Shown here: positions 1 through 45,197 of the stretch, piece after piece
Position numbering within the stretch: the first letter of the stretch is position 1
Layout: every line of letters begins with the position of its first letter
Source: Escherichia phage PhiNW-E1
Sequence record: PQ476011.1
Length of the DNA stretch: 45,197 nt
Reading direction: 5' to 3' (one strand)
Notes under the pieces: model-generated
The model's database searches: none
What the model saw: the letters and a program-made list of their open reading frames with translations, nothing else
What the model was told of the DNA's origin: nothing
Translations under genes and position numbers: made by a program

Positions 1-300
1 GTGAGCGTACACAATAAACATGCAGCTACGGAAGACGAGGTTGGCATTCTACATGGTGCTATTACCAAAATCTTTAATAAGAAAGCACAGGCAATACTGG
101 ACACTATAGAAGAAGACCCAGATGCAGCACTGCATTTAGTCTCTGGTAAAGACATTGGAGCTATGTGTAAGTGGGTTCTTGATAATGGTATTACCGCTAC
201 ACCCGCTGCACAGCAGGAAGAGTCCAAGTTATCTAAGCGCCTCAAGGCTATCCGAGAGGCATCCAGTGGTAAGATAATTCAATTCACTAAGGATGAGTAA
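1..300 (+). CDS. Terminase small subunit (T7 gp18-like); start may be the GTG at position 1 if the window is circularly closed
   Basis: 99-codon ORF ending TAA 298-300, directly upstream of the large terminase; C-terminal region resembles T7 gp18 from memory; GGAGGAGGA at 45186-45194 would serve as RBS for GTG at 1 across the junction. Confidence 0.55.
   Translation: MSVHNKHAATEDEVGILHGAITKIFNKKAQAILDTIEEDPDAALHLVSGKDIGAMCKWVLDNGITATPAAQQEESKLSKRLKAIREASSGKIIQFTKDE
92..114 (+). promoter_or_regulatory. Phage RNAP promoter-like sequence inside the small terminase ORF
   Basis: AATACTGGACACTATAGAAGAAG matches the recurrent 23-bp promoter consensus except at -16/-15. Confidence 0.4.
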
Positions 301-745
301 TATGTATAGATGGTATGAATCTCAAGGTTATACCATCTTACCTTCAGGTGTCATCCTTTCCAAGGGTGGCACACCTCTCAAACCTTTTAAGGCGGGTAGT
401 GGTTATTTAGCAGTTAAGCTTAAAAACAAAGAAGGTAAATGGCGTAACGTCTATGTACATCAATTAGTGGCTTATAAGTATTTACCTAAAACAGGTAATG
501 AAATAAATCACAAAGACGGTAATAAGCACAATAATAATGTTAGTAACTTAGAGTGGGTAACAAGAAGTGAAAATAATTATTTAAAATGCAATGGAAATGA
601 TAGGAGTGCCTTAAATAAATACTTAGCAGTATTAAAGGATTGCTTCTTGCAAGGTAAGAGTATAGCAGAAACAGCTAGACTTACTGGTAAAAGTGAACCG
701 AGAGTTTCTTCTATCTTTAAGGAGTGGCGAAATGGCAAAGGCTAG
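293..745 (+). CDS. HNH homing endonuclease (free-standing, between terminase subunit genes)
   Basis: 150 aa; HNH motif region VHQLVAYKY...NHKDGNKHNNNVSNLEWVTRSEN; C-terminal HTH-like segment; paralog of ORF 15186-15602. Confidence 0.75.
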   Translation: MSNMYRWYESQGYTILPSGVILSKGGTPLKPFKAGSGYLAVKLKNKEGKWRNVYVHQLVAYKYLPKTGNEINHKDGNKHNNNVSNLEWVTRSENNYLKCNGNDRSALNKYLAVLKDCFLQGKSIAETARLTGKSEPRVSSIFKEWRNGKG

Positions 746-1898
746 AGAATCACAGGCAGAAGCATTAAAGAGGTGGGAAAACCTTAAGGAGCTGCAAGAC
801 ACTTTTAAATATACAGCGGAAGGTTTGCTTCTCTTTGCAGATACAGTTATTCATAACTTAATTGCAGGCAACCCCCATCTGATTCGTATGCAGGCGGATA
901 TCTTGAAGTTCCTATTTTACGGACACAAGTACCGCCTCATCGAAGCGCCCCGTGGTATCGCTAAGACAACACTATCAGCAATCTATACGGTATTCCGTAT
1001 TATTCATGAACCGCATAAGCGTATCATGGTTGTGTCCCAAAACGCCAAGCGAGCAGAGGAAATCGCAGGTTGGGTAGTTAAAATCTTCCGTGGCTTAGAC
1101 TTTCTTGAGTTTATGCTGCCGGATATCTACGCTGGGGACCGTGCATCCGTTAAGGCGTTTGAGATTCATTACACCCTACGTGGCAGTGACAAGTCGCCTT
1201 CTGTGTCTTGTTACTCAATCGAAGCAGGTATGCAGGGTGCGCGTGCAGATATCATCCTAGCAGATGACGTTGAGTCAATGCAGAATGCTCGTACAGCGGC
1301 AGGACGTGCCTTGCTTGAGGAACTGACCAAGGAGTTTGAATCTATTAACCAGTTTGGTGATATTATCTACCTTGGTACTCCTCAGAACGTAAACTCTATC
1401 TACAATAACCTACCTGCTCGTGGTTACTCTGTTCGTATCTGGACTGCACGTTATCCCTCAGTGGAGCAGGAGCAATGCTATGGTGACTTCCTTGCACCTA
1501 TGATTGTGCAGGATATGAAGGACAACCCCGCACTTCGCTCAGGGTACGGGTTGGATGGTAATAGTGGTGCACCTTGTGCCCCTGAAATGTATGATGATGA
1601 AGTCCTGATTGAGAAGGAAATCTCGCAGGGTGCGGCTAAGTTCCAGCTTCAGTTCATGCTTAACACTCGCATGATGGATGCTGACCGCTATCCGCTACGC
1701 CTGAACAACCTCATCTTCACTTCATTCGGTACAGAGGAAGTCCCTGTGATGCCTACATGGAGCAACGACTCTATTAACATCATTGGCGATGCACCGAAGT
1801 ATGGCAATAAGCCTACAGACTTTATGTATCGCCCTGTGGCCCGACCGTATGAATGGGGCGCTGTCACCCGTAAAATTATGTACATTGACCCCGCTGGT
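732..1898 (+). CDS. Terminase large subunit, exon 1 (ATPase domain through ...KIMYIDPAG)
   Basis: RBS TTAAGGAGTG 718-727 then ATG 732; ORF runs to a stop at 1947-1949 but homology to T7 gp19 stops near YIDPAG; exon end at T1898 inferred from P1 pairing GCTGGT(1893-1898)/GCCAGC(1909-1914). Confidence 0.75.
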
Positions 1899-2644
1899 AA
1901 ACACCTCTGCCAGCGTAAAACCCTCTTAATTCGGTGGAACTCTCACTGAGACAATACCGAGCGAAGCCTGTTGCAATAACAGGAACGTGTAGAGACTAAC
2001 TGTAAGGCCAAGCGGTCTGAAACAGAGGGAGGCGCAAGCCTAAGATATAGTCCGACCTACTAGGTGACTAGTAGAAGTTAAAGTAGCGAATTAACGTAAC
2101 AATTGAAGGGAGTTAAATATGACAGAGCATAAAGTTTATCATATTCGTGTTGTTGGTGAAACTGATGTAATGCAAGGTTATATTGGTGTAACCTCCGATA
2201 TTAAGAAGCGTATGAGAGAGCACAAGTGTGCAGGCCGTCTTTGTGATGGCCGCGAGTACGTTATCTTATTCACTGGTAGCAAAGAAGAGTGTTATGCACT
2301 AGAAGAGAAGCTACGCCCACATGACAACATGTGTTGGAATAAGGGTAAAGGTGGTTATCGCAAAGCAGGTAACATCGAGAAAGGTGAACGCATAAGTATT
2401 GCCACTGAAATCAAGAAAGGACAGCACTTGTCTGTTGCCACTGAGTTCAAGAAAGGCATGACACCTTACAACAAAGGTACTGGCAAAGATTACATATTCA
2501 CTTCTCCAGATGGTGAAGAGTTTCTTGTAACTTGCATTACTGACTTCTGTAAAGAGCACAACCTAACACCTCAGAATATGCGTAAGGTGGCACGTGGTTT
2601 ACGTAAACACCACAAGGGTTGGCTCGCACGTCACGTTCAAACCG
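1899..2644 (+). mobile_element. Group I intron (IA-like core) carrying a homing endonuclease ORF
   Basis: P-like AATTCGGTGGAA 1928-1939; Q-like AATACCGAGC 1953-1962; R-like GTGTAGAGACTAAC 1987-2000; S AAGATATAGTCC 2041-2052; P3 CCCTCT 1921-1926 with AGAGGG 2024-2029; P7 GACTA/TAGTC; omega G at 2644; P10 CCTCT 1904-1908 with GGAGG 2645-2649. Confidence 0.7.
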
Positions 2645-2652
2645 GGAGGTAA
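2119..2652 (+). CDS. GIY-YIG homing endonuclease with NUMOD-like repeats, intron-encoded
   Basis: 177 aa; N-terminal KVYHIRVV...GYIGVT (GIY-YIG-like); repeated IATEIKKGQH / VATEFKKGMTPYNKG segments; RBS AGGGA 2106-2110; stop TAA 2650-2652 lies 8 nt into exon 2. Confidence 0.7.
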   Translation: MTEHKVYHIRVVGETDVMQGYIGVTSDIKKRMREHKCAGRLCDGREYVILFTGSKEECYALEEKLRPHDNMCWNKGKGGYRKAGNIEKGERISIATEIKKGQHLSVATEFKKGMTPYNKGTGKDYIFTSPDGEEFLVTCITDFCKEHNLTPQNMRKVARGLRKHHKGWLARHVQTGR

Positions 2653-3376
2653 GAATGGGGATGAAACGGGTGTGGCTATCGTCTTCCTGCACGGCACATT
2701 CATTTACGTGTATCAGTGCTTCGGTGTGCCAGGCGGATACCGTGAATCGTCCCTGAATCGCATTGTGCAGGCCGCAAAGCAGGCGGGTGTTAAAGAGGTA
2801 TTCATTGAGAAGAACTTTGGTCATGGCGCGTTTGAGGCCGTTATAAAGCCATACTTTGAACGAGAGTGGCCTGTAACTCTGGAAGAGGATTACGCCACAG
2901 GACAGAAAGAGTTGCGTATCATTGAGACGCTGGAGCCACTCATGGCGGCGCACAGGCTCATCTTCAATGCCGAGATGGTCAAGTCTGACCTTGAGTCAGT
3001 ACAGCACTATCCACTTGAACTACGCATGTCCTACAGTCTTTTCAATCAAATGTCGAACATCACGATTGAGAAGAACAGCCTCCGGCACGATGACCGCCTA
3101 GACGCCCTGTATGGCGCTATACGGCAATTAACTTCTCAGATAGACTATGACGAGGTTACACGGATTAATCGCCTCAGAGCGCAGGAGATGCGCGATTACA
3201 TCCATGCTATGAATACACCTCATCTACGCAGGGCAATGCTATATGGAGATTACGGTACTGAGCGAAGAGTGACCAACACTTCCGTAGCGATGCAGCAGCG
3301 AGTTTACGGGCAGAACTACCGAAATAAATCGGCAAGCAGAAATACACTTTCTGCAAGGATTTCAAGGACTTATTAA
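2645..3376 (+). CDS. Terminase large subunit, exon 2 (nuclease domain, begins GGKNGDETGVAIV)
   Basis: Frame continues from exon 1 when 1899-2644 is removed, giving ...YIDPAG|GGKNGDETG..., comparable to the T7 gp19 segment DPSGRGKDETG as I recall it; the ORF-track Met at 2594 is intronic. Confidence 0.75.
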   Translation, partial: GGKNGDETGVAIVFLHGTFIYVYQCFGVPGGYRESSLNRIVQAAKQAGVKEVFIEKNFGHGAFEAVIKPYFEREWPVTLEEDYATGQKELRIIETLEPLMAAHRLIFNAEMVKSDLESVQHYPLELRMSYSLFNQMSNITIEKNSLRHDDRLDALYGAIRQLTSQIDYDEVTRINRLRAQEMRDYIHAMNTPHLRRAMLYGDYGTERRVTNTSVAMQQRVYGQNYRNKSASRNTLSARISRTY

Positions 3377-3397
3377 TTACTGGACACTATAGAAGGA
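3375..3397 (+). promoter_or_regulatory. Phage RNAP promoter
   Basis: AATTACTGGACACTATAGAAGGA; predicted +1 G at 3392; overlaps terL stop codon. Confidence 0.7.
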
Positions 3398-3537
3398 AGG
3401 CCAAGATAATAAGATAAAATAATAGGTAATATATAGGTTAACCTAGGTTATATAGGTATGCCTTAGTATGGGTGTACTCCTGTACACCCTATTCCTTACT
3501 ACCTTACTATATTTACATAATAGGAGAGAGAGAGACA

Positions 3538-3813
3538 ATGGCTAATGATTATAGTAGTCAACCATTAACAGGTAAGTCTAAGAGAAAGCAGGTACAACCT
3601 GTAAGTGAAGAACTAATGCTTCCGGTAATCCCAAAAGAGGCAGCTAGTAAGAAAAGCAATGTTATTAATGATGCCACCAAATCAGGTAAACAGAAAGGGG
3701 CCATGGTATGCCTTGAAGTGGACGGTGCATTGAAGATTGCTATCGCTGTTGATGGCAAAGAAGATTCAGAGTGGAAGTTAGTGACAGGGGAACTCCCTGT
3801 TACCCCAGTTTAA
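3538..3813 (+). CDS. Hypothetical protein, paralog A of a tandem pair
   Basis: RBS AGGAGAGAGAGAGACA then ATG 3538; shares SGKQKGAMV-LE-D...IA-A motif with ORF 3832-4122. Confidence 0.6.
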   Translation: MANDYSSQPLTGKSKRKQVQPVSEELMLPVIPKEAASKKSNVINDATKSGKQKGAMVCLEVDGALKIAIAVDGKEDSEWKLVTGELPVTPV

Positions 3814-3831
3814 GAGAAGGAGGAAGATTAC

Positions 3832-4122
3832 ATGGCTAAATATGGTACTACAGGTTCTGTTACTGGTCAGGCTTTTCGAGTAAAAACAGTACAAACTATT
3901 GCAACGGCAATCCCTATGCCTGTTGTTAAAGAAGCAGACCTTAAGAGTAAAGATCACCCTATCAACATCAAACACCTGTCAGGTAAGCAGAAAGGTGCAA
4001 TGGTTGCTCTTGAGAAGGATGACACAACCTTACATATTGCTGTTGCACGTGGTAGTGAACCCACAGACCCTTGGGATGTAACTGGTATGGAAGAGGAAGC
4101 TGTTACTCCAGCAGAGGTATAA
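3832..4122 (+). CDS. Hypothetical protein, paralog B of a tandem pair
   Basis: RBS GAGAAGGAGGAAG then ATG 3832; SGKQKGAMVALEKDDTTLHIAVA motif. Confidence 0.6.
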   Translation: MAKYGTTGSVTGQAFRVKTVQTIATAIPMPVVKEADLKSKDHPINIKHLSGKQKGAMVALEKDDTTLHIAVARGSEPTDPWDVTGMEEEAVTPAEV

Positions 4123-4124
4123 TA

Positions 4125-4469
4125 ATGCTTAATAAATACTTCAAGCGTAAAGAGTTTGCTTGCCGTTGTGGCTGCGGTACATCCACTGTTGATGCTGAAT
4201 TACTACAGGTAGTAACAGATGTGCGTGAGCGCTTTGGTTCTCCTGTAGTTATCACTTCGGGGCATCGCTGTGCTAAGCACAATGCTAATGTAGGAGGAGC
4301 TAAGAGCTCCATGCATCTTACTGGTAAGGCTGCTGACATTAAGGTACGAGGCATCTTACCTTCTGATGTACATAAGTATCTTACTGATAAGTACCAAGGC
4401 AAATATGGGATTGGTAAGTATAACTCCTTTACTCATATTGATGTACGTGACGGGTGTGCACGATGGTAG
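4125..4469 (+). CDS. Endolysin, peptidase M15-type (VanY / L-Ala-D-Glu peptidase-like)
   Basis: 114 aa; SGHRCAKHNANVGG...SMHLTGKAADI...H zinc-peptidase pattern; RBS GAGG 4113-4116. Confidence 0.7.
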   Translation: MLNKYFKRKEFACRCGCGTSTVDAELLQVVTDVRERFGSPVVITSGHRCAKHNANVGGAKSSMHLTGKAADIKVRGILPSDVHKYLTDKYQGKYGIGKYNSFTHIDVRDGCARW

Positions 4470-4577
4470 GTTGTGTTGCATGGTGTGAACGCATGGTTGC
4501 TAAGGCTTCAGAGGAAGGCAACTATGAAGATTGGCAGAACTACTCAACTTTATTAGCTCAATGGAAAGGGAGATGCA

Positions 4578-4727
4578 ATGAAAAAGCTGTTCAAATCTAA
4601 GAAGGTTGTAGGCGCACTAGTTGCATTGGCAATTGCTCTTGTTTCTGTAGGTCTTGGTGTAGACCTTGGCTCTGGCACGGAATCCTCTGTGACAGATGTG
4701 GTATGCCAAGTAATCACCTGTGAATAA
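4578..4727 (+). CDS. Small single-pass membrane protein (lysis-associated, function unknown)
   Basis: 49 aa, hand-translated; hydrophobic core VVGALVALAIALVSVGLGV; RBS AAGGGA 4565-4570. Confidence 0.45.
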   Translation: MKKLFKSKKVVGALVALAIALVSVGLGVDLGSGTESSVTDVVCQVITCE

Positions 4728-4941
4728 GGTGCTTGAGGTGGTGGCAGGTCTTATTGGCCTGCTGCTTGCCGCTAAGAAGAAGAAGGAAGAGAAGGAGGTA
4801 CAAAGTGAGGCGAATCATGCTAGCGACAATCCTGCTGATTGGTTCGCTGATCACTTCAGGGTGTCAGACGGCGTTACCAGAGAATCCAAAGGTGAAACCT
4901 CTGAAGCCGACGCTTACGGCAGTCTACGAGGTGGACGATAG
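4720..4941 (+). CDS. Putative i-spanin-like protein (N-terminal TMD, GTG start)
   Basis: 73 aa; N-terminal hydrophobic segment then charged region; overlaps the embedded lipoprotein ORF in another frame as in Rz/Rz1 pairs; short for an Rz homolog. Confidence 0.3.
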   Translation: MNKVLEVVAGLIGLLLAAKKKKEEKEVQSEANHASDNPADWFADHFRVSDGVTRESKGETSEADAYGSLRGGR

Positions 4942-5014
4942 AGTCTGCTTCAGTAAACCTGACGCTACAAAATTGGGTCTGTACATTCTCTCGCTAGAAC
5001 GCGGATATAATTAA
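4817..5014 (+). CDS. Putative o-spanin-like lipoprotein
   Basis: 65 aa from ATG 4817 (RBS GAGG 4806-4809); signal peptide with lipobox LITSGC; proline-rich mature region. Confidence 0.45.
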   Translation: MLATILLIGSLITSGCQTALPENPKVKPLKPTLTAVYEVDDRVCFSKPDATKLGLYILSLERGYN

Positions 5015-5043
5015 TACATAGTTTTATGTATCAGTGTCTTACG

Positions 5044-5066
5044 ATTTACTGGACACTATAGAAGAG
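5044..5066 (+). promoter_or_regulatory. Phage RNAP promoter
   Basis: GATTTACTGGACACTATAGAAGAG; +1 G at 5061. Confidence 0.7.
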
Positions 5067-5145
5067 ATGAGATAGTGCCGTTCTTTTGAGCGGCCTATTA
5101 CTAGCCAATCTTCATAGGGAGGGTTGGGAAGTAATAGGAGAGTAT

Positions 5146-5481
5146 ATGGCTAAGTTAACTAAACCCAAGACAACGGGCTTACTACATAGAGATACTGTAC
5201 TAGCTAACTTATTAGATAATTTACTATCTAAAAGGCGTGTTACATTTGAAGGTGTAGCCCCAAGTGAAGATACTAAAATTGAGATAGAAGTACCTGTAAC
5301 AGGAGACTTAGATTCTTCGTGGGCATCAATTGTATCATTAAGTACACCTGCACTTTGTACAGCTTGGATCACTAAACTGTCAGATACTACTTTAGAGATT
5401 CATGTCTTTCATACAGCACAAGTAGAAATAGACATAGAGGTAGATGTTTACGTTCTAGGTAAGCACACTGTCAGTGCGTAA
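5146..5481 (+). CDS. Hypothetical 111-aa protein upstream of the tailspike
   Basis: RBS AGGAGAG 5137-5143 then ATG 5146; same position and size as the short ORF reported upstream of the endosialidase in K1E-type phages (from memory). Confidence 0.55.
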   Translation: MAKLTKPKTTGLLHRDTVLANLLDNLLSKRRVTFEGVAPSEDTKIEIEVPVTGDLDSSWASIVSLSTPALCTAWITKLSDTTLEIHVFHTAQVEIDIEVDVYVLGKHTVSA

Positions 5482-5548
5482 GCACTGCTTTTCGCGCAAC
5501 TTTTCTTAAAGGTTATCATGATGGTAGCCTTTCAGAAAAGGAGGTTAC

Positions 5549-7984
5549 ATGATTCAAAGACTAGGTTCTTCATTAGTTAAATTCAAGAGTAAAATAGCAG
5601 GTGCAATCTGGCGTAACTTGGATGACAAGCTCACCGAGGTTGTATCGCTTAAAGATTTTGGAGCCAAAGGTGATGGTAAGACAAACGACCAAGATGCAGT
5701 AAATGCAGCGATGGCTTCAGGTAAGAGAATTGACGGTGCTGGTGCTACTTACAAAGTATCATCTTTACCTGATATGGAGCGATTCTATAACACCCGCTTC
5801 GTATGGGAACGTTTAGCAGGTCAACCTCTTTACTATGTGAGTAAAGGTTTTATCAATGGTGAACTCTATAAAATCACGGATAACCCTTATTACAATGCTT
5901 GGCCTCAAGACAAGGCGTTTGTATATGAGAATGTGATATATGCACCCTACATGGGTAGCGACCGTCATGGTGTTAGTCGTCTGCATGTATCATGGGTTAA
6001 GTCTGGTGACGATGGTCAAACATGGTCTACTCCAGAGTGGCTAACTGATCTGCATCCAGATTACCCTACAGTGAACTATCATTGTATGAGTATGGGTGTA
6101 TGTCGCAACCGTCTGTTTGCCATGATTGAAACACGTACTTTAGCCAAGAACGCACTAACCAATTGTGCATTGTGGGATCGCCCTATGTCTCGTAGTCTGC
6201 ATCTTACTGGTGGTATCACTAAGGCTGCAAATCAGAAATATGCAACAATCCATGTACCTGATCACGGACTATTCGTGGGCGATTTTGTTAACTTCTCTAA
6301 TTCTGCGGTAACAGGTGTATCAGGTGATATGACTGTTGCAACGGTAATAGATAAGGACAACTTCACGGTTCTTACACCTAACCAGCAGACTTCAGATTTG
6401 AATAACGCTGGAAAGAGTTGGCACATGGGTACTTCTTTCCATAAGTCTCCATGGCGTAAGACAGATCTTGGTCTAATCCCTAGTGTCACAGAGGTGCATA
6501 GCTTTGCTACTATTGATAACAATGGCTTTGTTATGGGCTATCATCAAGGTGATGTAGCTCCACGAGAAGTTGGTCTTTTCTACTTCCCTGATGCTTTCAA
6601 TAGCCCATCTAATTATGTTCGTCGTCAGATACCAGCTGAGTATGAACCAGATGCGGCAGAGCCATGCATCAAGTACTATGACGGTGTATTATACCTTATC
6701 ACTCGTGGTACTCGTGGCGACCAACTAGGAAGCTCTTTGCATCGTAGTAGAGATATAGGTCAGACTTGGGAGTCACTTAGATTTCCACATAATGTTCATC
6801 ATACTACCTTACCTTTTGCTAAAGTAGGAGATGACCTTATTATGTTTGGTTCAGAACGTGCAGAAAATGAATGGGAAGCAGGTGCACCAGATGATCGTTA
6901 CAAGGCATCTTATCCTCGTACCTTCTATGCACGATTGAATGTAAACAATTGGAATGCAGATGATATTGAATGGGTTAACATCACAGACCAAATCTATCAA
7001 GGTGACATTGTGAACTCTAGTGTAGGTGTAGGTTCTGTTGTAGTTAAAGACAGCTACATTTACTATATCTTTGGTGGTGAAAACCATTTCAACCCAATGA
7101 CTTATGGTGACAACACAGATAAAGACCCATTTAAAGGTCATGGACACCCTACTGATATATACTGCTATAAGATGCAGATTGCAAATGACAATCGTGTATC
7201 TCGTAAGTTTACATATGGTGCAACTCCTGGTCAGGCTATACCTACTTTCATGGGTACTGATGGAATACGAAATATCCCTGCACCTTTGTATTTCTCAGAT
7301 AACATTGTTACAGAGGATACTAAAGTTGGACACTTAACACTTAAAGCAAGCACAAGTTCCAATATACGATCTGAAGTGCAGATGGAAGGTGAATATGGCT
7401 TTATTGGCAAGTCTGTTCCAAAGGACAACCCAACTGGTCAACGTTTGATTATTTGTGGTGGAGAAAAGACTTCGTCATCTTCAGGTGCACAGATAACTTT
7501 GCACGGCTCTAATTCAAGTAATGCTAAGCGTATCACTTATAACGGAAATGAGCACCTATTCCAAGGTGCACCAATCATGCCTGCTGTAGATAACCAGTTT
7601 GCTGCTGGTGGACCTAGTAACCGATTCACTACCATCTACATAGGTAGTGACCCTGTTACAACTTCAGATGCTGACCACAAGTACGGTATCTCTGGTATTA
7701 ATACCAAGGTGTTAAAGGCTTGGAGCGGGGTTGGTTTTAAACAGTATGGTTTGAATAGTGAAGCAGAGAGGAACCTTGATAGCATACACTTCGGTGTCTT
7801 GGCTCAGGATATTGTAGCTGCTTTTGAAGCTGAAGGGTTAGATGCCATTAAGTATGGAATTGTGTCCTTCGAAGAAGGTAGGTACGGTGTGAGATATAGT
7901 GAAGTTCTAATCCTAGAGGCTGCCTATACTCGCCATCGTCTTGATAAATTAGAGGAGATGCATGCCACTAATAAAATCAGTTAA
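5549..7984 (+). CDS. Tailspike, endo-N-acetylneuraminidase (endosialidase) type with C-terminal chaperone-like region
   Basis: 811 aa; RBS AAAAGGAGG; lacks a T7 gp17-like N-terminal adaptor domain; length and overall sequence recall the K1E/K1-5 endosialidase (from memory, unverified). Confidence 0.75.
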   Translation: MIQRLGSSLVKFKSKIAGAIWRNLDDKLTEVVSLKDFGAKGDGKTNDQDAVNAAMASGKRIDGAGATYKVSSLPDMERFYNTRFVWERLAGQPLYYVSKGFINGELYKITDNPYYNAWPQDKAFVYENVIYAPYMGSDRHGVSRLHVSWVKSGDDGQTWSTPEWLTDLHPDYPTVNYHCMSMGVCRNRLFAMIETRTLAKNALTNCALWDRPMSRSLHLTGGITKAANQKYATIHVPDHGLFVGDFVNFSNSAVTGVSGDMTVATVIDKDNFTVLTPNQQTSDLNNAGKSWHMGTSFHKSPWRKTDLGLIPSVTEVHSFATIDNNGFVMGYHQGDVAPREVGLFYFPDAFNSPSNYVRRQIPAEYEPDAAEPCIKYYDGVLYLITRGTRGDQLGSSLHRSRDIGQTWESLRFPHNVHHTTLPFAKVGDDLIMFGSERAENEWEAGAPDDRYKASYPRTFYARLNVNNWNADDIEWVNITDQIYQGDIVNSSVGVGSVVVKDSYIYYIFGGENHFNPMTYGDNTDKDPFKGHGHPTDIYCYKMQIANDNRVSRKFTYGATPGQAIPTFMGTDGIRNIPAPLYFSDNIVTEDTKVGHLTLKASTSSNIRSEVQMEGEYGFIGKSVPKDNPTGQRLIICGGEKTSSSSGAQITLHGSNSSNAKRITYNGNEHLFQGAPIMPAVDNQFAAGGPSNRFTTIYIGSDPVTTSDADHKYGISGINTKVLKAWSGVGFKQYGLNSEAERNLDSIHFGVLAQDIVAAFEAEGLDAIKYGIVSFEEGRYGVRYSEVLILEAAYTRHRLDKLEEMHATNKIS

Positions 7985-8113
7985 GCAATCTGCTGTACGC
8001 CAGAACACAGAAGAACTTATTCAATCAGGACGTGACCCTAAGCAGGCATACGCCATTGCCAAGGATGTACAACGTCGTGCCATGAAGAAACCTTCTGCAT
8101 CTTCTGCGTAAGC

Positions 8114-8961
8114 AGGTTAATATCTTAGTGTACACAAGGGCAGACTTAGGTTTGCTCTTAGTGTAATCCAAGGAGGTAACATGCAAGAGGAGAATTGGGA
8201 TGTGTAATGTTGGATATGGAGAAGGTTGAACCTTAGTGTTGTACAAGGATTAACCAAAGTAAAAATTTTGATATAGGCGTGTGTGAGGTGTCTCGCCCTC
8301 GCCCTCGCCGGATTTCCCCCATATGGGGCCGCGCTGCGGTTGGCTTGGGAATTGGGCTAGGCTGGTCCGTCTTCGACGGGTGGCCTAGGGCTTGCCGAAG
8401 TCTGCTCTTAGTGGCTGCACAAGGAGAACGCCTAGGAAGCGCTAGGGCACGCCTTAGTATTGGACAAGGTGATTGCCTTAGTGCAACCGCTTAGGGCTTA
8501 CACAGGCCGTTTTAGGGCCATTCCTGAGCATTTGACAGGGTGAGCGTGGGTTGGCTATCTGTTCGTTTCGCTCCACTACGTTACGCTACACTCACCGCGC
8601 TTGTGTACCTTAGGTTATTCCTTGATGGATAGCTTAGGTTAGCCTTAGTGGACTACCTTAGTTAAAGCCTTAGTGCTTAGCTTAGTATCAGCTTAGTAGT
8701 GTACCTTAGTCAGACTTAGTGTCTTCTCTTAGTGATTGCACATGCAAGCATGTAAGATGCCATTAGGTCGCGGTCGGTAGACCGCTAAAGAAAGAGAATA
8801 GTAATAAGATGCAGTAGGAGGAACACCAGAAACCTAGCCAACCTAGTCTATCCTAGCTCTGTATCTATTGCTTTCCTTAGTCTCACATGTTAGACAACCT
8901 ATGTTTATCTTAGTAGTTGTGACATGTATCACATAAATAATCTATCTTAGTGAAACTTAGT
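8114..8961. repeat. Array of about 25 CTTAGT-type short direct repeats in an ORF-poor region (presumed genome terminus / packaging region)
   Basis: Five longer units CTTAGTR-N4-6-CAAGG at 8114-8129, 8147-8163, 8232-8248, 8407-8424, 8458-8474; a GC-rich island at about 8285-8600 holds CTCGCC x3 (8292-8309) and palindrome CCCCCATATGGGG (8316-8328). Confidence 0.6.
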
Positions 8962-8962
8962 G

Positions 8963-8991
8963 TTGACATAGGCAATCAACTGGTATACATT
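8963..8991 (+). promoter_or_regulatory. Host sigma70-type early promoter
   Basis: TTGACA 8963-8968, 17-bp spacer, TACATT 8986-8991. Confidence 0.5.
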
Positions 8992-9141
8992 AGCAATCAC
9001 TGAGACGGACCTAGCAAGCTGTCTCAGGTTATAAGCAGGAGAATTGATGCGTAAGCCATAGCTAGTGGATGTAGTCGCATGAAGGCTTGAGTAAGGGGCC
9101 GCTTAATACCTTCTTCCTCTGGAGACAACGCTTATAACACT

Positions 9142-9154
9142 GCTCTTTAACAAT
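9142..9154 (+). promoter_or_regulatory. Conserved early-region motif GCTCTTTAACAAT, copy 1 (candidate RNase III processing site)
   Basis: One of four copies of a 13-mer in intergenic early-region positions; the same motif is in the T7 gene 0.3 leader as I recall it. Confidence 0.4.
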
Positions 9155-9212
9155 CTGCTTAGTGTAACCTATGTATGCCGTGGTTAATTACTTATTGAAT
9201 GAAGGATTAACT

Positions 9213-9440
9213 ATGAAAGTACAAGTAAAAGCGTACAACATGCCAGTTGATGAGATTCAGCACTTCCTCGATAAGGGTTATGACTTATGTAAGATGCGCA
9301 CACCAGATAACTATGACTACTCACCTAAATATCTGCATTATATTGATCTTAAGATGGGTAAGAAGTTAGTTATTACAGGTACTGCATATAACCGCATTAT
9401 CAAAGTTCTTAAAGAGGGTGCTAATCATGACATTAAATAA
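9213..9440 (+). CDS. Early hypothetical protein
   Basis: 75 aa from ATG 9213 (RBS AAGGA 9203-9207); first ORF after the early promoter. Confidence 0.5.
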   Translation: MKVQVKAYNMPVDEIQHFLDKGYDLCKMRTPDNYDYSPKYLHYIDLKMGKKLVITGTAYNRIIKVLKEGANHDIK

Positions 9441-9606
9441 CCGTGAACTGCACGTTATCTTCACCTTGTTATGTTACATGATTCGTAACAACGAATTACT
9501 TACAGATGATGAGTTAGCCTTGTATCACCGCTTTCTTAACGAAGGTTGGACCGATATAGTTAATCAATACCGTAACATGATAGATGAGTTGAGGGAGGGT
9601 AAATAA
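9427..9606 (+). CDS. Early hypothetical protein
   Basis: 59 aa; compact overlap with the upstream gene. Confidence 0.45.
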   Translation: MTLNNRELHVIFTLLCYMIRNNELLTDDELALYHRFLNEGWTDIVNQYRNMIDELREGK

Positions 9607-9830
9607 TGTATCAACATGAGGTATTCTTTGAATCAGCTAGCGAAGCTATTCGCTTCCGTGATGATATGATGCAAGCTGGTGTAGGCGTTGATGTGTATCA
9701 CTATTTGATAGACTACGACACTGAATATCACCGAGTTACCTTAGTATCTGAGTATGACAACCAAGTCATTACTGAGTATCTAGGTAGTGAAGATTATGAT
9801 TACGATGAAGTAATCACGACAAATCTCTAA
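9606..9830 (+). CDS. Early hypothetical acidic protein
   Basis: 74 aa; RBS GAGGGAGGG 9590-9598; Asp/Glu/Tyr-rich. Confidence 0.55.
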   Translation: MYQHEVFFESASEAIRFRDDMMQAGVGVDVYHYLIDYDTEYHRVTLVSEYDNQVITEYLGSEDYDYDEVITTNL

Positions 9831-9838
9831 ATTAACTA

Positions 9839-9867
9839 TTGACAACCACGGCATACAAGGTTACATT
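9839..9867 (+). promoter_or_regulatory. Host sigma70-type promoter
   Basis: TTGACA 9839-9844, 17-bp spacer, TACATT 9862-9867; same -10 context (TACATTA) as the 8963 promoter. Confidence 0.45.
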
Positions 9868-9900
9868 AAGCATCAAGACGGCGACGTCTTTAAACATCAC

Positions 9901-9913
9901 GCTCTTTAACAAT
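9901..9913 (+). promoter_or_regulatory. Conserved motif GCTCTTTAACAAT, copy 2
   Basis: Preceded by hairpin AAGACG-GCGA-CGTCTT. Confidence 0.4.
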
Positions 9914-10057
9914 AGAGATTAGGCCGGGAGTATCGGTGTGAGGGACAAGGAGGCTTTCCCACAATTAAACTGGTGGCAAAAGGATTGCCCAGCTTTATAG
10001 CCCAGTTATGGATAGCAATAGCGTAAGGATGGCAGCACACCCGCGAGTCTAATCTCT
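9914..10057 (+). ncRNA. ORF-less structured element between motif copies 2 and 3 (candidate small RNA or processing substrate)
   Basis: 144 nt with no ORF over 15 codons; ends pair as AGAGATTAG (9914-9922) with CTAATCTCT (10049-10057); internal hairpins. Confidence 0.3.
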
Positions 10058-10058
10058 A

Positions 10059-10071
10059 GCTCTTTAACAAT
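10059..10071 (+). promoter_or_regulatory. Conserved motif GCTCTTTAACAAT, copy 3
   Basis: Immediately 3' of the closing stem of the 9914-10057 element. Confidence 0.4.
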
Positions 10072-10116
10072 CTGGTTTGTGTCTTGATAGGCTTACTAAC
10101 AGAAAGGTAAATTATC

Positions 10117-10284
10117 ATGGAAACTTTAATCGTTACCACTACAATCAACGGCGTAAGTATCAGCATAACTAAGTATTCTTCCGAAGAGTATGAAGTGAAT
10201 CACGGAATAGCTGCTATGGTGTATGACAACTTGGCAGATGCCGTGGAGCATTGGATACAGTCATGTAAGGCTGCAATTAAGTAG
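10117..10284 (+). CDS. Early hypothetical protein (55 aa)
   Basis: Hand-translated; RBS AAAGG 10103-10107; flanked by 9-nt inverted repeat CTTGATAGG (10083-10091) / CCTATCAAG (10310-10318). Confidence 0.45.
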   Translation: METLIVTTTINGVSISITKYSSEEYEVNHGIAAMVYDNLADAVEHWIQSCKAAIK

Positions 10285-10329
10285 GAAAGATAAGGCTGGC
10301 ACTAGCCAGCCTATCAAGGCACAAGCCAC

Positions 10330-10342
10330 GCTCTTTAACAAT
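10330..10342 (+). promoter_or_regulatory. Conserved motif GCTCTTTAACAAT, copy 4
   Basis: Preceded by hairpin GGCTGGC-ACTA-GCCAGCC (10294-10311); lies in the leader of the ocr-like gene. Confidence 0.4.
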
Positions 10343-10438
10343 ATGGGTAGTCGCTTCTTAGTCTGGATAGGTTAAACCTAGGAGATTCTCTTGAGTCTCC
10401 TATAATGTAACCTAACTAACTAAATGAGGATTAATAAC

Positions 10439-10795
10439 ATGGCTATGTCTAATAAGACTTACTCTCAGGTTTACAACACCGCTCATGCTGCATTAGTTGA
10501 ACGTATCTGGGATGATGCTATTGATTGTATCGATAACGCACATGATGCAATCCATGAGGTGGCGGATAGTGCTGTACCAATCTATTATGCTGACACCTTC
10601 TCGGTGATGGCCAGTGAAGGCATCGACCACTTCTTCGAGGATTCTGGCTTAATGCCAGACACTAAGGATGTGACGGTCGTACTACAAGCCCGTATTTATG
10701 AACAACTCACCATTGATTTATGGGAACGTGTTCAAGATATGATTGATGCGTACATCGATTCCGCTGAGGATTCAGAAGAAGAGGAGGAAGAATAA
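10439..10795 (+). CDS. ocr: Ocr-like DNA mimic, anti-restriction protein (T7 gp0.3 homolog)
   Basis: 118 aa; MAMSNKTY...[60 protein letters not shown] plus poly-Glu tail matches T7 Ocr as I recall it; RBS GAGGA 10425-10429. Confidence 0.8.
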
Positions 10796-10797
10796 AG

Positions 10798-10911
10798 ATG
10801 GAAAGGCAATATAACTTCATCTTCTCAGACGGTGTAACCCTGAAATGTTCCTTACGATTTGCGCAGATTCGTGAGGAAGTACTAGGAACTACATACAAGC
10901 TATTTAGCTGA
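10798..10911 (+). CDS. Small hypothetical protein (37 aa)
   Basis: Hand-translated; starts 3 nt after the ocr stop; no clear RBS. Confidence 0.3.
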   Translation: MERQYNFIFSDGVTLKCSLRFAQIREEVLGTTYKLFS

Positions 10912-10924
10912 CACTATAAGAGAA
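10902..10924 (+). promoter_or_regulatory. Variant phage promoter-like sequence
   Basis: ATTTAGCTGACACTATAAGAGAA; resembles the SP6-type ATTTAGGTGACACTATAG but has A at the +1 position. Confidence 0.35.
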
Positions 10925-10986
10925 GGCTTAACAAGGCGTTGCTACGGTAGCGCCTGATTAAACTTTCACTTACTAGGGTTAAGATT

Positions 10987-11214
10987 ATGGATTTAGATAG
11001 CATCATTATGGCATTTGCTCTTATTGGCTTAAGCTGGTGCTCCTATCACCTTTACCGTGAGTTCTTATTTGATAAAGCTAAACGCAAACTAAGAAAGGAA
11101 GGCGGTAATTACCTTTGTATAAGAGGTGGCTTAGTCGAATACATTGCACCTAACGGCATGGAGTGCGCCATTAACAAAGATGCATTTATAGAGACGTGGC
11201 ATTACATCAAGTAG
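10987..11214 (+). CDS. Early hypothetical membrane protein
   Basis: 75 aa; N-terminal TMD IIMAFALIGLSWCSY. Confidence 0.5.
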   Translation: MDLDSIIMAFALIGLSWCSYHLYREFLFDKAKRKLRKEGGNYLCIRGGLVEYIAPNGMECAINKDAFIETWHYIK

Positions 11215-11278
11215 CTAGCCTATAGCCTACCTGTGTGGGCTATGTGATATTTACTTACCACTATATAAGGTGACTATT

Positions 11279-12163
11279 ATGACTACTGAAAACACCCTCC
11301 TGTCTGTCCGCGAAGCTGCAACCGCTGAGATTAAGCAGCATTTGGATAATATCGGCACTTCTTACATCAAAGTAGGTGCTTGTCTGAATGAGTTACGCGG
11401 AGACTTCGAAGGTCAAAAAGAGTTCTTAGCCTATGTTGAAGCAGAGTTCGGCATCAAGAAAGCACAATGCTACAAGCTGATGAGTGTAGCCCGTGTCTTT
11501 GAAGGTGACGAACGATTCAAAGGCGTGGCTATGCGTGTAATGCTGGCGCTTGTTCCTTTCGCTGATGAGAGTATCATCATGGAGAAGGCCGCAGAACTTG
11601 CCGCAGAGGGCAAGCTGGACACTAACGCCGTAAACGCCCTAATTGAGTCTAAGAAAGAGCCAAAGGCCGAGACGGTACAATCTAAGGCTGAGCCAGTAAA
11701 ACCGCAGGAGAACGCGGCTGATGCCGCAGAATCACAGGAAACGCAAGCGCCGCAGGTAGTGCCGCCAATGAGTGAGCCGGACACCGACGAATCCGCACCG
11801 TGGGAGGGCGAAAGCAAGCCGGAAGCACCTAAGGCTGCGCCTCTGGACAACACTGCTAACACAGAGAACGCCGCCATGGCTGGCCTGTTGGCACAAATTA
11901 AGGCACTGACTGAGCAATTACAGGCGGCTAACGACCGCATCGCAGCTCTAACCAGTGCACGTGAAAGCAAGAAGGCAGCCGCGCCTATGCTCCCACAATT
12001 CAAATCCAAATGTTTCTATGCTCGCTTGGGTTTGAGTGCTGAGGAGGCAGAGAAGAAAACAGCAGTGAACAAGGCACGCCGCGAACTGGTTAAACTGGGA
12101 TACGGTGAAGGCCATGAGGCATGGCCCTTAATCTCTGAGGCAGTAGAAGAATTAACTAAGTAA
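11279..12163 (+). CDS. Early hypothetical protein with Ala/Pro/Glu-rich linker
   Basis: 294 aa from ATG 11279 (RBS AAGG 11267-11270); no catalytic motif recognised. Confidence 0.6.
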   Translation: MTTENTLLSVREAATAEIKQHLDNIGTSYIKVGACLNELRGDFEGQKEFLAYVEAEFGIKKAQCYKLMSVARVFEGDERFKGVAMRVMLALVPFADESIIMEKAAELAAEGKLDTNAVNALIESKKEPKAETVQSKAEPVKPQENAADAAESQETQAPQVVPPMSEPDTDESAPWEGESKPEAPKAAPLDNTANTENAAMAGLLAQIKALTEQLQAANDRIAALTSARESKKAAAPMLPQFKSKCFYARLGLSAEEAEKKTAVNKARRELVKLGYGEGHEAWPLISEAVEELTK

Positions 12164-12226
12164 CCTTATCGGTGGCATCTTCTTAGGTGTCACCTATTAA
12201 GGTTTCTTTCACTAGGAGTAAACAAG

Positions 12227-14854
12227 ATGCAAGACCTACACGCTATTCAACTTCAACTTGAAGAAGAAATGTTTAACGGCGGTATCCGTCGCTTTGAAGC
12301 GGACCAACAACGCCAGATTGCATCCGGTAATGAATCAGACACGGCATGGAATCGCCGTTTATTGTCCGAGTTAATCGCGCCAATGGCTGAAGGTATTCAG
12401 GCATACAAGGAAGAGTATGAAGGTAAAAGAGGCCGTGCACCGCGTGCATTAGCTTTCATTAACTGCGTAGAAAACGAAGTGGCAGCATATATCACGATGA
12501 AAATCGTTATGGATATGCTGAATACAGACGTTACCTTACAAGCAATCGCTATGAATGTAGCGGACCGCATCGAAGACCAAGTACGTTTTAGCAAGCTGGA
12601 AGGTCACGCAGCTAAGTACTTTGAGAAAGTGAAGAAGTCGCTTAAGGCTAGCAAGACTAAATCTTATCGTCATGCGCACAACGTAGCGGTAGTAGCTGAG
12701 AAATCTGTTGCTGACCGTGACGCGGATTTCTCCCGTTGGGAGGCATGGCCTAAAGATACCTTGCTACAAATCGGTATGACCTTGCTAGAAATACTGGAAA
12801 ATAGTGTATTCTTCAATGGTCAGCCTGTCTTTCTTCGCACCTTGCGCACTAATGGTGGCAAGCATGGCGTTTACTACTTACAGACCAGTGAACACGTAGG
12901 GGAATGGATTACAGCATTTAAAGAACATGTAGCGCAACTTAGCCCGGCTTATGCACCTTGCGTTATACCTCCTCGTCCGTGGGTTTCTCCTTTTAATGGC
13001 GGTTTTCACACTGAGAAGGTAGCAAGTCGTGTGCGTCTTGTTAAAGGCAGCCGTGAACACGTCCGCAAGCTGACCAAAAAGCAAATGCCAGCGGTTTACA
13101 AGGCTGTTAACGCTTTGCAGGCGACTAAATGGCAGGTTAACAAGGAAGTTTTACAGGTTGTTGAGGACGTAATACGGCTTGATTTAGGCTATGGCGTACC
13201 TTCCTTCAAACCACTCATCGACCGCGAGAACAAGCCAGCTAATCCGGTGCCGTTAGAGTTCCAGCACCTGCGAGGCCGTGAACTGAAAGAAATGTTAACA
13301 CCGGAACAATGGCAAGCCTTCATCAACTGGAAAGGTGAATGCACCAAGCTGTATACCGCTGAGACTAAGCGCGGCAGCAAATCGGCGGCGACCGTCCGCA
13401 TGGTAGGGCAGGCCCGTAAATACAGCCAATTTGACGCAATATACTTCGTGTATGCTCTGGACAGCCGCAGCCGCGTCTACGCGCAATCTAGCACGCTCTC
13501 TCCGCAATCAAACGACTTAGGCAAGGCATTGCTCCGTTTTACCGAAGGGCAGCGTCTTGATAGCGCTGAGGCGCTTAAGTGGTTTTTGGTGAACGGGGCT
13601 AATAACTGGGGTTGGGATAAGAAAACTTTTGACGTGCGCACCGCTAACGTGCTGGATAGTGAATTTCAAGACATGTGCCGCGACATTGCAGCGGATCCGC
13701 TGACCTTCACTCAATGGGTAAATGCCGACTCCCCTTACGGCTTCCTTGCATGGTGCTTTGAATATGCGCGTTATCTGGATGCACTGGATGAAGGCACGCA
13801 AGACCAATTCATGACGCACCTCCCAGTCCATCAAGATGGTAGTTGTTCTGGTATCCAGCACTACAGTGCTATGCTACGCGATGCAGTAGGTGCGAAAGCG
13901 GTAAACCTTAAGCCCTCTGACTCACCTCAAGATATTTATGGTGCCGTTGCGCAGGTAGTAATTCAGAAGAATTATGCATACATGAATGCAGAGGATGCGG
14001 AAACCTTCACTTCTGGCAGCGTGACTTTAACAGGTGCAGAACTTCGTAGCATGGCTAGTGCGTGGGATATGATAGGAATCACTCGCGGCCTGACCAAAAA
14101 GCCTGTAATGACACTACCTTATGGCAGCACACGTCTAACCTGCCGTGAATCAGTGATTGATTATATCGTTGATTTGGAAGAAAAAGAGGCCCAACGGGCT
14201 ATTGCGGAAGGGCGTACCGCCAATCCTGTACATCCTTTTGATAATGACCGCAAAGACAGCCTGACACCTAGCGCAGCTTATAACTATATGACAGCTTTAA
14301 TCTGGCCTTCTATTTCGGAAGTGGTTAAAGCTCCTATAGTGGCAATGAAAATGATTCGTCAGCTTGCACGTTTCGCAGCTAAAAGAAACGAAGGCTTAGA
14401 ATATCCCTTACCAACTGGCTTCATCTTGCAACAAAAGATAATGGCTACCGATATGCTCCGCGTATCCACTTGCTTGATGGGTGAAATCAAGATGAGTCTC
14501 CAGATTGAAACAGATGTAGTTGATGAAACGGCAATGATGGGTGCGGCTGCCCCTAACTTCGTCCATGGTCACGATGCTAGCCACCTGATTCTGACTGTAT
14601 GTGACCTAGTGGATAAAGGTATTACATCCATTGCAGTCATCCATGATTCTTTCGGTACTCATGCAGGACGTACCGCAGACCTGCGGGATAGCTTAAGGGA
14701 AGAAATGGTTAAGATGTATCAAAACCATAATGCCCTGCAAAACCTGCTAGATGTGCACGAAGAGCGTTGGTTAGTAGACACCGGAATCCAAGTACCAGAG
14801 CAAGGAGAGTTTGACCTTAACGAAATCTTAGTTTCAGACTATTGTTTCGCATAA
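12227..14854 (+). CDS. Single-subunit DNA-dependent RNA polymerase (T7 gene 1 family)
   Basis: 875 aa; RBS AGGAG; C-terminal ...AVIHDSFGT...ILVSDYCFA matches the T7 RNAP C-terminus (HDSFGT motif C, FAFA-type end). Confidence 0.95.
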
Positions 14855-14862
14855 TATTAATA

Positions 14863-14893
14863 GGCCATTCCTTAGGGAGTGGCCTTTTTCTTT
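14863..14893 (+). terminator. Intrinsic terminator after the RNAP gene
   Basis: GGCCATTCC-TTAG-GGAGTGGCC 9-bp stem (one G-U) followed by TTTTTCTTT. Confidence 0.6.
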
Positions 14894-14928
14894 ACCTACT
14901 ACCTGTAACATTTCATTAACATAAAAGT

Positions 14929-14944
14929 GTCTCACATGTGAGAC
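14929..14944. repeat. 16-bp perfect palindrome GTCTCACATGTGAGAC, copy 1
   Basis: One of six copies; 3 bp upstream of promoter 14947. Confidence 0.7.
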
Positions 14945-14946
14945 TT

Positions 14947-14969
14947 ATTTACCGGACACTATAGGATAG
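14947..14969 (+). promoter_or_regulatory. Phage RNAP promoter
   Basis: TATTTACCGGACACTATAGGATAG; +1 G at 14964. Confidence 0.65.
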
Positions 14970-15119
14970 CCGTCGGAGACGGGAAAGAAAGGGAAGATAA
15001 AGGATATAAAGGAAGTAATAGGTATTAAAGGTTATATAGGTTATCTAGGAATACCTAGGAATACCTATTACCTTCTTCCTTCCTCTTATTACCACTTAGA
15101 GGAAGGGCAGACCTAGGTT

Positions 15120-15135
15120 GTCTCACATGTGAGAC
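15120..15135. repeat. 16-bp palindrome GTCTCACATGTGAGAC, copy 2
   Basis: Immediately upstream of promoter-like 15141. Confidence 0.7.
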
Positions 15136-15140
15136 TTCGT

Positions 15141-15163
15141 ATTTACCGGACAGTATAGATAAG
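15141..15163 (+). promoter_or_regulatory. Variant phage promoter (C to G at -5)
   Basis: ATTTACCGGACAGTATAGATAAG; tandem with promoter 14947 across an AT-rich repeat region. Confidence 0.45.
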
Positions 15164-15185
15164 ATTAACTTACTTTGGAGGTTAC

Positions 15186-15602
15186 ATGCGTAAATCATTA
15201 GCTCAAAGAGTAGAGCAAGCAGGTTATACTATACAAGACGACGGTACTATCAAAGGTAGGCGAGGTAACATCTTGAAACCTTGGCTTCAATCTTCAGGTT
15301 ATCCAGTTGTAAATATAGTATTCAAGAAAGGTACAAGGACAACTACCCTTGTGCATCGCATAATTGCTAGTAAGTATTGTCCTTGCTCTGACCCGTTGGC
15401 TAATGATGTAAACCACAAAGACGGAATCAAGACTAATAATGCAGCTTCTAATCTTGAATGGATTACACGTAGGCAGAACCGTAATCACTATTTAGGTTTT
15501 GAGGACTATATGACACTTACGGCAGATGATGCCCGTAAGAAGAATAATGAGCGCACTATTGCTCGACGTAAATTACTTAAACAGTTGAATAATAAGGACT
15601 AA
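15186..15602 (+). CDS. HNH homing endonuclease (free-standing)
   Basis: 138 aa; RBS GGAGG; VHRIIASKY...NHKDGIKTNNAASNLEWITRRQN; paralog of 293-745. Confidence 0.75.
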   Translation: MRKSLAQRVEQAGYTIQDDGTIKGRRGNILKPWLQSSGYPVVNIVFKKGTRTTTLVHRIIASKYCPCSDPLANDVNHKDGIKTNNAASNLEWITRRQNRNHYLGFEDYMTLTADDARKKNNERTIARRKLLKQLNNKD

Positions 15603-15604
15603 TT

Positions 15605-15736
15605 ATGCGTACTAACTTCGAAAAGATGACCCGTAAGGCTAACCGTTTTGACATGGAAGAAGGGCAGAAGAAAGGCAAGAAGCTGAATAAACCTGTCCGT
15701 GACCGTGCATCTAAACGCGCTGCGTGGGAGTTCTAA
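15605..15736 (+). CDS. Small basic protein, T7 gp1.1-like
   Basis: 43 aa, hand-translated (MRTNFEKMTRKANRF...KLNKPVRDRASKRAAWEF); resembles T7 gp1.1 as I recall it. Confidence 0.6.
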   Translation: MRTNFEKMTRKANRFDMEEGQKKGKKLNKPVRDRASKRAAWEF

Positions 15737-15739
15737 GTT

Positions 15740-17728
15740 ATGGCTATTATTCAGAATGTACCGTGTCCTGCCTGTCAAAAGAATGGACACGATAAATCCG
15801 GCAATCATCTCATGATATTTGATGATGGTGCTGGCTATTGTAACCGTGGTCATTTCCACGATAACGGCAAGCCTTACTATCATAAGCCAGATGGTGGCAT
15901 CGAGATCACCGAGTTGCCTATTACTGGCAATATCAAATATACACCTTCTCAATTCAAAGAGATGGAGAAGGAAGGGAAGATAAGCGACCCTAAGTTACGC
16001 GCCATCGCACTTGGTGGCATGCGTATGAAAGACCGATGGGAGGTCATGAATGAGCAAGAAAGGGCAGACCAAGAAGCAGAGTGGAAACTTGATGTTGAAT
16101 GGTTCCTCACGCTTAAGCGTAAGAATCTTGTTTCCCGACACATTCGCGGCGACATTTGCGCATTGTATGATGTACGTGTCGGACACGATGAAGATGGTAG
16201 AGTCTCACGGCATTACTATCCACGCTTCGAGAAAGGTGAGCTAGTAGGCGCTAAGTGTCGCACATTACCTAAAGACTTTAAGTTTGGTCATTTAGGTAAA
16301 CTCTTTGGTATGCAAGATCTTTTCGGTATGAATACCTTGTCTCACGTGTTAGACAAGGGAAGACGAAAGGATTGCTTGCTTATTGTGGGCGGCGAACTGG
16401 ATGCACTAGCAGCACAGCAAATGCTCCTTGATTCTGCCAAGGGTACTAAGTGGGAAGGCCAGCCTTACCATGTATGGTCTGTCAATAAAGGTGAGTCTTG
16501 CCTTGAAGAGATAGTACAGAACCGTGAACACATCGCCCAATTTAAGAAGATTATATGGGGTTTTGATGGCGACGAGGTGGGGCAGAAGCAGAATCAGCAA
16601 GCGGCTCGCCTGTTTCCTGGCAAATCCTATATCCTTGAATACCCTTCTGGTTGCAAAGATGCTAACAAGGCATTGATGGCTGGCAAGGCTAAAGAGTTTG
16701 TTGATGCTTGGTTTAATGCCAAGTCATCTGATGAAGTCTTTGGTAGCCAGATTAAATCTATCGCATCTCAAAGGGATAAGCTCAAGGCTGCACGTCCAGA
16801 GCAAGGGTTATCATGGCCTTGGCCTAAGCTGAACAAGGTAACGCTAGGTATTCGTAAGAACCAGCTTATCATTGTAGGTGCAGGCTCTGGTGTAGGTAAG
16901 ACTGAGTTCCTTCGCGAAGTGGTTAAGCACCTCATTGAAGAGCACGGTGAATCTGTAGGCATCATTTCTACAGAAGACCCGATGGTCAAGGTGTCCCGTG
17001 CTTTTATCGGTAAGTGGATTGATAAGCGTATTGAGTTACCGCCAACCAACGACCCGAAAGAAGACGGATACCGTGAGGTGTTCGACTACACCGAGGAAGA
17101 AGCTAACGCTGCCATTGATTATGTGGCTGATACAGGAAAGCTATTTGTGGCTGACCTAGAGGGTGACTATTCGATGGAGAAGGTAGAGCAAACTTGCCTA
17201 GAGTTTGAGGCTATGGGTATTTCTAATATCATCATTGATAACTTAACGGGGATTAAATTAGATGAGCGTGCTTTTGGTGGGAAGGTTGGTGCACTTGATG
17301 AATGCGTCAAACGAATTGGTACTATCAAAGACCGACATGCGGTTACGATTTTCCTTGTCTCTCACCTTACACGTCCTCCGGCAAACCGTACCCAACACGA
17401 AGAAGGTGGCGAAGTTATCCTTTCTGACTTCCGAGGCTCAGGCGCTATCGGATTCTGGGCATCTTACGCCTTGGGGATTGAGCGTAATACAAGAGCTGAA
17501 ACGCTTGATGAAAGGACTACCACGTACATCTCTTGTGTCAAAGACCGCGACCAAGGTATCTACACAGGAACCAAAGTCATGCTCAAGGGTGACATTCAGA
17601 CCGGACGCTTGAGAGAACCACAAGCTAGAACAAGGTCGTTTGATACAGGCGAAGCAAGGCAACAAGAAGTACCGGATTTACCGGACACTATAGAAGAGAC
17701 AACATTTGACGATGAACAGGAGTTTTAA
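15740..17728 (+). CDS. DNA primase/helicase (T7 gp4 family)
   Basis: 662 aa; N-terminal Cys zinc motif CPACQKNGHD...CNRGH; Walker A GAGSGVGKT; acidic C-terminal tail ending DDEQEF. Confidence 0.9.
   Translation: MAIIQNVPCPACQKNGHDKSGNHLMIFDDGAGYCNRGHFHDNGKPYYHKPDGGIEITELPITGNIKYTPSQFKEMEKEGKISDPKLRAIALGGMRMKDRWEVMNEQERADQEAEWKLDVEWFLTLKRKNLVSRHIRGDICALYDVRVGHDEDGRVSRHYYPRFEKGELVGAKCRTLPKDFKFGHLGKLFGMQDLFGMNTLSHVLDKGRRKDCLLIVGGELDALAAQQMLLDSAKGTKWEGQPYHVWSVNKGESCLEEIVQNREHIAQFKKIIWGFDGDEVGQKQNQQAARLFPGKSYILEYPSGCKDANKALMAGKAKEFVDAWFNAKSSDEVFGSQIKSIASQRDKLKAARPEQGLSWPWPKLNKVTLGIRKNQLIIVGAGSGVGKTEFLREVVKHLIEEHGESVGIISTEDPMVKVSRAFIGKWIDKRIELPPTNDPKEDGYREVFDYTEEEANAAIDYVADTGKLFVADLEGDYSMEKVEQTCLEFEAMGISNIIIDNLTGIKLDERAFGGKVGALDECVKRIGTIKDRHAVTIFLVSHLTRPPANRTQHEEGGEVILSDFRGSGAIGFWASYALGIERNTRAETLDERTTTYISCVKDRDQGIYTGTKVMLKGDIQTGRLREPQARTRSFDTGEARQQEVPDLPDTIEETTFDDEQEF
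17676..17698 (+). promoter_or_regulatory. Phage RNAP promoter embedded in the 3' end of the primase/helicase gene
   Basis: GATTTACCGGACACTATAGAAGAG; +1 G at 17693. Confidence 0.65.
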
Positions 17729-17889
17729 TGGAAATTATTAAACCAGTATTGAATATCGGTATTGAAATCCTATTCATGCTTGTGATCGCAGATTATGCTG
17801 CACGATATGGATTCAAGAAAGCTGTGAAACTTATCGTTGCATCTGGTTTTCTTATGTCAATGTTCTTTATTGTAACACGCCTTATCTAG
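17728..17889 (+). CDS. Small membrane protein (53 aa)
   Basis: Hand-translated; ATG overlaps helicase stop (TAATG); two hydrophobic segments. Confidence 0.45.
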   Translation: MEIIKPVLNIGIEILFMLVIADYAARYGFKKAVKLIVASGFLMSMFFIVTRLI

Positions 17890-17906
17890 TGTATTTATCA
17901 GGGCTT

Positions 17907-17922
17907 GTCTCACATGTGAGAC
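17907..17922. repeat. 16-bp palindrome GTCTCACATGTGAGAC, copy 3 (extended hairpin 17901-17928 with U-rich 3' flank)
   Basis: Flanks extend the stem; followed by CTCTTATTAAG. Confidence 0.7.
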
Positions 17923-17961
17923 AGGCTCTTATTAAGTACATTAAATAACTGGAGATTGATT

Positions 17962-18645
17962 ATGTATAAATTAGTATTGAATGCAGGTGATTATGTTCGT
18001 AACATCAATGCAACCTCACGTAGATATCGTTGCCGTGGTACTGTGACTAATGTAAGTGAAAACAGCTACTATGTAGAGTACAGTAATGGTATTAGACAGG
18101 CTTATCAAAAGGAATCAGCACATAACTACCTTGAGAAGATTGGAGAGGTAAGCAATCAATGTAAGTGCGTACACGATGAGATTTGCGATAAGTGTGCCCG
18201 CCAGATGCATAAAATGCTATTATACCCTCTTCGCTATGGTGCTGGCATTCAAACCTTAGCAGAGGCATATGGCAAAGGTAAGACTACACTTAATAAAGAT
18301 CGCCGCAATGTAATCACTGGTAAGACTCAAAGTGAAATGATTAAGCAATGTGGCACTGCACTAGGTGTTACGCAGTTTAACACTCGTGCTCTTGGTAAAT
18401 CCACAGGACAAGCTATGGTGAAGATTGGTGAAGCCATGATGCACCCAAATGTACCTGTGCGAATCATGGATGTTGACCATGCAATCACAGAACACGGTAC
18501 ACCACGACGTGTAGCTAATAAGCATTTTGCCGACACTATAGAAGGTATTATCCGTAAGCAAGGGTTGAAAGGTCTTCACCTCTTGAATGGTGAAGAATTA
18601 CTGTATCTCCCTATTGTTACTGAAGAAACCTACGTGAATATTTAA
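17962..18645 (+). CDS. Hypothetical Cys-rich protein
   Basis: 227 aa from ATG 17962 (RBS GGAGA 17951-17955); CKCVHDEICDKC cluster. Confidence 0.6.
   Translation: MYKLVLNAGDYVRNINATSRRYRCRGTVTNVSENSYYVEYSNGIRQAYQKESAHNYLEKIGEVSNQCKCVHDEICDKCARQMHKMLLYPLRYGAGIQTLAEAYGKGKTTLNKDRRNVITGKTQSEMIKQCGTALGVTQFNTRALGKSTGQAMVKIGEAMMHPNVPVRIMDVDHAITEHGTPRRVANKHFADTIEGIIRKQGLKGLHLLNGEELLYLPIVTEETYVNI
18524..18546 (+). promoter_or_regulatory. Variant phage promoter inside ORF 17962-18645
   Basis: CATTTTGCCGACACTATAGAAGG; +1 G at 18541. Confidence 0.45.
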
Positions 18646-18655
18646 GGGGTTAATC

Positions 18656-18871
18656 ATGACTAAAGTATTAATTTATATGAGAGGTTCTCGTAGATGCTAT
18701 GCAGTTGTATCACCTGATGGTGTCAAGCCCTATGGTACTTCAAAGGGGTTGGCATTAATAGGTGCCAGTCGTAGTGTAAGTTTTCAGAGGGAACTTTTCG
18801 GTCATTGGACTGAAAAAGAGTTCCGTAAAGATTTTAAAGTTATTGGCTCTTTTATGGTGGAGACTAAGTAA
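18656..18871 (+). CDS. Hypothetical protein
   Basis: 71 aa; RBS AAGGGG. Confidence 0.5.
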   Translation: MTKVLIYMRGSRRCYAVVSPDGVKPYGTSKGLALIGASRSVSFQRELFGHWTEKEFRKDFKVIGSFMVETK

Positions 18872-19125
18872 TGAAACAACGTGCAATCAAACGCTGCATC
18901 AAGCGTGCTCAGAAACAATTACGTCGTGGTACATTTAAAGGCCGTATGCGTATTGTAAGTTTTAATGCTAAAGGTATGGTCTTTGTTAGATCTTATCAAG
19001 AGGGTCGAACTATTTATGTAAACGATAAGGGTATTGGCTGGGGCAGAGGCGCTGCACTAGGTAATGGTGGTGGTCACGGTCATTGGGTAGGTAGCAAAGT
19101 AGAGGTGGCAATCTCTTATGTCTAA
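18871..19125 (+). CDS. Hypothetical basic, Gly-rich protein
   Basis: 84 aa; RBS GGAGA; start overlaps upstream stop (TAATG). Confidence 0.5.
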   Translation: MKQRAIKRCIKRAQKQLRRGTFKGRMRIVSFNAKGMVFVRSYQEGRTIYVNDKGIGWGRGAALGNGGGHGHWVGSKVEVAISYV

Positions 19126-19291
19126 ACATAGCCTTAAGATGTTCGATGGTCACGAAGACCTGCAAGCCAAGATTACTAACCAAGCCTTCCTGTTCGCACA
19201 GTTAACTATGGCTGAAGCAAAGAAGAATAGCCTGACGCGTGAACAGGTTATCAAGGAAAGTGAAGTGAAACGTAAGATTCGCAGTCGATAA
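19118..19291 (+). CDS. Hypothetical protein (57 aa)
   Basis: Hand-translated; overlaps upstream gene end by 8 nt. Confidence 0.4.
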   Translation: MSKHSLKMFDGHEDLQAKITNQAFLFAQLTMAEAKKNSLTREQVIKESEVKRKIRSR

Positions 19292-19301
19292 GTCAAGGGT
19301 T

Positions 19302-19317
19302 GTCTCACACGTGAGAC
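19302..19317. repeat. 16-bp palindrome variant GTCTCACACGTGAGAC, copy 4 (hairpin 19298-19321)
   Basis: Centre is CACGTG instead of CATG; followed by CTTTCATCAT. Confidence 0.65.
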
Positions 19318-19348
19318 AGCCTTTCATCATATTGATTGGAGGTGCATT

Positions 19349-19456
19349 ATGCCACGTGATTATGATTCTGATTGGGACTACTATGACTCAATGAATCCAA
19401 AACCCGAACGTTCAGATGATTACTACGAAACAGAGGCAATGTATGAAGACTATTAA
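19349..19456 (+). CDS. Small acidic Tyr/Asp-rich protein (35 aa)
   Basis: Hand-translated; RBS GGAGGTG 19338-19344. Confidence 0.4.
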   Translation: MPRDYDSDWDYYDSMNPKPERSDDYYETEAMYEDY

Positions 19457-19661
19457 ATTAAGCAAGGTTTGCTCTTGCGGTAAAGGTTATCGCAGTCGTA
19501 TTGATGGCAAGTGTGAAAACTGCCGCACTAAAAGGCAGAAAGATCACAATAATAAATACCACATGCACTTAATGTATCTTGACCTTAAAGCTACACCTGA
19601 TTCTGTATTAGGTAAAAGTCTTAGAGTTAAATACTTTGGAGCAATCTATGAAATCAAGTGA
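19443..19661 (+). CDS. Small zinc-ribbon-like protein
   Basis: 72 aa from ATG 19443; CSCGKGY...CENC. Confidence 0.45.
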   Translation: MKTIKLSKVCSCGKGYRSRIDGKCENCRTKRQKDHNNKYHMHLMYLDLKATPDSVLGKSLRVKYFGAIYEIK

Positions 19662-22194
19662 TTGGAAGAAGGAAGCAGAAGGTCGTATCTTAGTAATGGA
19701 TGCGGAAGCTAAAGGTCTGCTGGATACTATCCGCTACGGTCATCGTGAAGATGTACACATCATTTGCTGCATGGATTTGCTTACTACAGAGGAGTTCTTA
19801 TTCTTTGACCCATATGAGATGCGTGACCCTGAAGCAAGGGAACACCTGAAAGAGTGGGAAGGCCATCAAGATGGAACCTTGGTTGATGGTGTTAACTTCC
19901 TAAAGCACTGTGAAGCCATCGTCTCACAGAACTTCCTAGGGTACGACGGCCTTCTATTTGAGAAAGCATTCCCTGATATCTGGAAAGGCTTTAACTATAC
20001 CGAGAGACGCGGCAAGGGCAGACTCCGCGCTGACCTGTGTCCGGTACGCGTCATGGATACGCTGGTCATGAGTCGCCTGTTAAACCCCGATAGACGCCTT
20101 CCTCCGCAAGCATATGCCAAAGGTATGGGTAACGTCGCCCCTCACTCAATTGAGGCGCACGGCATCCGTATAGGCCGCTATAAACCGGAGAACGAGGACT
20201 GGTCTAAACTAACTGACCACATGGTTCACCGTGTACGCGAGGACGTGGCGATAGGCCGTGACCTATTCCTCTGGCTATTTAACGGAGAATGGACGGAGCA
20301 CAAACGCCGTGGCGTGAATAAACGCACTGGCCTAGGTATTGAGACAGCCTTCCACATGGAGTCCATTGTGGCGCTGGAGATGAGCCGTCAGGCCGAGCGT
20401 GGATTCCGTCTGGATATAGATAAAGCATTAGCACGATGCGAAGAACTGGACGCTAAGATTGATGAGACAGTCGCAGCGTTCCGCCCTCACATGCCTATGC
20501 GTATCAAGTCTAAACCTTTTAAACCGGAAGAAAAGAATGAAGTATGCCAACGCGCAAATGAGTATGGAGCTAGCAACAATATACCTACTGTCCTTGACCC
20601 CTCACACTTTCTTCATGCCGAGAGACGAGGAGATCGCAAGACAGTATGGAGTGTCACTACTAAGTCTGGTGATTGGTCGGCTAGTGTCAAGAAAGACTTT
20701 CCTCACCTTAGAGGAAACCGTAATGACACGCCAAGTATCAAGTGGATTGGTGCTTACTCGCCTGTTACTTTCGAAGAGATTCCCTTGGGTAACAGGGATA
20801 CAGTTAAGCAAGTGCTCTATGATTATGGATGGAAAGGTGTTGAATTTAACGATACCGAGCAAGCGCATCTGGATGAGTATGGAGTGTTACCCAAACCTTG
20901 GAGTGGGAAGATAAATGAAAAGTCCCTTACTTTATGGCAAGAGAGAGCCGCACGTGAAGGTAAAACAGTCCCTGATTGGTGCTTGGGTATCGCTGCATGG
21001 TACATACTCGTATCCCGTCGTGGTACGATCCTTAACCGTGGTGACGTTGAAGCCTTCGACCAGAAGGGGGTGTGGCCTTCGCAAGCTGGTGTACGAAAGT
21101 GTCGCGGCCTTGTACCTGTAGCATTTAACAAGGAGTTAGGAATCAATGCGCAGCAATACTATGAGAGGTATGGGTGTTGGCCTACGTCTGACAAGGATGA
21201 CGGAGAGTGGCGTGTTCCAGCTATTGCTATTAGTATTGGTACTTCTACGTTCCGTATGCGTCATCGTAACGTGGTTAATATTCCTGCCCGTGGCTTGTAT
21301 CCTTTACGTGATTTATTCATAGCAGGTAAAGGTAAGCTAATCCTCGGCTGTGATGGTGCTGGTCTTGAACTACGTGTACTATCTCACTTCATGAATGACC
21401 CTGAGTATCAAGATATTGTACTGCATGGTGATATACATACTCATAACCAGATGAAGGCTGGTCTTCCCAAGCGTGATATGGCGAAGACATTTATATATGC
21501 CTTCTTATATGGGTCTGGTATAGCTAACCTTGCAGCAGTATGCGGTGTTACTGAGGAAGAAATGAAGGAAGTTGTGGCAAGATTTGAGATTGAACTACCT
21601 TCCCTTGCACGTCTTCGTGAGAATGTTATCGCACAAGGTAACAAGTTTGGCTATCTACAAGCACCTGATGGGCATTGGGGTCGCATCCGTATGTCTGGTG
21701 GTGAACTTAAAGAGCACACTATGCTTAACGTACTACTCCAGATGACTGGCTCTCTGTGTATGAAATACGCATTGGTCAGAGCGTTTGCAGTGATGCGCAA
21801 GGAGGGTGTGGCTCTAGATAGCATGGGTAACCCTTGCGGTGTAGCTAACGTGCACGATGAAATCCAGATGGAAGTACCTGAAGATGAGGTCTTGTATCTC
21901 AACTACGACTTGCCTTTCACCGTAGAAGGGTTCGAAACAGAGAAGGCTGCTGTGAAAGCAGTGTTCGATGCAGAGGAGAAACGTGTTCATGTGGATTCTG
22001 AAGGACGTATGTGGTCTGCTGCAAATCTCGTTAGCGTTGATGCTGATGCTGGTGTACTTCATTGCCAGCGTCGTTATCACCGTGCAGGGCATATCATTGC
22101 CGATGCAATGACTTGGGCTGGTCATTATTTGAAGATGCGTTGTCCGATGGCAGGTGAGTATAAGATTGGTGCAAGCTGGAAGGAAACACACTGA
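19648..22194 (+). CDS. DNA polymerase, family A (T7 gp5 family) with 3'-5' exonuclease domain
   Basis: 848 aa from ATG 19648 (RBS GGAG 19637-19640); exo motif ILVMDAEAKGL; motif A CDGAGLELR; motif B DMAKTFIYAFLYGSG; motif C VHDEIQ. Confidence 0.9.
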   Translation: MKSSDWKKEAEGRILVMDAEAKGLLDTIRYGHREDVHIICCMDLLTTEEFLFFDPYEMRDPEAREHLKEWEGHQDGTLVDGVNFLKHCEAIVSQNFLGYDGLLFEKAFPDIWKGFNYTERRGKGRLRADLCPVRVMDTLVMSRLLNPDRRLPPQAYAKGMGNVAPHSIEAHGIRIGRYKPENEDWSKLTDHMVHRVREDVAIGRDLFLWLFNGEWTEHKRRGVNKRTGLGIETAFHMESIVALEMSRQAERGFRLDIDKALARCEELDAKIDETVAAFRPHMPMRIKSKPFKPEEKNEVCQRANEYGASNNIPTVLDPSHFLHAERRGDRKTVWSVTTKSGDWSASVKKDFPHLRGNRNDTPSIKWIGAYSPVTFEEIPLGNRDTVKQVLYDYGWKGVEFNDTEQAHLDEYGVLPKPWSGKINEKSLTLWQERAAREGKTVPDWCLGIAAWYILVSRRGTILNRGDVEAFDQKGVWPSQAGVRKCRGLVPVAFNKELGINAQQYYERYGCWPTSDKDDGEWRVPAIAISIGTSTFRMRHRNVVNIPARGLYPLRDLFIAGKGKLILGCDGAGLELRVLSHFMNDPEYQDIVLHGDIHTHNQMKAGLPKRDMAKTFIYAFLYGSGIANLAAVCGVTEEEMKEVVARFEIELPSLARLRENVIAQGNKFGYLQAPDGHWGRIRMSGGELKEHTMLNVLLQMTGSLCMKYALVRAFAVMRKEGVALDSMGNPCGVANVHDEIQMEVPEDEVLYLNYDLPFTVEGFETEKAAVKAVFDAEEKRVHVDSEGRMWSAANLVSVDADAGVLHCQRRYHRAGHIIADAMTWAGHYLKMRCPMAGEYKIGASWKETH

Positions 22195-22310
22195 TGGACA
22201 GGTTTGATGTTGTTTGCCTATTCTCTATCTTCTTTCTTATATTCCTTATGCTTGCTTGCTATGGAAGTATACGATTAGATATACCTGATGAAGAGGAGGG
22301 TTACGATTGA
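22194..22310 (+). CDS. Small hydrophobic peptide (38 aa)
   Basis: Hand-translated; ATG overlaps DNAP stop (TGATG). Confidence 0.35.
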   Translation: MDRFDVVCLFSIFFLIFLMLACYGSIRLDIPDEEEGYD

Positions 22311-22408
22311 TGCAAACTGCTTTTATCATTCTTGGGATCATATTATTTATGGTAGTATTCTGGGCTTTCTCTGGCATTGACCCAGATTGTGATGGTAACT
22401 ACGACTGA
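22310..22408 (+). CDS. Small hydrophobic peptide (32 aa)
   Basis: Hand-translated; RBS GAGGAGGG 22292-22299; single TMD. Confidence 0.35.
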   Translation: MQTAFIILGIILFMVVFWAFSGIDPDCDGNYD

Positions 22409-22476
22409 GTTATACTCAAGGTCACTTACGAGTGGCCTTTATGAATAACTTATTCCTACTTATTTTGTCTAACATG

Positions 22477-22499
22477 ATTTACTGGACACTATAGAAGGA
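22477..22499 (+). promoter_or_regulatory. Phage RNAP promoter
   Basis: GATTTACTGGACACTATAGAAGGA; +1 G at 22494; followed by TAGGT-rich leader. Confidence 0.7.
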
Positions 22500-22564
22500 A
22501 AGCCTAGGTAATCTAGGTTTATAAGGTAGTATAGGTAATTAAGTAAATATAGGAGATATAAAAT

Positions 22565-22942
22565 ATGTCTATGGTAACTACTCTGGTATTCGTGGCTCAA
22601 TACTTTCGTGGTCTTGCTAATAAGTTCAAGTCCAAGGCTATCAAAGCTATTGAGGCTCGCATCGAAGCAGTACAGGCAGAGCAAGTTAAAGTTGAAGAAC
22701 ATCGTAGTTCTCAAATGATTGACTGCCATAACCGCTACTATGCATCTCGTGATGAACTAAATGCACGTCAAGTCAAAGAGGTAGAAGATATGCTGGCACG
22801 TCACCAGCAAGAGCGTGACAGCCTGAAAGCTGAATTTGAAGAGAACAAGGCATCAATTGCTCTTGTAAATCAAGCTGCATCTGACAGCCTGAAGAAAGAG
22901 ATTGTTATGCTGGAAATAGAACTGGACAACTTGACTAAATAA
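22565..22942 (+). CDS. Hypothetical coiled-coil protein
   Basis: 125 aa; RBS AGGAGAT. Confidence 0.55.
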   Translation: MSMVTTLVFVAQYFRGLANKFKSKAIKAIEARIEAVQAEQVKVEEHRSSQMIDCHNRYYASRDELNARQVKEVEDMLARHQQERDSLKAEFEENKASIALVNQAASDSLKKEIVMLEIELDNLTK

Positions 22943-22947
22943 GGGTT

Positions 22948-23247
22948 ATGATGGAAGAAGTGATTCAAGCTAAACATGTAGGTATCATCTTTCGTGATCT
23001 AGAGCAGCGTAAAGTTGCAGGTCACACTCGTCTGGCTAAAGAAGACGATACAGCAATCACTACTGTGGAACAAGCAGATGCCTATCGTGGTCCAGAGTTT
23101 ACTCAAGGTGAAACTTGTCATCAATTGAGCCTTTCACTTTGTGACACTATGGCTAGTGTAAATGTACAAGAGGTTGAAGATGGTGAATGTGTTAGTTATG
23201 TCTACCCTCTCGATACTATTGCACGTATTAAGGTAGTTCATAAGTAA
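22948..23247 (+). CDS. Hypothetical protein
   Basis: 99 aa; RBS AAGGG 22941-22945. Confidence 0.5.
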   Translation: MMEEVIQAKHVGIIFRDLEQRKVAGHTRLAKEDDTAITTVEQADAYRGPEFTQGETCHQLSLSLCDTMASVNVQEVEDGECVSYVYPLDTIARIKVVHK

Positions 23248-23268
23248 TTACTGGACACTATAGAACAA
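23246..23268 (+). promoter_or_regulatory. Phage RNAP promoter
   Basis: TAATTACTGGACACTATAGAACAA; +1 G at 23263. Confidence 0.7.
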
Positions 23269-23324
23269 TAGGTCGGCTTAGTTCGGCCTATGATTGTGTA
23301 GTGTAACAATAGGAGACTAAATAA

Positions 23325-24131
23325 ATGGCACGTGGTGATTTTGATTTTGGTGCTCAGGTTACTAAAGCTGAAGGTAAAGTATTTAAGAACCCTGAAGTTG
23401 GTGATCATGAAGCAGTAATCTCTGGCATCATTCATGTTGGTTCCTTCCAAGATATCTTTAAGAAAGGTAATACCACTGAAGTTAAGAAGCCAGCAAACTT
23501 TGTTCTTGTTAAGATTATCCTGATGGGTGACGACGATAAGAATGAAGATGATTCTCGCATGGAACAATGGATGGCTGTGCCTCTGAAGTCTGGTGATAAG
23601 GCAACGCTGACTAAGTTCCTGAATGCAGTTGACCCTAAAGAGTTGCTGGGTGGCTTCGATGATTTTATCGGTGAATGTCTGACTGCAACTATGGTTGGCT
23701 CTGGTGACAAGAATGATGATGGTACTTTCAAGTATGTTAACTGGAAAGGCTTTGGCGGTATGCCTGATAAGTTGAAGAAGCTTGTACTGGCTCAGGTAGA
23801 AGAGGAAGGTCTGTCTATGACAGGTCATATCACCTTCGACAAGCTGACCAAAGAAATCCTTGATGACATCCCAGCTAACTTGGTACGTCAATACTTCCTG
23901 AACGAGACACCTCGTGGTAAGAACCTGTCTGTTGCTGGCTCTCACGTAGAAGCTATTATCAAAGCTGCTCGTGAAGAAGACCCTGAATGGAAGAAGGCTA
24001 AGAAGAAAGATGAGGAAGATGCTACCCCAGCTAATCGTAAATCTCTGGATACTGGTGAGTCTGTTCCACAGGAAGTACCTGAAGCAGAAGATACTCCTGC
24101 ACCGGAGATGGATGAGGACGCGGAATATTAA
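23325..24131 (+). CDS. Putative ssDNA-binding protein (T7 gp2.5-like role), acidic C-terminal tail
   Basis: 268 aa; RBS AGGAGA; position between promoter and exonuclease block; C-terminus EDTPAPEMDEDAEY; assignment is by context and tail, not strong sequence identity. Confidence 0.55.
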   Translation: MARGDFDFGAQVTKAEGKVFKNPEVGDHEAVISGIIHVGSFQDIFKKGNTTEVKKPANFVLVKIILMGDDDKNEDDSRMEQWMAVPLKSGDKATLTKFLNAVDPKELLGGFDDFIGECLTATMVGSGDKNDDGTFKYVNWKGFGGMPDKLKKLVLAQVEEEGLSMTGHITFDKLTKEILDDIPANLVRQYFLNETPRGKNLSVAGSHVEAIIKAAREEDPEWKKAKKKDEEDATPANRKSLDTGESVPQEVPEAEDTPAPEMDEDAEY

Positions 24132-24140
24132 GGAGAAAGG

Positions 24141-24359
24141 ATGAAAGTACAAATCGTAACCCTGCACTGCAAGAAAGGAATTACAACTCTTGGCGGCAAC
24201 ACTTTTCACTCCTTCTCTGAAGGGGACACATATGCCGACCTGCACTACATCTGGCGCGACGGACAGCACGTGGTGAACTACAGCGACCCAGCTACGGGGA
24301 AACGCCACGGCGTATCGCTTCCGGCGCATGACATTGCTCAGGTGAACACAGTTTTATAA
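24141..24359 (+). CDS. Hypothetical protein
   Basis: 72 aa; RBS GGAGAAAGG. Confidence 0.5.
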   Translation: MKVQIVTLHCKKGITTLGGNTFHSFSEGDTYADLHYIWRDGQHVVNYSDPATGKRHGVSLPAHDIAQVNTVL

Positions 24360-24360
24360 A

Positions 24361-24376
24361 GTCTCACGTGTGAGAC
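24361..24376. repeat. 16-bp palindrome variant GTCTCACGTGTGAGAC, copy 5
   Basis: 15 bp upstream of promoter 24392. Confidence 0.65.
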
Positions 24377-24391
24377 AAATCGGTATCCGGT

Positions 24392-24414
24392 ATTTACTGG
24401 ACACTATAGAAGAG
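24392..24414 (+). promoter_or_regulatory. Phage RNAP promoter
   Basis: TATTTACTGGACACTATAGAAGAG; +1 G at 24409. Confidence 0.7.
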
Positions 24415-24464
24415 AAGAATTTTAATCGGCGATAATGCCATAACCAACAAAAGGAGAATTTAAT

Positions 24465-24836
24465 ATGTTCAAGATTGAAACTATCGTAAACCGTGTTGTT
24501 AAAGGTGCTGCTCTGGTATCCGTTGAGTCTTTCATTATCGTCGATGAAGCTGATCAACTGGTAGCTGGTACTAAGGCTTACGATACCCGTGAAGAAGCTC
24601 AGGCTAAGATTGACAGCATGGGTAACTTCGCTGCTGGTCTGGAGTTCGCTCGTGCTTGCTTCCCTGAGCAGGCTGACAAAGCCCAGATCGGGAAGGCTAA
24701 CATCGTAGCTGAATATCTGGATTGGATTGCTGCTGGTAAACCAGTGAAAGAAGTTAAAGCTGCTGAAGAAGCTGAAGCTCCTGCAGTAGAAGTGTCTGCA
24801 CCGGAAGCTCCGGTTAGCGAAGAGGAAGAGTTTTGA
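24465..24836 (+). CDS. Hypothetical protein with acidic C-terminal tail ending in Phe
   Basis: 123 aa; RBS AAAAGGAGA; C-terminus PVSEEEEF. Confidence 0.6.
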   Translation: MFKIETIVNRVVKGAALVSVESFIIVDEADQLVAGTKAYDTREEAQAKIDSMGNFAAGLEFARACFPEQADKAQIGKANIVAEYLDWIAAGKPVKEVKAAEEAEAPAVEVSAPEAPVSEEEEF

Positions 24837-24895
24837 TAATAGCAGGTGTAGCCTCTGTTAGTCCTAGTTGACTATCACGCTCACCTTATCTAATG

Positions 24896-24927
24896 CCCTG
24901 TCTGCCTTAGTGTAGGCAGGGTCTTTT
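24896..24927 (+). terminator. Hairpin plus U-tract terminator, paralog of the post-capsid terminator
   Basis: CCCTGTCT-GCCTTAGTGT-AGGCAGGG then TCTTTTG; closely similar in sequence to 33931-33964. Confidence 0.55.
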
Positions 24928-24953
24928 GCGTAATAGTTATTGGAGAATGAATT

Positions 24954-25226
24954 ATGCCGACTATTGAATCTCGAATTGAACTGGACATTAGCTACAATGC
25001 AATCACCAGACAGTATATTGGGGTTGCCTATGATTACAAAACTGGTGAGAAGCTAGTGGAGGTGAGACAATGGGATGACTATTGGTTAAGACAGAACCTC
25101 CATGATGCGGTGTCCTCCTTCTTGAAGGAGTGGCCTACATGCGACCAAACTTCGACTTCGGAGCTACAGTATCGGAAGACAATAATCTCATCCTGTGGCC
25201 GACTGAAGGTAATCGAATCGCTTTAA
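24954..25226 (+). CDS. Hypothetical protein
   Basis: 90 aa; RBS GGAGA; 3' end overlaps the exonuclease gene by about 88 nt. Confidence 0.45.
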   Translation: MPTIESRIELDISYNAITRQYIGVAYDYKTGEKLVEVRQWDDYWLRQNLHDAVSSFLKEWPTCDQTSTSELQYRKTIISSCGRLKVIESL

Positions 25227-26161
25227 TAGATGCTGATATGTTACCCTACATCGTAGGTTATACAATCAGTGACATGACTTATTTACGAGCCACAACTCGT
25301 GTCAAGTCAGGACAAGTCCCATCAATCAAAGATACACCTGAGTGTAAGCAAGCATGTGACCGTGTGAACTCCTTGCTTAACTCTTGGGTGTATGCAGCAG
25401 AGTGTGATGCAGCTAAGCTATTCATGACGAAATCAGAAGCTAACTTCCGTGTCCGCCTAGCATTCACAAAGCCTTATAAGGGTCAACGTAAGACCGAGAA
25501 GCCTCCGTTCTTCTATGAATTGCGAGAGCATCTCTTAGAGGTTCACGGTGCAATCTTGGCAGATGGAGAAGAAGCTGATGACCTCATGAGCATCGCACAA
25601 TGGGATAGCCACCGCCGCTTCCTGCAAGATACAGGTAACGAGTTCCCTATCGGTAGTCCAGAGCATAAAGCATTCTCTGATACTTGCATCGTTTCCTTAG
25701 ATAAGGATTTGATGATTGTTCCCGGTTGGCATCTTCAGCCGGGTCAAGAGAAGAAGTGGGTAGAGCCTATGGGCTGGCTTGAGCTACGCCGTAAGGCTAA
25801 TGGGCAAGTCAAAGATCTAAAAGGTGCTGGCCTCATGTTCCACTATGCACAGATGATTATCGGTGATGATATTGATAACTATGCTGGCATACCAGGTCGT
25901 GGTGCTAAATACGCCTATGATCTTCTCAAAGATTGTAAGACAGAGAAAGAGTTGTACATGGCAGTGCTGGGTGCTTACAAGGCTAAGTTCGGGCATGGAC
26001 AAGTTAAAATTAAGAATTACCGAGGTGGTTATCGTATCGGCAAAGCCTTTGACCTTATGCTTGAATGCGGTCGCTTAGCTCACATGGCTAGGTTCAAAGG
26101 TGATATATGGCGAGCCGATAAGAACCCAATCTTGTGGGGGGAGATGATGCGGAATGGTTAG
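25139..26161 (+). CDS. 5'-3' exonuclease (T7 gp6 / FEN family)
   Basis: 340 aa from ATG 25139 (RBS AAGGAG 25125-25130); IALIDADMLPY and LADGEEADDLMSIAQ acidic motifs. Confidence 0.8.
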   Translation: MRPNFDFGATVSEDNNLILWPTEGNRIALIDADMLPYIVGYTISDMTYLRATTRVKSGQVPSIKDTPECKQACDRVNSLLNSWVYAAECDAAKLFMTKSEANFRVRLAFTKPYKGQRKTEKPPFFYELREHLLEVHGAILADGEEADDLMSIAQWDSHRRFLQDTGNEFPIGSPEHKAFSDTCIVSLDKDLMIVPGWHLQPGQEKKWVEPMGWLELRRKANGQVKDLKGAGLMFHYAQMIIGDDIDNYAGIPGRGAKYAYDLLKDCKTEKELYMAVLGAYKAKFGHGQVKIKNYRGGYRIGKAFDLMLECGRLAHMARFKGDIWRADKNPILWGEMMRNG

Positions 26162-26567
26162 CAAATTAAAAGCATCGGAGGTGGCAGCTTATAAGAAGGA
26201 ATTGCTAGATAAGCAAGGATGGAAATGCCCTCTGTGTGGTGGCAGTCTCAAAGCTGTCACACCTGTAAACCGTGCACTTGACCATGACCATGAGACAGGA
26301 TTCTGCCGTGCTGTTGTATGCCGAGGTTGCAATGGTGCGGAAGGGAAGATTAAGGGTGTTATCTCTGGTTATGGCAAGGTGGGTAATAACCGTTACTTCC
26401 AGCTTCAATGGTTAGAGAGATTGTACGAATACTGGAAGTTACATAGTACGCCTCAGACAGATAAGTTATATCACAAACATCAAACGGAGGCAGAGAAGCG
26501 CGAGGCTAAGAACCGTAAGGCACGCCTTGCTTATGCAAGAAAGAAGAAGGAGGTTAAAGTTGGGTAA
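26154..26567 (+). CDS. Endonuclease VII-like Holliday junction resolvase
   Basis: 137 aa; CPLCGG...DHDHETGFCRAVVCRGCN zinc/His-Me finger pattern typical of recombination endonuclease VII. Confidence 0.7.
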   Translation: MVSKLKASEVAAYKKELLDKQGWKCPLCGGSLKAVTPVNRALDHDHETGFCRAVVCRGCNGAEGKIKGVISGYGKVGNNRYFQLQWLERLYEYWKLHSTPQTDKLYHKHQTEAEKREAKNRKARLAYARKKKEVKVG

Positions 26568-27567
26568 GCTTCGCAGCTTGTACAAAGACTCCGAGGTACT
26601 TGATGCAATCGAGCAAGCTACCGACGAGAAAGGTAATGTTAACTACAACGAGATGGCACGGGTATTATCGTGTCACCCTATGGGTAAGAAGATTACCCGC
26701 CAGTTGGCTCGATACTGGCATGGTCAATTCAAGAAGACCAAGAAGAATGGTGATTACTACCAGACTCTTCTGCAAGAGGATAAGCGTATCAAAGAAGAGC
26801 GTAAGCTCAGGACTCCTGACCGCTACGAGGATTTGGCTATTGTACCACTGCCTGACTCGCCTCATCGAAGTGTACTGGTAATCCCTGACACCCATGCACC
26901 TTACGAGCACCCAGATACCTTAGAGTTTCTGGCAGCGGTGGCAGCATGTTACCGTCCAGACACTGTAGTTCATCTGGGGGATGAGGCAGATAAACATGCC
27001 TTATCGTTCCACGATTCAGACCCCAATCTGGATAGTGCTGGCATGGAATTAGAGAAGGCTCGTGTCTTCATGCACAAGTTGCACAAGATGTTTCCTGTGA
27101 TGCGCCTGTGTCATTCTAATCACGGCTCTATGCACTTCCGTAAGGCAAGCGCCAAGGGTATTCCAGTGCAATATCTTCGTACATACCGTGAAGTCTTCTT
27201 CCCAAATGGAGGTGGCGACCAGTGGGATTGGCAACATACACACGTACTTGAGTTGCCGAATGGTGAACAGGTAGCATTCAAGCATCAACCTGCTGGCTCT
27301 GTCTTAGCAGATGCAGCGCATGAGCGTATGAACCTTGTGTGTGGTCACTTGCATGGTAAGATGTCTGTGGAGTACGCACGTAATACACATGAACAGTATT
27401 GGGCTGTGCAGGGCGGCTGTTTGATTGATGAGTCATCTCGTGCATTTGCCTATGGTCGTGAGTCCAAATACAAGCCAGCATTAGGTTGTGTGGTTATTCT
27501 GGAGGGTGTGCCGCACATTGTCCCGATGCAGACCAATAGTGACAATCGCTGGATTGGTAAGATTTAG
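26533..27567 (+). CDS. Calcineurin-like metallophosphoesterase (start uncertain: ATG 26533 or TTG 26560)
   Basis: Motifs PDTHAP, HLGDEAD, SNHG, CGHLHG in canonical order. Confidence 0.65.
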   Translation: MQERRRRLKLGKLRSLYKDSEVLDAIEQATDEKGNVNYNEMARVLSCHPMGKKITRQLARYWHGQFKKTKKNGDYYQTLLQEDKRIKEERKLRTPDRYEDLAIVPLPDSPHRSVLVIPDTHAPYEHPDTLEFLAAVAACYRPDTVVHLGDEADKHALSFHDSDPNLDSAGMELEKARVFMHKLHKMFPVMRLCHSNHGSMHFRKASAKGIPVQYLRTYREVFFPNGGGDQWDWQHTHVLELPNGEQVAFKHQPAGSVLADAAHERMNLVCGHLHGKMSVEYARNTHEQYWAVQGGCLIDESSRAFAYGRESKYKPALGCVVILEGVPHIVPMQTNSDNRWIGKI

Positions 27568-27584
27568 TTGACACTATAGAACAA
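27562..27584 (+). promoter_or_regulatory. Phage RNAP promoter (SP6-like variant)
   Basis: GATTTAGTTGACACTATAGAACAA; +1 G at 27579. Confidence 0.6.
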
Positions 27585-27635
27585 AGGGTAGGTATTAGCT
27601 TACCCTTGATTGTATAGTGAATGGAGGAATTAATT

Positions 27636-28106
27636 ATGTCAAAGATTTATATTGGCGAATACGTCGTACGCCGTGCAGCTTACCGAGATGCCTTCTGGAA
27701 TAAACTGTGTGAAAGCCTAGGCAAGAAACCAGATGGGGTATTCAAAGTATCCCGTGCAGAACCTAATTATAACTCTATTATGTTAGAAGGTGTTGAGAAG
27801 CGCGAATGGTATGCACCTTACTTCAAGGTTGTTGACTCATTGCAAGATGAAGATCCTAGCACGTTGGACAACAATATGGTTACTAAGCCTAAGCACTATG
27901 AGTTCTTCGATGGGGTAGAGGCAATCACTATCATTGCTCGTAGTATGACCGAGAAGCAATTTGCTGGATATTGCATGGGTAATGCTTTGAAGTATCGTCT
28001 GCGTGCAGGGAAGAAATTCAACACGGAAGAAGATCTGAAGAAAGCAGACTACTACAAAGAGCTATTCCAGAAGCATCGTCACGAATGTATTGATGAGGAT
28101 ATTTAA
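27636..28106 (+). CDS. Hypothetical protein
   Basis: 156 aa from ATG 27636 (RBS GGAGGA 27623-27628). Confidence 0.55.
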   Translation: MSKIYIGEYVVRRAAYRDAFWNKLCESLGKKPDGVFKVSRAEPNYNSIMLEGVEKREWYAPYFKVVDSLQDEDPSTLDNNMVTKPKHYEFFDGVEAITIIARSMTEKQFAGYCMGNALKYRLRAGKKFNTEEDLKKADYYKELFQKHRHECIDEDI

Positions 28107-28107
28107 T

Positions 28108-28224
28108 ATGACTTGTCCTAATTGTGGAAGTGAAGAAACAGAACATGTAGTTATGTCAGATACTTATCATTTCTACTTCTGTCATAGCTGCGACACCACC
28201 ATTGAAGAGGAAGAAGCTGTATGA
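28108..28224 (+). CDS. Small zinc-ribbon protein (38 aa)
   Basis: Hand-translated; CPNCGS...CHSCDT; stop overlaps ligase start (ATGA). Confidence 0.4.
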   Translation: MTCPNCGSEETEHVVMSDTYHFYFCHSCDTTIEEEEAV

Positions 28225-29168
28225 ATATATTCCAATTCCTAGGTCTTCCAGAAGACCACCGCAATCACCCATTCATGCTGGTGAAACATCGCGGTGAAGT
28301 ACCTGAGAAGAAATTAACTTTTCCATGTTATGCACAGGTAAAACGAGATGGTATATTTAGTGCTGTGGTTGTTCGCAACGATGGTGTCGTTGGTATCTTT
28401 GGACGCACTGGAAAGAAACTGGCTAACACGGAAACCTTGGAAGAATCTTATTCAGCTTTCCCTACTGGCATTTATCTCGGTGAGTTGCAATCTATGGCTA
28501 TTGATGTCTACCTTGAAGCACTTTCTGGAGTAGTTAACCCTAGCCGCACTGAGCCACTAGATTTCATAGGCCAGCAGATTAAAGACAACCTGTATATTGA
28601 CTTCTTCGATATGTTAACTATTAAGGTATTCCATGATGGATTCACTGATGTTTCTTATCTCAAACGTTACGATGCTTTACATCGTCGCATCGGCGCTCAT
28701 CTTAGCGGGTACAACGCTATCCTTCCTATTACTCCTTGCCATAATGAGCGAGAAGTTGAAGCGTTTGCGCAAGAGCAAATAGACGCAGGCCGAGAGGGTG
28801 CTGTGTTTAAACTGGACTGTGATTATGAAGCAGGCCACAAAGGTTATCGTCAGACTAAAGAAGTCCGTAAGGTAACTTATGACCTTACTTGTATTGGCTT
28901 TGAAGAAGGCAAAGGTAAGTACAAAGGTAAGGTAGCTAACCTCATTTTCAAATGGAAAGGGGGCAAGACAATCAAAGCTATGTTAGGTAAAGGGTGGACT
29001 CATGCAGATGCAGAACAGATGTTCCACGATATTAAACATGGTGGACGATTGAATGTCATTGGTAAAATCTTTGAAGTAAAAGGTCTTCAGGATTCAAGCA
29101 AGGGCAACATTCGTCTGCCCAAAGCGGGAGAATTAAGACATGACAAAGATGAACCAGATTTCTTTTGA
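28221..29168 (+). CDS. ATP-dependent DNA ligase
   Basis: 315 aa; adenylation motif KRDG (AQVKRDGIFSAVV). Confidence 0.8.
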   Translation: MNIFQFLGLPEDHRNHPFMLVKHRGEVPEKKLTFPCYAQVKRDGIFSAVVVRNDGVVGIFGRTGKKLANTETLEESYSAFPTGIYLGELQSMAIDVYLEALSGVVNPSRTEPLDFIGQQIKDNLYIDFFDMLTIKVFHDGFTDVSYLKRYDALHRRIGAHLSGYNAILPITPCHNEREVEAFAQEQIDAGREGAVFKLDCDYEAGHKGYRQTKEVRKVTYDLTCIGFEEGKGKYKGKVANLIFKWKGGKTIKAMLGKGWTHADAEQMFHDIKHGGRLNVIGKIFEVKGLQDSSKGNIRLPKAGELRHDKDEPDFF

Positions 29169-29355
29169 TAGCATGAAGGCAACTCGTGCAGTTGAGGTAG
29201 CAGAAGCTATCTTTGAAACTTTATCCTGTGGCATGGAATTGCCGTATACTTTACTGGCTGATGCAGAAGAGCTTGGTCTTTCTGTAGAAGCTATCCAAGA
29301 GAAGGTTGAAGAACTCTATGGTACAGACGAAGAAGAAACCGACGATTTCATTTGA
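29140..29355 (+). CDS. Small highly acidic protein (start uncertain)
   Basis: 71 aa, Asp/Glu-rich; overlaps the ligase 3' end by 29 nt. Confidence 0.4.
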   Translation: MTKMNQISFDSMKATRAVEVAEAIFETLSCGMELPYTLLADAEELGLSVEAIQEKVEELYGTDEEETDDFI

Positions 29356-29365
29356 GGGTATGGAG

Positions 29366-29488
29366 ATGCTTGAGATGATTCTCAAGCCTTCTTCTCCGAA
29401 GGTGACTAAGACTCACGAAGAATTAATCGTAGATGAAGTTAAGCGTTACATAATGGATTGTGTCAGAGCACAACTGGTGGTCCAATGA
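29366..29488 (+). CDS. Small hypothetical protein
   Basis: About 40 aa; in-frame part of ORF-track entry 29306-29488; weak RBS. Confidence 0.25.
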   Translation: MLEMILKPSSPKVTKTHEELIVDEVKRYIMDCVRAQLVVQ

Positions 29489-29946
29489 TACGTCCAGCTT
29501 CATTCCTAGATATTCCTGAGATTATAAACCTTGGGAATAAGTATGTGGAAGAGGAAGTCAAGGTTGTAGTCCATCACTCAGCCTCATGGAGTGCAGAACA
29601 AAGTGCACATAACCTTTGTGCATCTCTTAGTAGAGAAGATTTATTCCTATGGGTTGCTGTAGATGAAGGGCGGATTGTAGGGTTCCTGTGGGCTGGCTAT
29701 CACGAGTTGGCCCCTTGGACACCTGTAATGGTTGCCTCTGACATTCTCTTTTATATTATACCAGAGAAGCGAGGAACCCTACTTGGTATGCGTCTCATCA
29801 AAGCCCTAAAGCAATGGGCTAGTGATAATGAATGCTCTGAGGTTCGCCTGTCTATCGCCTCTGGTATTAATGAAGAACGTGTCGGACGTATGTATAAGCG
29901 ACTTGGCTTTGAACCGTTTGGCACTGTGTACAACCTGAAGTTCTAA
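29485..29946 (+). CDS. GNAT-family N-acetyltransferase
   Basis: 153 aa from ATG 29485; acetyl-CoA-binding-like core RGTLLGMRLIKAL and C-terminal RLGFEP. Confidence 0.6.
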   Translation: MIRPASFLDIPEIINLGNKYVEEEVKVVVHHSASWSAEQSAHNLCASLSREDLFLWVAVDEGRIVGFLWAGYHELAPWTPVMVASDILFYIIPEKRGTLLGMRLIKALKQWASDNECSEVRLSIASGINEERVGRMYKRLGFEPFGTVYNLKF

Positions 29947-29955
29947 GGAGATAAC

Positions 29956-30165
29956 ATGGGTGTTGTAAAGAAAGCATTTAAGGCTATCGGTCTTGCTCAA
30001 GATGCACCACGTATTGAAGCCAAAGTCCCAGCACAGCAGCTTGAGCGTAAGCCTGAGACTGAAGCTGAAGATATTCAAATTGGTGCAGGTGGTGATGATG
30101 CGACTGCATCTGCAAAAGGTAAGCGCGGCCTTGTCCGTCCGGTAGCTTCTAGCTTGAAGGTGTAA
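29956..30165 (+). CDS. Small virion-associated protein (T7 gp6.7-like composition)
   Basis: 69 aa; RBS AAGGAGA; directly upstream of portal. Confidence 0.45.
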   Translation: MGVVKKAFKAIGLAQDAPRIEAKVPAQQLERKPETEAEDIQIGAGGDDATASAKGKRGLVRPVASSLKV

Positions 30166-30166
30166 T

Positions 30167-31717
30167 ATGAAACAGAGCACAGATTTGGAGTATGGAGGTA
30201 AGCGGTCTAAGATACCTAAGCTATGGGAGAAGTTCTCCACTAAACGTAGCTCTTTCCTTGATAGGGCGAAGCATTACTCCAAATTAACCTTGCCCTATCT
30301 GATGAATGACAAAGGTGATAACGAGACTTCGCAGAATGGATGGCAAGGTGTAGGTGCTCAGGCAACTAATCATCTAGCCAACAAGCTAGCGCAAGTACTA
30401 TTCCCTGCACAGCGTTCCTTCTTCCGTGTAGACTTAACTGCACAAGGTGAGAAGGTTCTTAATCAGCGTGGCCTGAAGAAGACAGAGCTAGCTACCATCT
30501 TCGCTCAAGTGGAAACACGGGCAATGAAAGAGTTAGAGCAACGTCAATTCCGGCCTGCTGTAGTGGAAGCATTCAAGCATCTTATTGTTGCTGGTAGCTG
30601 TATGCTATACAAGCCGAGCAAAGGTGCAATCAGTGCTATCCCAATGCATCACTATGTAGTTAACCGTGATACCAATGGCGACCTGTTAGACATTATCTTA
30701 CTGCAAGAGAAAGCCTTACGCACCTTTGACCCAGCTACACGTGCTGTAGTAGAGGTTGGCCTGAAAGGTAAGAAGTGCAAGGAGGATGACAGCGTTAAGC
30801 TGTACACACATGCTAAGTATCTTGGTGATGGATTTTGGGAACTCAAGCAATCTGCTGATGATATCCCTGTGGGTAAGGTGAGTAAAATCAAATCAGAAAA
30901 GCTACCTTTCATCCCATTAACTTGGAAGCGAAGCTATGGTGAGGATTGGGGTCGCCCTCTTGCAGAGGATTACTCCGGTGATTTATTCGTTATCCAATTC
31001 TTATCTGAAGCAGTTGCCCGTGGTGCTGCACTGATGGCAGACATTAAGTACCTGATTCGTCCGGGTGCTCAGACTGATGTTGACCACTTTGTTAACTCTG
31101 GCACTGGTGAGGTTGTCACTGGTGTAGAAGAAGATATCCATATTGTACAGTTAGGTAAGTATGCAGACCTCACACCTATTAGCGCGGTTCTAGAGGTATA
31201 CACTCGCCGTATCGGTGTTGTCTTCATGATGGAGACAATGACACGCCGTGACGCCGAACGTGTTACTGCTGTAGAAATCCAGCGAGATGCGTTAGAGATT
31301 GAGCAGAACATGGGTGGGGTATACTCCCTCTTTGCTACTACTATGCAATCGCCAGTAGCGATGTGGGGTCTGCTGGAGGCAGGGGAGTCCTTCACTAGTG
31401 ACTTAGTGGACCCTGTGATTATCACAGGTATTGAAGCTTTAGGACGCATGGCTGAGTTGGATAAACTGGCTAACTTTGCTCAGTATATGTCACTGCCATT
31501 ACAATGGCCTGAGCCTGTCCTAGCTGCTGTGAAATGGCCTGACTATATGGATTGGGTGCGTGGTCAAATCTCTGCTGAACTGCCGTTCCTTAAATCAGCT
31601 GAAGAGATGGCACAAGAACAGGAAGCACAGATGCAAGCACAGCAAGCACAGATGCTTGAAGAAGGTGTGGCTAAGGCCGTGCCGGGTGTAATTCAACAAG
31701 AACTTAAGGAGGCGTAA
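30167..31717 (+). CDS. Portal (head-tail connector) protein
   Basis: 516 aa; position upstream of scaffold and capsid; size typical of T7 gp8 family. Confidence 0.8.
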   Translation: MKQSTDLEYGGKRSKIPKLWEKFSTKRSSFLDRAKHYSKLTLPYLMNDKGDNETSQNGWQGVGAQATNHLANKLAQVLFPAQRSFFRVDLTAQGEKVLNQRGLKKTELATIFAQVETRAMKELEQRQFRPAVVEAFKHLIVAGSCMLYKPSKGAISAIPMHHYVVNRDTNGDLLDIILLQEKALRTFDPATRAVVEVGLKGKKCKEDDSVKLYTHAKYLGDGFWELKQSADDIPVGKVSKIKSEKLPFIPLTWKRSYGEDWGRPLAEDYSGDLFVIQFLSEAVARGAALMADIKYLIRPGAQTDVDHFVNSGTGEVVTGVEEDIHIVQLGKYADLTPISAVLEVYTRRIGVVFMMETMTRRDAERVTAVEIQRDALEIEQNMGGVYSLFATTMQSPVAMWGLLEAGESFTSDLVDPVIITGIEALGRMAELDKLANFAQYMSLPLQWPEPVLAAVKWPDYMDWVRGQISAELPFLKSAEEMAQEQEAQMQAQQAQMLEEGVAKAVPGVIQQELKEA

Positions 31718-32637
31718 TGTCTTTCTCATTTACTGAACCGTCAACCACTCACCCTACTGCTGAAGAGGGTACGGTAGAAACCAAGGAGGTAACAACTGAT
31801 GCTGCTACTACTGATGCTCCTGCTGACGCTGGCACTGCTGTACAAGATGACAATGCTGGTGCACAACCTACTGAAGACACCGGAGGAGAAGCTTCTGGAC
31901 AGCCTTCAGAAAAAAGAGACAATGGCGGAGAGAATGGTGAACCTAAGCCAGATGATACCGCGACCGACACTGAGGAAGTGCAATACTTCTTCGGAGAACA
32001 TGAAGTAACAGTAGACATCCCACAGGATGTTACTGATAGCCTTAAAGAGAAAGGTATTGATGCTAAGCAGGTTGCCAAGGAACTCTATGCCAAAGATGGC
32101 AAGTTTGAATTGTCCGATGCAACCAAGCAGAAGCTGTATGATGCCTTTGGCAAGTTTGCAGTAGACGCCTACTTGTCTGGCCTGAAAGCGCAGAATGAAG
32201 CCTTCTTCCTGAAGGAAGCCAATGCTGCAAAGGAACTTGAAGCAGCTAACACTCAGCGCTTCTCTGATGTTTCTAAGGAAGTTGGTGGCGAAGAAGGTTG
32301 GTCCCGTCTTGAGGCGTGGGCGCTGGAAGCGCTGTCCGATGACGAACTCACGGCATTCAATGCGGTGATGGAGTCTGGCAACCAATACCTCCAGCAATAT
32401 GCTGTGCGTGAACTAGAAAGCCGCCGTAAAGCTGCACAGGGTGATGACAAGCCAAACTTGATTGAGCCATCTGCACCTGCTGCCGCATCTGAGGATAATG
32501 GACCCCTGTCTCGCGAGCAGTATCTCCGTGAGATGATGACGCTGGGTTCCCGCTTCGGTACAGACAAGAAAGCTGCTGCTGAGTATCAGGCTAAGCTGGA
32601 TGCTCGCCGCCGTGCGGGTATGGCTCGCGGACTTTAA
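31717..32637 (+). CDS. Scaffolding protein
   Basis: 306 aa; acidic, helical, low complexity; between portal and capsid. Confidence 0.7.
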   Translation: MSFSFTEPSTTHPTAEEGTVETKEVTTDAATTDAPADAGTAVQDDNAGAQPTEDTGGEASGQPSEKRDNGGENGEPKPDDTATDTEEVQYFFGEHEVTVDIPQDVTDSLKEKGIDAKQVAKELYAKDGKFELSDATKQKLYDAFGKFAVDAYLSGLKAQNEAFFLKEANAAKELEAANTQRFSDVSKEVGGEEGWSRLEAWALEALSDDELTAFNAVMESGNQYLQQYAVRELESRRKAAQGDDKPNLIEPSAPAAASEDNGPLSREQYLREMMTLGSRFGTDKKAAAEYQAKLDARRRAGMARGL

Positions 32638-32642
32638 TCAGT

Positions 32643-32665
32643 ATTTACTGGACACTATAGAAGGG
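32643..32665 (+). promoter_or_regulatory. Phage RNAP promoter upstream of capsid gene
   Basis: TATTTACTGGACACTATAGAAGGG; +1 G at 32660. Confidence 0.7.
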
Positions 32666-32713
32666 AGAAATGTCTCCCTAAATTATCAATTTGATTTATA
32701 AGGAGGTTTATTA

Positions 32714-33922
32714 ATGTCTACGCCGAATAACCTGACCAACGTTGCAGTTTCCGCTTCCGGTGAGGTAGACAGCCTTCTCATTGAGAAATTCAATGGTAAG
32801 GTAAATGAGCAGTACCTGAAAGGTGAGAATATCATGTCCTACTTCGATGTTCAGACTGTAACTGGTACTAACACTGTAAGCAACAAGTACTTGGGTGAAA
32901 CCGAGTTGCAGGTTCTGGCACCGGGTCAGTCTCCTGCTGCAACCTCTACTCAGGCCGATAAAAACCAGCTGGTAATTGATGCCACTGTTATCGCTCGTAA
33001 CACCGTTGCACACCTGCATGATGTACAAGGTGATATTGACAGCCTGAAACCGAAGCTGGCTACCAACCAAGCTAAGCAGCTTAAGAAGATGGAAGATGAA
33101 ATGCTGATTCAGCAGATGCTGCTGGGCGGTATTGCTAACACTCAGGCTAAGCGTACTAATCCGCGTGTTAAAGGCCATGGCTTCTCTGTCAATGTAGAAG
33201 TTGCAGAAAGTGAAGCACTGGTCAACCCGCAGTATGTAATGGCGGCTGTAGAGTTTGCTCTGGAGCAGCAGCTTGAGCAGGAAGTAGACATCTCTGATGT
33301 AGCTATCCTGATGCCGTGGCGCTACTTCAACGTACTGCGTGATGCAGACCGTATCGTTGACAAGAGCTACACCATTAGCCAGTCTGGTGCAACCATTCAG
33401 GGTTTTGTTCTGTCTTCTTACAACTGCCCTGTTATCCCGTCTAACCGCTTCCCTAAATTCTCTGCGGGTCAGAAACATCACCTGCTGTCAAATGAAGACA
33501 ACGGTTATCGTTATGACCCGACTGCAGAAATGAATGGCGCTATCGCTGTACTGTTCACAGCTGACGCTCTTCTTGTTGGTCGTTCAATTGATGTAACAGG
33601 TGATATCTTCTATGAGAAGAAAGAGAAGACCTATTACATTGACACCTTTATGTCTGAAGGTGCAATCCCTGACCGTTGGGAGGCAGTGTCTGTAGTTACC
33701 ACCAAGAGAGAGACAAATGGCACGCCTACCACTACTGCAACTCAGGCCGCACAGCACACTCAGGTTCTTAACCGTGCACAGCGCAAAGCTGTATACGTCA
33801 AGAATGCTGCCCCGGCAGGTGCTGCTGCCGCTGCTAGCTTGTCTGCTGAAGACTTGGTTGCTGCTGTACGTGCTGTAATGGCAAATGACAGTAAGCCGAC
33901 TGCAATGAAACCTACTGAGTAA
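32714..33922 (+). CDS. Major capsid protein
   Basis: 402 aa; strong RBS TAAGGAGG; promoter-leader-gene-terminator layout as for T7 gene 10. Confidence 0.8.
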   Translation: MSTPNNLTNVAVSASGEVDSLLIEKFNGKVNEQYLKGENIMSYFDVQTVTGTNTVSNKYLGETELQVLAPGQSPAATSTQADKNQLVIDATVIARNTVAHLHDVQGDIDSLKPKLATNQAKQLKKMEDEMLIQQMLLGGIANTQAKRTNPRVKGHGFSVNVEVAESEALVNPQYVMAAVEFALEQQLEQEVDISDVAILMPWRYFNVLRDADRIVDKSYTISQSGATIQGFVLSSYNCPVIPSNRFPKFSAGQKHHLLSNEDNGYRYDPTAEMNGAIAVLFTADALLVGRSIDVTGDIFYEKKEKTYYIDTFMSEGAIPDRWEAVSVVTTKRETNGTPTTTATQAAQHTQVLNRAQRKAVYVKNAAPAGAAAAASLSAEDLVAAVRAVMANDSKPTAMKPTE

Positions 33923-33930
33923 CACCTATG

Positions 33931-33964
33931 CCCTATCTACCTTGCGTAGGTAGGGTTCTTTTTG
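33931..33964 (+). terminator. Post-capsid hairpin plus U-tract terminator (T-phi-like position)
   Basis: CCCTATCTAC-CTTGC-GTAGGTAGGG then TTCTTTTTG. Confidence 0.6.
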
Positions 33965-33976
33965 TTAGGAGGATTC

Positions 33977-34714
33977 ATGCCTGTAATTAGACAAACCAGT
34001 AAAGTAGGACATATGATGGAAGATGTGGCCTTCCAGATTATTGATAGTAAGCTGGAAGCGGTAAACTTGTGTATGCGAGCTATTGGTCGTGAGGGTGTGG
34101 ATTCCCTCGACTCAGGGGACTTGGACGCAGAAGATGCAAGCAAAATGATCGACATCGTATCCCAGCGGTTCCAGTACAACAAAGGAGGTGGCTGGTGGTT
34201 CAATCGTGAACCAAACTGGCAACTTGCACCAGACACTAACGGTGAAGTTAATTTACCTAACAACTGCCTAGCAGTATTGCAGTGTTATGCTTTAGGTGAA
34301 AAGAAAGTACCTATGACTATGCGAGCAGGTAAGCTCTACTCTACTTGGAGTCACACCTTTGATATGCGTAAGCATGTGAATGCTAATGGTATGATTCGTC
34401 TTACCTTACTCACCTTACTACCCTACGAGCATCTACCTACAAGTGTAATGCAGGCTATTGCCTATCAAGCTGCTGTAGAGTTTATTGTGTCTAAGGATGC
34501 AGATCAGACTAAGCTAGCCACTGCGCAGCAGATAGCCACTCAGCTTCTTATGGATGTACAATCTGAGCAAATGTCACAGAAGCGATTAAACATGCTGGTA
34601 CATAACCCCACTCAGCGTCAGTTTGGTATCATGGCTGGTGGCTCTCAGAATGTACCTGCTTACTCTCATTCACCTTATGAAAGTTGGGCGCTCCGTCCGT
34701 GGGAGGATCGTTAA
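33977..34714 (+). CDS. Tail tubular protein A (T7 gp11-like)
   Basis: 245 aa from ATG 33977 (RBS AGGAGG 33966-33971). Confidence 0.75.
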   Translation: MPVIRQTSKVGHMMEDVAFQIIDSKLEAVNLCMRAIGREGVDSLDSGDLDAEDASKMIDIVSQRFQYNKGGGWWFNREPNWQLAPDTNGEVNLPNNCLAVLQCYALGEKKVPMTMRAGKLYSTWSHTFDMRKHVNANGMIRLTLLTLLPYEHLPTSVMQAIAYQAAVEFIVSKDADQTKLATAQQIATQLLMDVQSEQMSQKRLNMLVHNPTQRQFGIMAGGSQNVPAYSHSPYESWALRPWEDR

Positions 34715-37116
34715 TGGAAGTACAAGGTTCATTAGGTAGACAAATCCAAGGGATTAGCCAGCAGCCGCCAGCGGTACGCTTGGATGGTCAGTGCACAGCT
34801 ATGATTAACATGATACCTGATGTAGTGAATGGTACTCAATCACGCATGGGTACAACTCATATTGCAAAGATACTTGATGCGGGGACTGATGACATGGCTA
34901 CTCATCATTATCGCAGAGGTGATGGTGATGAAGAGTATTTCTTCACGTTGAAGAAAGGACAAGTTCCTGAGATATTTGATAAGTATGGGCGCAAATGTAA
35001 TGTGACTTCACAAGATGCACCTATGGCTTACTTGGCTGAGGTGATAAACCCAAGAGAAGATGTGCAATTTATGACGATAGCTGATGTTACTTTCATGCTT
35101 AACCGCAGGAAGGTAGTTAAAGCTAGTAACAGAAAGTCACCCAAAGTTGGAAACAAAGCCATTGTGTTTTGTGCATATGGTCAATACGGTACATCTTATT
35201 CCATTGTAATTAATGGGGCCAACGCTGCTAGTTTTAAAACACCAGATGGTGGAAGTGCAGACCATGTTGAACAAATTCGAACTGAACGTATCACTTCTGA
35301 ATTGTACTCTAAGCTACAGCAATGGAGCGGTGTGAGTGACTATGAAATACAAAGAGACGGTACTAGTATATTTATCGAGAGACGGGATGGTGCTAGCTTT
35401 ACAATAACAACCACCGATGGTGCAAAAGGTAAGGACTTAGTGGCTATCAAGAATAAAGTTAGCTCTACTGACCTACTCCCTTCTCGTGCGCCTGCTGGTT
35501 ATAAAGTACAAGTGTGGCCTACTGGCAGCAAACCTGAGTCTCGTTACTGGCTGCAAGCTGAGCCGAAAGAGGGAAACCTTGTGTCTTGGAAAGAAACAAT
35601 AGCTGCTGATGTATTACTTGGGTTTGATAAAGGCACAATGCCTTACATCATTGAACGTACAGGTATCATTGACGGCATAGCTCAATTCAAGATAAGACAA
35701 GGTGATTGGGAAGATCGTAAAGTAGGGGATGACTTGACTAACCCTATGCCCTCTTTTATTGATGAGGAAGTACCCCAGACAATAGGTGGAATGTTCATGG
35801 TGCAGAACCGCCTATGCTTTACAGCAGGTGAAGCGGTTATTGCTTCTCGTACATCATACTTCTTCGATTTCTTTCGTTATACGGTTATCTCTGCATTGGC
35901 AACTGACCCATTTGATATTTTCTCAGATGCTAGTGAAGTCTACCAGCTAAAACATGCAGTGACCTTAGATGGCGCTACCGTGTTGTTCTCTGATAAGTCA
36001 CAATTCATACTGCCAGGCGATAAGCCTTTAGAGAAGTCAAATGCACTGCTTAAGCCTGTTACAACATTTGAAGTGAACAATAAAGTGAAGCCAGTAGTAA
36101 CTGGTGAATCGGTAATGTTTGCCACTAATGATGGTTCTTACTCTGGTGTACGAGAGTTCTATACAGACTCTTATAGTGACACTAAGAAGGCACAAGCAAT
36201 CACAAGTCATGTGAATAAACTCATCGAAGGTAACATTATCAACATGGCAGCAAGTACCAATGTCAACCGATTGCTTGTCACTACTGATAAGTATCGTAAC
36301 ATAATTTATTGCTATGATTGGTTATGGCAAGGTACAGACCGTGTACAATCAGCATGGCATGTATGGGAGTGGCCTATGGGTACAAAGGTGCGAGGTATGT
36401 TTTATTCTGGTGAATTACTTTATCTACTCCTTGAGCGAGGCGATGGCGTCTATCTGGAGAAGATGGACATGGGTGATGCACTAACCTATGGTTTGAATGA
36501 CCGCATCAGAATGGATAGGCAAGCAGAGTTGATCTTCAAGCATTTTAAAGCAGAAGATGAATGGATATCTGAACCACTTCCTTGGATTCCTACTAACCCA
36601 GAATTTTTGGATTGCATCTTAATAGAAGGGTGGGATTCATATATTGGAGGTTCTTTCCTGTTCAAATATAACCCTAGTGATAACACCTTGTCTACAACCT
36701 TTGACATGCATGATGATAACCACGTAAAAGCGAAGGTTATTGTTGGTCAGATTTACCCTCAAGAGTTTGAACCTACACCTGTAGTTATCAGAGATAGGCA
36801 AGATCGTGTATCCTATATTGATGTACCTGTTGTGGGGTTGGTTCACCTTAATCTTGATATGTATCCTGATTTCTCTGTGGAAGTTAAGAATGTGAAGAGT
36901 GGTAAAGTACGCAGGGTGCTAGCGTCAAACCGTATAGGTGGTGCTCTCAACAACACAGTAGGTTATGTTGAACCAAGGGAGGGTGTCTTCAGATTCCCAC
37001 TGAGGGCTAAGAGTACGGATGCTGTTTATCGTATTATTGTAGAATCACCTCATACATTCCAGCTTCGCGATATTGAGTGGGAAGGGAGCTACAATCCAAC
37101 CAAAAGGAGGGTCTAA
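34714..37116 (+). CDS. Tail tubular protein B (T7 gp12-like)
   Basis: 800 aa; ATG 34714 overlaps upstream stop. Confidence 0.75.
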   Translation: MEVQGSLGRQIQGISQQPPAVRLDGQCTAMINMIPDVVNGTQSRMGTTHIAKILDAGTDDMATHHYRRGDGDEEYFFTLKKGQVPEIFDKYGRKCNVTSQDAPMAYLAEVINPREDVQFMTIADVTFMLNRRKVVKASNRKSPKVGNKAIVFCAYGQYGTSYSIVINGANAASFKTPDGGSADHVEQIRTERITSELYSKLQQWSGVSDYEIQRDGTSIFIERRDGASFTITTTDGAKGKDLVAIKNKVSSTDLLPSRAPAGYKVQVWPTGSKPESRYWLQAEPKEGNLVSWKETIAADVLLGFDKGTMPYIIERTGIIDGIAQFKIRQGDWEDRKVGDDLTNPMPSFIDEEVPQTIGGMFMVQNRLCFTAGEAVIASRTSYFFDFFRYTVISALATDPFDIFSDASEVYQLKHAVTLDGATVLFSDKSQFILPGDKPLEKSNALLKPVTTFEVNNKVKPVVTGESVMFATNDGSYSGVREFYTDSYSDTKKAQAITSHVNKLIEGNIINMAASTNVNRLLVTTDKYRNIIYCYDWLWQGTDRVQSAWHVWEWPMGTKVRGMFYSGELLYLLLERGDGVYLEKMDMGDALTYGLNDRIRMDRQAELIFKHFKAEDEWISEPLPWIPTNPEFLDCILIEGWDSYIGGSFLFKYNPSDNTLSTTFDMHDDNHVKAKVIVGQIYPQEFEPTPVVIRDRQDRVSYIDVPVVGLVHLNLDMYPDFSVEVKNVKSGKVRRVLASNRIGGALNNTVGYVEPREGVFRFPLRAKSTDAVYRIIVESPHTFQLRDIEWEGSYNPTKRRV

Positions 37117-37838
37117 TGGCTATAGGTTCAGCCGTTATGGCTGGTATGTCTTCTATTGGTAGCATGTTTGCAGGCAGTGGTGCAGCAGCCGCTGCTGGAG
37201 GTGCTGCCGCAGGTGGCGGAGGTTTGCTAGGTTCACTAGGTGGATTCCTAAGTGGCTCTACTGCTGGTTTCTCTAATGCTGGCCTTCTTGGTGCTGGCCT
37301 TCAAGGGTTAGGCTTGATTGGTGATCTATTTGGTGGAAGTGATGAAGCCAAGGCGATGAAGAAAGCACAAGAAGAGCAATGGCGGCAGCAGCTTATTGCT
37401 ACACAAGAGGCGTACAAGACAGTGGCAGACGCAGAACGTTCTGCTGCTAAACAATATCATGCAGATGCAATCAGTAATCAGGCTTCACTGCTACAGCAGC
37501 GAGCACAGGTTGCATTACTTGCTGGGGCTACTGGTACTGGTGGTAATTCTGTGTCCTCTATGCTTAATGACTTAGCAGCAGATGGCGGCAGGAACCAGAG
37601 TACTATCATTGATAACTATGAGAATCAGAAGATTAATTTCACCAACCAGCTTAAGTCTATCCAACGTGGTGGTCAGATGCAGATGCGTGAGTTTAAGAAG
37701 CCTTCTGCTAGGAATACCTTGGTTAAAGGTATTCCAAGTCTGGCATCTGCCTATGTAACTGGTAGTAAGTCTGGCAAGGCATTGGGTAAAGCCTTAACTG
37801 ATTCTCGCACATATTCATCTGGAACAAGAGGTATTTAA
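37116..37838 (+). CDS. Internal virion protein, Gly/Ala-rich
   Basis: 240 aa; ATG overlaps tail-B stop; N-terminal Gly/Ala-rich low complexity. Confidence 0.65.
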   Translation: MAIGSAVMAGMSSIGSMFAGSGAAAAAGGAAAGGGGLLGSLGGFLSGSTAGFSNAGLLGAGLQGLGLIGDLFGGSDEAKAMKKAQEEQWRQQLIATQEAYKTVADAERSAAKQYHADAISNQASLLQQRAQVALLAGATGTGGNSVSSMLNDLAADGGRNQSTIIDNYENQKINFTNQLKSIQRGGQMQMREFKKPSARNTLVKGIPSLASAYVTGSKSGKALGKALTDSRTYSSGTRGI

Positions 37839-40786
37839 TGGCAATTGAGCGACAAGCAGTACAAGGTCTGCCACAAGTGCAGGCCACTTCTCCTAATGTC
37901 ATGACCTTTGCACCTCAACAAGTGGGAGGTGTGGAGGCTGGCGTGGCTTCTACCTCCGGTAGTAGATTTATCGAAGACCTTATTCGTGCAGCAAGCAGCG
38001 TGGCTGATGTTACCACTGGTATCCTTAATCAGAAGATTGAGGAAGATAAGGTTGTTCAAATGGAACGGGCATATAACGGATTAATGCCTTCTGAGGATGC
38101 AACTCGTGGTGGCGCTCGTGCTAACATGCTTGTCAAAGCTCAACTGCTAGCTAATGATGAAGCAGCACGAATGAAAGACATGGCTACTCGTTTCCAAGGG
38201 ACGGATGACGAGTGGACACAACTTACGGTTGACTCTCGTAATGAGATGCAGAATAAGCTGTTCCGGCAATACCCTGAGTTGCAAGGTGACAAAGATACTA
38301 TGCGTATGGTCACTAATGTCTTCCAAGAACAGCAGCCTCAGATTTGGGCTACACGAACCCAGCATAAACTTGACCGTGAACAAGCCGACCGTGAGGATAC
38401 CTTTGACGGGCGAGTGGCTTCTACTTGGGACTCTAATATTGACCCTGAAGCCTCTGGCTATGCTTTACAGGAACGAATCCGCGAAGGTCTGACTCAAGGA
38501 TTACTACCTGAACAGATGCACAAGAAGTTAGTCCAGCGGGCAATTTCACTTGCACAAGGTGGTGATGTTAGCATGGCTGAAGCCCTGAAGTATGTGAAGG
38601 ACGATAAGGGCGTTTCTGTTTATGCTAAGAATCCACAGCTTATCACAGCCATCACTAGTGGTAATGCAGTTTGGGCTAGGAATAATGTAGCTGATGTAAC
38701 TCGTATGTCTTTCGAAGTTAAAGAATCATACCTTGCAGGTGATTTAACTGATGAAGAATTGTTGGAACGAGCACAGCACATTAATAATCTGACAGGTAAC
38801 TATGTCTTCTCTAATCCAGAGCTAGAGGCACTGATGCGCAAACGGGCTAAGCAAAATGCAGAGCTAGGTGCAATGCAGGATATGCGACGTGAGCTTTACT
38901 CCGACCGCCTGACTGGCTTCCAAGGTAAGACTGATAAAGAGAAGAAGGCTTACATTGATGTTATCAAACAGGATAGCCAACTTTATGCAGACCAGCAAAT
39001 CAAACAACGTGGCTTGGATCCTTACAGTCAAGAGGCTGAAGCTATTCGTGGTGCAGTGGAAGTGCAGCGTCTGCAATTCATGAACTCCAAAGGCTTAGTG
39101 GATGACACCTTTGAGTCTCGTATCAAAGCCATGGAATCTATGCTATCGCCTGAGCACTTTGCCAAGGGCGAACCACAGGAGTTGATGACTATTCGCCAGT
39201 TGTGGGAACAGTTGCCAGAAGAGAGCCGAGGTGTCTTTGGTGACACGGTTAATGGCTACATGGATAACTACAACACTGCACTACAAATGGGAGAGACACC
39301 TTTGCAGGCTGCAAGGTTTGCGCGTGAAGCACAGCAGAAATTCTCTCGTACTGAGAAGGAAACCAAGAAGTTCAACTCAGCTATTGGAGATGCACTGGAT
39401 GAGGTATCTGGTGCTGGCTGGTTTGATGGTAAAACCGAAGTGTCAGACTTAGGTAAAGCTATTGCGGAAGAAGAGTTACGAGCTAAGGCCAATATGTTGT
39501 GGTCTAGCGGTATGCGTAACATGGATTCTATCAAGAAGGCTTTAATTACTTGGGGCAATAAACGCTACACTCAATCAGAGGATGCAAAGACTTCCGGTGG
39601 CTATTTCATTAAAGGTGATTACACTTCTGCATCTGATATGCTTATGTCAGTTGGGAAAGGTGTAAACCCTACCGATGCCCCTCTGGCGCTTGGTAGGTAT
39701 GTAGAAACACAGATGCCAGAATTGAAGAAGGAGCTTCAAGAGTGGGAAACTAAGGATGATGTGTACATTGATTACAATGAACAGAAAGGAACTTTTGTGA
39801 TTCGTGCTGGTGCAGCAGGTCGCCCTCTTTCTGGAGTAATCCCTGTAACTTCTTTGGATACCACTTCACTACTGGATTCTGCCTATCAGAAGAAAGTAGA
39901 AGAACGAGATAAAGGCGAGTATGTTCACCCGTATCGTACAGATATTGGTGCACAAGAGCCTATGCCAGCTAAACCAACTGCCAAAGATATTGGTAAATTT
40001 GGACTAGCTAACTTCCTCATGTCTTCTGCTTTTGCTTCTGGTGAGAATCTACCTTCTAACTTCGAGATTAACTATCGAGGTAATATGCAACAATTCTATG
40101 ACAAGCTAGCTATGGATGAGAATAAAGATAAAGTTGGCTTTAATAAGGCAACTGGAACCTTTACTCCATATAAAGACGCTCACGGTGAGTCTATCGGTTA
40201 CGGTCATTTCTTAACGGAAGAAGAGAAGCGAAACGGGTATATTAAGATTGGCGATGAACTAGTTCCCTATCGAGGGTCTATGTCTCAGCTTACAGAGAGT
40301 AAGGCTCGCGCTCTTATGGAGCAAGATGCTAAGAAGCATGTGCCACCTACTCGTGATTGGAAGATTCCATTCGACCAAATGCATCCGGCACAGCAACGTG
40401 GCTTGATGGATTTAACCTACAATTTAGGTAAAGGTGGAATCCAGAACTCACCGCGTGCTCTTGCTGCATTCAAGGCAGGTAAGCTTACAGAAGGCTTTAT
40501 CGAAATGCTGGGTACTGCATCCAGTGAAGGTAAGCGTATTCCTGGCTTATTAAAGCGTAGAGCAGAAGCTTACAACATGGCATCTGCTGGCGGTGTACCT
40601 AAGATTACCGAAGTAGAGACTCGTGAAGATGGGTCTATGTGGGTTAAGTTTGGTGGACCTATGCCAGCAGGTTCTGTCTCTGCGTGGACTCATAAACGTA
40701 TAGGTGCTGATGGCTGGTATCAGGTTTATGATGCTGCACCTACTAAGCTGGCTAAAGGCTCTAAGGTAGGTAAAGTTAAGTTGTAG
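37838..40786 (+). CDS. Internal virion (ejection) protein with C-terminal lysozyme-like domain
   Basis: 982 aa; C-terminal region has YKDAHGESIGYGH and a following helical segment like the T4-lysozyme/GH24 fold. Confidence 0.7.
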   Translation: MAIERQAVQGLPQVQATSPNVMTFAPQQVGGVEAGVASTSGSRFIEDLIRAASSVADVTTGILNQKIEEDKVVQMERAYNGLMPSEDATRGGARANMLVKAQLLANDEAARMKDMATRFQGTDDEWTQLTVDSRNEMQNKLFRQYPELQGDKDTMRMVTNVFQEQQPQIWATRTQHKLDREQADREDTFDGRVASTWDSNIDPEASGYALQERIREGLTQGLLPEQMHKKLVQRAISLAQGGDVSMAEALKYVKDDKGVSVYAKNPQLITAITSGNAVWARNNVADVTRMSFEVKESYLAGDLTDEELLERAQHINNLTGNYVFSNPELEALMRKRAKQNAELGAMQDMRRELYSDRLTGFQGKTDKEKKAYIDVIKQDSQLYADQQIKQRGLDPYSQEAEAIRGAVEVQRLQFMNSKGLVDDTFESRIKAMESMLSPEHFAKGEPQELMTIRQLWEQLPEESRGVFGDTVNGYMDNYNTALQMGETPLQAARFAREAQQKFSRTEKETKKFNSAIGDALDEVSGAGWFDGKTEVSDLGKAIAEEELRAKANMLWSSGMRNMDSIKKALITWGNKRYTQSEDAKTSGGYFIKGDYTSASDMLMSVGKGVNPTDAPLALGRYVETQMPELKKELQEWETKDDVYIDYNEQKGTFVIRAGAAGRPLSGVIPVTSLDTTSLLDSAYQKKVEERDKGEYVHPYRTDIGAQEPMPAKPTAKDIGKFGLANFLMSSAFASGENLPSNFEINYRGNMQQFYDKLAMDENKDKVGFNKATGTFTPYKDAHGESIGYGHFLTEEEKRNGYIKIGDELVPYRGSMSQLTESKARALMEQDAKKHVPPTRDWKIPFDQMHPAQQRGLMDLTYNLGKGGIQNSPRALAAFKAGKLTEGFIEMLGTASSEGKRIPGLLKRRAEAYNMASAGGVPKITEVETREDGSMWVKFGGPMPAGSVSAWTHKRIGADGWYQVYDAAPTKLAKGSKVGKVKL

Positions 40787-40803
40787 TACCTAACTCAAGG
40801 CTT

Positions 40804-40819
40804 GTCTCACATGTGAGAC
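40804..40819. repeat. 16-bp palindrome GTCTCACATGTGAGAC, copy 6 (hairpin about 40800-40823)
   Basis: Between the two large internal virion protein genes; followed by TCTTTATG. Confidence 0.7.
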
Positions 40820-40850
40820 AGGTCTTTATGATAGGCACTATGGAGGAACT

Positions 40851-43800
40851 ATGGAACAAGATATTAAGACTAATTGGGCTGGATATGTCCAGTCTACTCC
40901 TGAGCCGTTTTCTATTGAGGCGGCTCCGGTATCGGCTCCTACGATACGCCAGCGTAATGAGTTACAAGAGCAAGTTCTTGAAGCTAAAGCTGATGCTGAT
41001 ATCTTAGGTGCTGTAGGTGCTGCCTTCCAGAATGAGTGGTTGGCATTCGGAGGTAAGCGGTGGTATGACCGTGCCACTGCTGATTTCACACCTCAACCGG
41101 ACTTTGAGATACAACCTGAGCAACGTGAAGCACTACGTTTCAAATACGGAACGGATATGATGCAGACAATCACTGAGGGTGTTAGGTCTGAGGATGAATT
41201 AAACTTCCGTATTCAGAACGCTGATGAAGACCTTGAGCGTAATAAACGTATTGCGCAGGCTGGCTGGGCTGGCTCTGTGGCAACGATTGGCGCTGCTGTG
41301 CTTGACCCAGTGGGTTGGGTTGCCTCTATCCCAACTGGCGGTGCAGCCAAAGTCGGCCTCGTAGGTCGTGCCGTGCGTGGCGCTATCGCCGCTGGCGTGA
41401 GCAATGCCGCTATTGAATCCGTGTTAGTACAAGGCGACATGACTCGTGATTTAGATGACATTATGGTAGCACTAGGCTCCGGTATGGCTATGGGTGGCGT
41501 TATTGGCGCTGTAGCGCGTGGTAGGGCCACTAAGCTCAGCGAGCAAGGGGATGACAGGGCTGCGAGTGTTGTGCGCAGTGCAGACGCAGGGGACCGCTAT
41601 GTTCGTGCCGTTGCCGATGACAGTATCGGTGCGATGCGTGTTAAGGGCGCAGAGGTTCTCACTGAGGGTGCATTCGATATCTCAAGTAAGGGTGAAGACC
41701 TACTGAAAACCTTGCAACGAGAAGGTAATGCGATTGATATGACACCTCGCCGTTGGGCTGGAACTATGTCTGCCCTCGGTACTGTCGTGCATTCCTCTCA
41801 GGATGCTAGTGTTCGTGGCCTCGGTGCTCGCCTGTTTGAGTCCCCGCAAGGCTTAGGTGCACAGAAGGCATCGGCTAGTCTCATGCAGAATATTAACTTG
41901 AACCGTCTGAAATCTGCTGATATGAATCGTTTCAACGATGGGTTCGATTTGTGGCTCAAAGAGAATAATATCAATCCGGTTGCAGGTCATACTAACTCTC
42001 ACTATGTGCAGCAATATAATGAGAAGGTATGGGAAGCTGTACGCATCGGTATGGATGAGTCTACGCCTAAGTCTATTCGTATGGCAGCAGAGGGGCAGCA
42101 AGCTATGTACCGAGAAGCCTTAGCTTTACGGAAGCGCTCTGGTGAAGTTGGTTTTGAAAACATTAAAGCGGATGATAAGTATATGCCTGATATCTTTGAC
42201 ACTATGAAAGCTCGCCGTCAATTTGATAGGATAGGAAAGGATATAGATAAAGAAGATATCATTGAGTTATTCTCTCGTGCTTATCAGAACGGTGCTCGTA
42301 AAATTCCAAAAGAAGTAGCGGATGAAATTGCACGAGCACAAGTAAACCGCGTTGCTGATGCCACCCTGACTGGACAGCTTAGCTTTGAAAAGGCCATGTC
42401 TGGTCAAACCAAAGCAGAATATGAAGCAATCATGCGCAAAGCAGGCCTTAGTGATGAAGAGATTGAAAAGATGGTAGAAGCTCTGGATAACAAAGAAACT
42501 AGAGACAATATCTCTAACCGAGCTAAGATGAGTCTAGGCTTAGATGTTACTCAGGAATACAATGGTCTTCGTATGCGTGATTTTATGAATACTAACGTGG
42601 AAGAGTTAACAGATAACTACATGAAGGAAGCGGCAGGTGGTGCTGCATTGGCCCGCCAAGGGTTCTCTACCTATCAGGCTGCACTTAATGCAATTGACCT
42701 TGTAGAGCGAAATGCACGAAACGCGGCTAAGGGTAGCAAGGCTAGCTTAGCATTAGATGAAGAGATTCGTCAGATGCGAGAAGGTCTTCGCCTGATTATG
42801 GGTAAATCCATTGATGCAGACCCACAAGCTATATCTACTAAGATGATGCGCCGTGGTCGTGATATCACGGGTGTGCTCCGATTAGGCCAGATGGGCTTCG
42901 CACAGCTAGGTGAACTTGCTAACTTCATGGGTGAGTTTGGTGTTGCTGCAACCACTATGGCTTTAGGTAAGCAATTCCGCTTCACCTCTAAGGCGTTGCG
43001 TAATGGCGATGGCTTCTTCCGAGATAAGAACTTGGCAGAAGTAGAGCGAATGGTAGGCTACATTGGTGAGGACAACTGGTTAACGACCAAGGGTGCGCGC
43101 CCAGATGAGTTTGGTGATGTAACCACAGTGCGAGGTATGATGGCCCATTTTGACCAGTCCATGAACTCTATACGACGTGCTCAGACAAACCTATCCCTCT
43201 TCCGCATGGCACAGGGTTCTCTGGAGCGAATGACCAATAGGCAAATAGCTTTGTCTTTCATTGACCACCTTGAAGGCAAGAAGATTATCCCTCAGAAGAA
43301 ACTGGAGGAACTTGGTCTTACTCAGGAGTTCATGACTAACCTACAGAAGCACTATGATGCTAACTCTAAAGGTTCTGGCTTGCTTGGCTTTGATACAATG
43401 CCTTATGCCATGGGTGAAACTTTAGCTAATGCTATTCGTCGTAAGTCAGGTCTAATTATCCAACGTAACTTCATTGGTGATGAAGGTATCTGGATGAACA
43501 AAGCACTAGGTAAGACATTTGCACAGCTTAAGTCATTCTCTCTTGTATCTGGTGAGAAGCAATTTGGTCGAGGGATTCGCCACGATAAAATTGGTCTTGC
43601 TAAGAAGACAGCTTACGGGTTTGCTTTGGGTTCAATAGTGTATGCGGCAAAAGCCTATGTGAACTCTATTGGGCGAGAAGACCAAGATGAATATTTGGAA
43701 GAGAAGTTATCGCCTAAAGGGTTGGCCTTTGGTGCAATGGGTATGATGAGTACAACTGCTGTATTTAGTCTAGGTGGAGATTTCTTAGGTGGCCTAGGTG

Positions 43801-44048
43801 TTCTACCTTCTGAGTTAGTACAATCCCGTTATGAGGCTGGCTTTCAGACTAAGGGTTTGATAGACCAAATACCACTAGTAGGTGTTGGTCAAGATGCATA
43901 TCGTTTAGCAGATTCTATAACTAAATATGCAGAGGGTGATACAGAAGGTGTAGATGTGGCACGTAGGGCTTTACGCTTAGTGCCTCTAACTAATGTAATA
44001 GGAATCCAGAACGCATTGCGTTATGGCTTAGATGAACTGGAGGATTGA
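40851..44048 (+). CDS. Large internal virion (ejection) protein
   Basis: 1065 aa; RBS GGAGGA 40842-40847; size and position match the largest core protein of T7-group phages. Confidence 0.7.
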   Translation: MEQDIKTNWAGYVQSTPEPFSIEAAPVSAPTIRQRNELQEQVLEAKADADILGAVGAAFQNEWLAFGGKRWYDRATADFTPQPDFEIQPEQREALRFKYGTDMMQTITEGVRSEDELNFRIQNADEDLERNKRIAQAGWAGSVATIGAAVLDPVGWVASIPTGGAAKVGLVGRAVRGAIAAGVSNAAIESVLVQGDMTRDLDDIMVALGSGMAMGGVIGAVARGRATKLSEQGDDRAASVVRSADAGDRYVRAVADDSIGAMRVKGAEVLTEGAFDISSKGEDLLKTLQREGNAIDMTPRRWAGTMSALGTVVHSSQDASVRGLGARLFESPQGLGAQKASASLMQNINLNRLKSADMNRFNDGFDLWLKENNINPVAGHTNSHYVQQYNEKVWEAVRIGMDESTPKSIRMAAEGQQAMYREALALRKRSGEVGFENIKADDKYMPDIFDTMKARRQFDRIGKDIDKEDIIELFSRAYQNGARKIPKEVADEIARAQVNRVADATLTGQLSFEKAMSGQTKAEYEAIMRKAGLSDEEIEKMVEALDNKETRDNISNRAKMSLGLDVTQEYNGLRMRDFMNTNVEELTDNYMKEAAGGAALARQGFSTYQAALNAIDLVERNARNAAKGSKASLALDEEIRQMREGLRLIMGKSIDADPQAISTKMMRRGRDITGVLRLGQMGFAQLGELANFMGEFGVAATTMALGKQFRFTSKALRNGDGFFRDKNLAEVERMVGYIGEDNWLTTKGARPDEFGDVTTVRGMMAHFDQSMNSIRRAQTNLSLFRMAQGSLERMTNRQIALSFIDHLEGKKIIPQKKLEELGLTQEFMTNLQKHYDANSKGSGLLGFDTMPYAMGETLANAIRRKSGLIIQRNFIGDEGIWMNKALGKTFAQLKSFSLVSGEKQFGRGIRHDKIGLAKKTAYGFALGSIVYAAKAYVNSIGREDQDEYLEEKLSPKGLAFGAMGMMSTTAVFSLGGDFLGGLGVLPSELVQSRYEAGFQTKGLIDQIPLVGVGQDAYRLADSITKYAEGDTEGVDVARRALRLVPLTNVIGIQNALRYGLDELED

Positions 44049-45010
44049 TGAGTTATACTTTCACAGAACATATAGCCAACGGTACGCAAGTAACCTATCC
44101 CTTTAGATTTGCTGGCAGGGATAAAGGCTATCTTCGTGCCTCAGATGTGATAGTGGAATCTCTTCAAGGTAACACTTGGATTGAGGTTACATCTGGCTGG
44201 CAATTAACTGGTACGCATCAAATCACTTTTGATGTAGCACCTGTTGCAGGTTTGAAGTTCCGTATTCGAAGGGAAGTACAAAAGGAGTATCCATACGCTG
44301 AGTTTGACCGTGGTGTTACCTTGGATATGAAGTCTTTAAATGGTTCTTTCATTCATATACTGGAGATTACACAGGAGTTACTTGATGGGTTTTATCCAGA
44401 AGGATACTTCATTAAGCAGAATGTAAGCTGGGGCGGCAACAAGATTACTGACCTAGCTGATGGTGAGAATCCAAAAGATGCAGTAAATAAATCACAGCTA
44501 GATGCTATCGACAAGAAGCATACTGATTGGAACTCTGCACAAGATATAGAGATTGCTGGTATTAAGAGAGGAATGGTGTCTGGTGTATCTCATCGCACTA
44601 TTCCTTGGTATATGGTCGCCTCCGGTGGAGAGCAAATCATTCGACCACCTTACTCATTTGATGATGCTATGGTGTTTATAAACGGTGTATTCCAGCATGA
44701 ACTAGCAGGTGCAGTATCAGTGGGGTATAATGTTATAACCCTATCCGAGCCATTACAGGCTGGGGATGAAGTTTATGTGCTTATCGGTAGTCGCTTAACC
44801 CCACCTACAAGTGCGGATACTATCCTCTTTACACAAGCAGTGAGTGAAGGTACACAATCTATCGACATTGTAACGGCTTTCCAACGTCTTGATGTATACT
44901 TGGATGGCCTGTATCAACCTAATAATGCTTATGAAATCGTAGGGTCTACTATCACTTTCAGTGAGCCATTACCTGAGTGTGTCGTAAGTATGAAGCTACA
45001 ACTAGTGTAA
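44048..45010 (+). CDS. Tail fiber/tailspike adaptor protein (T7 gp17 N-terminal domain-like)
   Basis: 321 aa from ATG 44048 (RBS GGAGGA 44036-44041); N-terminus MSYTFTEHIANGTQVTYPF resembles the virion-attachment domain of T7-type fibers. Confidence 0.65.
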   Translation: MSYTFTEHIANGTQVTYPFRFAGRDKGYLRASDVIVESLQGNTWIEVTSGWQLTGTHQITFDVAPVAGLKFRIRREVQKEYPYAEFDRGVTLDMKSLNGSFIHILEITQELLDGFYPEGYFIKQNVSWGGNKITDLADGENPKDAVNKSQLDAIDKKHTDWNSAQDIEIAGIKRGMVSGVSHRTIPWYMVASGGEQIIRPPYSFDDAMVFINGVFQHELAGAVSVGYNVITLSEPLQAGDEVYVLIGSRLTPPTSADTILFTQAVSEGTQSIDIVTAFQRLDVYLDGLYQPNNAYEIVGSTITFSEPLPECVVSMKLQLV

Positions 45011-45019
45011 GGAGGTGAG

Positions 45020-45197
45020 ATGATTAACTCCGAACTGGTAGATAGTGGTGTGAAGCTGGCGCCACCTGCATTAGTATCAGGTGGGTACTTCCTCGGTATC
45101 AGTTGGGATAATTGGGTGTTAATAGCAACATTCATTTATACCGTGTTGCAAATTGGAGACTGGTTTTATACCAAGATTAAACTATGGAGGAGGAGCC
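45020..45197 (+). CDS. Class II holin (T7 gp17.5-like), 3' end runs off the window
   Basis: RBS AAGGAGGTGAGA then ATG 45020; two TMDs; WVLIATFIYTVLQIGDWF resembles the T7 holin segment WFYVAAIAYTVVQIGAK as I recall it; would end at TAA 15-17 if the sequence is circular. Confidence 0.6.
   Translation, partial: MINSELVDSGVKLAPPALVSGGYFLGISWDNWVLIATFIYTVLQIGDWFYTKIKLWRRS

Follow-up and report, generated by a model that had tools for sequence, protein, structure and literature searches.

Three probable homing-endonuclease elements, two free-standing and one intron-borne, in the genome of Escherichia phage PhiNW-E1

Genome and relatives

The genome of phage PhiNW-E1 (here called the window, i.e. 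the whole stretch of 45,197 nt that was analysed) is that of a Vectrevirus (K1E/K1-5-like) with terS as its first gene, and contains three selfish nuclease elements: a free-standing HNH gene between terS and terL (HNH1), a group I intron in terL carrying a GIY-YIG open reading frame (ORF), and a second HNH gene ahead of gp8 (HNH2). Judging from sequence, these are very likely homing-endonuclease elements of familiar kinds, independent of one another, and each is attached to an essential gene for late functions or replication. All three are already annotated in relatives; what is new is their combination and a divergent allele of HNH1. Insertion boundaries, empty sites, horizontal spread, linked tracts, purifying selection, catalytic residues, protein fold and intron structure with its covariation were all derived in silico, and nuclease activity, nicking as opposed to double-strand cleavage, target positions and splicing are predictions drawn from them.

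An earlier note on this DNA had placed the three ORFs at 293-745, 2119-2652 and 15186-15602, and all were recovered at these positions (all features described here lie on the + strand). It had also predicted presence/absence polymorphism among SP6/K1E-type relatives, which was seen for HNH1, the intron and HNH2, with clean empty sites in most relatives. Together the three elements occupy 1603 nt (3.5% of the window). The "dense load" of selfish elements of which the note spoke is a fair description, though a relative one, as VEc3 carries two endonuclease genes and so does LL11 according to its record annotation. The nearest backbone, SHAK7704 (97.7-99.4% identical), contains neither HNH1 nor the intron nor HNH2; only the DNA of this record was used, and its feature table and taxonomy line disagree with its sequence. 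The whole-window comparison against K1E, K1-5, VEc3 and fTuEco01 revealed no further endonuclease-sized insertions. It turned up only small variable ORFs (9915-10055 and 18860-19122), which present no nuclease signature.

The GC content of HNH1 (35.4%) and HNH2 (38.8%) is below that of the window (44.9%), which indicates a foreign composition. The dN/dS ratio was 0.12-0.16 for HNH1 (against the VEc3 and AAPEc6 alleles), 0.04 for HNH2 (against UAB_Phi78) and 0.09 for the GIY-YIG gene, showing that all three proteins are maintained by purifying selection. HNH1 and the intron are spaced about 1.2 kb apart, both inside the terminase operon, and none of 50,697 phage records was found to hold the two together. 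A mutual avoidance of HNH1 and the intron was considered and set aside: 17 and 7 carriers, respectively, in 68 Vectrevirus-level records would be expected to coincide in fewer than 2, and the lack of overlap is not significant.

The HNH gene between terS and terL

The upstream neighbour of HNH1 is the terminase small subunit gene terS (1..300; Pfam DNA_Packaging_2, 59.3 bits), which is 93-98% identical to the terS of relatives. Breakpoints obtained by blastn against the HNH-less genomes of K1-5, K1E, fTuEco01 and SHAK7704 delimit an insertion of 438 nt (294..731). Exact empty junctions were confirmed in these four genomes and in several IMG/VR loci, and the gap between terS and terL in empty-site genomes, measured from anchor to anchor, is only 12 nt. 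The coordinates 293-745 proposed for the ORF stood, while its start did not: an ATG at 293 is missing in relatives, and the spacing to the Shine-Dalgarno sequence is better at 302, so that ATG 302 is taken as the conserved start, giving an ORF at 302..745 of 147 aa (150 aa from ATG 293). The gene begins 2 nt past the terS stop and its final 14 nt overlap the start of terL. Within the 3′ end of its coding sequence an AAGGAG Shine-Dalgarno sequence (719..724) can be read 7 nt ahead of the terL ATG at 732, where HNH-less genomes have TAAGGAGG ahead of terL instead. HNH1 lacks a promoter of its own; it would be read from the late operon, and its 3′ end supplies the ribosome-binding site of terL.

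The predicted protein consists of an HNH_3 domain (Pfam, 43.9 bits against a gathering score of 24.8) and a helix-turn-helix-like C-terminal tail, the latter resembling HTH_23 (17.9 bits) and Sigma70_r4 (16.3 bits), both below threshold. It also matches PHROG 59 (E=1e-31) and the I-HmuI structure (PDB 1U3E, E=8e-8). HNH1 is present in 17 phage records, and the other 51 Vectrevirus-level records matched in the region have the HNH-less 5′ end of terL. Among six genomes the gene is 99.5-100% identical, with flanks that differ by up to about 6%. The allele in the window diverges by about 9% from all 17 database copies, more than its flanks do, and may for this reason be a long-standing resident that has lost its mobility.

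HNH1 is perfectly linked to a recoded version of the first ~77 nt of terL, found in 17/17 records with the gene and 0/51 without it. Over its first 100 nt, terL shows 94-95% identity in the 17 HNH1-bearing records, and in none of the other 51 does the identity exceed 75%. Within the tract at 737..808 there are 21 fixed differences between eight HNH1-bearing and fourteen HNH1-less sequences, and the divergence between the two groups is 17-49%, compared to 3-8% further downstream. The HNH-less version of the tract is unusually conserved. On the basis of these sequence patterns the recoded tract is probably the protected version of the HNH1 target, and HNH1 would most likely nick or cut the conserved first ~80 nt of terL in a co-infecting relative lacking the gene; repair from the HNH1-bearing genome may then copy in both the gene and the recoded, presumably cleavage-resistant tract, a process described as intronless homing. 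Alternatively, the tract could be hitch-hiked donor DNA of an unsampled lineage; a search for such a donor among 30 loci from several genera gave no match. At locus L006 a related HNH gene occupies the HNH1 site beside an un-recoded terL tract, which shows that recoding is not generally required to occupy this site.

The HNH gene ahead of gp8 and its relation to HNH1

HNH2 (15186..15602, 138 aa) is predicted to be a free-standing I-HmuI-like HNH_3 nuclease (Pfam HNH_3, 33.8 bits against a gathering score of 24.8; PHROG 959, E=8.5e-34; 1U3E, E=9e-10). Its tail is merely basic and gave no match to a DNA-binding module, and in NCBIfam only a trivial, weak match to a ZorE HNH protein was obtained. 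The gene is located just past a sequence resembling a phage RNA polymerase promoter (15141..15163), and before gp8 and the primase-helicase gene. The 23-mer in question, ATTTACCGGACAGTATAGATAAG, occurs exactly at 15141 and with three mismatches at 17676, where no chance matches are expected, and it is kept at the same place before gp8 in relatives without HNH2. By comparison with the SP6 consensus, this sequence is putatively an SP6/K1E-type promoter.

Compared to K1E, fTuEco01 and SHAK7704, the HNH2 insertion spans 15194..15612, at the start codon of gp8, with ATGCGTAA at both ends. HNH2 was found in 10 records, most others having an empty site of about 182 nt. The downstream neighbour, gp8 (15605..15736, 43 aa, PHROG 2490), receives a new Shine-Dalgarno sequence from the insertion; genomes with HNH2 also show an additional Thr codon and synonymous substitutions at the 5′ end of gp8. 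HNH2 adjoins the promoter-like sequence at the gp8 start and has captured the ribosome-binding site of gp8. Going by three HNH2-bearing sequences, its target is probably the uninterrupted junction between the promoter and the gp8 start.

HNH1 and HNH2 share 45% identity across 89 aa (E=1e-23), the NHKDG...NN..SNLEW core included. The description of the two genes as paralogous is borne out as far as membership of the same family goes, but not in the sense of a recent duplication, and their C-terminal parts differ, with an HTH-like tail in HNH1 that is absent in HNH2. The concern that HNH catalytic residues might be missing was addressed by alignment with I-HmuI, in which both the first-motif catalytic His and the Asn that ends the HNH motif are conserved (INHKDGNKHNNNVSNLEWVTRSEN, together with a 24-letter stretch of the second protein, against VDHKDGNKDNNLSTNLRWVTQKIN in 1U3E). 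The roles of the I-HmuI active-site residues are those reportedly assigned by Shen et al. in 2004. The residue preceding the catalytic His is Asn in both HNH1 and HNH2, whereas it is Asp in I-HmuI. As expected of members of the family, each of the two genes has one exact presence/absence site and a spread that is independent of the backbone.

The terL intron and its open reading frame

The terL gene consists of exon 1 (732..1898) and exon 2 (2645..3376), the latter encoding the RNase H-like nuclease domain (Pfam Terminase-T7_RNaseH-like, 114.7 bits). The 746-nt group I intron between them (1899..2644) is inserted in the IDPAG/GGKNGDETG motif of the TerL nuclease domain, its breakpoints being set against the intron-less K1-5 and AAPEc6. 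In silico splicing yields a TerL of 632 aa that is 98.9% identical to K1-5 TerL without gaps. The intron scored 61 bits against Rfam RF00028 (gathering score 50) and related introns scored 58-90 bits. Compensatory double changes were observed in 31/49 predicted pairs across six related introns, a count that leaves out P7, a pseudoknot and as such unscored.

An internal guide sequence can be read at 1903..1915: ACCUCU (1903-1908) pairs with GGAGGU of exon 2 (2645-2650) to form P10, and GCCAGCG (1909-1915) makes up P1 with CGCUGGU of exon 1 (1892-1898), a U.G pair marking the splice site. The intron ends in ...AAACCG, that is, with a terminal G, and all intron-bearing alleles have the codons GCT GGT/GGA GG around the insertion site. 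In two diverged loci (L063 and L064) the exon sequence GCGGGU pairs with the guide GCUCGC, position 4 being a G.U wobble. The intron would be removed at the RNA level, through P1 and P10, which pair with the Ala-Gly/Gly-Gly codons on either side.

The intron was found in 15 records, seven of the carriers being among the 68 Vectrevirus-level records. It is 98.9-99.1% identical in three loci (L014, L015 and L017) in which the terL exons have 76-81% identity to the window, which argues for horizontal spread, and in phages of Klebsiella and Salmonella the intron identity is 95-99%. In locus L009, otherwise K1-5-like, six donor-type synonymous changes lie within about 40 nt of exon 2, as in a co-conversion tract. 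The window's own terL is mosaic, with some stretches like VEc3/K1-5 and others like K1E. In the proposed mechanism the GIY-YIG endonuclease would cut intron-less terL near the insertion site, and repair of the double-strand break would copy the intron in. Terminases have been noted as intron targets in phages (PMC3984707), and the terL intron of K1E is mentioned in the literature (PMC4246154, PMC2504315).

The ORF at 2119..2652, a homologue of K1E gp40.5, encodes a protein of 177 aa with a short GIY-YIG domain, a NUMOD3-like linker and an I-HmuI-type C-terminal DNA-binding domain. By its conserved residues and predicted fold this protein is a GIY-YIG nuclease; it is on these that the assignment rests, given that sequence searches missed I-TevI and the Pfam match was sub-threshold. 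The earlier proposal of a GIY-YIG enzyme was thus upheld by residues and fold and not by Pfam, the GIY-YIG model (PF01541) scoring 21.2 bits against a threshold of 22.6 and covering residues 20-42 only. Three homologues carry a precomputed PF01541 match. Neither the ORF nor its 22-member profile retrieved I-TevI from the PDB, where only the I-HmuI C-terminal domain was found, and an NCBIfam search gave nothing useful for this ORF. No variation was seen at residues V6, Y7, H8, I9, G20, Y21, G23, R31, H35, E62 and N74 in 22 sequences with identities as low as 41%, and the predicted fold is that of a GIY-YIG alpha/beta domain, the model matching I-TevI, UvrC and Eco29kI. Homologues of 39-54% identity use the same insertion site.

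The same proposal had the gene borne by an intron. Its location in a group I intron is corroborated; the ORF is not wholly within the intron but extends 8 nt beyond the 3′ splice site, which puts its stop codon (2650-2652) in exon 2, as a TAA read in the +1 frame of the exon-2 codons GGT AAG. This layout recurs in homologues with identities as low as about 53% (TAG in L063 and TAA in L064). The final residues across the family (GR, GW or GG) are the expected +1 readings of synonymous exon-2 Gly codons, a pattern verified on DNA for three GR cases only. The exon-2 stop may be functional in that the endonuclease could be finished only on the unspliced precursor, the excised intron being a non-stop message, a tentative idea that we regard as rather unlikely on the sequences at hand. 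If it were true, splicing and endonuclease synthesis would exclude each other, in effect an inbuilt control of timing or dosage. To our knowledge, such a coupling through an exon-2 stop has not been described for phage group I introns.

Alternative explanations

HNH proteins encoded beside HK97-like terminase genes reportedly stimulate terminase cutting (Kala et al. in 2014), and HNH1 might likewise be a non-selfish accessory nuclease of the packaging machine, an explanation suggested by its position exactly between terS and terL, its translational coupling to both and the purifying selection acting on it. We consider this extremely unlikely. A partner of the HK97 gp74 type would be present in all phages sharing the terminase, whereas HNH1 is missing in 51/68 Vectrevirus-level records with about 91-94% identical terL, and the type phages K1E and K1-5 as well as SHAK7704 package DNA with the same terminase in its absence. 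TerL moreover has its own RNase H-like nuclease domain, the I-HmuI-like HNH_3 domain followed by an HTH tail is the architecture of a homing enzyme, and the low GC content of the gene and its near-identity across diverged backgrounds point to lateral spread.

The elements might instead be passive passengers, inactive or immobile, whose patchy distribution results from ordinary mosaic recombination and deletion. The mosaic terL of the window, which suggests frequent general recombination, and the seemingly old HNH1 allele, about 91% identical to the others, are compatible with this. It is nevertheless very unlikely, considering that proteins with a dN/dS of 0.04-0.16 are being maintained, that the intron stays ~99% identical in 76-81% identical exons and is accompanied by a short co-converted tract, that HNH1 is 99.5-100% identical across backgrounds differing by ~5%, and that boundaries exactly at the splice sites are not expected from ordinary recombination. 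The most remote of the alternatives holds that the endonucleases are mainly weapons that cut the terL or primase region of co-infecting relatives (marker exclusion), with homing as a by-product. Their inferred targets are in essential genes conserved across genera, and marker exclusion by free-standing endonucleases is documented in T4 (PMC2988022), but the sequence signatures would be the same as for homing and the two readings are not mutually exclusive. Homing remains the preferred explanation for all three elements.

Significance and comparison with known systems

These results confirm ordinary, well-documented homing biology in a less-studied phage group and leave the current understanding unchanged. 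They provide a compact natural case of several homing elements stacked in a 45-kb T7/SP6-like phage, and the perfect linkage between HNH1 and the 77-nt tract offers a specific and cheap prediction of the position at which HNH1 would cut. Vectreviruses are candidates for phage therapy, for which endonucleases that bias inheritance and drag terL or primase flanks along with them matter in the design of cocktails; the same genes also matter when genome mosaics are interpreted.

The closest known counterpart of the terL intron is found in K1E (40A/40.5/40B), which shares with the window the insertion site, the length of 746 nt and the split of terL into two annotated ORFs, and whose intron is 99.9% identical at the nucleotide level. 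K1E differs in lacking HNH1 and HNH2, and the exons around the intron in the window are a different mosaic. The HNH genes of VEc3 (gp46 and gp09) and AAPEc6 (gp42) use the same two insertion sites and orientations as those of the window. VEc3 gp09 is 98.7% identical to HNH2, and the HNH1 of VEc3 and AAPEc6 agrees with that of the window in length and in the linked terL tract. The window HNH1, however, is only 90.6-91.1% identical in DNA to these copies, with 13/147 residues different from VEc3, and neither phage has the terL intron.

One review (PMC2988022) covers intronless homing and co-conversion as well as endonuclease cassettes that lack promoters and the nicking activity of MobA and MobE. 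HNH1 with its recoded tract fits the pattern of the Mob and Seg genes of T4, which are promoter-less intergenic cassettes with a target in the neighbouring gene and co-conversion of flanks (PMC2988022). In contrast to these, the host is a 45-kb T7/SP6-like podovirus and the inferred HNH1 target is within ~80 nt rather than hundreds of bp. I-HmuI, the intron-encoded HNH nicking endonuclease of SPO1 (1U3E), aligns with the nuclease domains of HNH1 and HNH2 over ~85-100 residues, covering the beta-sheet region at the N-terminus as well as the H...N...N motif; the two window proteins differ from it in being free-standing instead of intron-borne, in having Asn-His in place of Asp-His and, for HNH1, in the HTH-like tail. 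The C-terminal DNA-binding domain of I-HmuI, on the other hand, resembles that of the GIY-YIG protein. Compared to I-TevI of the T4 td intron, the predicted GIY-YIG protein has a shorter nuclease domain (~75 aa), with similarity below the Pfam threshold, and a DNA-binding domain of the I-HmuI type instead of the I-TevI type, while its ORF follows P9 and continues across the 3′ splice site.

Distribution of the three elements among related phages

The PhiNW-E1 sequence, whose first gene is terS, was assigned by megablast to Vectrevirus (Autographiviridae, Molineuxvirinae), among the capsule-specific E. coli podoviruses of the K1E/K1-5 group. No identical record was found in the phage collection; the nearest backbone is SHAK7704 (OR594181.1), with 97.7% identity across 25 kb, 98.5% near terS and 99.4% in the RNAP region. 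OR594181.1 (loci L066-L068) is an UNVERIFIED entry classified as Studiervirinae/Kayfunavirus; its DNA is that of a Vectrevirus (97.7-99.4% identical to PhiNW-E1), and its feature coordinates disagree with its own sequence.

An earlier note had described two related HNH ORFs (HNH1, 293-745; HNH2, 15186-15602) and an intron-borne GIY-YIG ORF (2119-2652), all of which were found at these coordinates, and had expected relatives to be polymorphic for them. This expectation was borne out. HNH1 is present in 17 phage records (15 distinct genomes), Vectrevirus without exception; the intron in 15 records (12 distinct genomes), including Klebsiella, Salmonella and Lelliottia phages, with a partial match in Vibrio phage VEN; and HNH2 in ten records (VEc3, G9, UAB_Phi78, pSL2, Proteus PM116 and PM93), most other relatives having a clean empty site of ~182 nt. 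K1E carries only the intron, AAPEc6 only HNH1, VEc3 both HNH genes, K1-5 and fTuEco01 none of the elements, and SHAK7704 is empty at all three sites. The HNH1 and intron record lists share no member, so the combination in PhiNW-E1 is new to the collection; given 17 and 7 carriers in 68 Vectrevirus-level records, the lack of overlap carries no statistical weight.

Together the insertions account for 1603 nt (3.5% of the sequence), and comparison of the whole sequence with four relatives found no additional endonuclease-sized insertion. Two other segments are missing in K1E, K1-5, VEc3 and fTuEco01: 18871-19125, with a basic, Gly-rich 84-aa ORF without PHROG match, and 9915-10055, in the early region, with no clear ORF on the + strand.

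Both HNH proteins exceed the Pfam HNH_3 cut-off of 24.8 bits (43.9 for HNH1, 33.8 for HNH2), and their proposed relatedness is confirmed by 45% identity across 89 residues (E=1e-23). The GC content of the genes is 35.4% (HNH1) and 38.8% (HNH2), against a background of 44.9%. The dN/dS values of HNH1 (0.12-0.16), HNH2 (0.04) and the GIY-YIG protein (0.09) indicate purifying selection on all three proteins.

HNH1 and the start of terL

HNH1, between terS and terL, most likely starts at ATG 302, 2 nt past the terS stop, since the ATG at 293 is absent from relatives. Its final 14 nt overlap terL, and AAGGAG at 719-724, within its coding sequence, takes the place of the ribosome-binding site that terL originally had. 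Among six genomes with flanks up to ~6% different, HNH1 is 99.5-100% identical.

The start of terL is recoded in perfect linkage with HNH1, with 21 fixed differences at 737-808 and none on the terS side. Divergence between carriers and non-carriers is 17-49% in this tract and falls to a background of 3-8% past nt 90. Collection-wide, identity over terL nt 1-100 is 94-95% in the 17 records that carry HNH1 and in no others, the remaining 51 reaching 75% at most. Besides many synonymous positions, five residues are changed (A13K, M17N, Q19K, Q23D, P26K). The HNH-less form is unusually conserved, even between genera, and the recoded tract had no match in the sampled genera. This pattern is as expected if HNH1 had its target in the initial ~80 nt of terL, with a resistant version in the carriers. 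Alternatively, the tract could be donor DNA of an unsampled lineage. Exactly the same junction holds another HNH_3+HTH gene in an IMG/VR phage (L006, IMGVR_UViG_3300045988_003055, 2570-3001), encoding a 143-aa protein 37% identical to HNH1, without DNA similarity to it. The adjoining terL 5' tract is of the un-recoded, HNH-less type, so recoding is not needed to occupy the site. The L006 gene suggests a second endonuclease lineage at a terS/terL hot spot, perhaps with different specificity.

The terL intron and its GIY-YIG gene

A 746-nt segment (1899-2644), holding ORF 2119-2652, is missing from terL of K1-5 and AAPEc6. Joining 732-1898 to 2645-3376 gives a gap-free 632-aa TerL that is 98.9% identical to that of K1-5, with the exon junction IDPAG/GGKNGDETG. 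The segment scores 61 bits with the group I model of Rfam (gathering score 50). P1 can be read between exon 1 CGCUGGU (1892-1898) and GCCAGCG (1909-1915), with a U.G pair at the splice site, and P10 between exon 2 GGAGGU (2645-2650) and ACCUCU (1903-1908); the last intron nucleotide is G (2644). Every intron-bearing allele has GCT GGT/GGA GG, and most intron-less alleles have other synonymous codons. Among six related introns, including those of metagenomic phages with an endonuclease only ~40-55% identical, compensatory double changes affect 31 of the 49 predicted pairs. The intron is predicted to splice. The exon-1 frame runs on for 17 codons into the intron and ends inside the ribozyme core at TGA 1947-1949; similar in-frame stops have been discussed in other group I introns from bacteria (PMC3984707).

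The intron ORF lies downstream of P9, has its own Shine-Dalgarno sequence and is a homologue of K1E gp40.5 (99.9% DNA identity). Its assignment to the GIY-YIG family is upheld despite a Pfam score of 21.2 bits, slightly below the 22.6 threshold: VYHI, GY-G, R31, H35, E62 and N74 are invariant in 22 homologues and, by sequence, make up the GIY-YIG active-site set. Sequence profiles did not reach I-TevI from this ORF. In further split T7-type terL genes, too, the RNase H-like exon is immediately preceded by an ORF for a homologue of the endonuclease (39-54% identity), and the enzyme seems to belong to an old lineage specialised for the terL site.

The most unusual detail, shared throughout the family, is that the ORF ends in exon 2. 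It meets no stop codon within the intron and crosses the 3' splice site (2644-2652; 3513-3522 and 3492-3501 in loci L063 and L064), its stop being the TAA or TAG in the +1 frame of exon-2 codons GGT AAG or GGT AGT. The C-terminal residues of the 22 members (GR, GW, GG, longer tails) are those that alternative synonymous Gly codons would yield when read in the +1 frame, as checked on DNA for three GR cases only (PhiNW-E1, L063 and L064). The terL of L063 (620-4198; ENA ERZ27260030 k141_12438), from a metagenomic T7-like phage, has two interruptions, one of ~1 kb after the Walker B-like ILADD motif, with a 246-aa ORF without Pfam match, and one at DPAG/GG that carries the GIY-YIG gene.

HNH2 and the RNAP-primase interval

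HNH2 (15186-15602) is inserted at the gp8 start codon, immediately after a conserved promoter-like sequence (15141-15163), and is flanked at both ends by a ATGCGTAA motif. The adjacent gp8 has one additional Thr codon, and its Shine-Dalgarno sequence is new. The interval has a second endonuclease slot, between gp8 and primase (phage LL11, L051 2067-2504; also L052, L059 and L060), which holds a NUMOD4+HNH_3 gene in LL11 and in two genomes from IMG/VR. The homologous gene of phD2B (L060) may be truncated, its longest ORF with an ATG start lacking the N-terminal part. The K1E slot holds an unrelated gp8.5 (72 aa).

Mobility and alternative explanations

In three relatives (L014, L015, L017) the intron is 98.9-99.1% identical to that of PhiNW-E1, whereas the terL exons on either side reach only 76-81%. 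The otherwise K1-5-like terL of L009 has six donor-type synonymous changes inside ~40 nt of exon 2, by their pattern a co-conversion tract. PhiNW-E1 terL (732-3376) is itself a fine-scale mosaic, VEc3/K1-5-like at 839-1138 (99-100% identity) and K1E-like overall at 1239-1838 (99-100% at 1239-1538 and 1639-1738). The 100-nt block 1539-1638 is VEc3/K1-5-like (98%, against 93% to K1E), and the gene is K1-5-like again from 3085 on. This mosaic would fit recombination between HNH1-carrying and intron-carrying lineages.

These observations support the homing interpretation of the earlier note; nuclease activity of HNH1, HNH2 and the GIY-YIG protein, nicking as against double-strand cleavage, target positions and splicing we infer. 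HNH1 might instead be a packaging accessory, like HK97-type HNH proteins, which is unlikely given that the gene is missing from most relatives with this terminase and that its family and architecture are those of homing enzymes. If the elements were passive hitch-hikers in ordinary recombination, boundaries exactly at splice sites, near-identity of the elements over diverged backgrounds and purifying selection on the proteins would be left unexplained. A role as weapons between phages is compatible with homing, from which present sequence data do not separate it.

Comparison with known systems

Each element has been annotated in relatives, and the terL intron of K1E has been mentioned in the literature (PMC4246154, PMC2504315); the triple combination, the ~9% divergent HNH1 allele and the specific HNH1 target prediction are new. 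Both HNH proteins can be aligned to I-HmuI, a homing enzyme of solved structure (PDB 1U3E), with the catalytic His and terminal Asn kept, but the residue preceding this His is Asp in I-HmuI and Asn in HNH1 and HNH2. The two genes are promoter-less cassettes in sense orientation, a layout known for several free-standing endonucleases of T4, whose Seg and Mob genes provide, through intronless homing, a model for HNH1 and its putatively resistant tract (PMC2988022).

Follow-up and report, generated by a model that had tools for sequence, protein, structure and literature searches.

A probable mobile group I intron with a putative GIY-YIG homing endonuclease gene in the large terminase gene of a K1E-like Vectrevirus

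In Escherichia phage PhiNW-E1, a K1E-like Vectrevirus, what is very probably a mobile, IA2-related group I intron interrupts the large terminase gene at positions 1899-2644. The window, i.e. the whole stretch of DNA analysed (45,197 nt, PQ476011.1), represents the genome of a K1E-like podophage of the SP6 supergroup, with 93-96% nucleotide identity to known isolates and an exact match to none. The finding itself is already known, PhiNW-E1 being another isolate that carries the K1E terminase intron. An earlier note on this DNA had left open whether the intron was described in a close relative, and this is indeed the case for both K1E and phD2B. A literature search, which did not extend to the original K1E genome paper, found no splicing or endonuclease experiment for the intron or its K1E twin; catalytic splicing, the activity and target of the endonuclease and a dependence of packaging on splicing are what we infer from sequence comparison.

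Reading from the start of the window, the small terminase gene (1-300) is followed by an HNH endonuclease ORF (293-745) and by the large terminase gene (terL), which begins with the ATG at 732. Exon 1 aligns with T7 gp19 (8dgc, E 3e-81), placing D386 of the window opposite T7 D365, which, from general knowledge of terminase nucleases, we take to be an active-site residue. The last codons of exon 1 are ATT GAC CCC GCT GGT, ending with T1898, and the exon-1 frame then enters the insert for 17 codons (51 nt) before it is closed by a TGA (ORF 693-1949). The gene resumes at G2645 with GGA GGT AAG AAT GGG GAT (GGKNGDETG...) in a different genomic frame, the insert length of 746 nt corresponding to 3 x 248 + 2. 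The frame had previously been read as stopping after ...IDPAG and resuming about 750 nt later in another frame, and it does so at these coordinates. Insertion at a conserved active-site motif, a location favoured by inteins too, would also be expected for an intein or another protein-level insertion that is removed after translation. This reading is refuted by the reading frames: the exon-1 frame runs into its stop codon after 17 codons, and exon 2 lies in another frame, beyond a stretch that is not a multiple of three. Pfam found no intein domains either, and we attach no probability to a protein-level insertion.

The HNH ORF located between the two terminase genes (+ strand, 150 aa) matches Pfam HNH_3 with an E-value of 1.8e-11, together with a weak HTH match, and overlaps both of its neighbours. 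AAPEc6 has such an ORF at the same place; the intron-bearing phages K1E and vB_EcoP_C are without it, and in this respect K1E differs from the window. The window phage unites two endonuclease-type genes around terL, the HNH ORF and the intron ORF.

Table 1 Features of the interrupted large terminase gene and its surroundings (window coordinates; paired segments of a helix are separated by a slash)
Feature	Position	Strand	Remarks
terL exon 1	732-1898	+	389 codons; ATPase part and first nuclease strand, ends ...MYIDPAG
terL exon 2	2645-3376	+	243 codons and stop; remaining RNase H-like nuclease domain, C-terminus
TGA closing the exon-1 frame within the intron	1947-1949	+	in P5 loop
Ribozyme 5' block	1899-2101	+	Rfam 61 bits and covariation
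P1	1893-1914	+	exon end GCUGGU (1893-1898) with internal guide GCCAGC (1909-1914)
P10 guide CCUCU	1904-1908	+	partner is GGAGG, first five exon-2 bases (2645-2649)
P3 (CCCTCT/AGAGGG)	1921-26/2024-29	+	
P4	1930-36/1955-61	+	
P5	1941-44/1948-51	+	
P6 (CCTGTT-GCAAT-AACAGG)	1967-72/1978-83	+	hairpin 1967-1983
P7 (GACTA/TAGTC)	1994-98/2048-52	+	
Single hairpin between P7 and P3	2005-09/2014-18	+	
P8	2030-33/2038-41	+	
P9	2057-63/2068-74	+	
P9.1, extra hairpin past P9	2077-81/2091-95	+	revealed by six-sequence alignment, conserved
P box	1928-1939	+	
Q box	1953-1962	+	
R box	1987-2000	+	
S box AAGATATAGTCC	2042-2053	+	
Shine-Dalgarno-like AAGGGAG	2106-2112	+	6 nt upstream of endonuclease ATG
Homing endonuclease ORF (putative), 177 aa	2119-2652	+	GIY-YIG domain, linker, I-HmuI-like tail
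Omega G, last intron base	2644	+	3' splice site directly after; boundary fixed by insert-free alleles
Promoter-consensus matches, first four	97-112, 3380-3395, 5049-5064, 17681-17696	+	<=3 mismatches
Promoter-consensus matches, further four	22482-22497, 23251-23266, 24397-24412, 32648-32663	+	<=3 mismatches

The insert-free phage AAPEc6 is without exactly 746 nt, between T1898 and G2645, and a shift of the boundary by a single base in either direction fails to recreate the junction seen without the insert. When 1898 is joined to 2645, the sequence reads ...CCCGCTGGT/GGAGGTAAG... (the slash marks the junction), and insert-free terL of the AAPEc6 or K1-5 type reads GCGGGTGGTGGT at this position. 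Splicing in silico yields a protein of 632 aa that aligns with AAPEc6 TerL without gaps and is identical at 630 of the 632 positions. That an intron splits the large terminase, as proposed in the earlier note, is borne out both by this collinearity with uninterrupted terminases and by the exact absence of the insert from insert-free relatives. The junction is located three codons past the Asp aligned with T7 gp19 D365, where the RNase H-like nuclease domain begins; unless the RNA is spliced, the first strand and loop of this domain are interrupted. When exon 2 is searched alone, PF22530, the profile of the RNase H-like domain of T7-type terminases, scores 113 bits (E 1e-32) and begins at profile position 5, compared with 122 bits over profile positions 1-108, spanning the junction, for the spliced protein. 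The uninterrupted terminase junction is present in at least 95 phage records. Two public records named Escherichia phage K1E disagree at this point: NC_007637 (L001) has the 746-nt intron, and the terminase of KY435490 (L017) is uninterrupted, with the junction GCGGGT/GGCGGT.

The Rfam group I intron model (RF00028, Intron_gpI) matches positions 1826-2074 with 61 bits (E 3.5e-13; gathering score 50), and is the sole Rfam family matched across the 45-kb window. In this alignment the P3-P9 core is well placed. Its 5' end is misplaced onto an exon hairpin (1830-1862), and a P1 at this hairpin was rejected as an artefact of the Rfam alignment, the true P1 being formed by the exon end and the internal guide. 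The same model scores 56-64 bits in the copies from K1E, phD2B, VEN, P284, PA28, Kpp-61, PST_H2, L013 and L015, and gave no match where the insert is absent (AAPEc6; control L002). As P9.1 is conserved among diverged copies, the ribozyme block extends to about 2101. The elements listed in the earlier note are present in the window, with P, Q and R boxes, P3, P7, P1 with its U.G pair, P10 and G2644 all as given there; the S box and the P6 hairpin are likewise found, but the S box had been placed one base too early, at 2041-2052, and the P6 loop, given as GCAATAA, reads GCAAT.

Diverged copies of the intron were gathered from phD2B (Lelliottia), VEN (Vibrio), P284 (Klebsiella), PA28 (Pseudomonas) and a Bacillus phage tape-measure gene, and four further metagenomic loci, reached via the endonuclease protein, were added to these. 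With the structure written from the window sequence, 96.9% of cells in an alignment of six diverged sequences were paired, compared with 34-40% in controls in which the partners were slid by 1-3 columns. Two-sided changes were seen in 28 of the 49 pairs, and the observed values were reached by none of 500 shuffles. RNAalifold, applied to seven full-length introns, independently recovered P1, P3-P6, the hairpin between P7 and P3, P8, P9 and P9.1. P7 is invariant among the copies, and covariation is uninformative for this helix.

The 5' splice site lies after U1898, which forms the U.G pair of P1 with G1909. All six pairs of P1 are formed in each of the ten copies, with compensation between exon and guide: GCUGGU is matched by GCCAGC in the window, and an exon reading GCGGGU is matched by a guide of GCCCGC or GCUCGC (U-A to G-C). 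RNAalifold identifies two covarying positions in P1. Five P10 pairs are formed in nine of the ten copies and four in the tenth, the GGAGG partner being present in all of them. The first exon-2 codon is GGA in every intron-bearing allele, where it completes P10, and GGC or GGT in insert-free alleles. The terminal G is also kept in 10/10 copies. The assignment to group I made in the earlier note is therefore upheld by the covariance-model scan (61 bits against 50) and by helices, including P1, that are kept by compensatory changes.

A true two-piece terminase has to be weighed against these observations, in which case a free-standing homing endonuclease would have split the gene, and the halves would be translated separately and assemble without splicing. 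The K1E database records do give each piece its own CDS instead of a spliced gene (40A, 40.5 and 40B, with 40.5 a putative homing endonuclease), the same layout is seen for vB_EcoP_C, Kpp-61 and PST_H2, and a 260-aa product could be initiated at a GTG (2594) that follows AAGGTGG. However, the invariant RKVA residues of the endonuclease dictate the AAGGTGG sequence, and the annotated 40B starts vary between records, falling inside the endonuclease ORF or inside exon 2. Furthermore, the gene would be split inside the nuclease domain, three codons past the conserved Asp, and an intact ribozyme core under structural selection occupies exactly the gap, with boundaries that conform to the rules of a U.G pair and a terminal G and that bring the frame back exactly. 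The two-piece reading was rejected on the basis of the reading frames and the presence of the ribozyme, and we regard it as highly improbable.

The ORF carried by the group I intron is placed downstream of P9.1, and an AAGGAG-type motif ahead of its ATG is conserved in relatives. Its length of 177 aa and its stop 8 nt inside exon 2 (TAA 2650-2652) are as the earlier note described them. In the predicted protein, a GIY-YIG catalytic domain (residues ~1-80) is connected through a poorly modelled linker to an I-HmuI-like DNA-binding tail (residues ~120-175), i.e. a GIY-YIG nuclease domain joined to a separate DNA-binding module. The Pfam GIY-YIG score of the window protein is 21.2 bits, just under the cutoff of 22.6; among the homologs, 17 match GIY-YIG and 19 match the I-HmuI NUMOD-like domain. 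Residues Y7, Y21, R31, H35, E62 and N74 are invariant over 24 homologs, down to 41% identity, and the GIY-YIG fold together with these catalytic residues agrees with the enzyme family named before. Foldseek missed the GIY-YIG domain, searching solved structures with a sequence profile failed to recover I-TevI, and an NCBIfam search found nothing. Judged by its residues and domains, the ORF product is a modular homing endonuclease of the GIY-YIG family whose DNA-binding tail is of the I-HmuI type, and for which cleavage of a target would be predicted. Four diverged endonuclease homologs are also located in split T7-type terminases. A hairpin over the start codon (2116-2145) is shared by most copies; its stability (-5.6 kcal/mol, z -0.62) does not exceed that of shuffled sequence, and it was discarded.

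The phage-type promoter consensus CTGGACACTATAGAAG has 11 matches with at most 3 mismatches, all on the + strand, compared with 0.6 expected. Those nearest to the intron are located at 97-112, inside the small terminase gene and just upstream of the HNH and terminase genes, and at 3380-3395. Because no match with at most 3 mismatches is found inside the intron, the endonuclease ORF must be translated from the terminase precursor RNA; the P9 hairpin (TAGGTGACTAGTAGAAG), considered as an SP6-type promoter, was rejected on the same grounds. A terminator-like hairpin (3470-3489, + strand, GGGTGTAC-TCCT-GTACACCC, followed by a T-rich tract) lies approximately 95 nt past the terminase stop, just after the promoter match at 3380.

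We propose that transcription from the promoter at 97-112, or by read-through, would supply the precursor RNA, which would fold into the P1-P9.1 core. Guanosine would attack after U1898, positioned by P1, and P10 together with G2644 would position the 3' splice site, so that joining of 1898 to 2645 would give an mRNA for the full 632-aa terminase. In a mixed infection the endonuclease would presumably cut insert-free terminase alleles, with repair copying in the intron plus flanking exon sequence.

The insert might alternatively be a real intron in decay, with an inactive endonuclease, or with splicing that is not autocatalytic and needs host or phage factors. The Rfam score is just 11 bits over the threshold, P2 is absent, and a single hairpin (2005-2018) is found between P7 and P3, compared with two in VEN and in the loci L012, L013 and L014. 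The remote 3' splice site also fits such a state, as a search of seven diverged copies, including RNAalifold, found no conserved helix docking the 3' end, ~570 nt beyond P9, to the core. The best candidate for a helix bridging the 530-nt ORF, GGUGU/ACACC, is a weak pairing of 5 bp that is broken in three of the seven copies, and was dropped as unsupported. On the other hand, all catalytic residues and an intact frame are kept across the 24 homologs, and the near-identity of the intron across hosts that are 74% identical points to a recent and effective spread. The carrier phages are moreover viable isolates, and terminase must therefore be made. We consider decay quite unlikely, and prefer a functional mobile group I intron.

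RNAalifold additionally proposed a pairing of the S box stretch GAUAUAGUCC (2044-2053) with the G-Y-I-G codons of the endonuclease, GGUUAUAUUGG (2176-2186), the two being complementary in 7/7 copies. This pairing would compete with P7 and is without two-sided changes; it is probably coincidental, each partner being conserved for other reasons.

The endonuclease ORF crosses the 3' splice site in nine of the ten copies, taking its TAA or TAG from exon-2 codons 2 and 3. One of these copies uses TAG instead of TAA, its exon codon differing, and in the sole copy without an exon stop the ORF terminates 5 nt ahead of the splice site. The last three sense codons of the ORF hold both the terminal G and the P10 partner. 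A stop codon located in exon 2 appears to be a previously undescribed feature. It may be a neutral convenience, which is the simpler reading. That the overlap serves as a built-in control coupling translation and splicing is a tentative and rather unlikely suggestion. If true, a ribosome completing the ORF would disrupt the 3' splice-site pairing on the same RNA, and the ORF of the excised intron would be stopless, its product being rescued and degraded. The endonuclease would then be made only from the unspliced precursor, at the cost of terminase mRNA.

A comparison of identity levels indicates that the intron has recently spread horizontally. Relative to Kpp-61 (Klebsiella) and PST_H2 (Salmonella), the ribozyme is 98-99% and the endonuclease gene 94% identical, with exons at 74%; in the case of K1E, the respective values are 100%, 99.8% and 94%. 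The window terL is itself a mosaic: between 1686 and 2728 all 44 of 44 informative sites are of the intron-bearing (vB_EcoP_C) type, and both ends of the gene are AAPEc6-like. Such a donor-type exon tract around the intron would fit co-conversion during homing. terL has further mosaic blocks away from the intron, showing general recombination to be common in this gene as well, and the flanking tract is for this reason not specific proof of homing.

The intron of K1E gene 40 (40A/40.5/40B; NC_007637, AM084415) occupies the same site and has the same length (746 nt) as that of the window. The introns of phD2B and VEN share the window's site (DPAG/GG), architecture, endonuclease family and exon-2 stop codon, with cores that are 84% and 79%, and endonuclease genes that are 73% and 61%, identical to those of the window, respectively. 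The 2014 genome note on phD2B described its terminase as split, mentioned both the intron and the homing endonuclease, and pointed to K1E. Related introns were also found in other Autographiviridae (P284 and PA28). In P284 (L009, Klebsiella; 1473 onward) the terminase is split two codons later, after DPAGCG, and the end of the inserted ORF coincides with that of the intron; in PA28 (L006, Pseudomonas) the related match (1443-1669) lies ~14 kb into an unannotated genome. Two of the metagenomic loci merit mention in their own right. L012 has a second group I-like match (607-848; 48.9 bits, just under threshold) in the ATPase part of its terminase, followed by a 246-aa ORF, and this terminase may carry two introns. 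In L014, an HNH_3 ORF (689-1192) precedes a terminase exon 1 that is shortened (317 aa), and the terminase intron of this locus (2278-2994) aligns well with that of the window and was not reported by Rfam even at E 0.01.

Outside terminase genes, the tape-measure intron of Bacillus phage BMBtp13 has a homologous core, as identified by a BLAST match to the window, and scores 97 bits in Rfam; its annotated downstream gene is an HNH nuclease, in contrast to the GIY-YIG ORF of the window. The window intron is related to introns classed as IA2. TMP-IVS1 and TMP-IVS2 of Bacillus cereus-group prophages were called typical IA2 introns, with K1E listed among their relatives, and the same 2008 survey of Bacillus introns names 'Enterobacterial phage K1E (large terminase)' among the phage relatives matching IA2-type tape-measure introns (PMC2504315). 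TMP-IVS1/IVS2 differ from the window in host gene, in P1 and guide, and in peripheral elements.

Other phage introns provide partial parallels. The T4 td intron lies in the thymidylate synthase gene and carries its I-TevI ORF in the P6 loop. The DNA-binding part of I-TevI differs from that of the window ORF, the tail of which resembles the HNH enzyme I-HmuI. In the T4 nrdD (sunY) intron, the I-TevII ORF separates the core from a remote 3' splice site, as the ORF does in the window, and the DNA polymerase introns of PhiI and W31 illustrate that group I introns do occur in T7-type phages. The sunY and PhiI/W31 introns reside in other host genes and carry other endonuclease families, and we are aware of no report of an ORF among them that terminates at a stop codon of the downstream exon.

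Both the occurrence of group I introns in terminase genes of phages and the K1E intron itself are already on record, and the present case opens no new question. Its main practical value concerns annotation, as the locus is best entered as a single terminase gene with spliced exons. In public records of K1E-type phages the terminase appears as two fragments, a possible source of error in protein counts, phylogenies and TerL-based predictions of packaging type. For this group of phages, the comparison points to an intron and endonuclease pair that is actively spreading among podophages of E. coli, Klebsiella, Salmonella, Lelliottia and Vibrio, with the insertion invariably at one and the same active-site motif of the nuclease, and several of the carrier phages are considered for therapy.

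Follow-up and report, generated by a model that had tools for sequence, protein, structure and literature searches.

Periodic AGG-Core Repeat Arrays Downstream of Phage Promoters in the K1-5-Like Escherichia Phage PhiNW-E1: Candidate Elements of Transcription-Primed Replication Origins

Genomic Context of the Promoter-Linked Loci

The DNA analyzed here (Escherichia phage PhiNW-E1, record PQ476011.1; 45,197 nucleotides, to which we will refer in its whole length as "the window") is a circularly permuted K1-5/K1E-like Vectrevirus genome (Autographiviridae, Molineuxvirinae) of the SP6/K1-5-like type, and its segment 3000–4200 shares ~96% identity with phage K1-5 and relatives. Members of the SP6/K1-5 group are widely used, both for their RNA polymerase and in K1-capsule phage therapy work. 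The + strand of the window carries twelve phage RNA polymerase promoters of the type TTTACTGGACACTATAGAAG, and the promoter consensus has 10 matches in the window versus 0.01 expected by chance. A promoter-like variant (ATTTAGCTGACACTATAAGAG, 10900–10925), with A instead of G at +1 and situated upstream of a small early/middle gene, may represent a thirteenth, weaker phage promoter. We will refer to the three promoter-linked sites treated in this work as loci A, B and C; their coordinates are given along the + strand unless otherwise stated.

Locus A begins with promoter A (ATTACTGGACACTATAGAAG, 3376–3395; +1 at G3392, one mismatch to the window consensus), which overlaps the stop codon of the terminase large subunit gene (K1-5 gene 40). 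This gene is interrupted at 1826–2074 (+ strand) by a group I intron (Rfam RF00028, 61 bits) and therefore appears as two separate ORFs (693–1949 and 2594–3376). The ORF that follows the intron (2119–2652, 177 aa) shows sub-threshold GIY-YIG and NUMOD-like matches, and is therefore probably a homing endonuclease; the terminase is split in a similar way in the K1-ULIP33 and K1E records. Leader A (3392–3469, continuing to 3537) contains 67% purine and 70% AT, with 5 C in 70 nt, and is arranged as a purine-rich array with four TAGGT, a single CCTTAGT box closing the array (3461–3467; GCCTTAGT in most relatives), a GC hairpin (GGGTGTAC-TCCT-GTACACCC, then TATTCCTT; 3470–3489), a pyrimidine-rich (CT) tract occupying the gap between hairpin and ribosome-binding site (3490–3520, present in all relatives) and, finally, the Shine-Dalgarno (SD) sequence TAGGAG and the ATG (3538–3540) of gene 41, both within 3521–3540. 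With its 8-bp stem, 5 GC pairs and T-rich tail TATTCCTT, the hairpin has the makeup of an intrinsic terminator; in MK373773 and MW394389 its equivalent bears the annotation of a putative terminator, and its stem sequence varies among relatives with pairing kept. A uORF or N-terminal extension running through the hairpin and the CT tract can be read in the window; by eye it is not conserved in SP6, and this candidate was discarded. Genes 41 (3538–3813, 91 aa) and 42 (3832–4122) are paralogues with a common SGKQKGAMV.LE motif, and both match phrog_2725, whose label "acetyl-CoA acetyltransferase" looks unfounded for proteins of ~90 aa.

Promoter B (22478–22497; +1 at G22494, exact consensus) is situated downstream of the DNA polymerase gene (19636–22194) and of a T7 R1.1-like hairpin, and upstream of a 125-aa ORF whose ATG lies at 22565. 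Leader B (22494–22564; 71% AT, 3 C in 70 nt) consists almost entirely of units spaced by 8–10 nt (22505, 22514, 22523, 22532, 22540), the last one being the SD itself at 22550. Hairpins resembling T7 R1.1/R1.3 (AAGGTCAyTc...GAGTGGCCTTTATGA) are found at 22410–22450 and 14860–14890, upstream of promoter B and of the locus C promoters, respectively; judged by their sequence, they are probably processing sites and not terminators.

Locus C (14948–15161) lies between two promoters, 3' of the RNA polymerase gene. Promoter 1 (14948–14967, +1 at 14964) is followed by a 5' hairpin (CCGTCGGAGACGG, 14970–14982), seven NAGGW units (15000–15060), inverted WCCTW units (15052–15090), a further hairpin and a palindrome (GTCTCACATGTGAGAC, 15120–15135) adjoining promoter 2 (+1 at 15158). 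This 16-bp palindrome is found directly upstream of both promoters (14929–14944 and 15120–15135), and an imperfect copy is present in the left-end region (8878–8893). The palindrome of Proteus phage Pm5460 (GTCCAACATGTTGGAC) shows symmetric changes relative to GTCTCACATGTGAGAC, and in SP6 a G-U pair preserves the pairing; this points to an RNA hairpin or a terminator. Promoter 1 could give rise to a discrete non-coding RNA of ~180 nt ending at the palindrome. An HNH endonuclease gene (15186–15602; phrog_959, E=8.5e-34) directly follows locus C, its position being taken in SP6 by a small gp1.1-like gene.

Repeats are also present in the probable left-end region. About 12 CCTTAGT units with 11–12 bp spacing occupy 8600–8735, and 19 of the 33 CTTAGT sites of the genome are found within 8124–9158; this array seems to correspond to the T7 short terminal repeats. 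On the minus strand, three CTAGG[TA] units followed by a palindrome (GTCTCACATGTTAGAC) form an element at 8833–8857 similar to the right half of locus C, with a like element in SP6 and in Proteus phage Pm5460. An ATCTGTT box at ~8556, preceding the CCTTAGT array, presumably resembles the T7 class II pause signal. Several CGCTCTTTAACAAT boxes are located in the early region (9890–10345 and 9140–9155); we take this motif to occur in the T7 early leader as well, as part of the R0.3 RNase III site.

Periodic AGG-Core Arrays in Three Leaders

The initial annotation described the leaders after promoters A and B as built from TAGGT units, and the window bears this out. Leader A contains four TAGGT in 31 bp, at 3423, 3434, 3444 and 3453 (3423–3457), spaced by 11, 10 and 9 bp. 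In leader B the array spans 22505–22536, with three TAGGT (22505, 22514, 22532) and one AAGGT (22523), followed by a degenerate TAAGT at 22540 and by the true SD, TAGGAG, at 22550, in register with the array. The likeness to a candidate origin at 14970–15140, also put forward in that annotation, is equally apparent, as locus C contains seven [TAC]AGG[TA] units at 15000–15056. The array unit can be summarized as ~aTAGGTAaT with a period of 9–10 bp, the AGG core being more conserved than the spacers.

These arrays are not a by-product of composition. The three leaders lie at about the 99th genome percentile for purine and AT content, with 3–5 C per first 70 nt, and the possibility that TAGGT is no more frequent there than AT content predicts was addressed with dinucleotide shuffles at two scales. 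Four TAGGT within 35 bp were obtained in 0 of 300 dinucleotide-preserving shuffles of the genome, the maximum of 3 being reached in 10 of the 300. When the leaders themselves were shuffled in the same manner, keeping their AT content, the excess persisted at all three loci (P=0.001 for A, 0.017 for B and 0.012 for C). Furthermore, the genome has 212 [TA]AGGT sites, and runs of at least three at 8–12 bp spacing occur only at loci A, B and C, all of them just downstream of phage promoters (transcription starts 3392, 22494 and 14964, respectively). A scan of all 1024 pentamers returned periodic runs of at least four units for only two of them, TAGGT (locus A) and TTAGT (8658–8693, in the terminal region).

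Conservation across Molineuxvirinae

The clustering recurs in related phages. Arrays A and C are present in all five Molineuxvirinae lineages examined, SP6, Proteus, Pectobacterium and Klebsiella phages included. For leader A, the comparison comprised SP6 (Zindervirus), Proteus Pm5460 (Acadevirus), Pectobacterium POP72 (Axomammavirus) and two unclassified Klebsiella phage lineages, and the whole architecture (promoter, array, GCCTTAGT, hairpin, CT tract, SD) recurs across these genera, whose terminases share ~70–74% protein identity. Locus C is present in 23 of the 23 distinct relatives compared, and its 5' hairpin (CCGTC-GGA-GACGG) shows compensatory changes (CCGTC/GACGG, CCATC/GATGG, CCCTC/GAGGG and CCTTC/GAAGG in L075–L099), the third stem pair covarying as G:C, A:T, C:G and T:A across relatives. 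Array B is lineage-specific: it is found in Vectrevirus and Zindervirus, with two units in one more distant relative, and is absent from Pm5460 and from Klebsiella-group relatives that retain the downstream gene; L047 is one relative with the gene and no array. Since the array is gone while the gene stays, B is not needed for the expression of that gene.

Pooling 62 leaders gives the unit consensus w-n-(A/C)-T-A-G-G-T-A-(A/G)-T. Spacings of 9 bp (109 intervals) and 10 bp (109) dominate over those of 11 bp (21) and 8 bp (9), so that 218 of the 262 intervals measure 9 or 10 bp; the mean period is ~9.5 bp and each array has 3–8 units. In an 11-sequence cross-genus alignment, the AGG columns are 92% identical versus 70% for the other array columns (P=2.5e-4), a difference to be read with the tendency of the aligner to anchor on AGG cores in mind.

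This pattern bears on the view that the arrays arose neutrally, by slippage within an AT-rich spacer, and were inherited by common descent with no function of their own. The number of units varies among close relatives, and the array of one of them (L021) contains an (AT)n expansion, which show that slippage is ongoing. Nonetheless, the arrays have been retained at two homologous loci in genera with terminases only ~70% identical, their cores are significantly more conserved than their spacers, and the same unit is common to three independent loci; we thus consider a purely neutral origin very unlikely.

Beyond the subfamily, a fixed-pattern search returned 118 stretches, approximately the chance level by a rough estimate, and those outside the SP6 group were unrelated repeat arrays. 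Among the viral contigs of IMG/VR, nine (L117, L140, L169, L174, L126, L148, L168, L118 and L167) contain GTAGGTC/GTAGGTT direct repeats every 8–11 bp, with AT-rich DNA before the array and an inverted GACCTAC after it, in a layout that recalls iteron origins; these phages are unrelated to the SP6 group.

Duplex Stability and Hybrid Thermodynamics

The nearest-neighbor duplex energy was computed downstream of every promoter of the window and of T7, with parameter tables entered by hand. Leader A (+1 to +60 of its promoter) holds the weakest 50-bp duplex window of the genome (0.00%), leaders B and C ranking at the 0.01 and 0.09 percentiles; the three are the weakest promoter-downstream segments in the window. 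By the same metric, the five weakest promoters of T7 are phiOL, phi1.1B, phi6.5, phi10 and phiOR. Among these, phiOL is presumably an origin. Three others of the five (phi1.1B, phi6.5 and phiOR) are reported origins, and phi10 is not a reported one (PMC8373140). Weak duplex is also found in strongly expressed leaders, such as those of T7 phi10 and of the capsid promoter of the window (32651).

The repeat unit itself is remarkable in this regard: no NNGGNN hexamer forms a less stable duplex than TAGGTA, and the observed variants TAGGTT, TAGGAA and AAGGTA rank among those that come next. The arrays thus appear to be about as meltable as DNA can be when a GG step has to enter the transcript every 9–10 nt. 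Moreover, in 8 of 8 SP6-group arrays the RNA:DNA hybrid is favored over duplex DNA beyond composition-matched shuffles (P from <0.001 to 0.023), and the same shuffle test detected no such dinucleotide arrangement in the T7 origins. An R-loop score (hybrid versus duplex) was also considered as a genome-wide outlier measure, and was rejected because of its inconsistent percentiles (0.2 to 35).

Leader and RNA-Structure Explanations

The initial annotation had listed a shared translational or processing signal among the possible roles of the leaders, and this suggestion is weakened. In its translational form, the arrays would provide an unstructured, C-poor 5' region in which AGGU/AGGA act as weak SD-like standby or stabilizing sites, raising the translation or stability of the downstream genes (gene 41/42 with the lysis cassette, and the ORF at 22565). 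Several traits agree with it: in each of the three leaders the units read in the sense direction; AGGT and AGGA, both SD sub-motifs, are interchangeable; the real SD of B (TAGGAG) is the last in-register unit, the SDs of this phage being ATAGGAG-like; and leaders A and B are devoid of the 5' hairpin carried by most other leaders in the genome. The affinity of the units for the anti-SD is, however, only -3.6 to -3.8 kcal/mol, versus -7.3 to -13.4 kcal/mol for the real SDs of the genome, so that pairing with the 16S 3' end is weak, and placement with respect to a start codon is correct only for the last unit of B. Array A lies ~80 nt upstream of its start codon and is cut off from the gene by the terminator-like hairpin, locus C has no ORF before the next promoter, and array B is dispensable in the gene-keeping relatives mentioned above (e.g., L047). 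Besides, the strongest late leader (capsid gene, 32651) has no array, and locus C and the left-end region hold inverted copies of the unit. On balance, we regard a leader function of this kind as unlikely.

An extended fold was the other way in which the arrays could act through RNA, i.e., as one arm of a long hairpin, a T7-type RNase III site or another structured RNA. Locus C offers grounds for it, as its array pairs with the downstream inverted CCT units (MFE -53 kcal/mol, z = -2.5) and similar folds are obtained for SP6 and Pm5460; in leader A, the CT-rich tract after the hairpin could supply a partner strand. Nevertheless, leaders A and B fold no better than their shuffles (z = -1.1 and -1.65, respectively), the duplex between array and CT tract does not exceed that with a shuffled CT tract in 10 of 11 relatives, the partition function contains few cross pairs, and no alifold consensus emerged from the MAFFT alignment. 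The arrays show neither an extended hairpin (A and B) nor similarity to R1.1/R1.3, as would be expected from T7-type RNase III sites, and Rfam 15 at gathering score placed no family at the leaders, the group I intron at 1826–2074 being its only match in the window. Structured RNA is thus largely refuted for A and B, and we deem it extremely improbable as the general explanation.

Possible Recognition by a Sequence-Specific Factor

Binding sites for a factor had also been proposed for these leaders. In this sense, (T/A)AGG(T/A) would be recognized, in DNA or in the nascent RNA, by a phage or host protein that regulates the promoters or assembles a replication or processing complex in an iteron-like manner. 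Across genera the AGG core never varies and the consensus of the unit is tight, while the spacers drift; the spacing is regular at 9–10 bp, with 3 to 8 units as in iteron arrays; and the units appear in both orientations at locus C and in the left-end region, which fits DNA recognition better than an mRNA signal. The unrelated contigs with GTAGGTC direct repeats, AT-rich DNA and an inverted copy provide a parallel for such an origin-like layout. Against these points, no candidate binding protein was found and no Pfam domains were detected in the neighboring uncharacterized ORFs, the primase-helicase aligns to T7 gp4 with no extra domain, and sites repeated every 9.5 bp do not stay on a single face of the B-DNA helix. 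Nor do the units covary with promoter specificity, so that the promoter-recognition elements of the phage RNA polymerase are not the reader. We consider an iteron-like factor fairly unlikely as an explanation of the arrays.

A related idea, in which the units were promoter fragments acting as RNA polymerase decoys, arose from the SP6 promoter, which contains TAGGT (TTAGGTGACAC). It was rejected: the promoters of the K1-5 type (TACTGGACAC) and of the Proteus phage (AAAGACCAC) have no TAGGT and the arrays are kept, from which it follows that the units do not track RNA polymerase specificity.

Classical iterons are 17–22 bp long and helix-phased. The arrays have at least three regularly spaced direct repeats, as iterons do, with a unit of 9–10 bp in place of the helix-phased one of 17–22 bp. 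A fairly unlikely extension is that (T/A)AGG(T/A) constitutes a set of putative recognition sites for a phage or host protein, or for the replisome on the displaced strand, in which case the AGG core would be functional in itself and not a mere expression of AT-richness. If so, promoter-linked origins in the SP6/K1-5 group would, in contrast to those of T7, be marked by iteron-like arrays, at three internal loci and possibly by a fourth element in the left-end region.

Candidate Unwinding Elements of Transcription-Primed Origins

The reading that we favor, with a probability of about 0.4, is that the arrays may serve as unwinding elements of promoter-linked, transcription-primed replication origins of the T7 style. 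The T7 primary origin has an AT-rich region just downstream. Replication of T7 starts at phi1.1A/phi1.1B, with secondary origins such as phiOR and phi6.5, and a T7 promoter is required by every T7 origin; a plasmid origin based on phiOR has been proposed to work via an R-loop (PMC8373140). Loci A, B and C share both traits, i.e., a phage promoter directly upstream and an AT-rich, easily melted segment downstream. By analogy with the promoter requirement of the T7 origins and the AT-rich region of the primary one, we infer that the arrays could be the zone of unwinding and primer transfer.

Gene order adds to the analogy. At locus C, the RNA polymerase gene is followed by two promoters, in the manner of T7 phi1.1A/B; at locus A, a promoter with a ~150-nt leader comes after the terminase large subunit gene, in the manner of phiOR; locus B, after the DNA polymerase gene, has no positional counterpart in T7. 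The reading also draws on the confinement of the arrays to DNA directly after phage promoters, on the presence of A and C in every lineage examined, on the dispensability of B for its gene, on the conserved AGG cores, and on the preference for an RNA:DNA hybrid. The secondary origins suggested in the initial annotation thus gain circumstantial support, on the one hand from the weakest duplexes found after promoters and, on the other, from the location of A and C at the phiOR and phi1.1A/B positions, the replication role as such being drawn by analogy.

Broadly, the phage RNA polymerase would open the duplex while laying down a G-containing, C-poor transcript; the weak duplex might then remain open, or an R-loop might form, and the phage DNA polymerase and the primase-helicase would subsequently take over. 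The arrays would therein constitute the zone of unwinding and primer transfer of transcription-activated origins. Under this model, the primary origin would be locus C, 3' of the RNA polymerase gene; locus A (3' of the terminase gene, at the position of T7 phiOR) would serve as a conserved secondary origin, and locus B as a secondary origin representing a lineage-specific extra copy.

Some observations sit less easily with origin elements defined by melting. GC skew is positive throughout the window and gives no clear origin signal, with just a weak detrended minimum near locus C. The T7 origins have neither a periodic motif nor the hybrid preference, so that the T7 model does not account for the AGG periodicity. 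Weak duplexes in strongly expressed leaders, and the lack of a T7 counterpart for locus B, likewise count against the reading. Furthermore, the A in AGG is fully invariant, beyond what small stacking-energy effects would produce, which points to sequence-specific recognition and counts against the unwinding interpretation.

Priming was also considered at the sequence level. SP6 primase recognizes 5'-GCA-3'. The idea that the arrays provide primase sites was rejected, as no repeated GCA exists on their displaced strand; a GGGCAGAC box lies after array C, its conservation being restricted to part of the family.

Significance of the Arrays

Whatever their role, the arrays are real and conserved, and these leaders are currently left unlabeled by genome annotators. 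Origins have been mapped in T7; the literature searched, with the original genome papers (Dobbins 2004; Scholl 2004) outside its scope and an earlier mention in them possible, contained no description of origins or of such repeats for the SP6/K1-5 group. If the arrays were origin elements, they would supply precise coordinates for primary and secondary origins across the whole subfamily, as well as a compact promoter-plus-array module for orthogonal transcription-primed plasmids, comparable to the T7 ori plasmids (PMC8373140). If, alternatively, the AGG core were read by a factor, a sequence-specific component would be added to a replication or expression system thought to need none.

Comparison with Known Systems

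The arrays share traits with four known systems. The first comparison is with standby sites and the STAB-SD of Gram-positive mRNAs, which also display AGGA/AGGU in an unstructured 5' leader without using it for initiation; the arrays differ in their weak pairing with the anti-SD, their many copies, the existence of one locus with no ORF and the inverted copies.

The T7 terminal short repeats (SRL/SRR) consist of CCTAAAG/CCTAAGG units next to the terminal repetition. Both they and the arrays are formed by units of ~7–12 bp in the non-coding DNA of a T7-supergroup phage, their cores are related (ACCTAAAG is the reverse complement of CTTTAGGT), and the window has in addition a terminal-region array of its own (CCTTAGT, 8600–8735). 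The TAGGT arrays, however, are internal, promoter-proximal and in the transcribed sense orientation, whereas the terminal arrays of this genome use the core CTTAGT with a 12-bp period; a single CCTTAGT box is found in leader A.

With iteron origins, the arrays have in common the regular direct repeats adjoining easily melted DNA and the inverted copies at locus C. They depart from them in a unit of half the usual length and a period of 9–10 bp, not 11 or 22; no initiator gene was found among the neighbors, and the arrays are placed in the transcribed region of a phage promoter.

T7 origins likewise combine a phage promoter with the least stable AT-rich DNA after it, and a long leader before a small gene. 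On the other hand, T7 leaders have no periodic AGG-core unit and contain irregular CTTAAG/CTTTAAG-type motifs instead, and locus A has a conserved hairpin and a CT tract in addition. The arrays of the SP6/K1-5 group are thus set apart from T7 origins by their conserved periodic unit, and from classical iterons by the length and phasing of that unit.

Follow-up and report, generated by a model that had tools for sequence, protein, structure and literature searches.

The genome records of K1E-, K1-5-, and SP6-type phages carry exact repeats at both ends, with lengths of 288 bp in K1E, 286 bp in mutPK1A2, 267 bp in KAW1A4500, 234 bp in K1-5, and 174 bp in SP6, and the annotated repeat of Lelliottia phage phD2B is 262 bp long. 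The repeat of mutPK1A2 carries the annotation "redundant repeat" in its record. The termini of KAW1A4500 were recognized as abrupt read ends, giving a repeat of 266 bp (PMC6563267), and for UAB_Phi78, a combination of Bal31 digestion with run-off sequencing led to a repeat of 179 bp (PMC4837284). Across the SP6 branch, the repeat starts with (TC)TCG(C/G)CCTCG... and ends with ...GG(C/G)(T/G)TA, followed by TCTGTTC; the RefSeq annotation of UAB_Phi78 draws the repeat about 15 nt to the left of these SP6-type boundaries.

For T7, we retrieved the genome ends and measured a repeat of 160 bp, a palindrome, CCCCCATAGGGGG, at nt 26 to 38 with its centre at nt 32, and C(C/T)TAAAG units that all lie on one strand with a period of 13 nt, 2 of them before, 3 inside, and 11 after the repeat. 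The initial annotation of the sequence studied here had named a similar palindrome and reiterated short repeats at the T7 terminus, and this is correct. HATCTGTT is the strictly conserved core of the class II pause and termination signals of T7 RNA polymerase, and one such signal lies at the T7 concatemer junction, where pausing has been demonstrated and connected with packaging. The paused complex of polymerase and lysozyme reportedly interacts with gp18 and gp19, leading to maturation and the start of packaging (PMC3276506).

The window, i.e., the whole stretch of DNA analyzed here, comprises 45,197 nt from Escherichia phage PhiNW-E1 (PQ476011.1). Its best matches by megablast were members of Vectrevirus (K1E/K1-5-like phages of the Molineuxvirinae, SP6 supergroup), with 86 to 98% identity to the Vectrevirus records. 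Judged by nucleotide similarity, gene order, the endosialidase tailspike (5549-7984; Pfam matches PF12217, PF12219, PF12195, and PF12218), and SP6-type promoters, of which there are 11 in the window with the form ATTTACTGGACACTATAGAAG, the genome appears to belong to this genus. Base 1 of the window is the GTG start codon of terS, which occupies positions 1 to 300 (PF11123; E value of 7e-16), and terL is split by an intron, with a nuclease domain matching PF22530 (E value of 3e-33); both terminase genes are of the T7 type. When the last 700 and the first 700 bases of the window were joined, they aligned in one piece, at 99.3% identity, to the segment of fTuEco01 that runs from the tail fibre through the holin to terS, and, compared with that phage, the junction is seamless and falls inside holin/terS. 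Since the two ends of the window join without a seam and the first base is the start of terS, we take the sequence to be a complete genome that was circularized by assembly and rotated to terS, which bears out the earlier suggestion of a rotated representation.

That suggestion had been made together with the proposal that the linear ends and the terminal repeat map to the interval from 8114 to 8961, and homology supports this proposal as well. Among linear records with defined ends, those of K1E (AM084415), KAW1A4500, fTuEco01, ACG-C91, and mutPK1A2 begin at the equivalent of position 8291 or 8292 (TCTCGCCCTCGCCCTCGCC), and the records of K1E, K1-5, AAPEc6, and VEc3 terminate at the equivalent of 8557 (...GGCTA). 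The comparison with SP6/K1E-type genome termini that the initial annotation had proposed thus gives matching boundary sequences in the relatives with defined ends, and the left end varies by no more than 2 nt among them (TCTCGCC in K1E, CTCGCC in mutPK1A2, and TCGCC in K1-5). On this basis, the left virion end is predicted at 8291, with an uncertainty of +0 to +2 nt, and the right virion end is predicted at 8557. The predicted repeat is 97.9% identical to the 267-bp repeat of KAW1A4500, and it is also the GC-rich island that had been noticed in the interval, with 59.6% G+C compared to 44.9% over the window as a whole and about 40% in the flanking DNA. No 15-mer of 8291-8557 was found elsewhere in the window. 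The repeat is present only once here because the assembly was circularized and rotated to terS, and the virion DNA would therefore be about 45,464 bp long and carry 8291-8557 at both ends. Only this segment of the flagged interval is predicted to be terminal repeat, and the rest would be unique flanking DNA. The features of the region are listed in Table 1.

Table 1. Features at and around the predicted genome ends (window coordinates; here and in the text, a caret marks a repeat boundary or cut)
Feature	Position	Strand	Basis or remark
Long-form units before the repeat	8124-8139, 8157-8173, 8232-8248	+	Motif match
Noncoding right-arm tail just before the repeat	8112-8290	+	Homologous segment precedes the right repeat in relatives
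Conserved pre-terminus block, CAAAGTAAAAATTTTGATATAGGCGTGTGTGAGGTG	8255-8290	+	Alignment of relatives, IMG/VR
Predicted direct terminal repeat, 267 bp, single copy in the window	8291-8557	+	Record starts and ends of relatives
CTCGCC x3, extreme left genome end	8292-8309	+	Seen directly
Palindrome, CCCCCATATGGGG	8316-8328	.	Centre 32 nt from the left terminus
Long-form units inside the repeat	8407-8424, 8453-8469	+	Short units at 8477 and 8490 come next
TATCTGTT, a match to HATCTGTT, the class II pause/termination signal of T7-type RNA polymerase	8556-8563	+	Straddles the repeat boundary 8557^8558
Head-to-tail array of 10 CTTAGK and one CTTAGC	8609-8733	+	Motif match
Four more CTTAGT units (8876, 8909, 8946, 8956)	8876-8961	+	Same positions in relatives
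Sigma-70 type early promoter, TTGACA-17-TACATT	8963-8991	+	10/12 matches; 673 nt from the predicted left end

The relatives in which a segment homologous to the right-arm tail precedes the right repeat are K1E, K1-5, SP6, mutPK1A2, and KAW1A4500. In PhiNW-E1, this tail holds three long-form units, one CTTAGG (8145), and a remnant ORF (8181-8207); a small hydrophobic ORF stands before the repeat in the SP6/UAB_Phi78 group, whereas only 9 codons remain here. The pre-terminus block is the most widely conserved part of the region, and it and the first approximately 40 nt of the repeat were the only part that was still matched in Proteus, Klebsiella, and Lelliottia phages in a blastn search with the region. 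The pre-terminus context was shared by 19 of the 31 IMG/VR pattern matches. The block probably provides the recognition and cutting context for the left-end cut.

The triple CTCGCC and the palindrome both lie exactly where the initial annotation had placed them. The former is kept as CTCG(C/G)CC x3 in all relatives examined. The strict palindrome within the latter is CCCCATATGGGG (8317-8328). Of the seven other family members compared, six have the centre at nt 31 to 33.5, and in K1-5 the search matched a different element. The IMG/VR loci retain the C-run and G-run arms around differing centres (ATA, ATAT, TAT, and GTA). Palindromes of 12 nt are not rare in the window (14 found and 11 expected), and this one therefore counts only through its conservation and its fixed offset from the end.

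The interval had been described as poor in ORFs and as lying between the tailspike stop and the first early promoter. The second description holds on the promoter side, but on the other side the interval starts after a conserved ORF of 49 aa (7962-8111; phrog_2423) that immediately precedes it and not at the tailspike stop at 7984. The first holds throughout, since its single larger ORF, 8279-8494, does not stay open in relatives and has no family match. This ORF, which corresponds to K1E gp48 and KAW1A4500_00058, gave no match in Pfam or PHROG, and its frame is broken or absent in K1E, mutPK1A2, K1-5, SP6, and phD2B; we reject it as a gene. The interval as a whole is noncoding. A single strong match to a host promoter was found in 7900-9400, and the -10 hexamer and transcript start of this early promoter are conserved in phD2B. 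No phage promoter that could be an analogue of T7 phiOL was found in 8114-8961; all 11 ACACTATAG promoters lie elsewhere, and those upstream of the junction are at 101, 3384, and 5053, the last of these being the nearest. Transcription from these three would run into the junction. Over 7900-9400, there was no Rfam match at an E value of ≤1 and no terminator-like site on the + strand. An AT-rich stretch with 30 to 32% G+C extends over 8850-8999.

The interval also holds many short repeated units. The exact hexamer CTTAGT occurs 18 times in 8114-8961, where 0.3 copies are expected, while the other 44.3 kb of the window has 15 copies on the + strand (Poisson P value of approximately 2e-26), and looser definitions give 22 CTTAGK, 23 CTTAG, and 25 CYTAGK units. 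Every counted unit is on the + strand, and the number of CTTAG forms on the - strand is zero. The repeated units reported in the initial annotation are real, but its figure of about 25 CTTAGT is a slight overcount that is reached only with CYTAGK. The five units of the long form CTTAGTR-N4-6-CAAGG that it had counted are confirmed (Table 1), compared to about 0.09 expected by chance.

The two classes of units differ in where they are found. In each relative examined, as in PhiNW-E1, long-form units stand only ahead of the repeat or within it, and homologues of the two in-repeat units occur inside the repeats of K1E, K1-5, SP6, mutPK1A2, and KAW1A4500. Of the 22 CTTAGK units in the flagged interval, 4 precede the repeat, 4 lie within it, and 14 follow it, with a 15th just outside the interval at 9158. 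Spacings in the head-to-tail array to the right of the repeat are 24, 11, 13, 12, 12, 11, 13, 10, and 13 nt, and a single base separates the last CTTAGT unit from the -35 hexamer of the early promoter. The counts and positions of the units recur in K1E, K1-5, mutPK1A2, KAW1A4500, and SP6, and in 10 uncultured genomes from IMG/VR, CTTAG is the commonest 5-mer (TTAGT in one locus), with nearly all copies on one strand. The strict strand bias, the period of about 12 nt, and the conserved layout argue that the arrays have a function. The short-repeat arrays of these phages are not known to have any demonstrated function. Most likely, the CTTAGT arrays are putative sites for a phage-encoded DNA-binding protein that organizes the junction.

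At the right boundary of the repeat, TATCTGTT coincides exactly with the predicted cut and is on the transcribed strand. It does not vary at this position among eight named relatives, which represent the three genera Vectrevirus, Zindervirus, and Tuodvirus, or among the IMG/VR loci for which the sequence reaches far enough (10 of 10), where it lies 209 to 327 nt from the pre-terminus block and the flanks diverge. The coincidence of the right repeat boundary with a pause signal that is kept in every relative examined is new here. The window as a whole shows no enrichment of HATCTGTT (7 copies compared to 6.2 expected), and the meaning of this copy therefore rests on its position and conservation only. 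Pause-coupled processing, which is documented in T7 only, may apply to this junction. A tblastn search with T7 lysozyme (gp3.5) gave no significant match in the window (best E value of 0.013 over 26 aa), and we found no evidence in the accessible literature that an SP6/K1E-type polymerase responds to class II signals; VSW-3 polymerase, a related single-subunit enzyme, ignores them.

Taken together, the interval is very probably the concatemer junction of a K1E-like (Vectrevirus) podophage in a circularized assembly that kept one copy of the terminal repeat. By homology of the ends, the virion DNA would be linear, starting at 8291 (TCTCGCC...) and ending at 8557 (...GGCTA). By analogy to T7, replication would produce head-to-tail concatemers with a single repeat between genomes, and the phage RNA polymerase, transcribing rightward from a last upstream promoter at about 5053, would enter the junction and pause at TATCTGTT at the right edge of the repeat. 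The paused complex might then help the T7-type terminase to make the right-end cut at 8557^8558, after which the DNA would be packaged leftward, with a final cut at 8290^8291 that adjoins the strongly conserved segment 8255-8330 including the palindrome; the repeat would be duplicated by DNA synthesis.

An account in which the physical ends lie elsewhere, or in which the DNA is circularly permuted by headful packaging and the likeness to the ends of relatives is mere conservation, would fit an assembly that is circular and lacks a duplicated repeat. We give it almost no weight, since the terminase is of the T7 type, all relatives with defined ends agree, and the boundaries are identical or nearly identical to those of KAW1A4500, whose ends are abrupt read ends. 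It is also very improbable that the repeat-rich region is a replication origin, made up of iteron-like repeats beside AT-rich DNA. One-stranded units in many copies are indeed present, as are AT-rich stretches (30 to 32% G+C at 8850-8999), and a secondary origin of T7 lies close to the left genome end, but T7-type origins depend on a phage promoter, of which there is none in 8114-8961, and the region coincides base for base with the mapped ends of relatives. With the interval read as a concatemer junction, the functions of its parts can still be seen differently. The CTTAGT arrays might serve genome entry or early transcription instead of packaging, with the sites in the first approximately 670 bp to enter the cell being read by a host or phage protein that governs internalization or the early promoter. 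This deserves to be weighed because the short-form units reach the first host promoter both in T7 and in this phage: here they fill the space between the repeat and the sigma-70 promoter, the last one abutting the -35 hexamer, and in T7 a CTTAAAG unit at about 466, which we take to overlap the -35 element of promoter A1, precedes the A1 start at 498. The first promoter, boxA, and the first gene also stand at nearly the T7 distances from the end. Yet the units before and inside the repeat place part of the arrays at the right extremity of the genome, the last part to enter, and no binding protein is known, so we think it rather unlikely that entry is what the arrays are for.

The role of TATCTGTT is the other point on which the proposed junction could work differently, as this sequence may be only a part of the recognition and cutting site of the terminase, unconnected to any pausing of the polymerase in this group of phages. 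In all family members, the cut falls within the motif (TA^TCTGTT), T7 lysozyme lacks a homologue in the window, and, besides VSW-3 polymerase ignoring class II signals, nothing was found to indicate that SP6-type enzymes respond to them. Against this, the 7-nt core and a permitted preceding base have been retained on the transcribed strand from T7 to Tuodvirus, and T7 has the identical sequence in the same place as a demonstrated pause site linked to packaging. Cutting and pausing are, moreover, not mutually exclusive roles, and we regard a site for the terminase only as possible but doubtful, preferring a pause signal on which the right-end cut would be made.

The sequence of the unit depends on the lineage, being CCTAAAG in T7, CTTAGT in the SP6/K1E group, and CATGATG in phD2B, and a unit that turns over while the architecture stays the same would be expected from coevolution with a phage-encoded DNA-binding protein. 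The fixed elements would be the long-form class ahead of and within the repeat, a short-form array of about 12- to 13-nt period that reaches the first host promoter, and a palindrome exactly 32 nt from the end. We put forward, as a tentative idea that we consider less than likely, that short-repeat arrays are a conserved functional module of all T7-supergroup ends and that their units coevolve with a DNA-binding protein of the phage such as the small terminase. The small terminase would be the obvious candidate for binding the units of the array. If this is true, the arrays specify whose concatemers get processed.

The ends of K1E-, K1-5-, and SP6-type phages have been mapped by experiment and published, and the junction is homologous to them; the feature is therefore already known and ordinary for this phage family, with nothing in it to surprise specialists in T7- or SP6-type phages. 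What we add are the predicted coordinates of 8291 and 8557, with the 267-bp repeat collapsed to a single copy, the location of the pause signal at the cut, the division of the units into two classes, the constant offset of the palindrome at 32 nt, and the dependence of the unit on the lineage. The deposited or assembled sequence should be relinearized to start at 8291 and to carry 8291-8557 at both ends. True ends matter for annotation, for phage engineering and rebooting, and for avoiding spurious genes, e.g., the ORF that is drawn across the repeat in some relatives. The comparative evidence also restates a question that has stood since the T7 genome, namely, the role of the short units around the terminal repeat, and a further one, why a polymerase pause signal sits on the cut site in distantly related phages.

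Compared with its relatives, the junction is homologous in sequence to the ends of K1E, K1-5, KAW1A4500, and mutPK1A2 (Vectrevirus) and of SP6 and UAB_Phi78 (Zindervirus). These ends have the same start (TCTCGCCCTCGCC...), the same end (...GGGCTA^TCTGTTCG), the same palindrome and CTTAGT arrays, and the same location, with the tailspike module on one side and the early promoter on the other, and they differ in the length of the repeat, which ranges from 174 to 288 bp in this group and is 267 bp here. Lelliottia phage phD2B (Tuodvirus) shares the pre-terminus block, a start with CTCGGCC x3, the palindrome, the sequence GGTA^TCTGTT at the end of its 262-bp annotated repeat, and the downstream promoter with boxA. 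In contrast to PhiNW-E1, its unit is CATGATG, in 9 or 10 copies, and it has no CTTAGK units and one lone CTTAG.

There is no detectable overall sequence similarity to the ends of T7, and the likeness is one of architecture. Both genomes start with TCTC, have a C-run/G-run palindrome centred at nt 32, and have ATCTGTT at the right boundary of the repeat. The reported cuts are 1 nt apart (CCCT^ATCTGTT in T7 and GGCTA^TCTGTT here), which is within the error of run-off sequencing. In both, short units on one strand stand before and inside the repeat and, in the largest number, beyond it as far as the first host promoter; the CTTAGT arrays correspond to the T7 arrays of CCTAAAG, with 8609-8733 matching the T7 array to the right of the repeat. 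Distances from the end are also similar, with the rrn-type boxA at 851 (812 in T7) and the first gene at 923 (925 in T7). Unlike in T7, the unit is CTTAGT and not CCTAAAG, its period is about 12 nt instead of 13 nt, and there is an extra class of long-form units. T7 has the phage promoter phiOL at 405, three annotated host promoters (A1 to A3), and a lysozyme gene, whereas this phage has no phage promoter near its left end, a single strong host promoter match in 7900-9400, and no T7 lysozyme gene in the window.

The early leader, from the sigma-70-type promoter to the ATG at 9213 that opens the first early gene, carries a boxA-like element, TGCTCTTTAACAATCTG, that shares 14 identical nucleotides with the boxA antiterminator of Escherichia coli rrnB, for which a published primer sequence ends in ...ctgctctttaacaatttatcag (PMC2176067). 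We find an even longer identity, 16 nucleotides, in T7 at nucleotides 813-828, in the interval between promoter A3 and gene 0.3, and Lelliottia phage phD2B has CCGCTCTTTAACAAC at the equivalent position. The element is probably a NusB/S10 site, one that would render the host polymerase termination-resistant on the early transcript. A short way downstream of the promoter lies a perfect inverted repeat, which may fold into a hairpin in the leader RNA or mark a site of processing; phD2B keeps its first arm together with the -10 hexamer of the promoter. A further stem is found in the spacer separating the two groups of short CTTAGT-type units, with no T-run on either strand (see the table).

Features of the early leader, the terminal repeat region, the terminase genes and the phage promoters
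Feature	Window position	Details
HNH endonuclease ORF	293-745	PF13392, E 2e-11; immediately after terS
terL N-terminal ORF	693-1949	
Group I intron in terL	1826-2074	RF00028, 61 bits
Endonuclease-like ORF in terL	2119-2652	GIY-YIG/NUMOD matches, weak
terL nuclease-domain ORF	2594-3376	PF22530
9-codon ORF	8181-8207	ATG CAA GAG GAG AAT TGG GAT GTG TAA
71-aa ORF	8279-8494	GTG start; nearly all within the terminal repeat
Stem	8768-8787	GGTCGCGGTCGGTAGACCGC; 6-bp G+C stem (GCGGTC/GACCGC)
Inverted repeat	9001-9028	CTGAGAC-N14-GTCTCAG; perfect, 7 bp
boxA-like element	9141-9157	TGCTCTTTAACAATCTG
SP6-type promoters	101, 3384, 5053, 14956, 17685, 18533, 22486, 23255, 24401, 27571, 32652	+ strand

Two small ORFs are present in the region of the predicted terminal repeat, the 9-codon one ahead of it. 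Counterparts of the 71-aa ORF carry gene annotations in K1E (gp48) and KAW1A4500 (KAW1A4500_00058); K1E, mutPK1A2, K1-5, SP6 and phD2B do not conserve its frame, the ORF has no family match in Pfam or PHROG, and it is probably a false gene call driven by G+C content. The 9-codon ORF follows a ribosome-binding site that is strong (AAGGAGGT) and appears to be a degenerate remnant; at the equivalent place SP6 has an annotated 25-aa ORF (gp52) and UAB_Phi78 a small annotated ORF with a hydrophobic product. All 11 SP6-type promoters in the window (consensus ATTTACTGGACACTATAGAAG) are on the same strand, and the 3 kb or so that precede the concatemer junction contain none of them.

The large terminase gene, terL (693-3376), is split, its N-terminal and nuclease-domain ORFs being set apart by the intron and the endonuclease-like ORF (1826-2652). 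This arrangement is already known, since it is annotated likewise in K1E (gp40A/40.5/40B) and also in phages C, D and R, several Klebsiella phages and phD2B. Alignment of the window with fTuEco01, KAW1A4500 and others ends at about 293-296, and the HNH ORF therefore has the appearance of a homing-endonuclease insertion absent from these relatives.

The UAB_Phi78 RefSeq record (NC_020414.2) holds a single repeat copy annotated as 1-180, and whereas SP6 and all other relatives use a TCTCTCGG start and a GGGCTA end, this repeat starts with TAGGCGTGTGTCAGG, about 15 nt further left, and ends about 10 nt short, an offset that probably reflects imprecise run-off reads or annotation. In phD2B (NC_025450.1), the reiterated unit adjoining the terminal repeat is CATGATG, with 9-10 copies at 330-660; it replaces CTTAGT, but the junction architecture is otherwise conserved.

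Follow-up and report, generated by a model that had tools for sequence, protein, structure and literature searches.

The early operon of Escherichia phage PhiNW-E1 is probably organized as a series of modules, each of which is introduced by a copy of the anti-termination element boxA and enclosed by a long-range RNA helix, in an arrangement that resembles the leader of the E. coli rRNA (rrn) operons and would combine Nus-dependent anti-termination with release of the modules by RNase III. An ORF-less element of 144 nt would be one such module, and an optional one. The identity of the repeated motif, the geometry of its surroundings, the covariation of the helices and the boundaries of an indel that comprises the 144-nt element are demonstrated by the analysis described here.

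The window, that is, the whole stretch of 45,197 nucleotides that was analyzed (sequence record PQ476011.1), is, as judged from sequence similarity, a circularly permuted genome of the K1E/K1-5 group (genus Vectrevirus, Autographiviridae). A 1.55-kb region of it shares 95 to 99% identity with the coliphages of this type. The promoter repeat of the phage polymerase, ATTTACTGGACACTATAGAAG, does not occur between positions 5072 and 14945, and two sigma-70-type promoters, P1 and P2, are present instead; the region that contains the motif is therefore the early region, which depends on host RNA polymerase. All genes and promoters of the early region are on the + strand (Table 1).

Table 1. Features of the early region of the window
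Feature	Position	Strand	Remarks
P1, sigma-70-type early promoter	8963-8991	+	TTGACA-17-TACATT; 10/12 matches
ORF-less leader domain	9028-9138	+	predicted folds; 9-bp closing stem GTTATAAGC/GCTTATAAC; stops 3 nt short of boxA copy 1
boxA copy 1	9142-9154	+	exact 13-mer
Helix T1, 5' strand	9156-9185	+	29 bp, one A bulged out; lies in the 5' UTR upstream of the three genes; also part of the global MFE fold
Three small early genes	9213-9830	+	phrog_19860, phrog_9275, phrog_6403 (functions unknown); inside helix T1
P2, second sigma-70-type promoter	9839-9867	+	TTGACA-17-TACATT; from sequence; SP6 keeps TTGACT..TACATT
Helix T1, 3' strand	9844-9872	+	overlaps the spacer and the -10 of P2
6-bp hairpin with GCGA (GNRA) loop	9875-9890	+	from sequence and MFE fold; 10 nt upstream of boxA copy 2
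boxA copy 2	9901-9913	+	exact 13-mer
144-nt ORF-less accessory module	9914-10057	+	closing helix 9914-9924 with 10047-10057
boxA copy 3	10059-10071	+	exact 13-mer
Helix T2, 5' strand	10073-10092	+	20 bp; 5' UTR of the 55-aa gene
55-aa early gene	10117-10284	+	weak match to phrog_9374 (function unknown); inside helix T2
Helix T2, 3' strand	10309-10328	+	stops 1 nt before boxA copy 4
boxA copy 4	10330-10342	+	exact 13-mer; ocr 109 nt downstream, the position of the single T7 boxA
Local hairpin with internal loop	10354-10429	+	core 10368-10414; architecture of the T7 gene 0.3 leader hairpin
ocr (gp0.3-like DNA mimic, anti-restriction)	10439-10795	+	Pfam PF08684, E = 4.9e-40
Phage RNA polymerase gene	12227-14854

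A repeated boxA in the early region

The 13-mer GCTCTTTAACAAT occurs exactly four times in the window, which was also searched with up to 2 mismatches allowed. As the initial annotation had reported, every copy is on the + strand and lies between genes, as judged against the ORFs of the three-gene module (9213-9440, 9418-9606 and 9606-9830), the 55-aa gene and ocr. By chance, 0.01 copies would be expected, and none of 100 dinucleotide shuffles reached four. The link to the gene 0.3 leader of T7 also proved correct: in T7, the 13-mer occupies nt 813-825, downstream of promoter A3 (750) and upstream of the ATG of gene 0.3 (925), and the T7 RNase III site R0.3 lies near nt 890.

All 13 nucleotides are identical to the boxA in the leader of E. 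coli rrnB, and one base differs from the boxA in the E. coli 16S-23S spacer. Each of the four copies matches GYTCTTTAANA, the gamma-proteobacterial consensus for Nus-factor recognition of boxA (PMC5725501). The rrn version is a high-affinity NusB:NusE site, with a value of approximately 8 nM compared with 80 to 90 nM for lambda nut (PMC2800207), and a passage of PMC3709561 that cites Savalia 2010 describes the T7 copy as a boxA anti-termination element, mutations in which make the host-polymerase inhibitor Gp2 dispensable. The sense strand carries all four phage copies, with sigma-70-like promoters upstream of them, and the small hairpin in front of the second copy (Table 1) holds the position that boxB has in the rrn leader, a feature that is missing in some relatives.

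The motif is conserved at this location. A consensus boxA was detected upstream of ocr in 26 of 29 ocr-anchored loci, mostly at a distance of 99 to 114 nt and in flanks that have diverged, and the variants seen among relatives remain inside the consensus. The number of copies per locus is one in T7-like phages, two to five in Vectrevirus and two plus a degenerate third in SP6, which belongs to another genus. On the opposite strand, only 2 consensus matches were found in 395 kb of related loci. The identity with rrnB, the fit to the consensus, the T7 element and this conservation together indicate that the 13-mer, on the strength of its sequence, is an rrn-type boxA, a predicted loading site for NusB/S10, and not an RNase III signal.

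Helices that enclose the modules

At each boxA, the 5' strand of a helix begins 0 to 2 nt downstream, and the matching 3' strand directly precedes the next boxA. Two of these helices, T1 and T2, enclose the three-gene module and the 55-aa gene, respectively, and both strands of each are located in untranslated sequence. The inverted repeats CTTGATAGG/CCTATCAAG, which had been noted around the 55-aa gene, are real and extend to the 20 bp of T2. The energies of T1 and T2 are -48.1 and -39.2 kcal/mol, respectively; no helix as strong was obtained in 500 shuffles, and both stand far above shuffled or non-cognate pairings.

Both helices also recur in SP6, and both covary. With SP6 included, T1 comprises 29 to 30 bp that are 98.9% paired, with 2 compensatory pairs, and T2 comprises 20 bp that are 96.1% paired, with 4 pairs altered on both sides; for each helix, the covariation score was reached in 0 of 500 shuffles. 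In SP6, the bulge of T1 is filled, which gives a perfect 30-bp duplex, and in two relatives (L063 and L037) T2 has lost one base from each strand at matching positions. The G-U wobbles in the helices are compatible with + strand RNA only. There are also observations of a less favorable kind. The 3' strand of T1 overlaps promoter P2, and the conservation of this strand is thus confounded; one relative (L057) has no T1 3' strand; and T2 is absent from the global MFE fold of the early transcript.

T1 and T2 are long enough to provide the double-stranded RNA of roughly two helical turns (at least 20 bp) that characterizes RNase III sites, and by analogy their cleavage by RNase III is likely. More generally, RNase III probably acts on the helices that start 0 to 2 nt after each boxA and on the R0.3-like hairpin that follows copy 4. 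The upper stem of this hairpin shows compensatory changes in one relative (L019). Long-range helices of the T1/T2 type were also sought downstream of ocr, and none was found; hence, the modular design is limited to the region before ocr.

The 144-nt element and alternative readings

The distance of 158 nt between the second and third boxA copies is made up of the 13-mer, the 144-nt element and one extra A at position 10058. The termini of the element, AGAGATTAG and CTAATCTCT, pair with each other, and the closing stem of 9 bp described in the initial annotation grows to approximately 11 bp plus an irregular continuation. This helix has an energy of -28.4 kcal/mol, a value reached by 4 of 500 shuffles and by 0.8% of the genomic background, and it is also part of the global structure predicted for the early transcript. 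The fold of the whole element is marginally better than that of shuffled sequences (z = -1.86; 12 of 200). The description of the element as ORF-less also holds, in that no ORF on its + strand that begins with ATG, GTG or TTG reaches 21 codons. A 44-aa ORF on the antisense strand, which is annotated in one relative, was rejected because the genes and promoters here are all on the + strand.

Searches of phage records with blastn and tblastn (E up to 10) returned the element at the same locus in 8 phages only, with 99.3 to 100% identity and in three alleles. No conserved ORF spans the element in relatives, which carry either the ORF-less sequence at an identity of at least 99% or none. Phage ACG-C91 leads directly from promoter P2 through a single boxA to the 55-aa gene, and the element is lacking at an otherwise identical junction; compared with this phage, the window has an exact indel of 158 nt, corresponding to the 144-nt element plus one boxA. 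The modules that neighbor the element vary between phages. Given the exact indel and the varying neighbors, the element behaves like an optional module for which boxA serves as the site of exchange.

This raises the question of whether the motif acts mainly as DNA, providing short homology for swapping, gaining or losing early-gene cassettes, with any role of the RNA being secondary, in a manner reminiscent of the promoter/stem-loop cassettes of T4-type phages. Near-identical phages do differ in module content exactly at boxA boundaries, hybrid modules occur in fTuEco01 and SHAK7704, and the indel of 158 nt that comprises the 144-nt element is sharply bounded by two boxAs. However, a role as DNA homology leaves unexplained the identity with the host rrn boxA, the strand specificity and the single conserved copy of T7-like phages, as well as the genetics of the T7 boxA as far as they are given in the cited passage of PMC3709561, and we regard it as improbable. 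Cassette swapping is best seen as a by-product of the repeated boxAs and not as an alternative explanation for them. The initial annotation had instead taken the 13-mers for candidate processing sites. This stands insofar as they mark the boundaries of RNA structures of a processing type, but the 13-mer is an rrn-type boxA by its sequence, and it is highly improbable that it is itself, or belongs to, a recognition or processing signal for RNase III. It adjoins the hairpin of the T7 gene 0.3 leader and marks the boundary of every helix; yet RNase III recognizes double-stranded RNA, and none of the helices includes the 13-mer, which is predicted, on thermodynamic grounds only, to be less paired than the average of the transcript (pairing probabilities of 0.26 to 0.40 for the boxAs versus a mean of 0.62). 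The same sequence is, moreover, the NusB/S10 site of rrn operons, and its T7 copy is described as an anti-terminator in that passage of PMC3709561.

With regard to the 144-nt element, we tentatively consider it possible that it is a processed small RNA. It is somewhat unlikely that it represents a decayed or miniature protein-coding cassette instead of an RNA gene, although several features point in that direction. A perfect AAGGAGG is present at 9947-9953, 34 to 40 nt after boxA, which is the distance at which the coding modules place their Shine-Dalgarno sequences. Ten nucleotides past it, ATT AAA, which a single substitution would turn into ATG AAA, opens a 20-codon mini-ORF (ATT at 9964 to TAA at 10023; product IKLVAKGLPSFIAQLWIAIA). 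A second mini-ORF of 20 codons, from GTG at 9938 to TAG at 10000, overlaps the first one and is preceded by GGGAG, and the C33T allele is synonymous in its frame. On the other hand, the element has no canonical start codon at good spacing, the GGGAG site is lost in the G15C allele, the neighboring genes are far longer than either mini-ORF, and tblastn revealed no protein homologue for them, only the same locus in the 8 phages. The three alleles are too few to show selection on a coding sequence. Whatever likelihood these two readings leave goes to a functionless filler that does no more than obey the module design. We give next to no credence to the idea that the element is a MITE with 9-bp terminal inverted repeats, with the boxA repeat being its 13-bp target duplication. 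Terminal inverted repeats and flanking direct repeats do exist, but the gene modules are likewise flanked by boxA, and no other copy was found at other phage loci or in E. coli complete genomes and plasmids, nor was a homologue found in JGI metagenomes (searched with a 22-mer from the element) or in 185,579 species genomes (searched with two probes), while IMG/VR, searched with the closing-stem pattern, gave chance matches only. In the absence of dispersed copies, a MITE- or IS-derived identity was rejected. An internal paralogue was sought in the window, and none was present. Rfam, applied over positions 8900-10500 at gathering thresholds and with E values up to 10, produced only two chance-level matches, and ARAGORN predicted no tRNA or tmRNA in the region.

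Proposed mechanism and relation to known systems

For the preferred reading, an operon of boxA-led modules enclosed by helices, we infer that Nus factors bind, that RNase III cleaves, that the complex is reloaded and that a 144-nt RNA may have a function, along the following lines. The boxA RNA would be bound by host NusB-S10, and a Nus/SuhB anti-termination complex would nucleate on the host RNA polymerase that transcribes the early region. Each module upstream of ocr would follow the same plan, with boxA, the 5' strand of the helix 0 to 2 nt further on, the payload (between one and three small genes, or else a segment that has no ORF), the 3' strand, a short spacer and the next boxA. By analogy with rrn operons, the complex bound to boxA would shield long untranslated stretches from Rho, such as the 242 nt between the start of transcription at P2 and the ATG at 10117, and it would keep the 5' strand of the helix near the RNA exit channel until its partner has been synthesized. 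RNase III would then cut the completed helix, the module would be freed with paired ends and the next boxA would reload the Nus complex. In this manner, the 144-nt module would be freed as an RNA of approximately 145 nt, and recombination between the flanking boxA repeats could account for its gain or loss. Some points count against this scheme. The early genes are translated, and the need for anti-termination is therefore not self-evident; in addition, the closing helix of the 144-nt element, with about 11 bp and an irregular extension, is below the length of a canonical RNase III substrate.

A bolder proposal, which we consider unlikely and put forward as a speculation, is that the host-transcribed early operon of SP6/K1E-like phages has been remodeled into a functional mimic of an rRNA operon, with modules packaged like 16S rRNA behind a boxA and inside an RNase III helix, and with the 144-nt module not as filler but as an abundant early small RNA, for instance, a decoy or an anti-defense RNA in the vicinity of ocr. 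The host complex for rRNA anti-termination and chaperoning would, in this case, be reloaded at every module, make transcription faster and less vulnerable, and bring the helix strands together so that they are cut during transcription.

The parallel with the rrn leader is close in several respects. The 16S rRNA of E. coli rrnB is enclosed by a long-range helix whose 5' strand begins 1 nt after the boxA 13-mer and finds its partner 5 nt beyond the 3' end of 16S rRNA, and this helix is the primary RNase III site. According to a review, boxA is tethered on the modified polymerase and the adjacent strand is thereby delivered to its distant partner, forming the RNase III site (PMC8632103). The phage has the identical 13-mer, a helix whose 5' strand starts 1 to 2 nt after boxA and pairs just past the payload, a new boxA after each helix, as the spacer boxA follows 16S rRNA, and a hairpin that precedes boxA copy 2 in the manner of the rrn boxB. 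Unlike in E. coli, however, the payloads are small translated genes or the 144-nt ORF-less RNA and not rRNA, the helices are 20 to 30 bp long, the modules span 0.15 to 0.75 kb and there is no clear boxC.

In T7 and in this phage alike, a copy of the 13-mer is found 109 to 114 nt upstream of ocr and is followed by a hairpin with an internal loop. T7-like phages, in contrast, have one boxA and local hairpins only, whereas this phage has four boxAs (and its relatives have up to five), each of which is paired with a module-enclosing long-range helix. As in the lambda nut sites, where boxA and boxB act with the N protein, a phage boxA RNA would, by analogy, render host polymerase resistant to termination; the boxA found here, though, is the high-affinity rrn version, and that of lambda is weaker (PMC2800207). 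Also unlike lambda, no N-like protein or conserved boxB is evident, and the order of hairpin followed by boxA is the rrn order. Promoter/stem-loop (PeSL) regulatory cassettes of T4-type phages were reportedly described by Arbiol et al. in 2010. In those phages, too, small accessory early genes lie between short regulatory repeats, whose positions match the boundaries of the genome mosaic, but the PeSL repeat is an early promoter with a terminator-like stem-loop, while the repeat described here is a host anti-termination signal with a module-enclosing helix.

The presence of boxA in T7 was already known, and anti-termination through boxA has been regarded as a mechanism of rRNA operons and lambdoid phages, plus a few cellular mRNA targets. 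Searchable open papers, a set that lies apart from the SP6 and K1-5 genome papers, contained no mention of boxA in SP6/K1-5-type phages. We believe that the repeated boxA with covarying, module-enclosing helices, and the match of this arrangement to the geometry of the rrn leader, is a new description. If the proposed organization is correct, a lytic phage of the T7 supergroup applies the whole design of the rrn leader to protein-coding modules, and does so several times over; it would offer a compact natural test system for the long-proposed "delivery" model, in which a tethered boxA joins distant helix strands for RNase III. The ability of host polymerase to traverse untranslated stretches of 150 to 250 nt without Rho termination, and to arrive quickly at the phage RNA polymerase gene, would also be accounted for. 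Repeated boxAs would, in addition, explain why small early genes beside ocr are gained and lost like cassettes, a neighborhood in which anti-defense genes tend to accumulate. The 144-nt element itself is a narrow orphan, and the motif is textbook material; the mechanism is directly testable. In practical terms, annotators should mark boxA sites, and engineers of SP6/K1-type phages could adopt the module design for payloads.

Several observations concern ORF-less segments next to boxA elsewhere. When metagenomes were scanned for the pattern boxA-N(125-155)-boxA, most matches were CRISPR-like arrays and repeat proteins with no relation to the element, and only a few loci were relevant. Marine T7-like contigs contain a boxA, a stem-closed segment of 139 nt and a second boxA, and the closing stem of this segment shows compensatory changes between two variants. 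Furthermore, copies of the boxA motif are scattered through one metagenomic tRNA array. Together with the leader domain downstream of P1, the marine contigs and the tRNA array lend support to ORF-less modules as a wider theme.

boxA-flanked segments in other phages and contigs

In a set of marine and aquatic T7-like contigs (L066, L067, L068, L075 and L069), two boxAs lie 139 nt apart around an ORF-less segment, the closing stem of which begins directly after the first boxA. This stem shows compensatory changes between variants, being formed by GGATCATCT/AGATGATC in one and by GGATCACTT/AAGTGATC in the other. A further locus, L064, has a similar arrangement of 154 nt.

In two metagenomic contigs, L071 (at about 1796-2410) and L108, GCTCTTTAACAA motifs are scattered among tRNA genes (Tyr, Cys, and Asn), and one of the segments flanked by these motifs is closed by AGCGGTCC/GGACCGCT. 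The two contigs look like boxA-punctuated arrays of noncoding RNAs. A boxA-like 12-mer is also included in the repeat unit (...GTTGTGATTTGCTTTCAAATTATCATGTAGCTTAGCTCTTTAACAAC) of long regular arrays at L070, L074, L080, L091, L096, L105, L109, and L116, where it reaches up to 67 copies per locus. With repeats separated by unique spacers, these loci look like CRISPR arrays, and they are unrelated to the boxA motifs and module-enclosing helices of PhiNW-E1.

Copy number, helix T2, and record quality among relatives

The highest boxA count seen was five, in phage ULINTec4. In the K1E record KY435490, helix T2, the long-range helix enclosing the 55-aa early gene, is one base shorter on each strand at matching positions, which reflects either the compensatory loss of a base pair or a pair of sequencing errors in homopolymers. 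Phage vB_EcoM_SHAK7704 (OR594181), the window's closest relative, has the record status UNVERIFIED; it is filed as Studiervirinae/Kayfunavirus, and its annotated feature coordinates mismatch the early genes. Judged by its sequence, this phage is a Vectrevirus.

Additional features of the PhiNW-E1 genome

Within the first early gene, TTCTTAAAGAGGGTG (positions 9406-9420) is complementary at 13 of 15 positions to CACGCTCTTTAACAA, which comprises boxA copies 2 and 4 plus their 5' flank. This complementarity may be a chance match or may represent an "anti-boxA" sequence.

The palindrome TGTCTCACATGTGAGACA, about 19 nt long, occurs eight times in the window. Several copies are located directly 5' of phage polymerase promoters (14928, 15119, and 24360, preceding promoters at 14945, 15139, and 24390, respectively), and another copy is found a short distance before the early promoters. 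These palindromes could be hairpin terminators or processing sites, or they could constitute a protein-binding site.

The large terminase gene is split by a group I intron, and the T7 terminase RNaseH-like domain was found in the exon downstream of it. The ORF that follows this exon has weak GIY-YIG and NUMOD matches and probably encodes a homing endonuclease.

Coordinates of the intron locus and of the repeated palindrome in the window
Feature	Position(s)	Strand	Match
Group I intron	1826-2074	+	Rfam RF00028, 61 bits
ORFs at intron locus	693-1949, 2119-2652, 2594-3376	+	
Palindrome copies	8879, 14928, 15119, 16338, 17906, 19301, 24360, 40803

What the first reader, a model, noticed from the sequence alone, without database searches (positions are those of the whole stretch)
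10439..10795. Ocr-like DNA mimic and gp1.1-like gene: T7-type early region on an SP6-type backbone
ORF 10439-10795 matches the T7 Ocr antirestriction protein along most of its length, including the acidic tail, and ORF 15605-15736 matches T7 gp1.1. The promoters (GACACTATAGAAG core), the adaptor-plus-tailspike arrangement and the late-gene order are SP6/K1E-like. This suggests a mosaic early region and predicts resistance to type I restriction-modification and possibly BREX.
Basis: partly seen in the sequence, partly recalled or inferred. Interest (0 to 1): 0.5.

Follow-up and report, generated by a model that had tools for sequence, protein, structure and literature searches.

The report
Ocr antirestriction gene in K1E-like phage
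The ORF is a real, intact homologue of the phage T7 Ocr protein, a DNA mimic that blocks host restriction enzymes, but SP6/K1E-type phages normally carry this gene and it is already annotated in dozens of near-identical genomes, so the finding is correct but ordinary.

Summary
ORF 10439-10795 encodes a 118-aa protein that matches Pfam 'ocr' (E 5e-40) and solved T7 Ocr end to end (63% identity). It keeps the extreme acidity, the dimer-interface residues and the fold (model TM up to 0.94 against eight solved Ocr chains). ORF 15605-15736 is a gp1.1 homologue.

The window is a complete, circularly permuted Vectrevirus (K1E-like) genome, 94% identical to reference K1E.

The 'T7-type early region on an SP6 backbone' reading does not hold as stated. 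SP6, K1E and K1-5 all carry ocr and gene 1.1 at the same positions, and no other T7 early gene is present. 45 phage records hold this ocr allele at 89% identity or more, mostly annotated as Ocr. SP6 Gp5 has been shown experimentally to inhibit BREX.

One part of the mosaic idea survives. The ocr ORF alone is a swapped cassette: its flanks are 90-100% identical to reference K1E, but the ORF is only 45-68% identical in DNA and 48% in protein. Ocr allele classes also do not follow the RNA polymerase backbone across Autographiviridae.

Verdict: already known, low interest. The most likely function is DNA mimicry that inhibits type I restriction-modification and BREX.

The parts
10439..10795 (+). 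ocr gene (118 aa plus stop): DNA-mimic antirestriction protein, 'class W' allele
   Evidence: Pfam PF08684 E 4.9e-40. Solved T7 Ocr E 3.1e-40 over the full length. AlphaFold model pLDDT 89.4, matching only T7 Ocr chains at rmsd 1.1-1.9 A. 29 Asp/Glu against 5 Lys/Arg.
10348..10433 (+). Structured mRNA leader directly upstream of ocr: a long irregular hairpin whose 3' side runs into the Shine-Dalgarno sequence (GAGGA, 10426-10430). It may be an RNase III-type processing or translation signal, and it is the conserved upstream edge of the swapped cassette.
   Evidence: Fold of 10290-10445 gives -54.8 kcal/mol, z = -4.9, with 0 of 200 shuffles folding as well. The leader is conserved across SP6-like loci that carry different ocr alleles; the lower stem is invariant and 4 upper-stem pairs show compensatory changes. 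No Rfam family matches it. Its function was not tested.
8963..8991 (+). Candidate host sigma-70 early promoter (TTGACA-17-TACATT) near the genome's left end
   Evidence: 10 of 12 consensus match. This is a consensus match only; the number of such sites in the region is not above the shuffle expectation.
9839..9867 (+). Second candidate host sigma-70 early promoter (TTGACA-17-TACATT), 570 nt upstream of ocr
   Evidence: 10 of 12 consensus match. Consensus match only.
10798..10911 (+). Conserved 37-aa ORF (K1E gp4 homologue) starting 3 nt after the ocr stop codon; it marks the downstream edge of the cassette
   Evidence: phrog_11746 E 5.7e-30. 100% nucleotide identity to K1E from about 10797 onward. 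The same 37-aa gene follows ocr in L066 and L067.
12227..14854 (+). SP6/K1E-type single-subunit RNA polymerase gene. ocr lies upstream of it, so it is in the early, host-transcribed block.
   Evidence: 875 aa. 32% identical to T7 RNAP. RNAPs of Vectrevirus-type loci are 96-100% identical to it, and SP6's is 85% identical.
14862..14885 (+). Intrinsic-terminator-like hairpin followed by a T-run, directly after the RNAP gene (end of the early unit)
   Evidence: 10-bp stem with 6 GC pairs, followed by TTTTTCTTT.
14948..14964 (+). Phage-type promoter (TTTACCGGACACTATAG), the first of two upstream of gene 1.1; positionally like T7 phi1.1A
   Evidence: Exact match to the promoter pattern; sequence read.
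15142..15158 (+). Second phage-type promoter (TTTACCGGACAGTATAG); positionally like T7 phi1.1B
   Evidence: One mismatch; sequence read.
15605..15736 (+). Gene 1.1 homologue: a 43-aa basic protein of unknown function
   Evidence: PF08200 E 3.5e-15. phrog_2490 E 7.9e-18. It differs from K1E gp8 by a single inserted residue and is otherwise identical; 54% identical to T7 gp1.1.

Best explanation
ORF 10439-10795 is the ocr (gene 0.3-type) gene of a K1E-like Vectrevirus. It lies in the block upstream of the phage RNA polymerase gene, so the host polymerase should transcribe it early in infection. That timing is inferred from position, from two sigma-70-like sites, and from the absence of a good phage promoter between the genome's left end and the gene. 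The product is predicted to be a small, all-helical, extremely acidic protein that dimerises through the conserved FSVMAS/L82 hydrophobic patch. It should imitate the shape and charge of about 20-24 bp of bent B-form DNA, as T7 Ocr does. By occupying the DNA-binding grooves of type I restriction-modification enzymes and of the BREX methyltransferase PglX/BrxX, it would stop both restriction and modification of the incoming genome. It probably also binds host RNA polymerase. Shown here: homology, fold, charge and conservation of interface residues, synteny, and purifying selection. Inferred: dimerisation, target binding and the phenotype. Evolutionarily, the gene sits in the standard SP6-type position but is a replaceable cassette. 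This genome carries one of at least three deeply diverged Ocr alleles that circulate in otherwise nearly identical Vectrevirus genomes.
For: Sequence matches: Pfam ocr E 4.9e-40, PHROG ocr-like E 1.1e-47, and T7 Ocr in the PDB at E 3.1e-40, gap-free over the full length. Fold: the AlphaFold2 model built with a 56-sequence alignment has pLDDT 89.4 and pTM 0.82. Its only significant PDB matches are eight T7 Ocr chains, free or bound to BrxX, PglX, AriA, RNAP and a type I methyltransferase, with target-normalised TM 0.89-0.94 and rmsd 1.1-1.9 A. Charge and key residues: 24 of 34 T7 acidic positions are kept and 4 are gained, giving net charge about -24 against -28 for T7. Loop 2 is identical at 16 of 18 positions with 6 of 7 acidic residues. 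Five of the six Ocr residues that form salt bridges to PglX are kept (D35, D42, D62, D76, E109; R79 becomes V) (with residues from PMC11341690). Dimer and AriA-interface residues F54, A58 and L82 are invariant across the five reference Ocr proteins (residue roles from PMC7261183 and PMC10802264). The literature reports that 14-17 acidic residues suffice for activity (PMC4872106), and this protein has 29. Selection: dN/dS is 0.04-0.13 for the well-diverged class W pairs. Type I target sites are not depleted (EcoKI 4 against 4.7 expected, EcoBI 6 against 5.8, EcoAI 5 against 4.8), whereas GATC is strongly depleted (36 against 170). That pattern fits reliance on an inhibitor rather than on site avoidance. 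Experimental precedent: SP6 Gp5 fully inhibits Salmonella BREX, and SP6 gp5 is cited as the reason SP6 grows regardless of type I systems (PMC4837284). Cassette exchange.
Against: No experiment bears on this particular allele. The N-terminal third (helix A and loop 1) is only 9 of 28 identical to T7 and has lost D12, E16, D26, D29 and D32. It has gained D24 and D28, so loop 1 has 4 acidic residues instead of 5, at shifted positions. R79, a PglX contact, is Val. The window copy has a private I53T change next to F54 at the dimer interface, which the sampled class W, T7 and SP6 copies do not show. The early promoters are only consensus matches, and their number is not above chance.
Confidence: 0.9

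Rival explanations
1. One reading: the early region is a T7-derived module grafted onto an SP6-type backbone, so ocr and gene 1.1 mark a recent inter-subfamily mosaic specific to this genome.
For: Ocr (66%), gp1.1 (54%) and the C-terminus of the gp1.7-like protein (61%) are much more similar to T7 than RNAP, DNAP, portal, terminase and tail proteins are (25-35%). This ocr allele is closer to T7 Ocr (63%) than to K1E or K1-5 gp3 (48%).
Against: SP6, K1E and K1-5 all carry both genes at the same positions. 45 Vectrevirus-sized records carry this allele. No other T7 early gene is present. There is no nucleotide-level similarity to T7 anywhere in the region. Gene 1.1 differs from K1E gp8 by one inserted residue and follows the backbone phylogeny. 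Class W alleles were found only alongside Vectrevirus-type RNAPs.
Confidence: 0.04
2. The protein's main role in this phage is host take-over by binding E. coli RNA polymerase, as T7 Ocr also does, and antirestriction is secondary or lost.
For: T7 Ocr binds RNAP and competes with sigma (structures 6R9B and 6R9G; PMC7064336 listed). The model superposes on the RNAP-bound Ocr chains. This phage lacks a gp0.7 kinase homologue, so another early host-shutoff factor would be useful.
Against: The features needed for R-M and BREX inhibition (charge, loop 2, dimer interface) are the best-conserved parts of the protein. SP6 Gp5 inhibits BREX. The two roles are not mutually exclusive.
Confidence: 0.1
3. 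The gene is a decaying or neutral remnant with no current function.
For: The acidic tail varies in length, and in one relative (L010) the stop codon is lost so that ocr fuses to the next ORF. Ocr can be a liability where PARIS, Ronin or EcoR22I sense it.
Against: The ORF is intact in all 45 records with this allele. dN/dS is 0.04-0.13 in diverged pairs. The Shine-Dalgarno sequence and leader are conserved. All key residues are retained.
Confidence: 0.02

Closest known systems
T7 gp0.3 (Ocr), Pfam PF08684, PDB 1S7Z
   Same: Same length (118 against 117 aa) with a gap-free alignment and 63% identity. Same four-helix fold, acidic loops, dimer-interface residues (F54, A58, L82) and poly-Glu tail. 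Same genomic logic: an early gene upstream of the phage RNA polymerase gene.
   Different: Helix A and loop 1 are strongly diverged (9 of 28 identical). There are five fewer acidic residues, and R79 is Val. The gene lies about 2.1 kb from the genome end, behind several small ORFs, rather than being the first gene at 0.9 kb. The backbone belongs to a different subfamily (Molineuxvirinae; RNAP 32% identical).
The same allele in other Vectrevirus genomes (e.g. vB_EcoP_KAW1A4500, vB_EcoA_fTuEco01, K1E isolate KY435490, AAPEc6, VEc3, ACG-C91, SHAK7704)
   Same: 96-99% protein identity, the same position and the same flanks. Most records annotate it 'protein Ocr' or 'ocr-like anti-restriction', and the SHAK7704 preprint describes it.
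   Different: Compared with the class W copies sampled from IMG/VR, the window copy has two private substitutions, M6K and I53T.
SP6 Gp5 (NP_853565)
   Same: An Ocr homologue at the equivalent position of an SP6-type genome; 58% identical to the window protein. It has been shown experimentally to inhibit BREX (PMC11341690).
   Different: It belongs to a different allele class: 77% identical to T7 Ocr, but only 58% to this protein.
K1E gp3 / K1-5 gp3 (reference strains)
   Same: The same locus, with the same leader and the same downstream 37-aa gene. The genomes are about 94% identical overall.
   Different: Only 48% protein identity, and 8-10 residues shorter (108-110 aa) with a different N-terminus (MERNANAYY) and a truncated C-terminal helix. 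This allele class also occurs in T7-supergroup phages with Kayfunavirus- and Przondovirus-like RNAPs.
ArdA (plasmid/transposon DNA mimic)
   Same: A functional analogue: an acidic dimeric DNA mimic that inhibits type I R-M.
   Different: Unrelated in sequence and fold. ArdA does not inhibit BREX (PMC7261183). This is a resemblance in mechanism only, not family membership.

Membership tests
Ocr (T7 gp0.3; Pfam PF08684) | Sequence match above the curated family threshold over the whole domain | tested here: met
   136.5 bits against a cut-off of 25, profile positions 1-100 of 101. PHROG 2568 E 1.1e-47.
Ocr (T7 gp0.3; Pfam PF08684) | Colinear full-length similarity to the solved T7 protein | tested here: met
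   1-117 aligned to 1-117 without gaps, E 3.1e-40; 74 of 117 identical.
Ocr (T7 gp0.3; Pfam PF08684) | Ocr fold: helices A-D with two long acidic loops | tested here: met
   AF2 model pLDDT 89.4 with helices at 8-26, 35-45, 50-58 and 78-116. Foldseek matches only T7 Ocr chains, target-normalised TM 0.89-0.94, rmsd 1.1-1.9 A. This is a prediction, not a solved structure.
Ocr (T7 gp0.3; Pfam PF08684) | DNA-like negative charge: a large excess of Asp/Glu, at least about 14-17 acidic residues, and acidic loops 1 and 2 | tested here: met
   29 D/E against 5 K/R, charge about -24. Loop 2 keeps 6 of 7 acidic residues; loop 1 has 4 against 5 in T7, at shifted positions. The threshold comes from PMC4872106 and PMC3439906.
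Ocr (T7 gp0.3; Pfam PF08684) | Hydrophobic dimer interface (F54, A58, L82, numbering with Met1) | tested here: met
   All three residues are present and invariant in alignment A1. The neighbouring I53 is Thr in the window copy. Dimerisation itself cannot be tested with these tools.
Ocr (T7 gp0.3; Pfam PF08684) | Early gene upstream of the phage RNAP gene, transcribed by host RNAP | tested here: inconclusive
   The position is met: ocr lies 1.4 kb upstream of the RNAP gene, and no good phage promoter occurs between the genome end (about 8291) and ocr. The host promoters are consensus matches only.
Ocr (T7 gp0.3; Pfam PF08684) | Binds and inhibits type I R-M enzymes and BREX PglX | not testable with these tools
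   Inferred from homology, and from published tests on T7 Ocr and SP6 Gp5.
T7 gp1.1 (Pfam PF08200) | Sequence match above threshold, and a position downstream of the RNAP gene behind phage promoters | tested here: met
   56.6 bits against a cut-off of 21. Two phage promoters lie at 14948 and 15142, after the terminator at 14862. Here an HNH endonuclease gene is inserted between the promoters and gene 1.1.
'T7-type early region' (genes 0.3-0.7 plus 1.1-1.3 as a block) | Presence of the other T7 early genes (0.4, 0.5, 0.6, 0.7 kinase, 1.2, 1.3 ligase homologue) | tested here: not met
   tblastn of all window ORFs against T7 finds only ocr, RNAP and 1.1 in this region. The neighbouring ORFs fall in SP6/K1E-specific PHROGs of unknown function.
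SP6/K1E-type phage (Molineuxvirinae, Vectrevirus) | SP6-type RNAP and promoters, adaptor plus endosialidase tailspike, and genome-wide similarity to K1E | tested here: met
   94.3% identity to K1E over 42,758 of 45,197 nt. 96-98% identity to SHAK7704 and K1E isolate KY435490. Promoter core found 10 times. Endosialidase domains at E 1e-222.

The most novel reading that the evidence does not exclude
The ocr locus of Vectrevirus phages is a precise, ORF-bounded allele-swap hot spot. At least three deeply diverged Ocr classes (48-70% protein identity) sit between a conserved structured leader and a conserved 37-aa gene, in genomes that are otherwise 94-99% identical. Some classes are shared with T7-supergroup phages whose RNA polymerases are only about 30% identical. 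If the divergence, which is concentrated in helix A and loop 1, reflects diversifying selection, the classes would differ in phenotype. The selective agents could be defences that sense Ocr (PARIS/AriA, Ronin, EcoR22I) or different R-M/BREX targets. The classes would then differ in which defences they inhibit and which they trigger.
Probability: 0.25. Interest if true: 0.4.

Novelty: already known. Interest (0 to 1): 0.1.

Why it matters
The practical value is modest. The result confirms that this K1-capsule-specific phage, of a type used in phage-therapy work, carries an intact broad-spectrum inhibitor of type I R-M and BREX. That inhibitor helps predict host range. It also predicts vulnerability to Ocr-sensing abortive systems such as PARIS. 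The one point that goes beyond existing annotation is that ocr is exchanged as a clean cassette among near-identical genomes and across subfamilies. This makes Vectrevirus a convenient natural panel for asking whether Ocr variants differ in what they inhibit and what they trigger.

Tried and rejected
1. Single-sequence AlphaFold2 gave a poor model (pLDDT 55) and was discarded. The alignment-based model was used instead.
2. blastn of the window against T7 gave no hit in the early region. A recent nucleotide-level transfer from T7 was therefore rejected.
3. Rfam at gathering thresholds has no family for the ocr leader; the only hit in the window is a group I intron elsewhere. The 'RNase III site' label therefore remains an analogy with T7, not a result.
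4. The consensus fold of the leader across 12 loci gave only weak support: -5.8 kcal/mol, an invariant lower stem, and 4 pairs with compensatory changes in a partly misaligned upper stem.
5. The sigma-70 promoter scan was not enriched over shuffles (11 found against 13.5 expected), so promoter assignments are tentative.
6. I considered whether gene 1.1 was horizontally exchanged. This was rejected because its similarity follows the backbone order K1E > SP6 > T7.
7. dN/dS among very close class W pairs (dS below 0.1) rests on 1-10 substitutions and is uninformative. Only pairs with dS of about 0.45-0.5 were used.
8. The original SP6 genome paper (PMC374404) is not held in the library. The statement about SP6 gp5 and type I systems is therefore cited second-hand, from PMC4837284.

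Full report
WHAT THE WINDOW IS

The 45,197-nt window is a complete, circularly permuted genome of a K1E-like podovirus (Autographiviridae, Molineuxvirinae, Vectrevirus).
- Megablast against reference K1E (NC_007637) covers 42,758 nt at 94.3% identity. K1E position 1 corresponds to window position 8291.
- The stretch 8291-8557 matches both ends of K1E, so it is the collapsed terminal repeat.
- The closest records are vB_EcoM_SHAK7704 and a K1E isolate (KY435490), at 97-99% identity.
- The RNA polymerase (12227-14854) is SP6/K1E-type.
- The promoter core GACACTATAGAAG occurs 10 times on the + strand, against 0.11 expected.
- The tailspike (5549-7984) is an endosialidase, and 44045-45010 is the adaptor.

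THE OBSERVATION

ORF 10439-10795 encodes 118 aa.
- It matches Pfam 'DNA mimic ocr' at E 4.9e-40, over essentially the whole profile.
- It matches the PHROG 'ocr-like anti-restriction' at E 1.1e-47.
- It matches solved T7 Ocr at E 3.1e-40 in a gap-free 1-117 to 1-117 alignment, with 74 of 117 residues identical.
- A GAGGA Shine-Dalgarno sequence 8 nt upstream, and the shared MAMSN N-terminus, support the start at 10439 rather than the ATG at 10424.

ORF 15605-15736 matches Pfam 'Bacteriophage 1.1 protein' at E 3.5e-15. Both identifications are far beyond chance.

DOES IT LOOK FUNCTIONAL?

Charge and key residues:
- The protein has 29 Asp/Glu and 5 Lys/Arg, giving a charge of about -24 (T7: 34 and 6, about -28).
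- 24 of the 34 acidic positions of T7 Ocr are kept and 4 new ones are gained.
- Loop 2 is identical at 16 of 18 positions and keeps 6 of its 7 acidic residues. Mutagenesis and directed evolution single this loop out as most important (PMC4872106).
- Loop 1 has 4 acidic residues instead of 5, at shifted positions.
- The literature reports that 14-17 acidic residues are enough for activity.
- The dimer-interface residues F54, A58 and L82 are present and invariant in five reference Ocr proteins. Mutating them weakens dimerisation or abolishes PARIS sensing (PMC7261183; PMC10802264).
- Five of the six Ocr residues that form salt bridges to PglX are conserved; R79 is Val (PMC11341690).

Fold: a single-sequence AlphaFold run was poor (pLDDT 55). 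With a 56-sequence alignment the model reached pLDDT 89.4 and pTM 0.82. Its only significant PDB matches were eight T7 Ocr chains, free or bound to BrxX, PglX, AriA, RNA polymerase and a type I methyltransferase, at rmsd 1.1-1.9 A.

Selection and site counts:
- Among copies of this allele, dN/dS is 0.04-0.13 where divergence is large enough to measure.
- The genome does not avoid type I target sites: EcoKI 4 against 4.7 expected, EcoBI 6 against 5.8, EcoAI 5 against 4.8.
- It strongly avoids GATC: 36 against 170 expected.
- This pattern fits reliance on an inhibitor for type I systems.

EXPRESSION CONTEXT

- ocr lies 2.1 kb from the genome's left end and 1.4 kb upstream of the RNA polymerase gene.
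- Two TTGACA-17-TACATT sites (8963, 9839) are candidate host promoters. The scan as a whole is not enriched over shuffles.
- No good phage promoter precedes the gene.
- Immediately upstream is a long irregular hairpin (about 10348-10433) with z = -4.9 against shuffles. Its 3' side runs into the Shine-Dalgarno sequence.
- This leader is conserved across SP6-like loci carrying different ocr alleles.
- By analogy with the RNase III sites between T7 early genes it may be a processing site. That was not tested, and Rfam has no matching family.
- A terminator-like hairpin (14862-14885) follows the RNA polymerase gene.
- Two phage promoters follow (14948, 15142). Each is preceded by the same 16-nt palindrome. 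They drive an inserted HNH endonuclease gene and then gene 1.1.
- Gene 1.1 is therefore a phage-polymerase-transcribed gene behind a tandem promoter pair, as in T7.

IS THIS A T7-TYPE EARLY REGION ON AN SP6 BACKBONE?

Not as stated.
- SP6 (gp5, gp9), K1E (gp3, gp8) and K1-5 (gp3, gp8) all carry ocr and 1.1 homologues at the same positions. RefSeq annotates them as such.
- tblastn of every window ORF against T7 finds no counterpart of genes 0.4-0.7, 1.2 or 1.3.
- The other early ORFs belong to SP6/K1E-specific families of unknown function.
- The window's gp1.1 differs from K1E gp8 by one inserted residue, and its similarity falls off in backbone order, K1E > SP6 > T7.
- 45 phage records, all about 44-45 kb, carry this ocr allele at 89% protein identity or more, mostly labelled Ocr.
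- The preprint describing the closest relative reports its 'ocr-like anti-restriction' gene. A 2026 paper says the same for other Vectrevirus phages.
- SP6 gp5 was proposed as an antirestriction protein in 2004 (cited in PMC4837284). It has since been shown to abolish Salmonella BREX defence (PMC11341690).

WHAT SURVIVES OF THE MOSAIC IDEA

The ocr ORF is an exchanged cassette.
- Against reference K1E, nucleotide identity is 90-98% up to about 10430 and 90-100% from about 10780 onward. Inside the ORF it is only 45-68%, with no megablast match for 10443-10777.
- The proteins are 48% identical, whereas this protein is 63% identical to T7 Ocr and 58% to SP6 Gp5.
- In 61 IMG/VR loci I compared each Ocr with the RNA polymerase encoded downstream.
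  - The window's class (91% identity or more) occurs only with Vectrevirus-type polymerases.
  - The K1E-type class (75-96% to K1E gp3) occurs with Vectrevirus polymerases. It also occurs with T7-supergroup polymerases that are 62-90% identical to T7's and only about 30% identical to the window's.
  - SP6 Gp5 is 77-79% identical to T7 Ocr, although the polymerases are 32% identical.
- Two further contigs (L066, L067) have polymerases 95-99% identical to the window's. Their Ocr is a third class, 67-70% identical to the window's and 73% to T7's.
- Ocr alleles therefore move between lineages, and within Vectrevirus the locus is multi-allelic.
- This fits the published picture of anti-defence genes sitting in frequently exchanged accessory regions (bioRxiv 10.1101/2023.04.06.535777).
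- It is not a recent import from T7. There is no nucleotide-level similarity to T7, and the nearest outside relatives are only 62-73% identical in protein.

MECHANISM, STATED PLAINLY

- Most likely (about 0.9): an early-expressed, dimeric DNA mimic that binds type I R-M complexes and BREX PglX/BrxX in place of DNA, blocking both restriction and modification. It probably also binds host RNA polymerase.
- Because F54 and L82 are retained, it should also be detectable by PARIS AriA. This is an inference.
- Shown here: homology, predicted fold, charge pattern, interface residues, synteny and purifying selection.
- Inferred: dimerisation, target binding and phenotype.
- Rivals: a genome-specific T7 graft (0.04), a role mainly in host transcription shut-off (0.1, not exclusive), and a decaying gene (0.02).

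VERDICT

The finding is real and correctly identified, but it is already known and already annotated in many relatives. The 'mosaic early region' framing is only partly right. Interest is low (0.1). The one feature worth a note is the clean, ORF-bounded allele replacement at ocr and the incongruence between Ocr class and phage backbone. This could make these phages a natural panel for comparing Ocr variants.

Noticed in passing
window 1826-2074 (+), with ORF 2119-2652: A group I intron (Rfam RF00028, 61 bits, E 3.5e-13) interrupts the terminase large-subunit gene (exon ORFs about 693-1949 and 2594-3376). It is followed by an ORF with weak GIY-YIG and NUMOD hits, probably a homing endonuclease. 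Reference K1E annotates the same arrangement as genes 40A / 40.5 / 40B.
   Followed up: partly
window 15186-15602 (+): An HNH endonuclease gene (Pfam HNH_3, PHROG 959) is inserted between the second phage promoter and gene 1.1. The stretch 15194-15612 has no match in reference K1E. It looks like a free-standing homing endonuclease insertion.
   Followed up: partly
window 293-745 (+): A second HNH endonuclease ORF (HNH_3, E 1.8e-11) lies just upstream of the terminase large-subunit gene. The stretch 294-731 has no match in reference K1E.
   Followed up: partly
window 14929-14944 and 15120-15135: The same 16-nt perfect palindrome, GTCTCACATGTGAGAC, sits just upstream of each of the two phage promoters that precede gene 1.1. 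The promoter module therefore looks duplicated together with a possible hairpin or operator.
   Followed up: no
window 10903-10919 (+): A phage-promoter-like sequence (TTTAGCTGACACTATAAGAG, 3 mismatches to the pattern) lies inside the early region. It overlaps the end of the 37-aa ORF downstream of ocr and is upstream of ORF 10987-11214 and the RNA polymerase gene.
   Followed up: no
whole window: GATC is strongly depleted (36 sites against about 170 expected). The E. coli HS BREX motif GGTAAG is over-represented and strand-biased (38 on +, 9 on -, about 22 expected). Type I sites occur at the expected frequency.
   Followed up: no
window 27621-28106 (+): The gp1.7-like nucleotide kinase ORF has a C-terminal DUF3310 segment that is 61% identical to T7 gp1.7, far above the 25-35% of backbone genes. 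The adjacent stretch 27651-27872 has no match in reference K1E. This may be another exchanged module.
   Followed up: no
window 10439-10795, residues 6 and 53: Compared with the six class W copies sampled from IMG/VR, the window's Ocr has two private substitutions, M6K and I53T. I53T lies next to F54 at the dimer and AriA interface.
   Followed up: partly
L010:1305-1778: In one class W relative the ocr stop codon is lost within the poly-Glu tail. As a result ocr is fused in frame to the downstream 37-aa ORF, giving a 157-aa product.
   Followed up: no
L031:4992-5333 (IMG/VR contig of 141,261 nt) and L032: An Ocr homologue of 113 aa (62% identical to K1E gp3) sits on a 141-kb viral contig with no single-subunit RNA polymerase gene within 4.7 kb. 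It is followed by another very acidic 115-aa ORF (5485-5832). Ocr therefore occurs outside Autographiviridae-sized genomes.
   Followed up: no
window 15736-15757 against K1E 7184-7406: The window lacks K1E gene 8.5 (72 aa) between gene 1.1 and primase/helicase, and resembles K1-5 here. The alignment blocks overlap by 18 nt, which suggests a deletion or insertion between short repeats.
   Followed up: no
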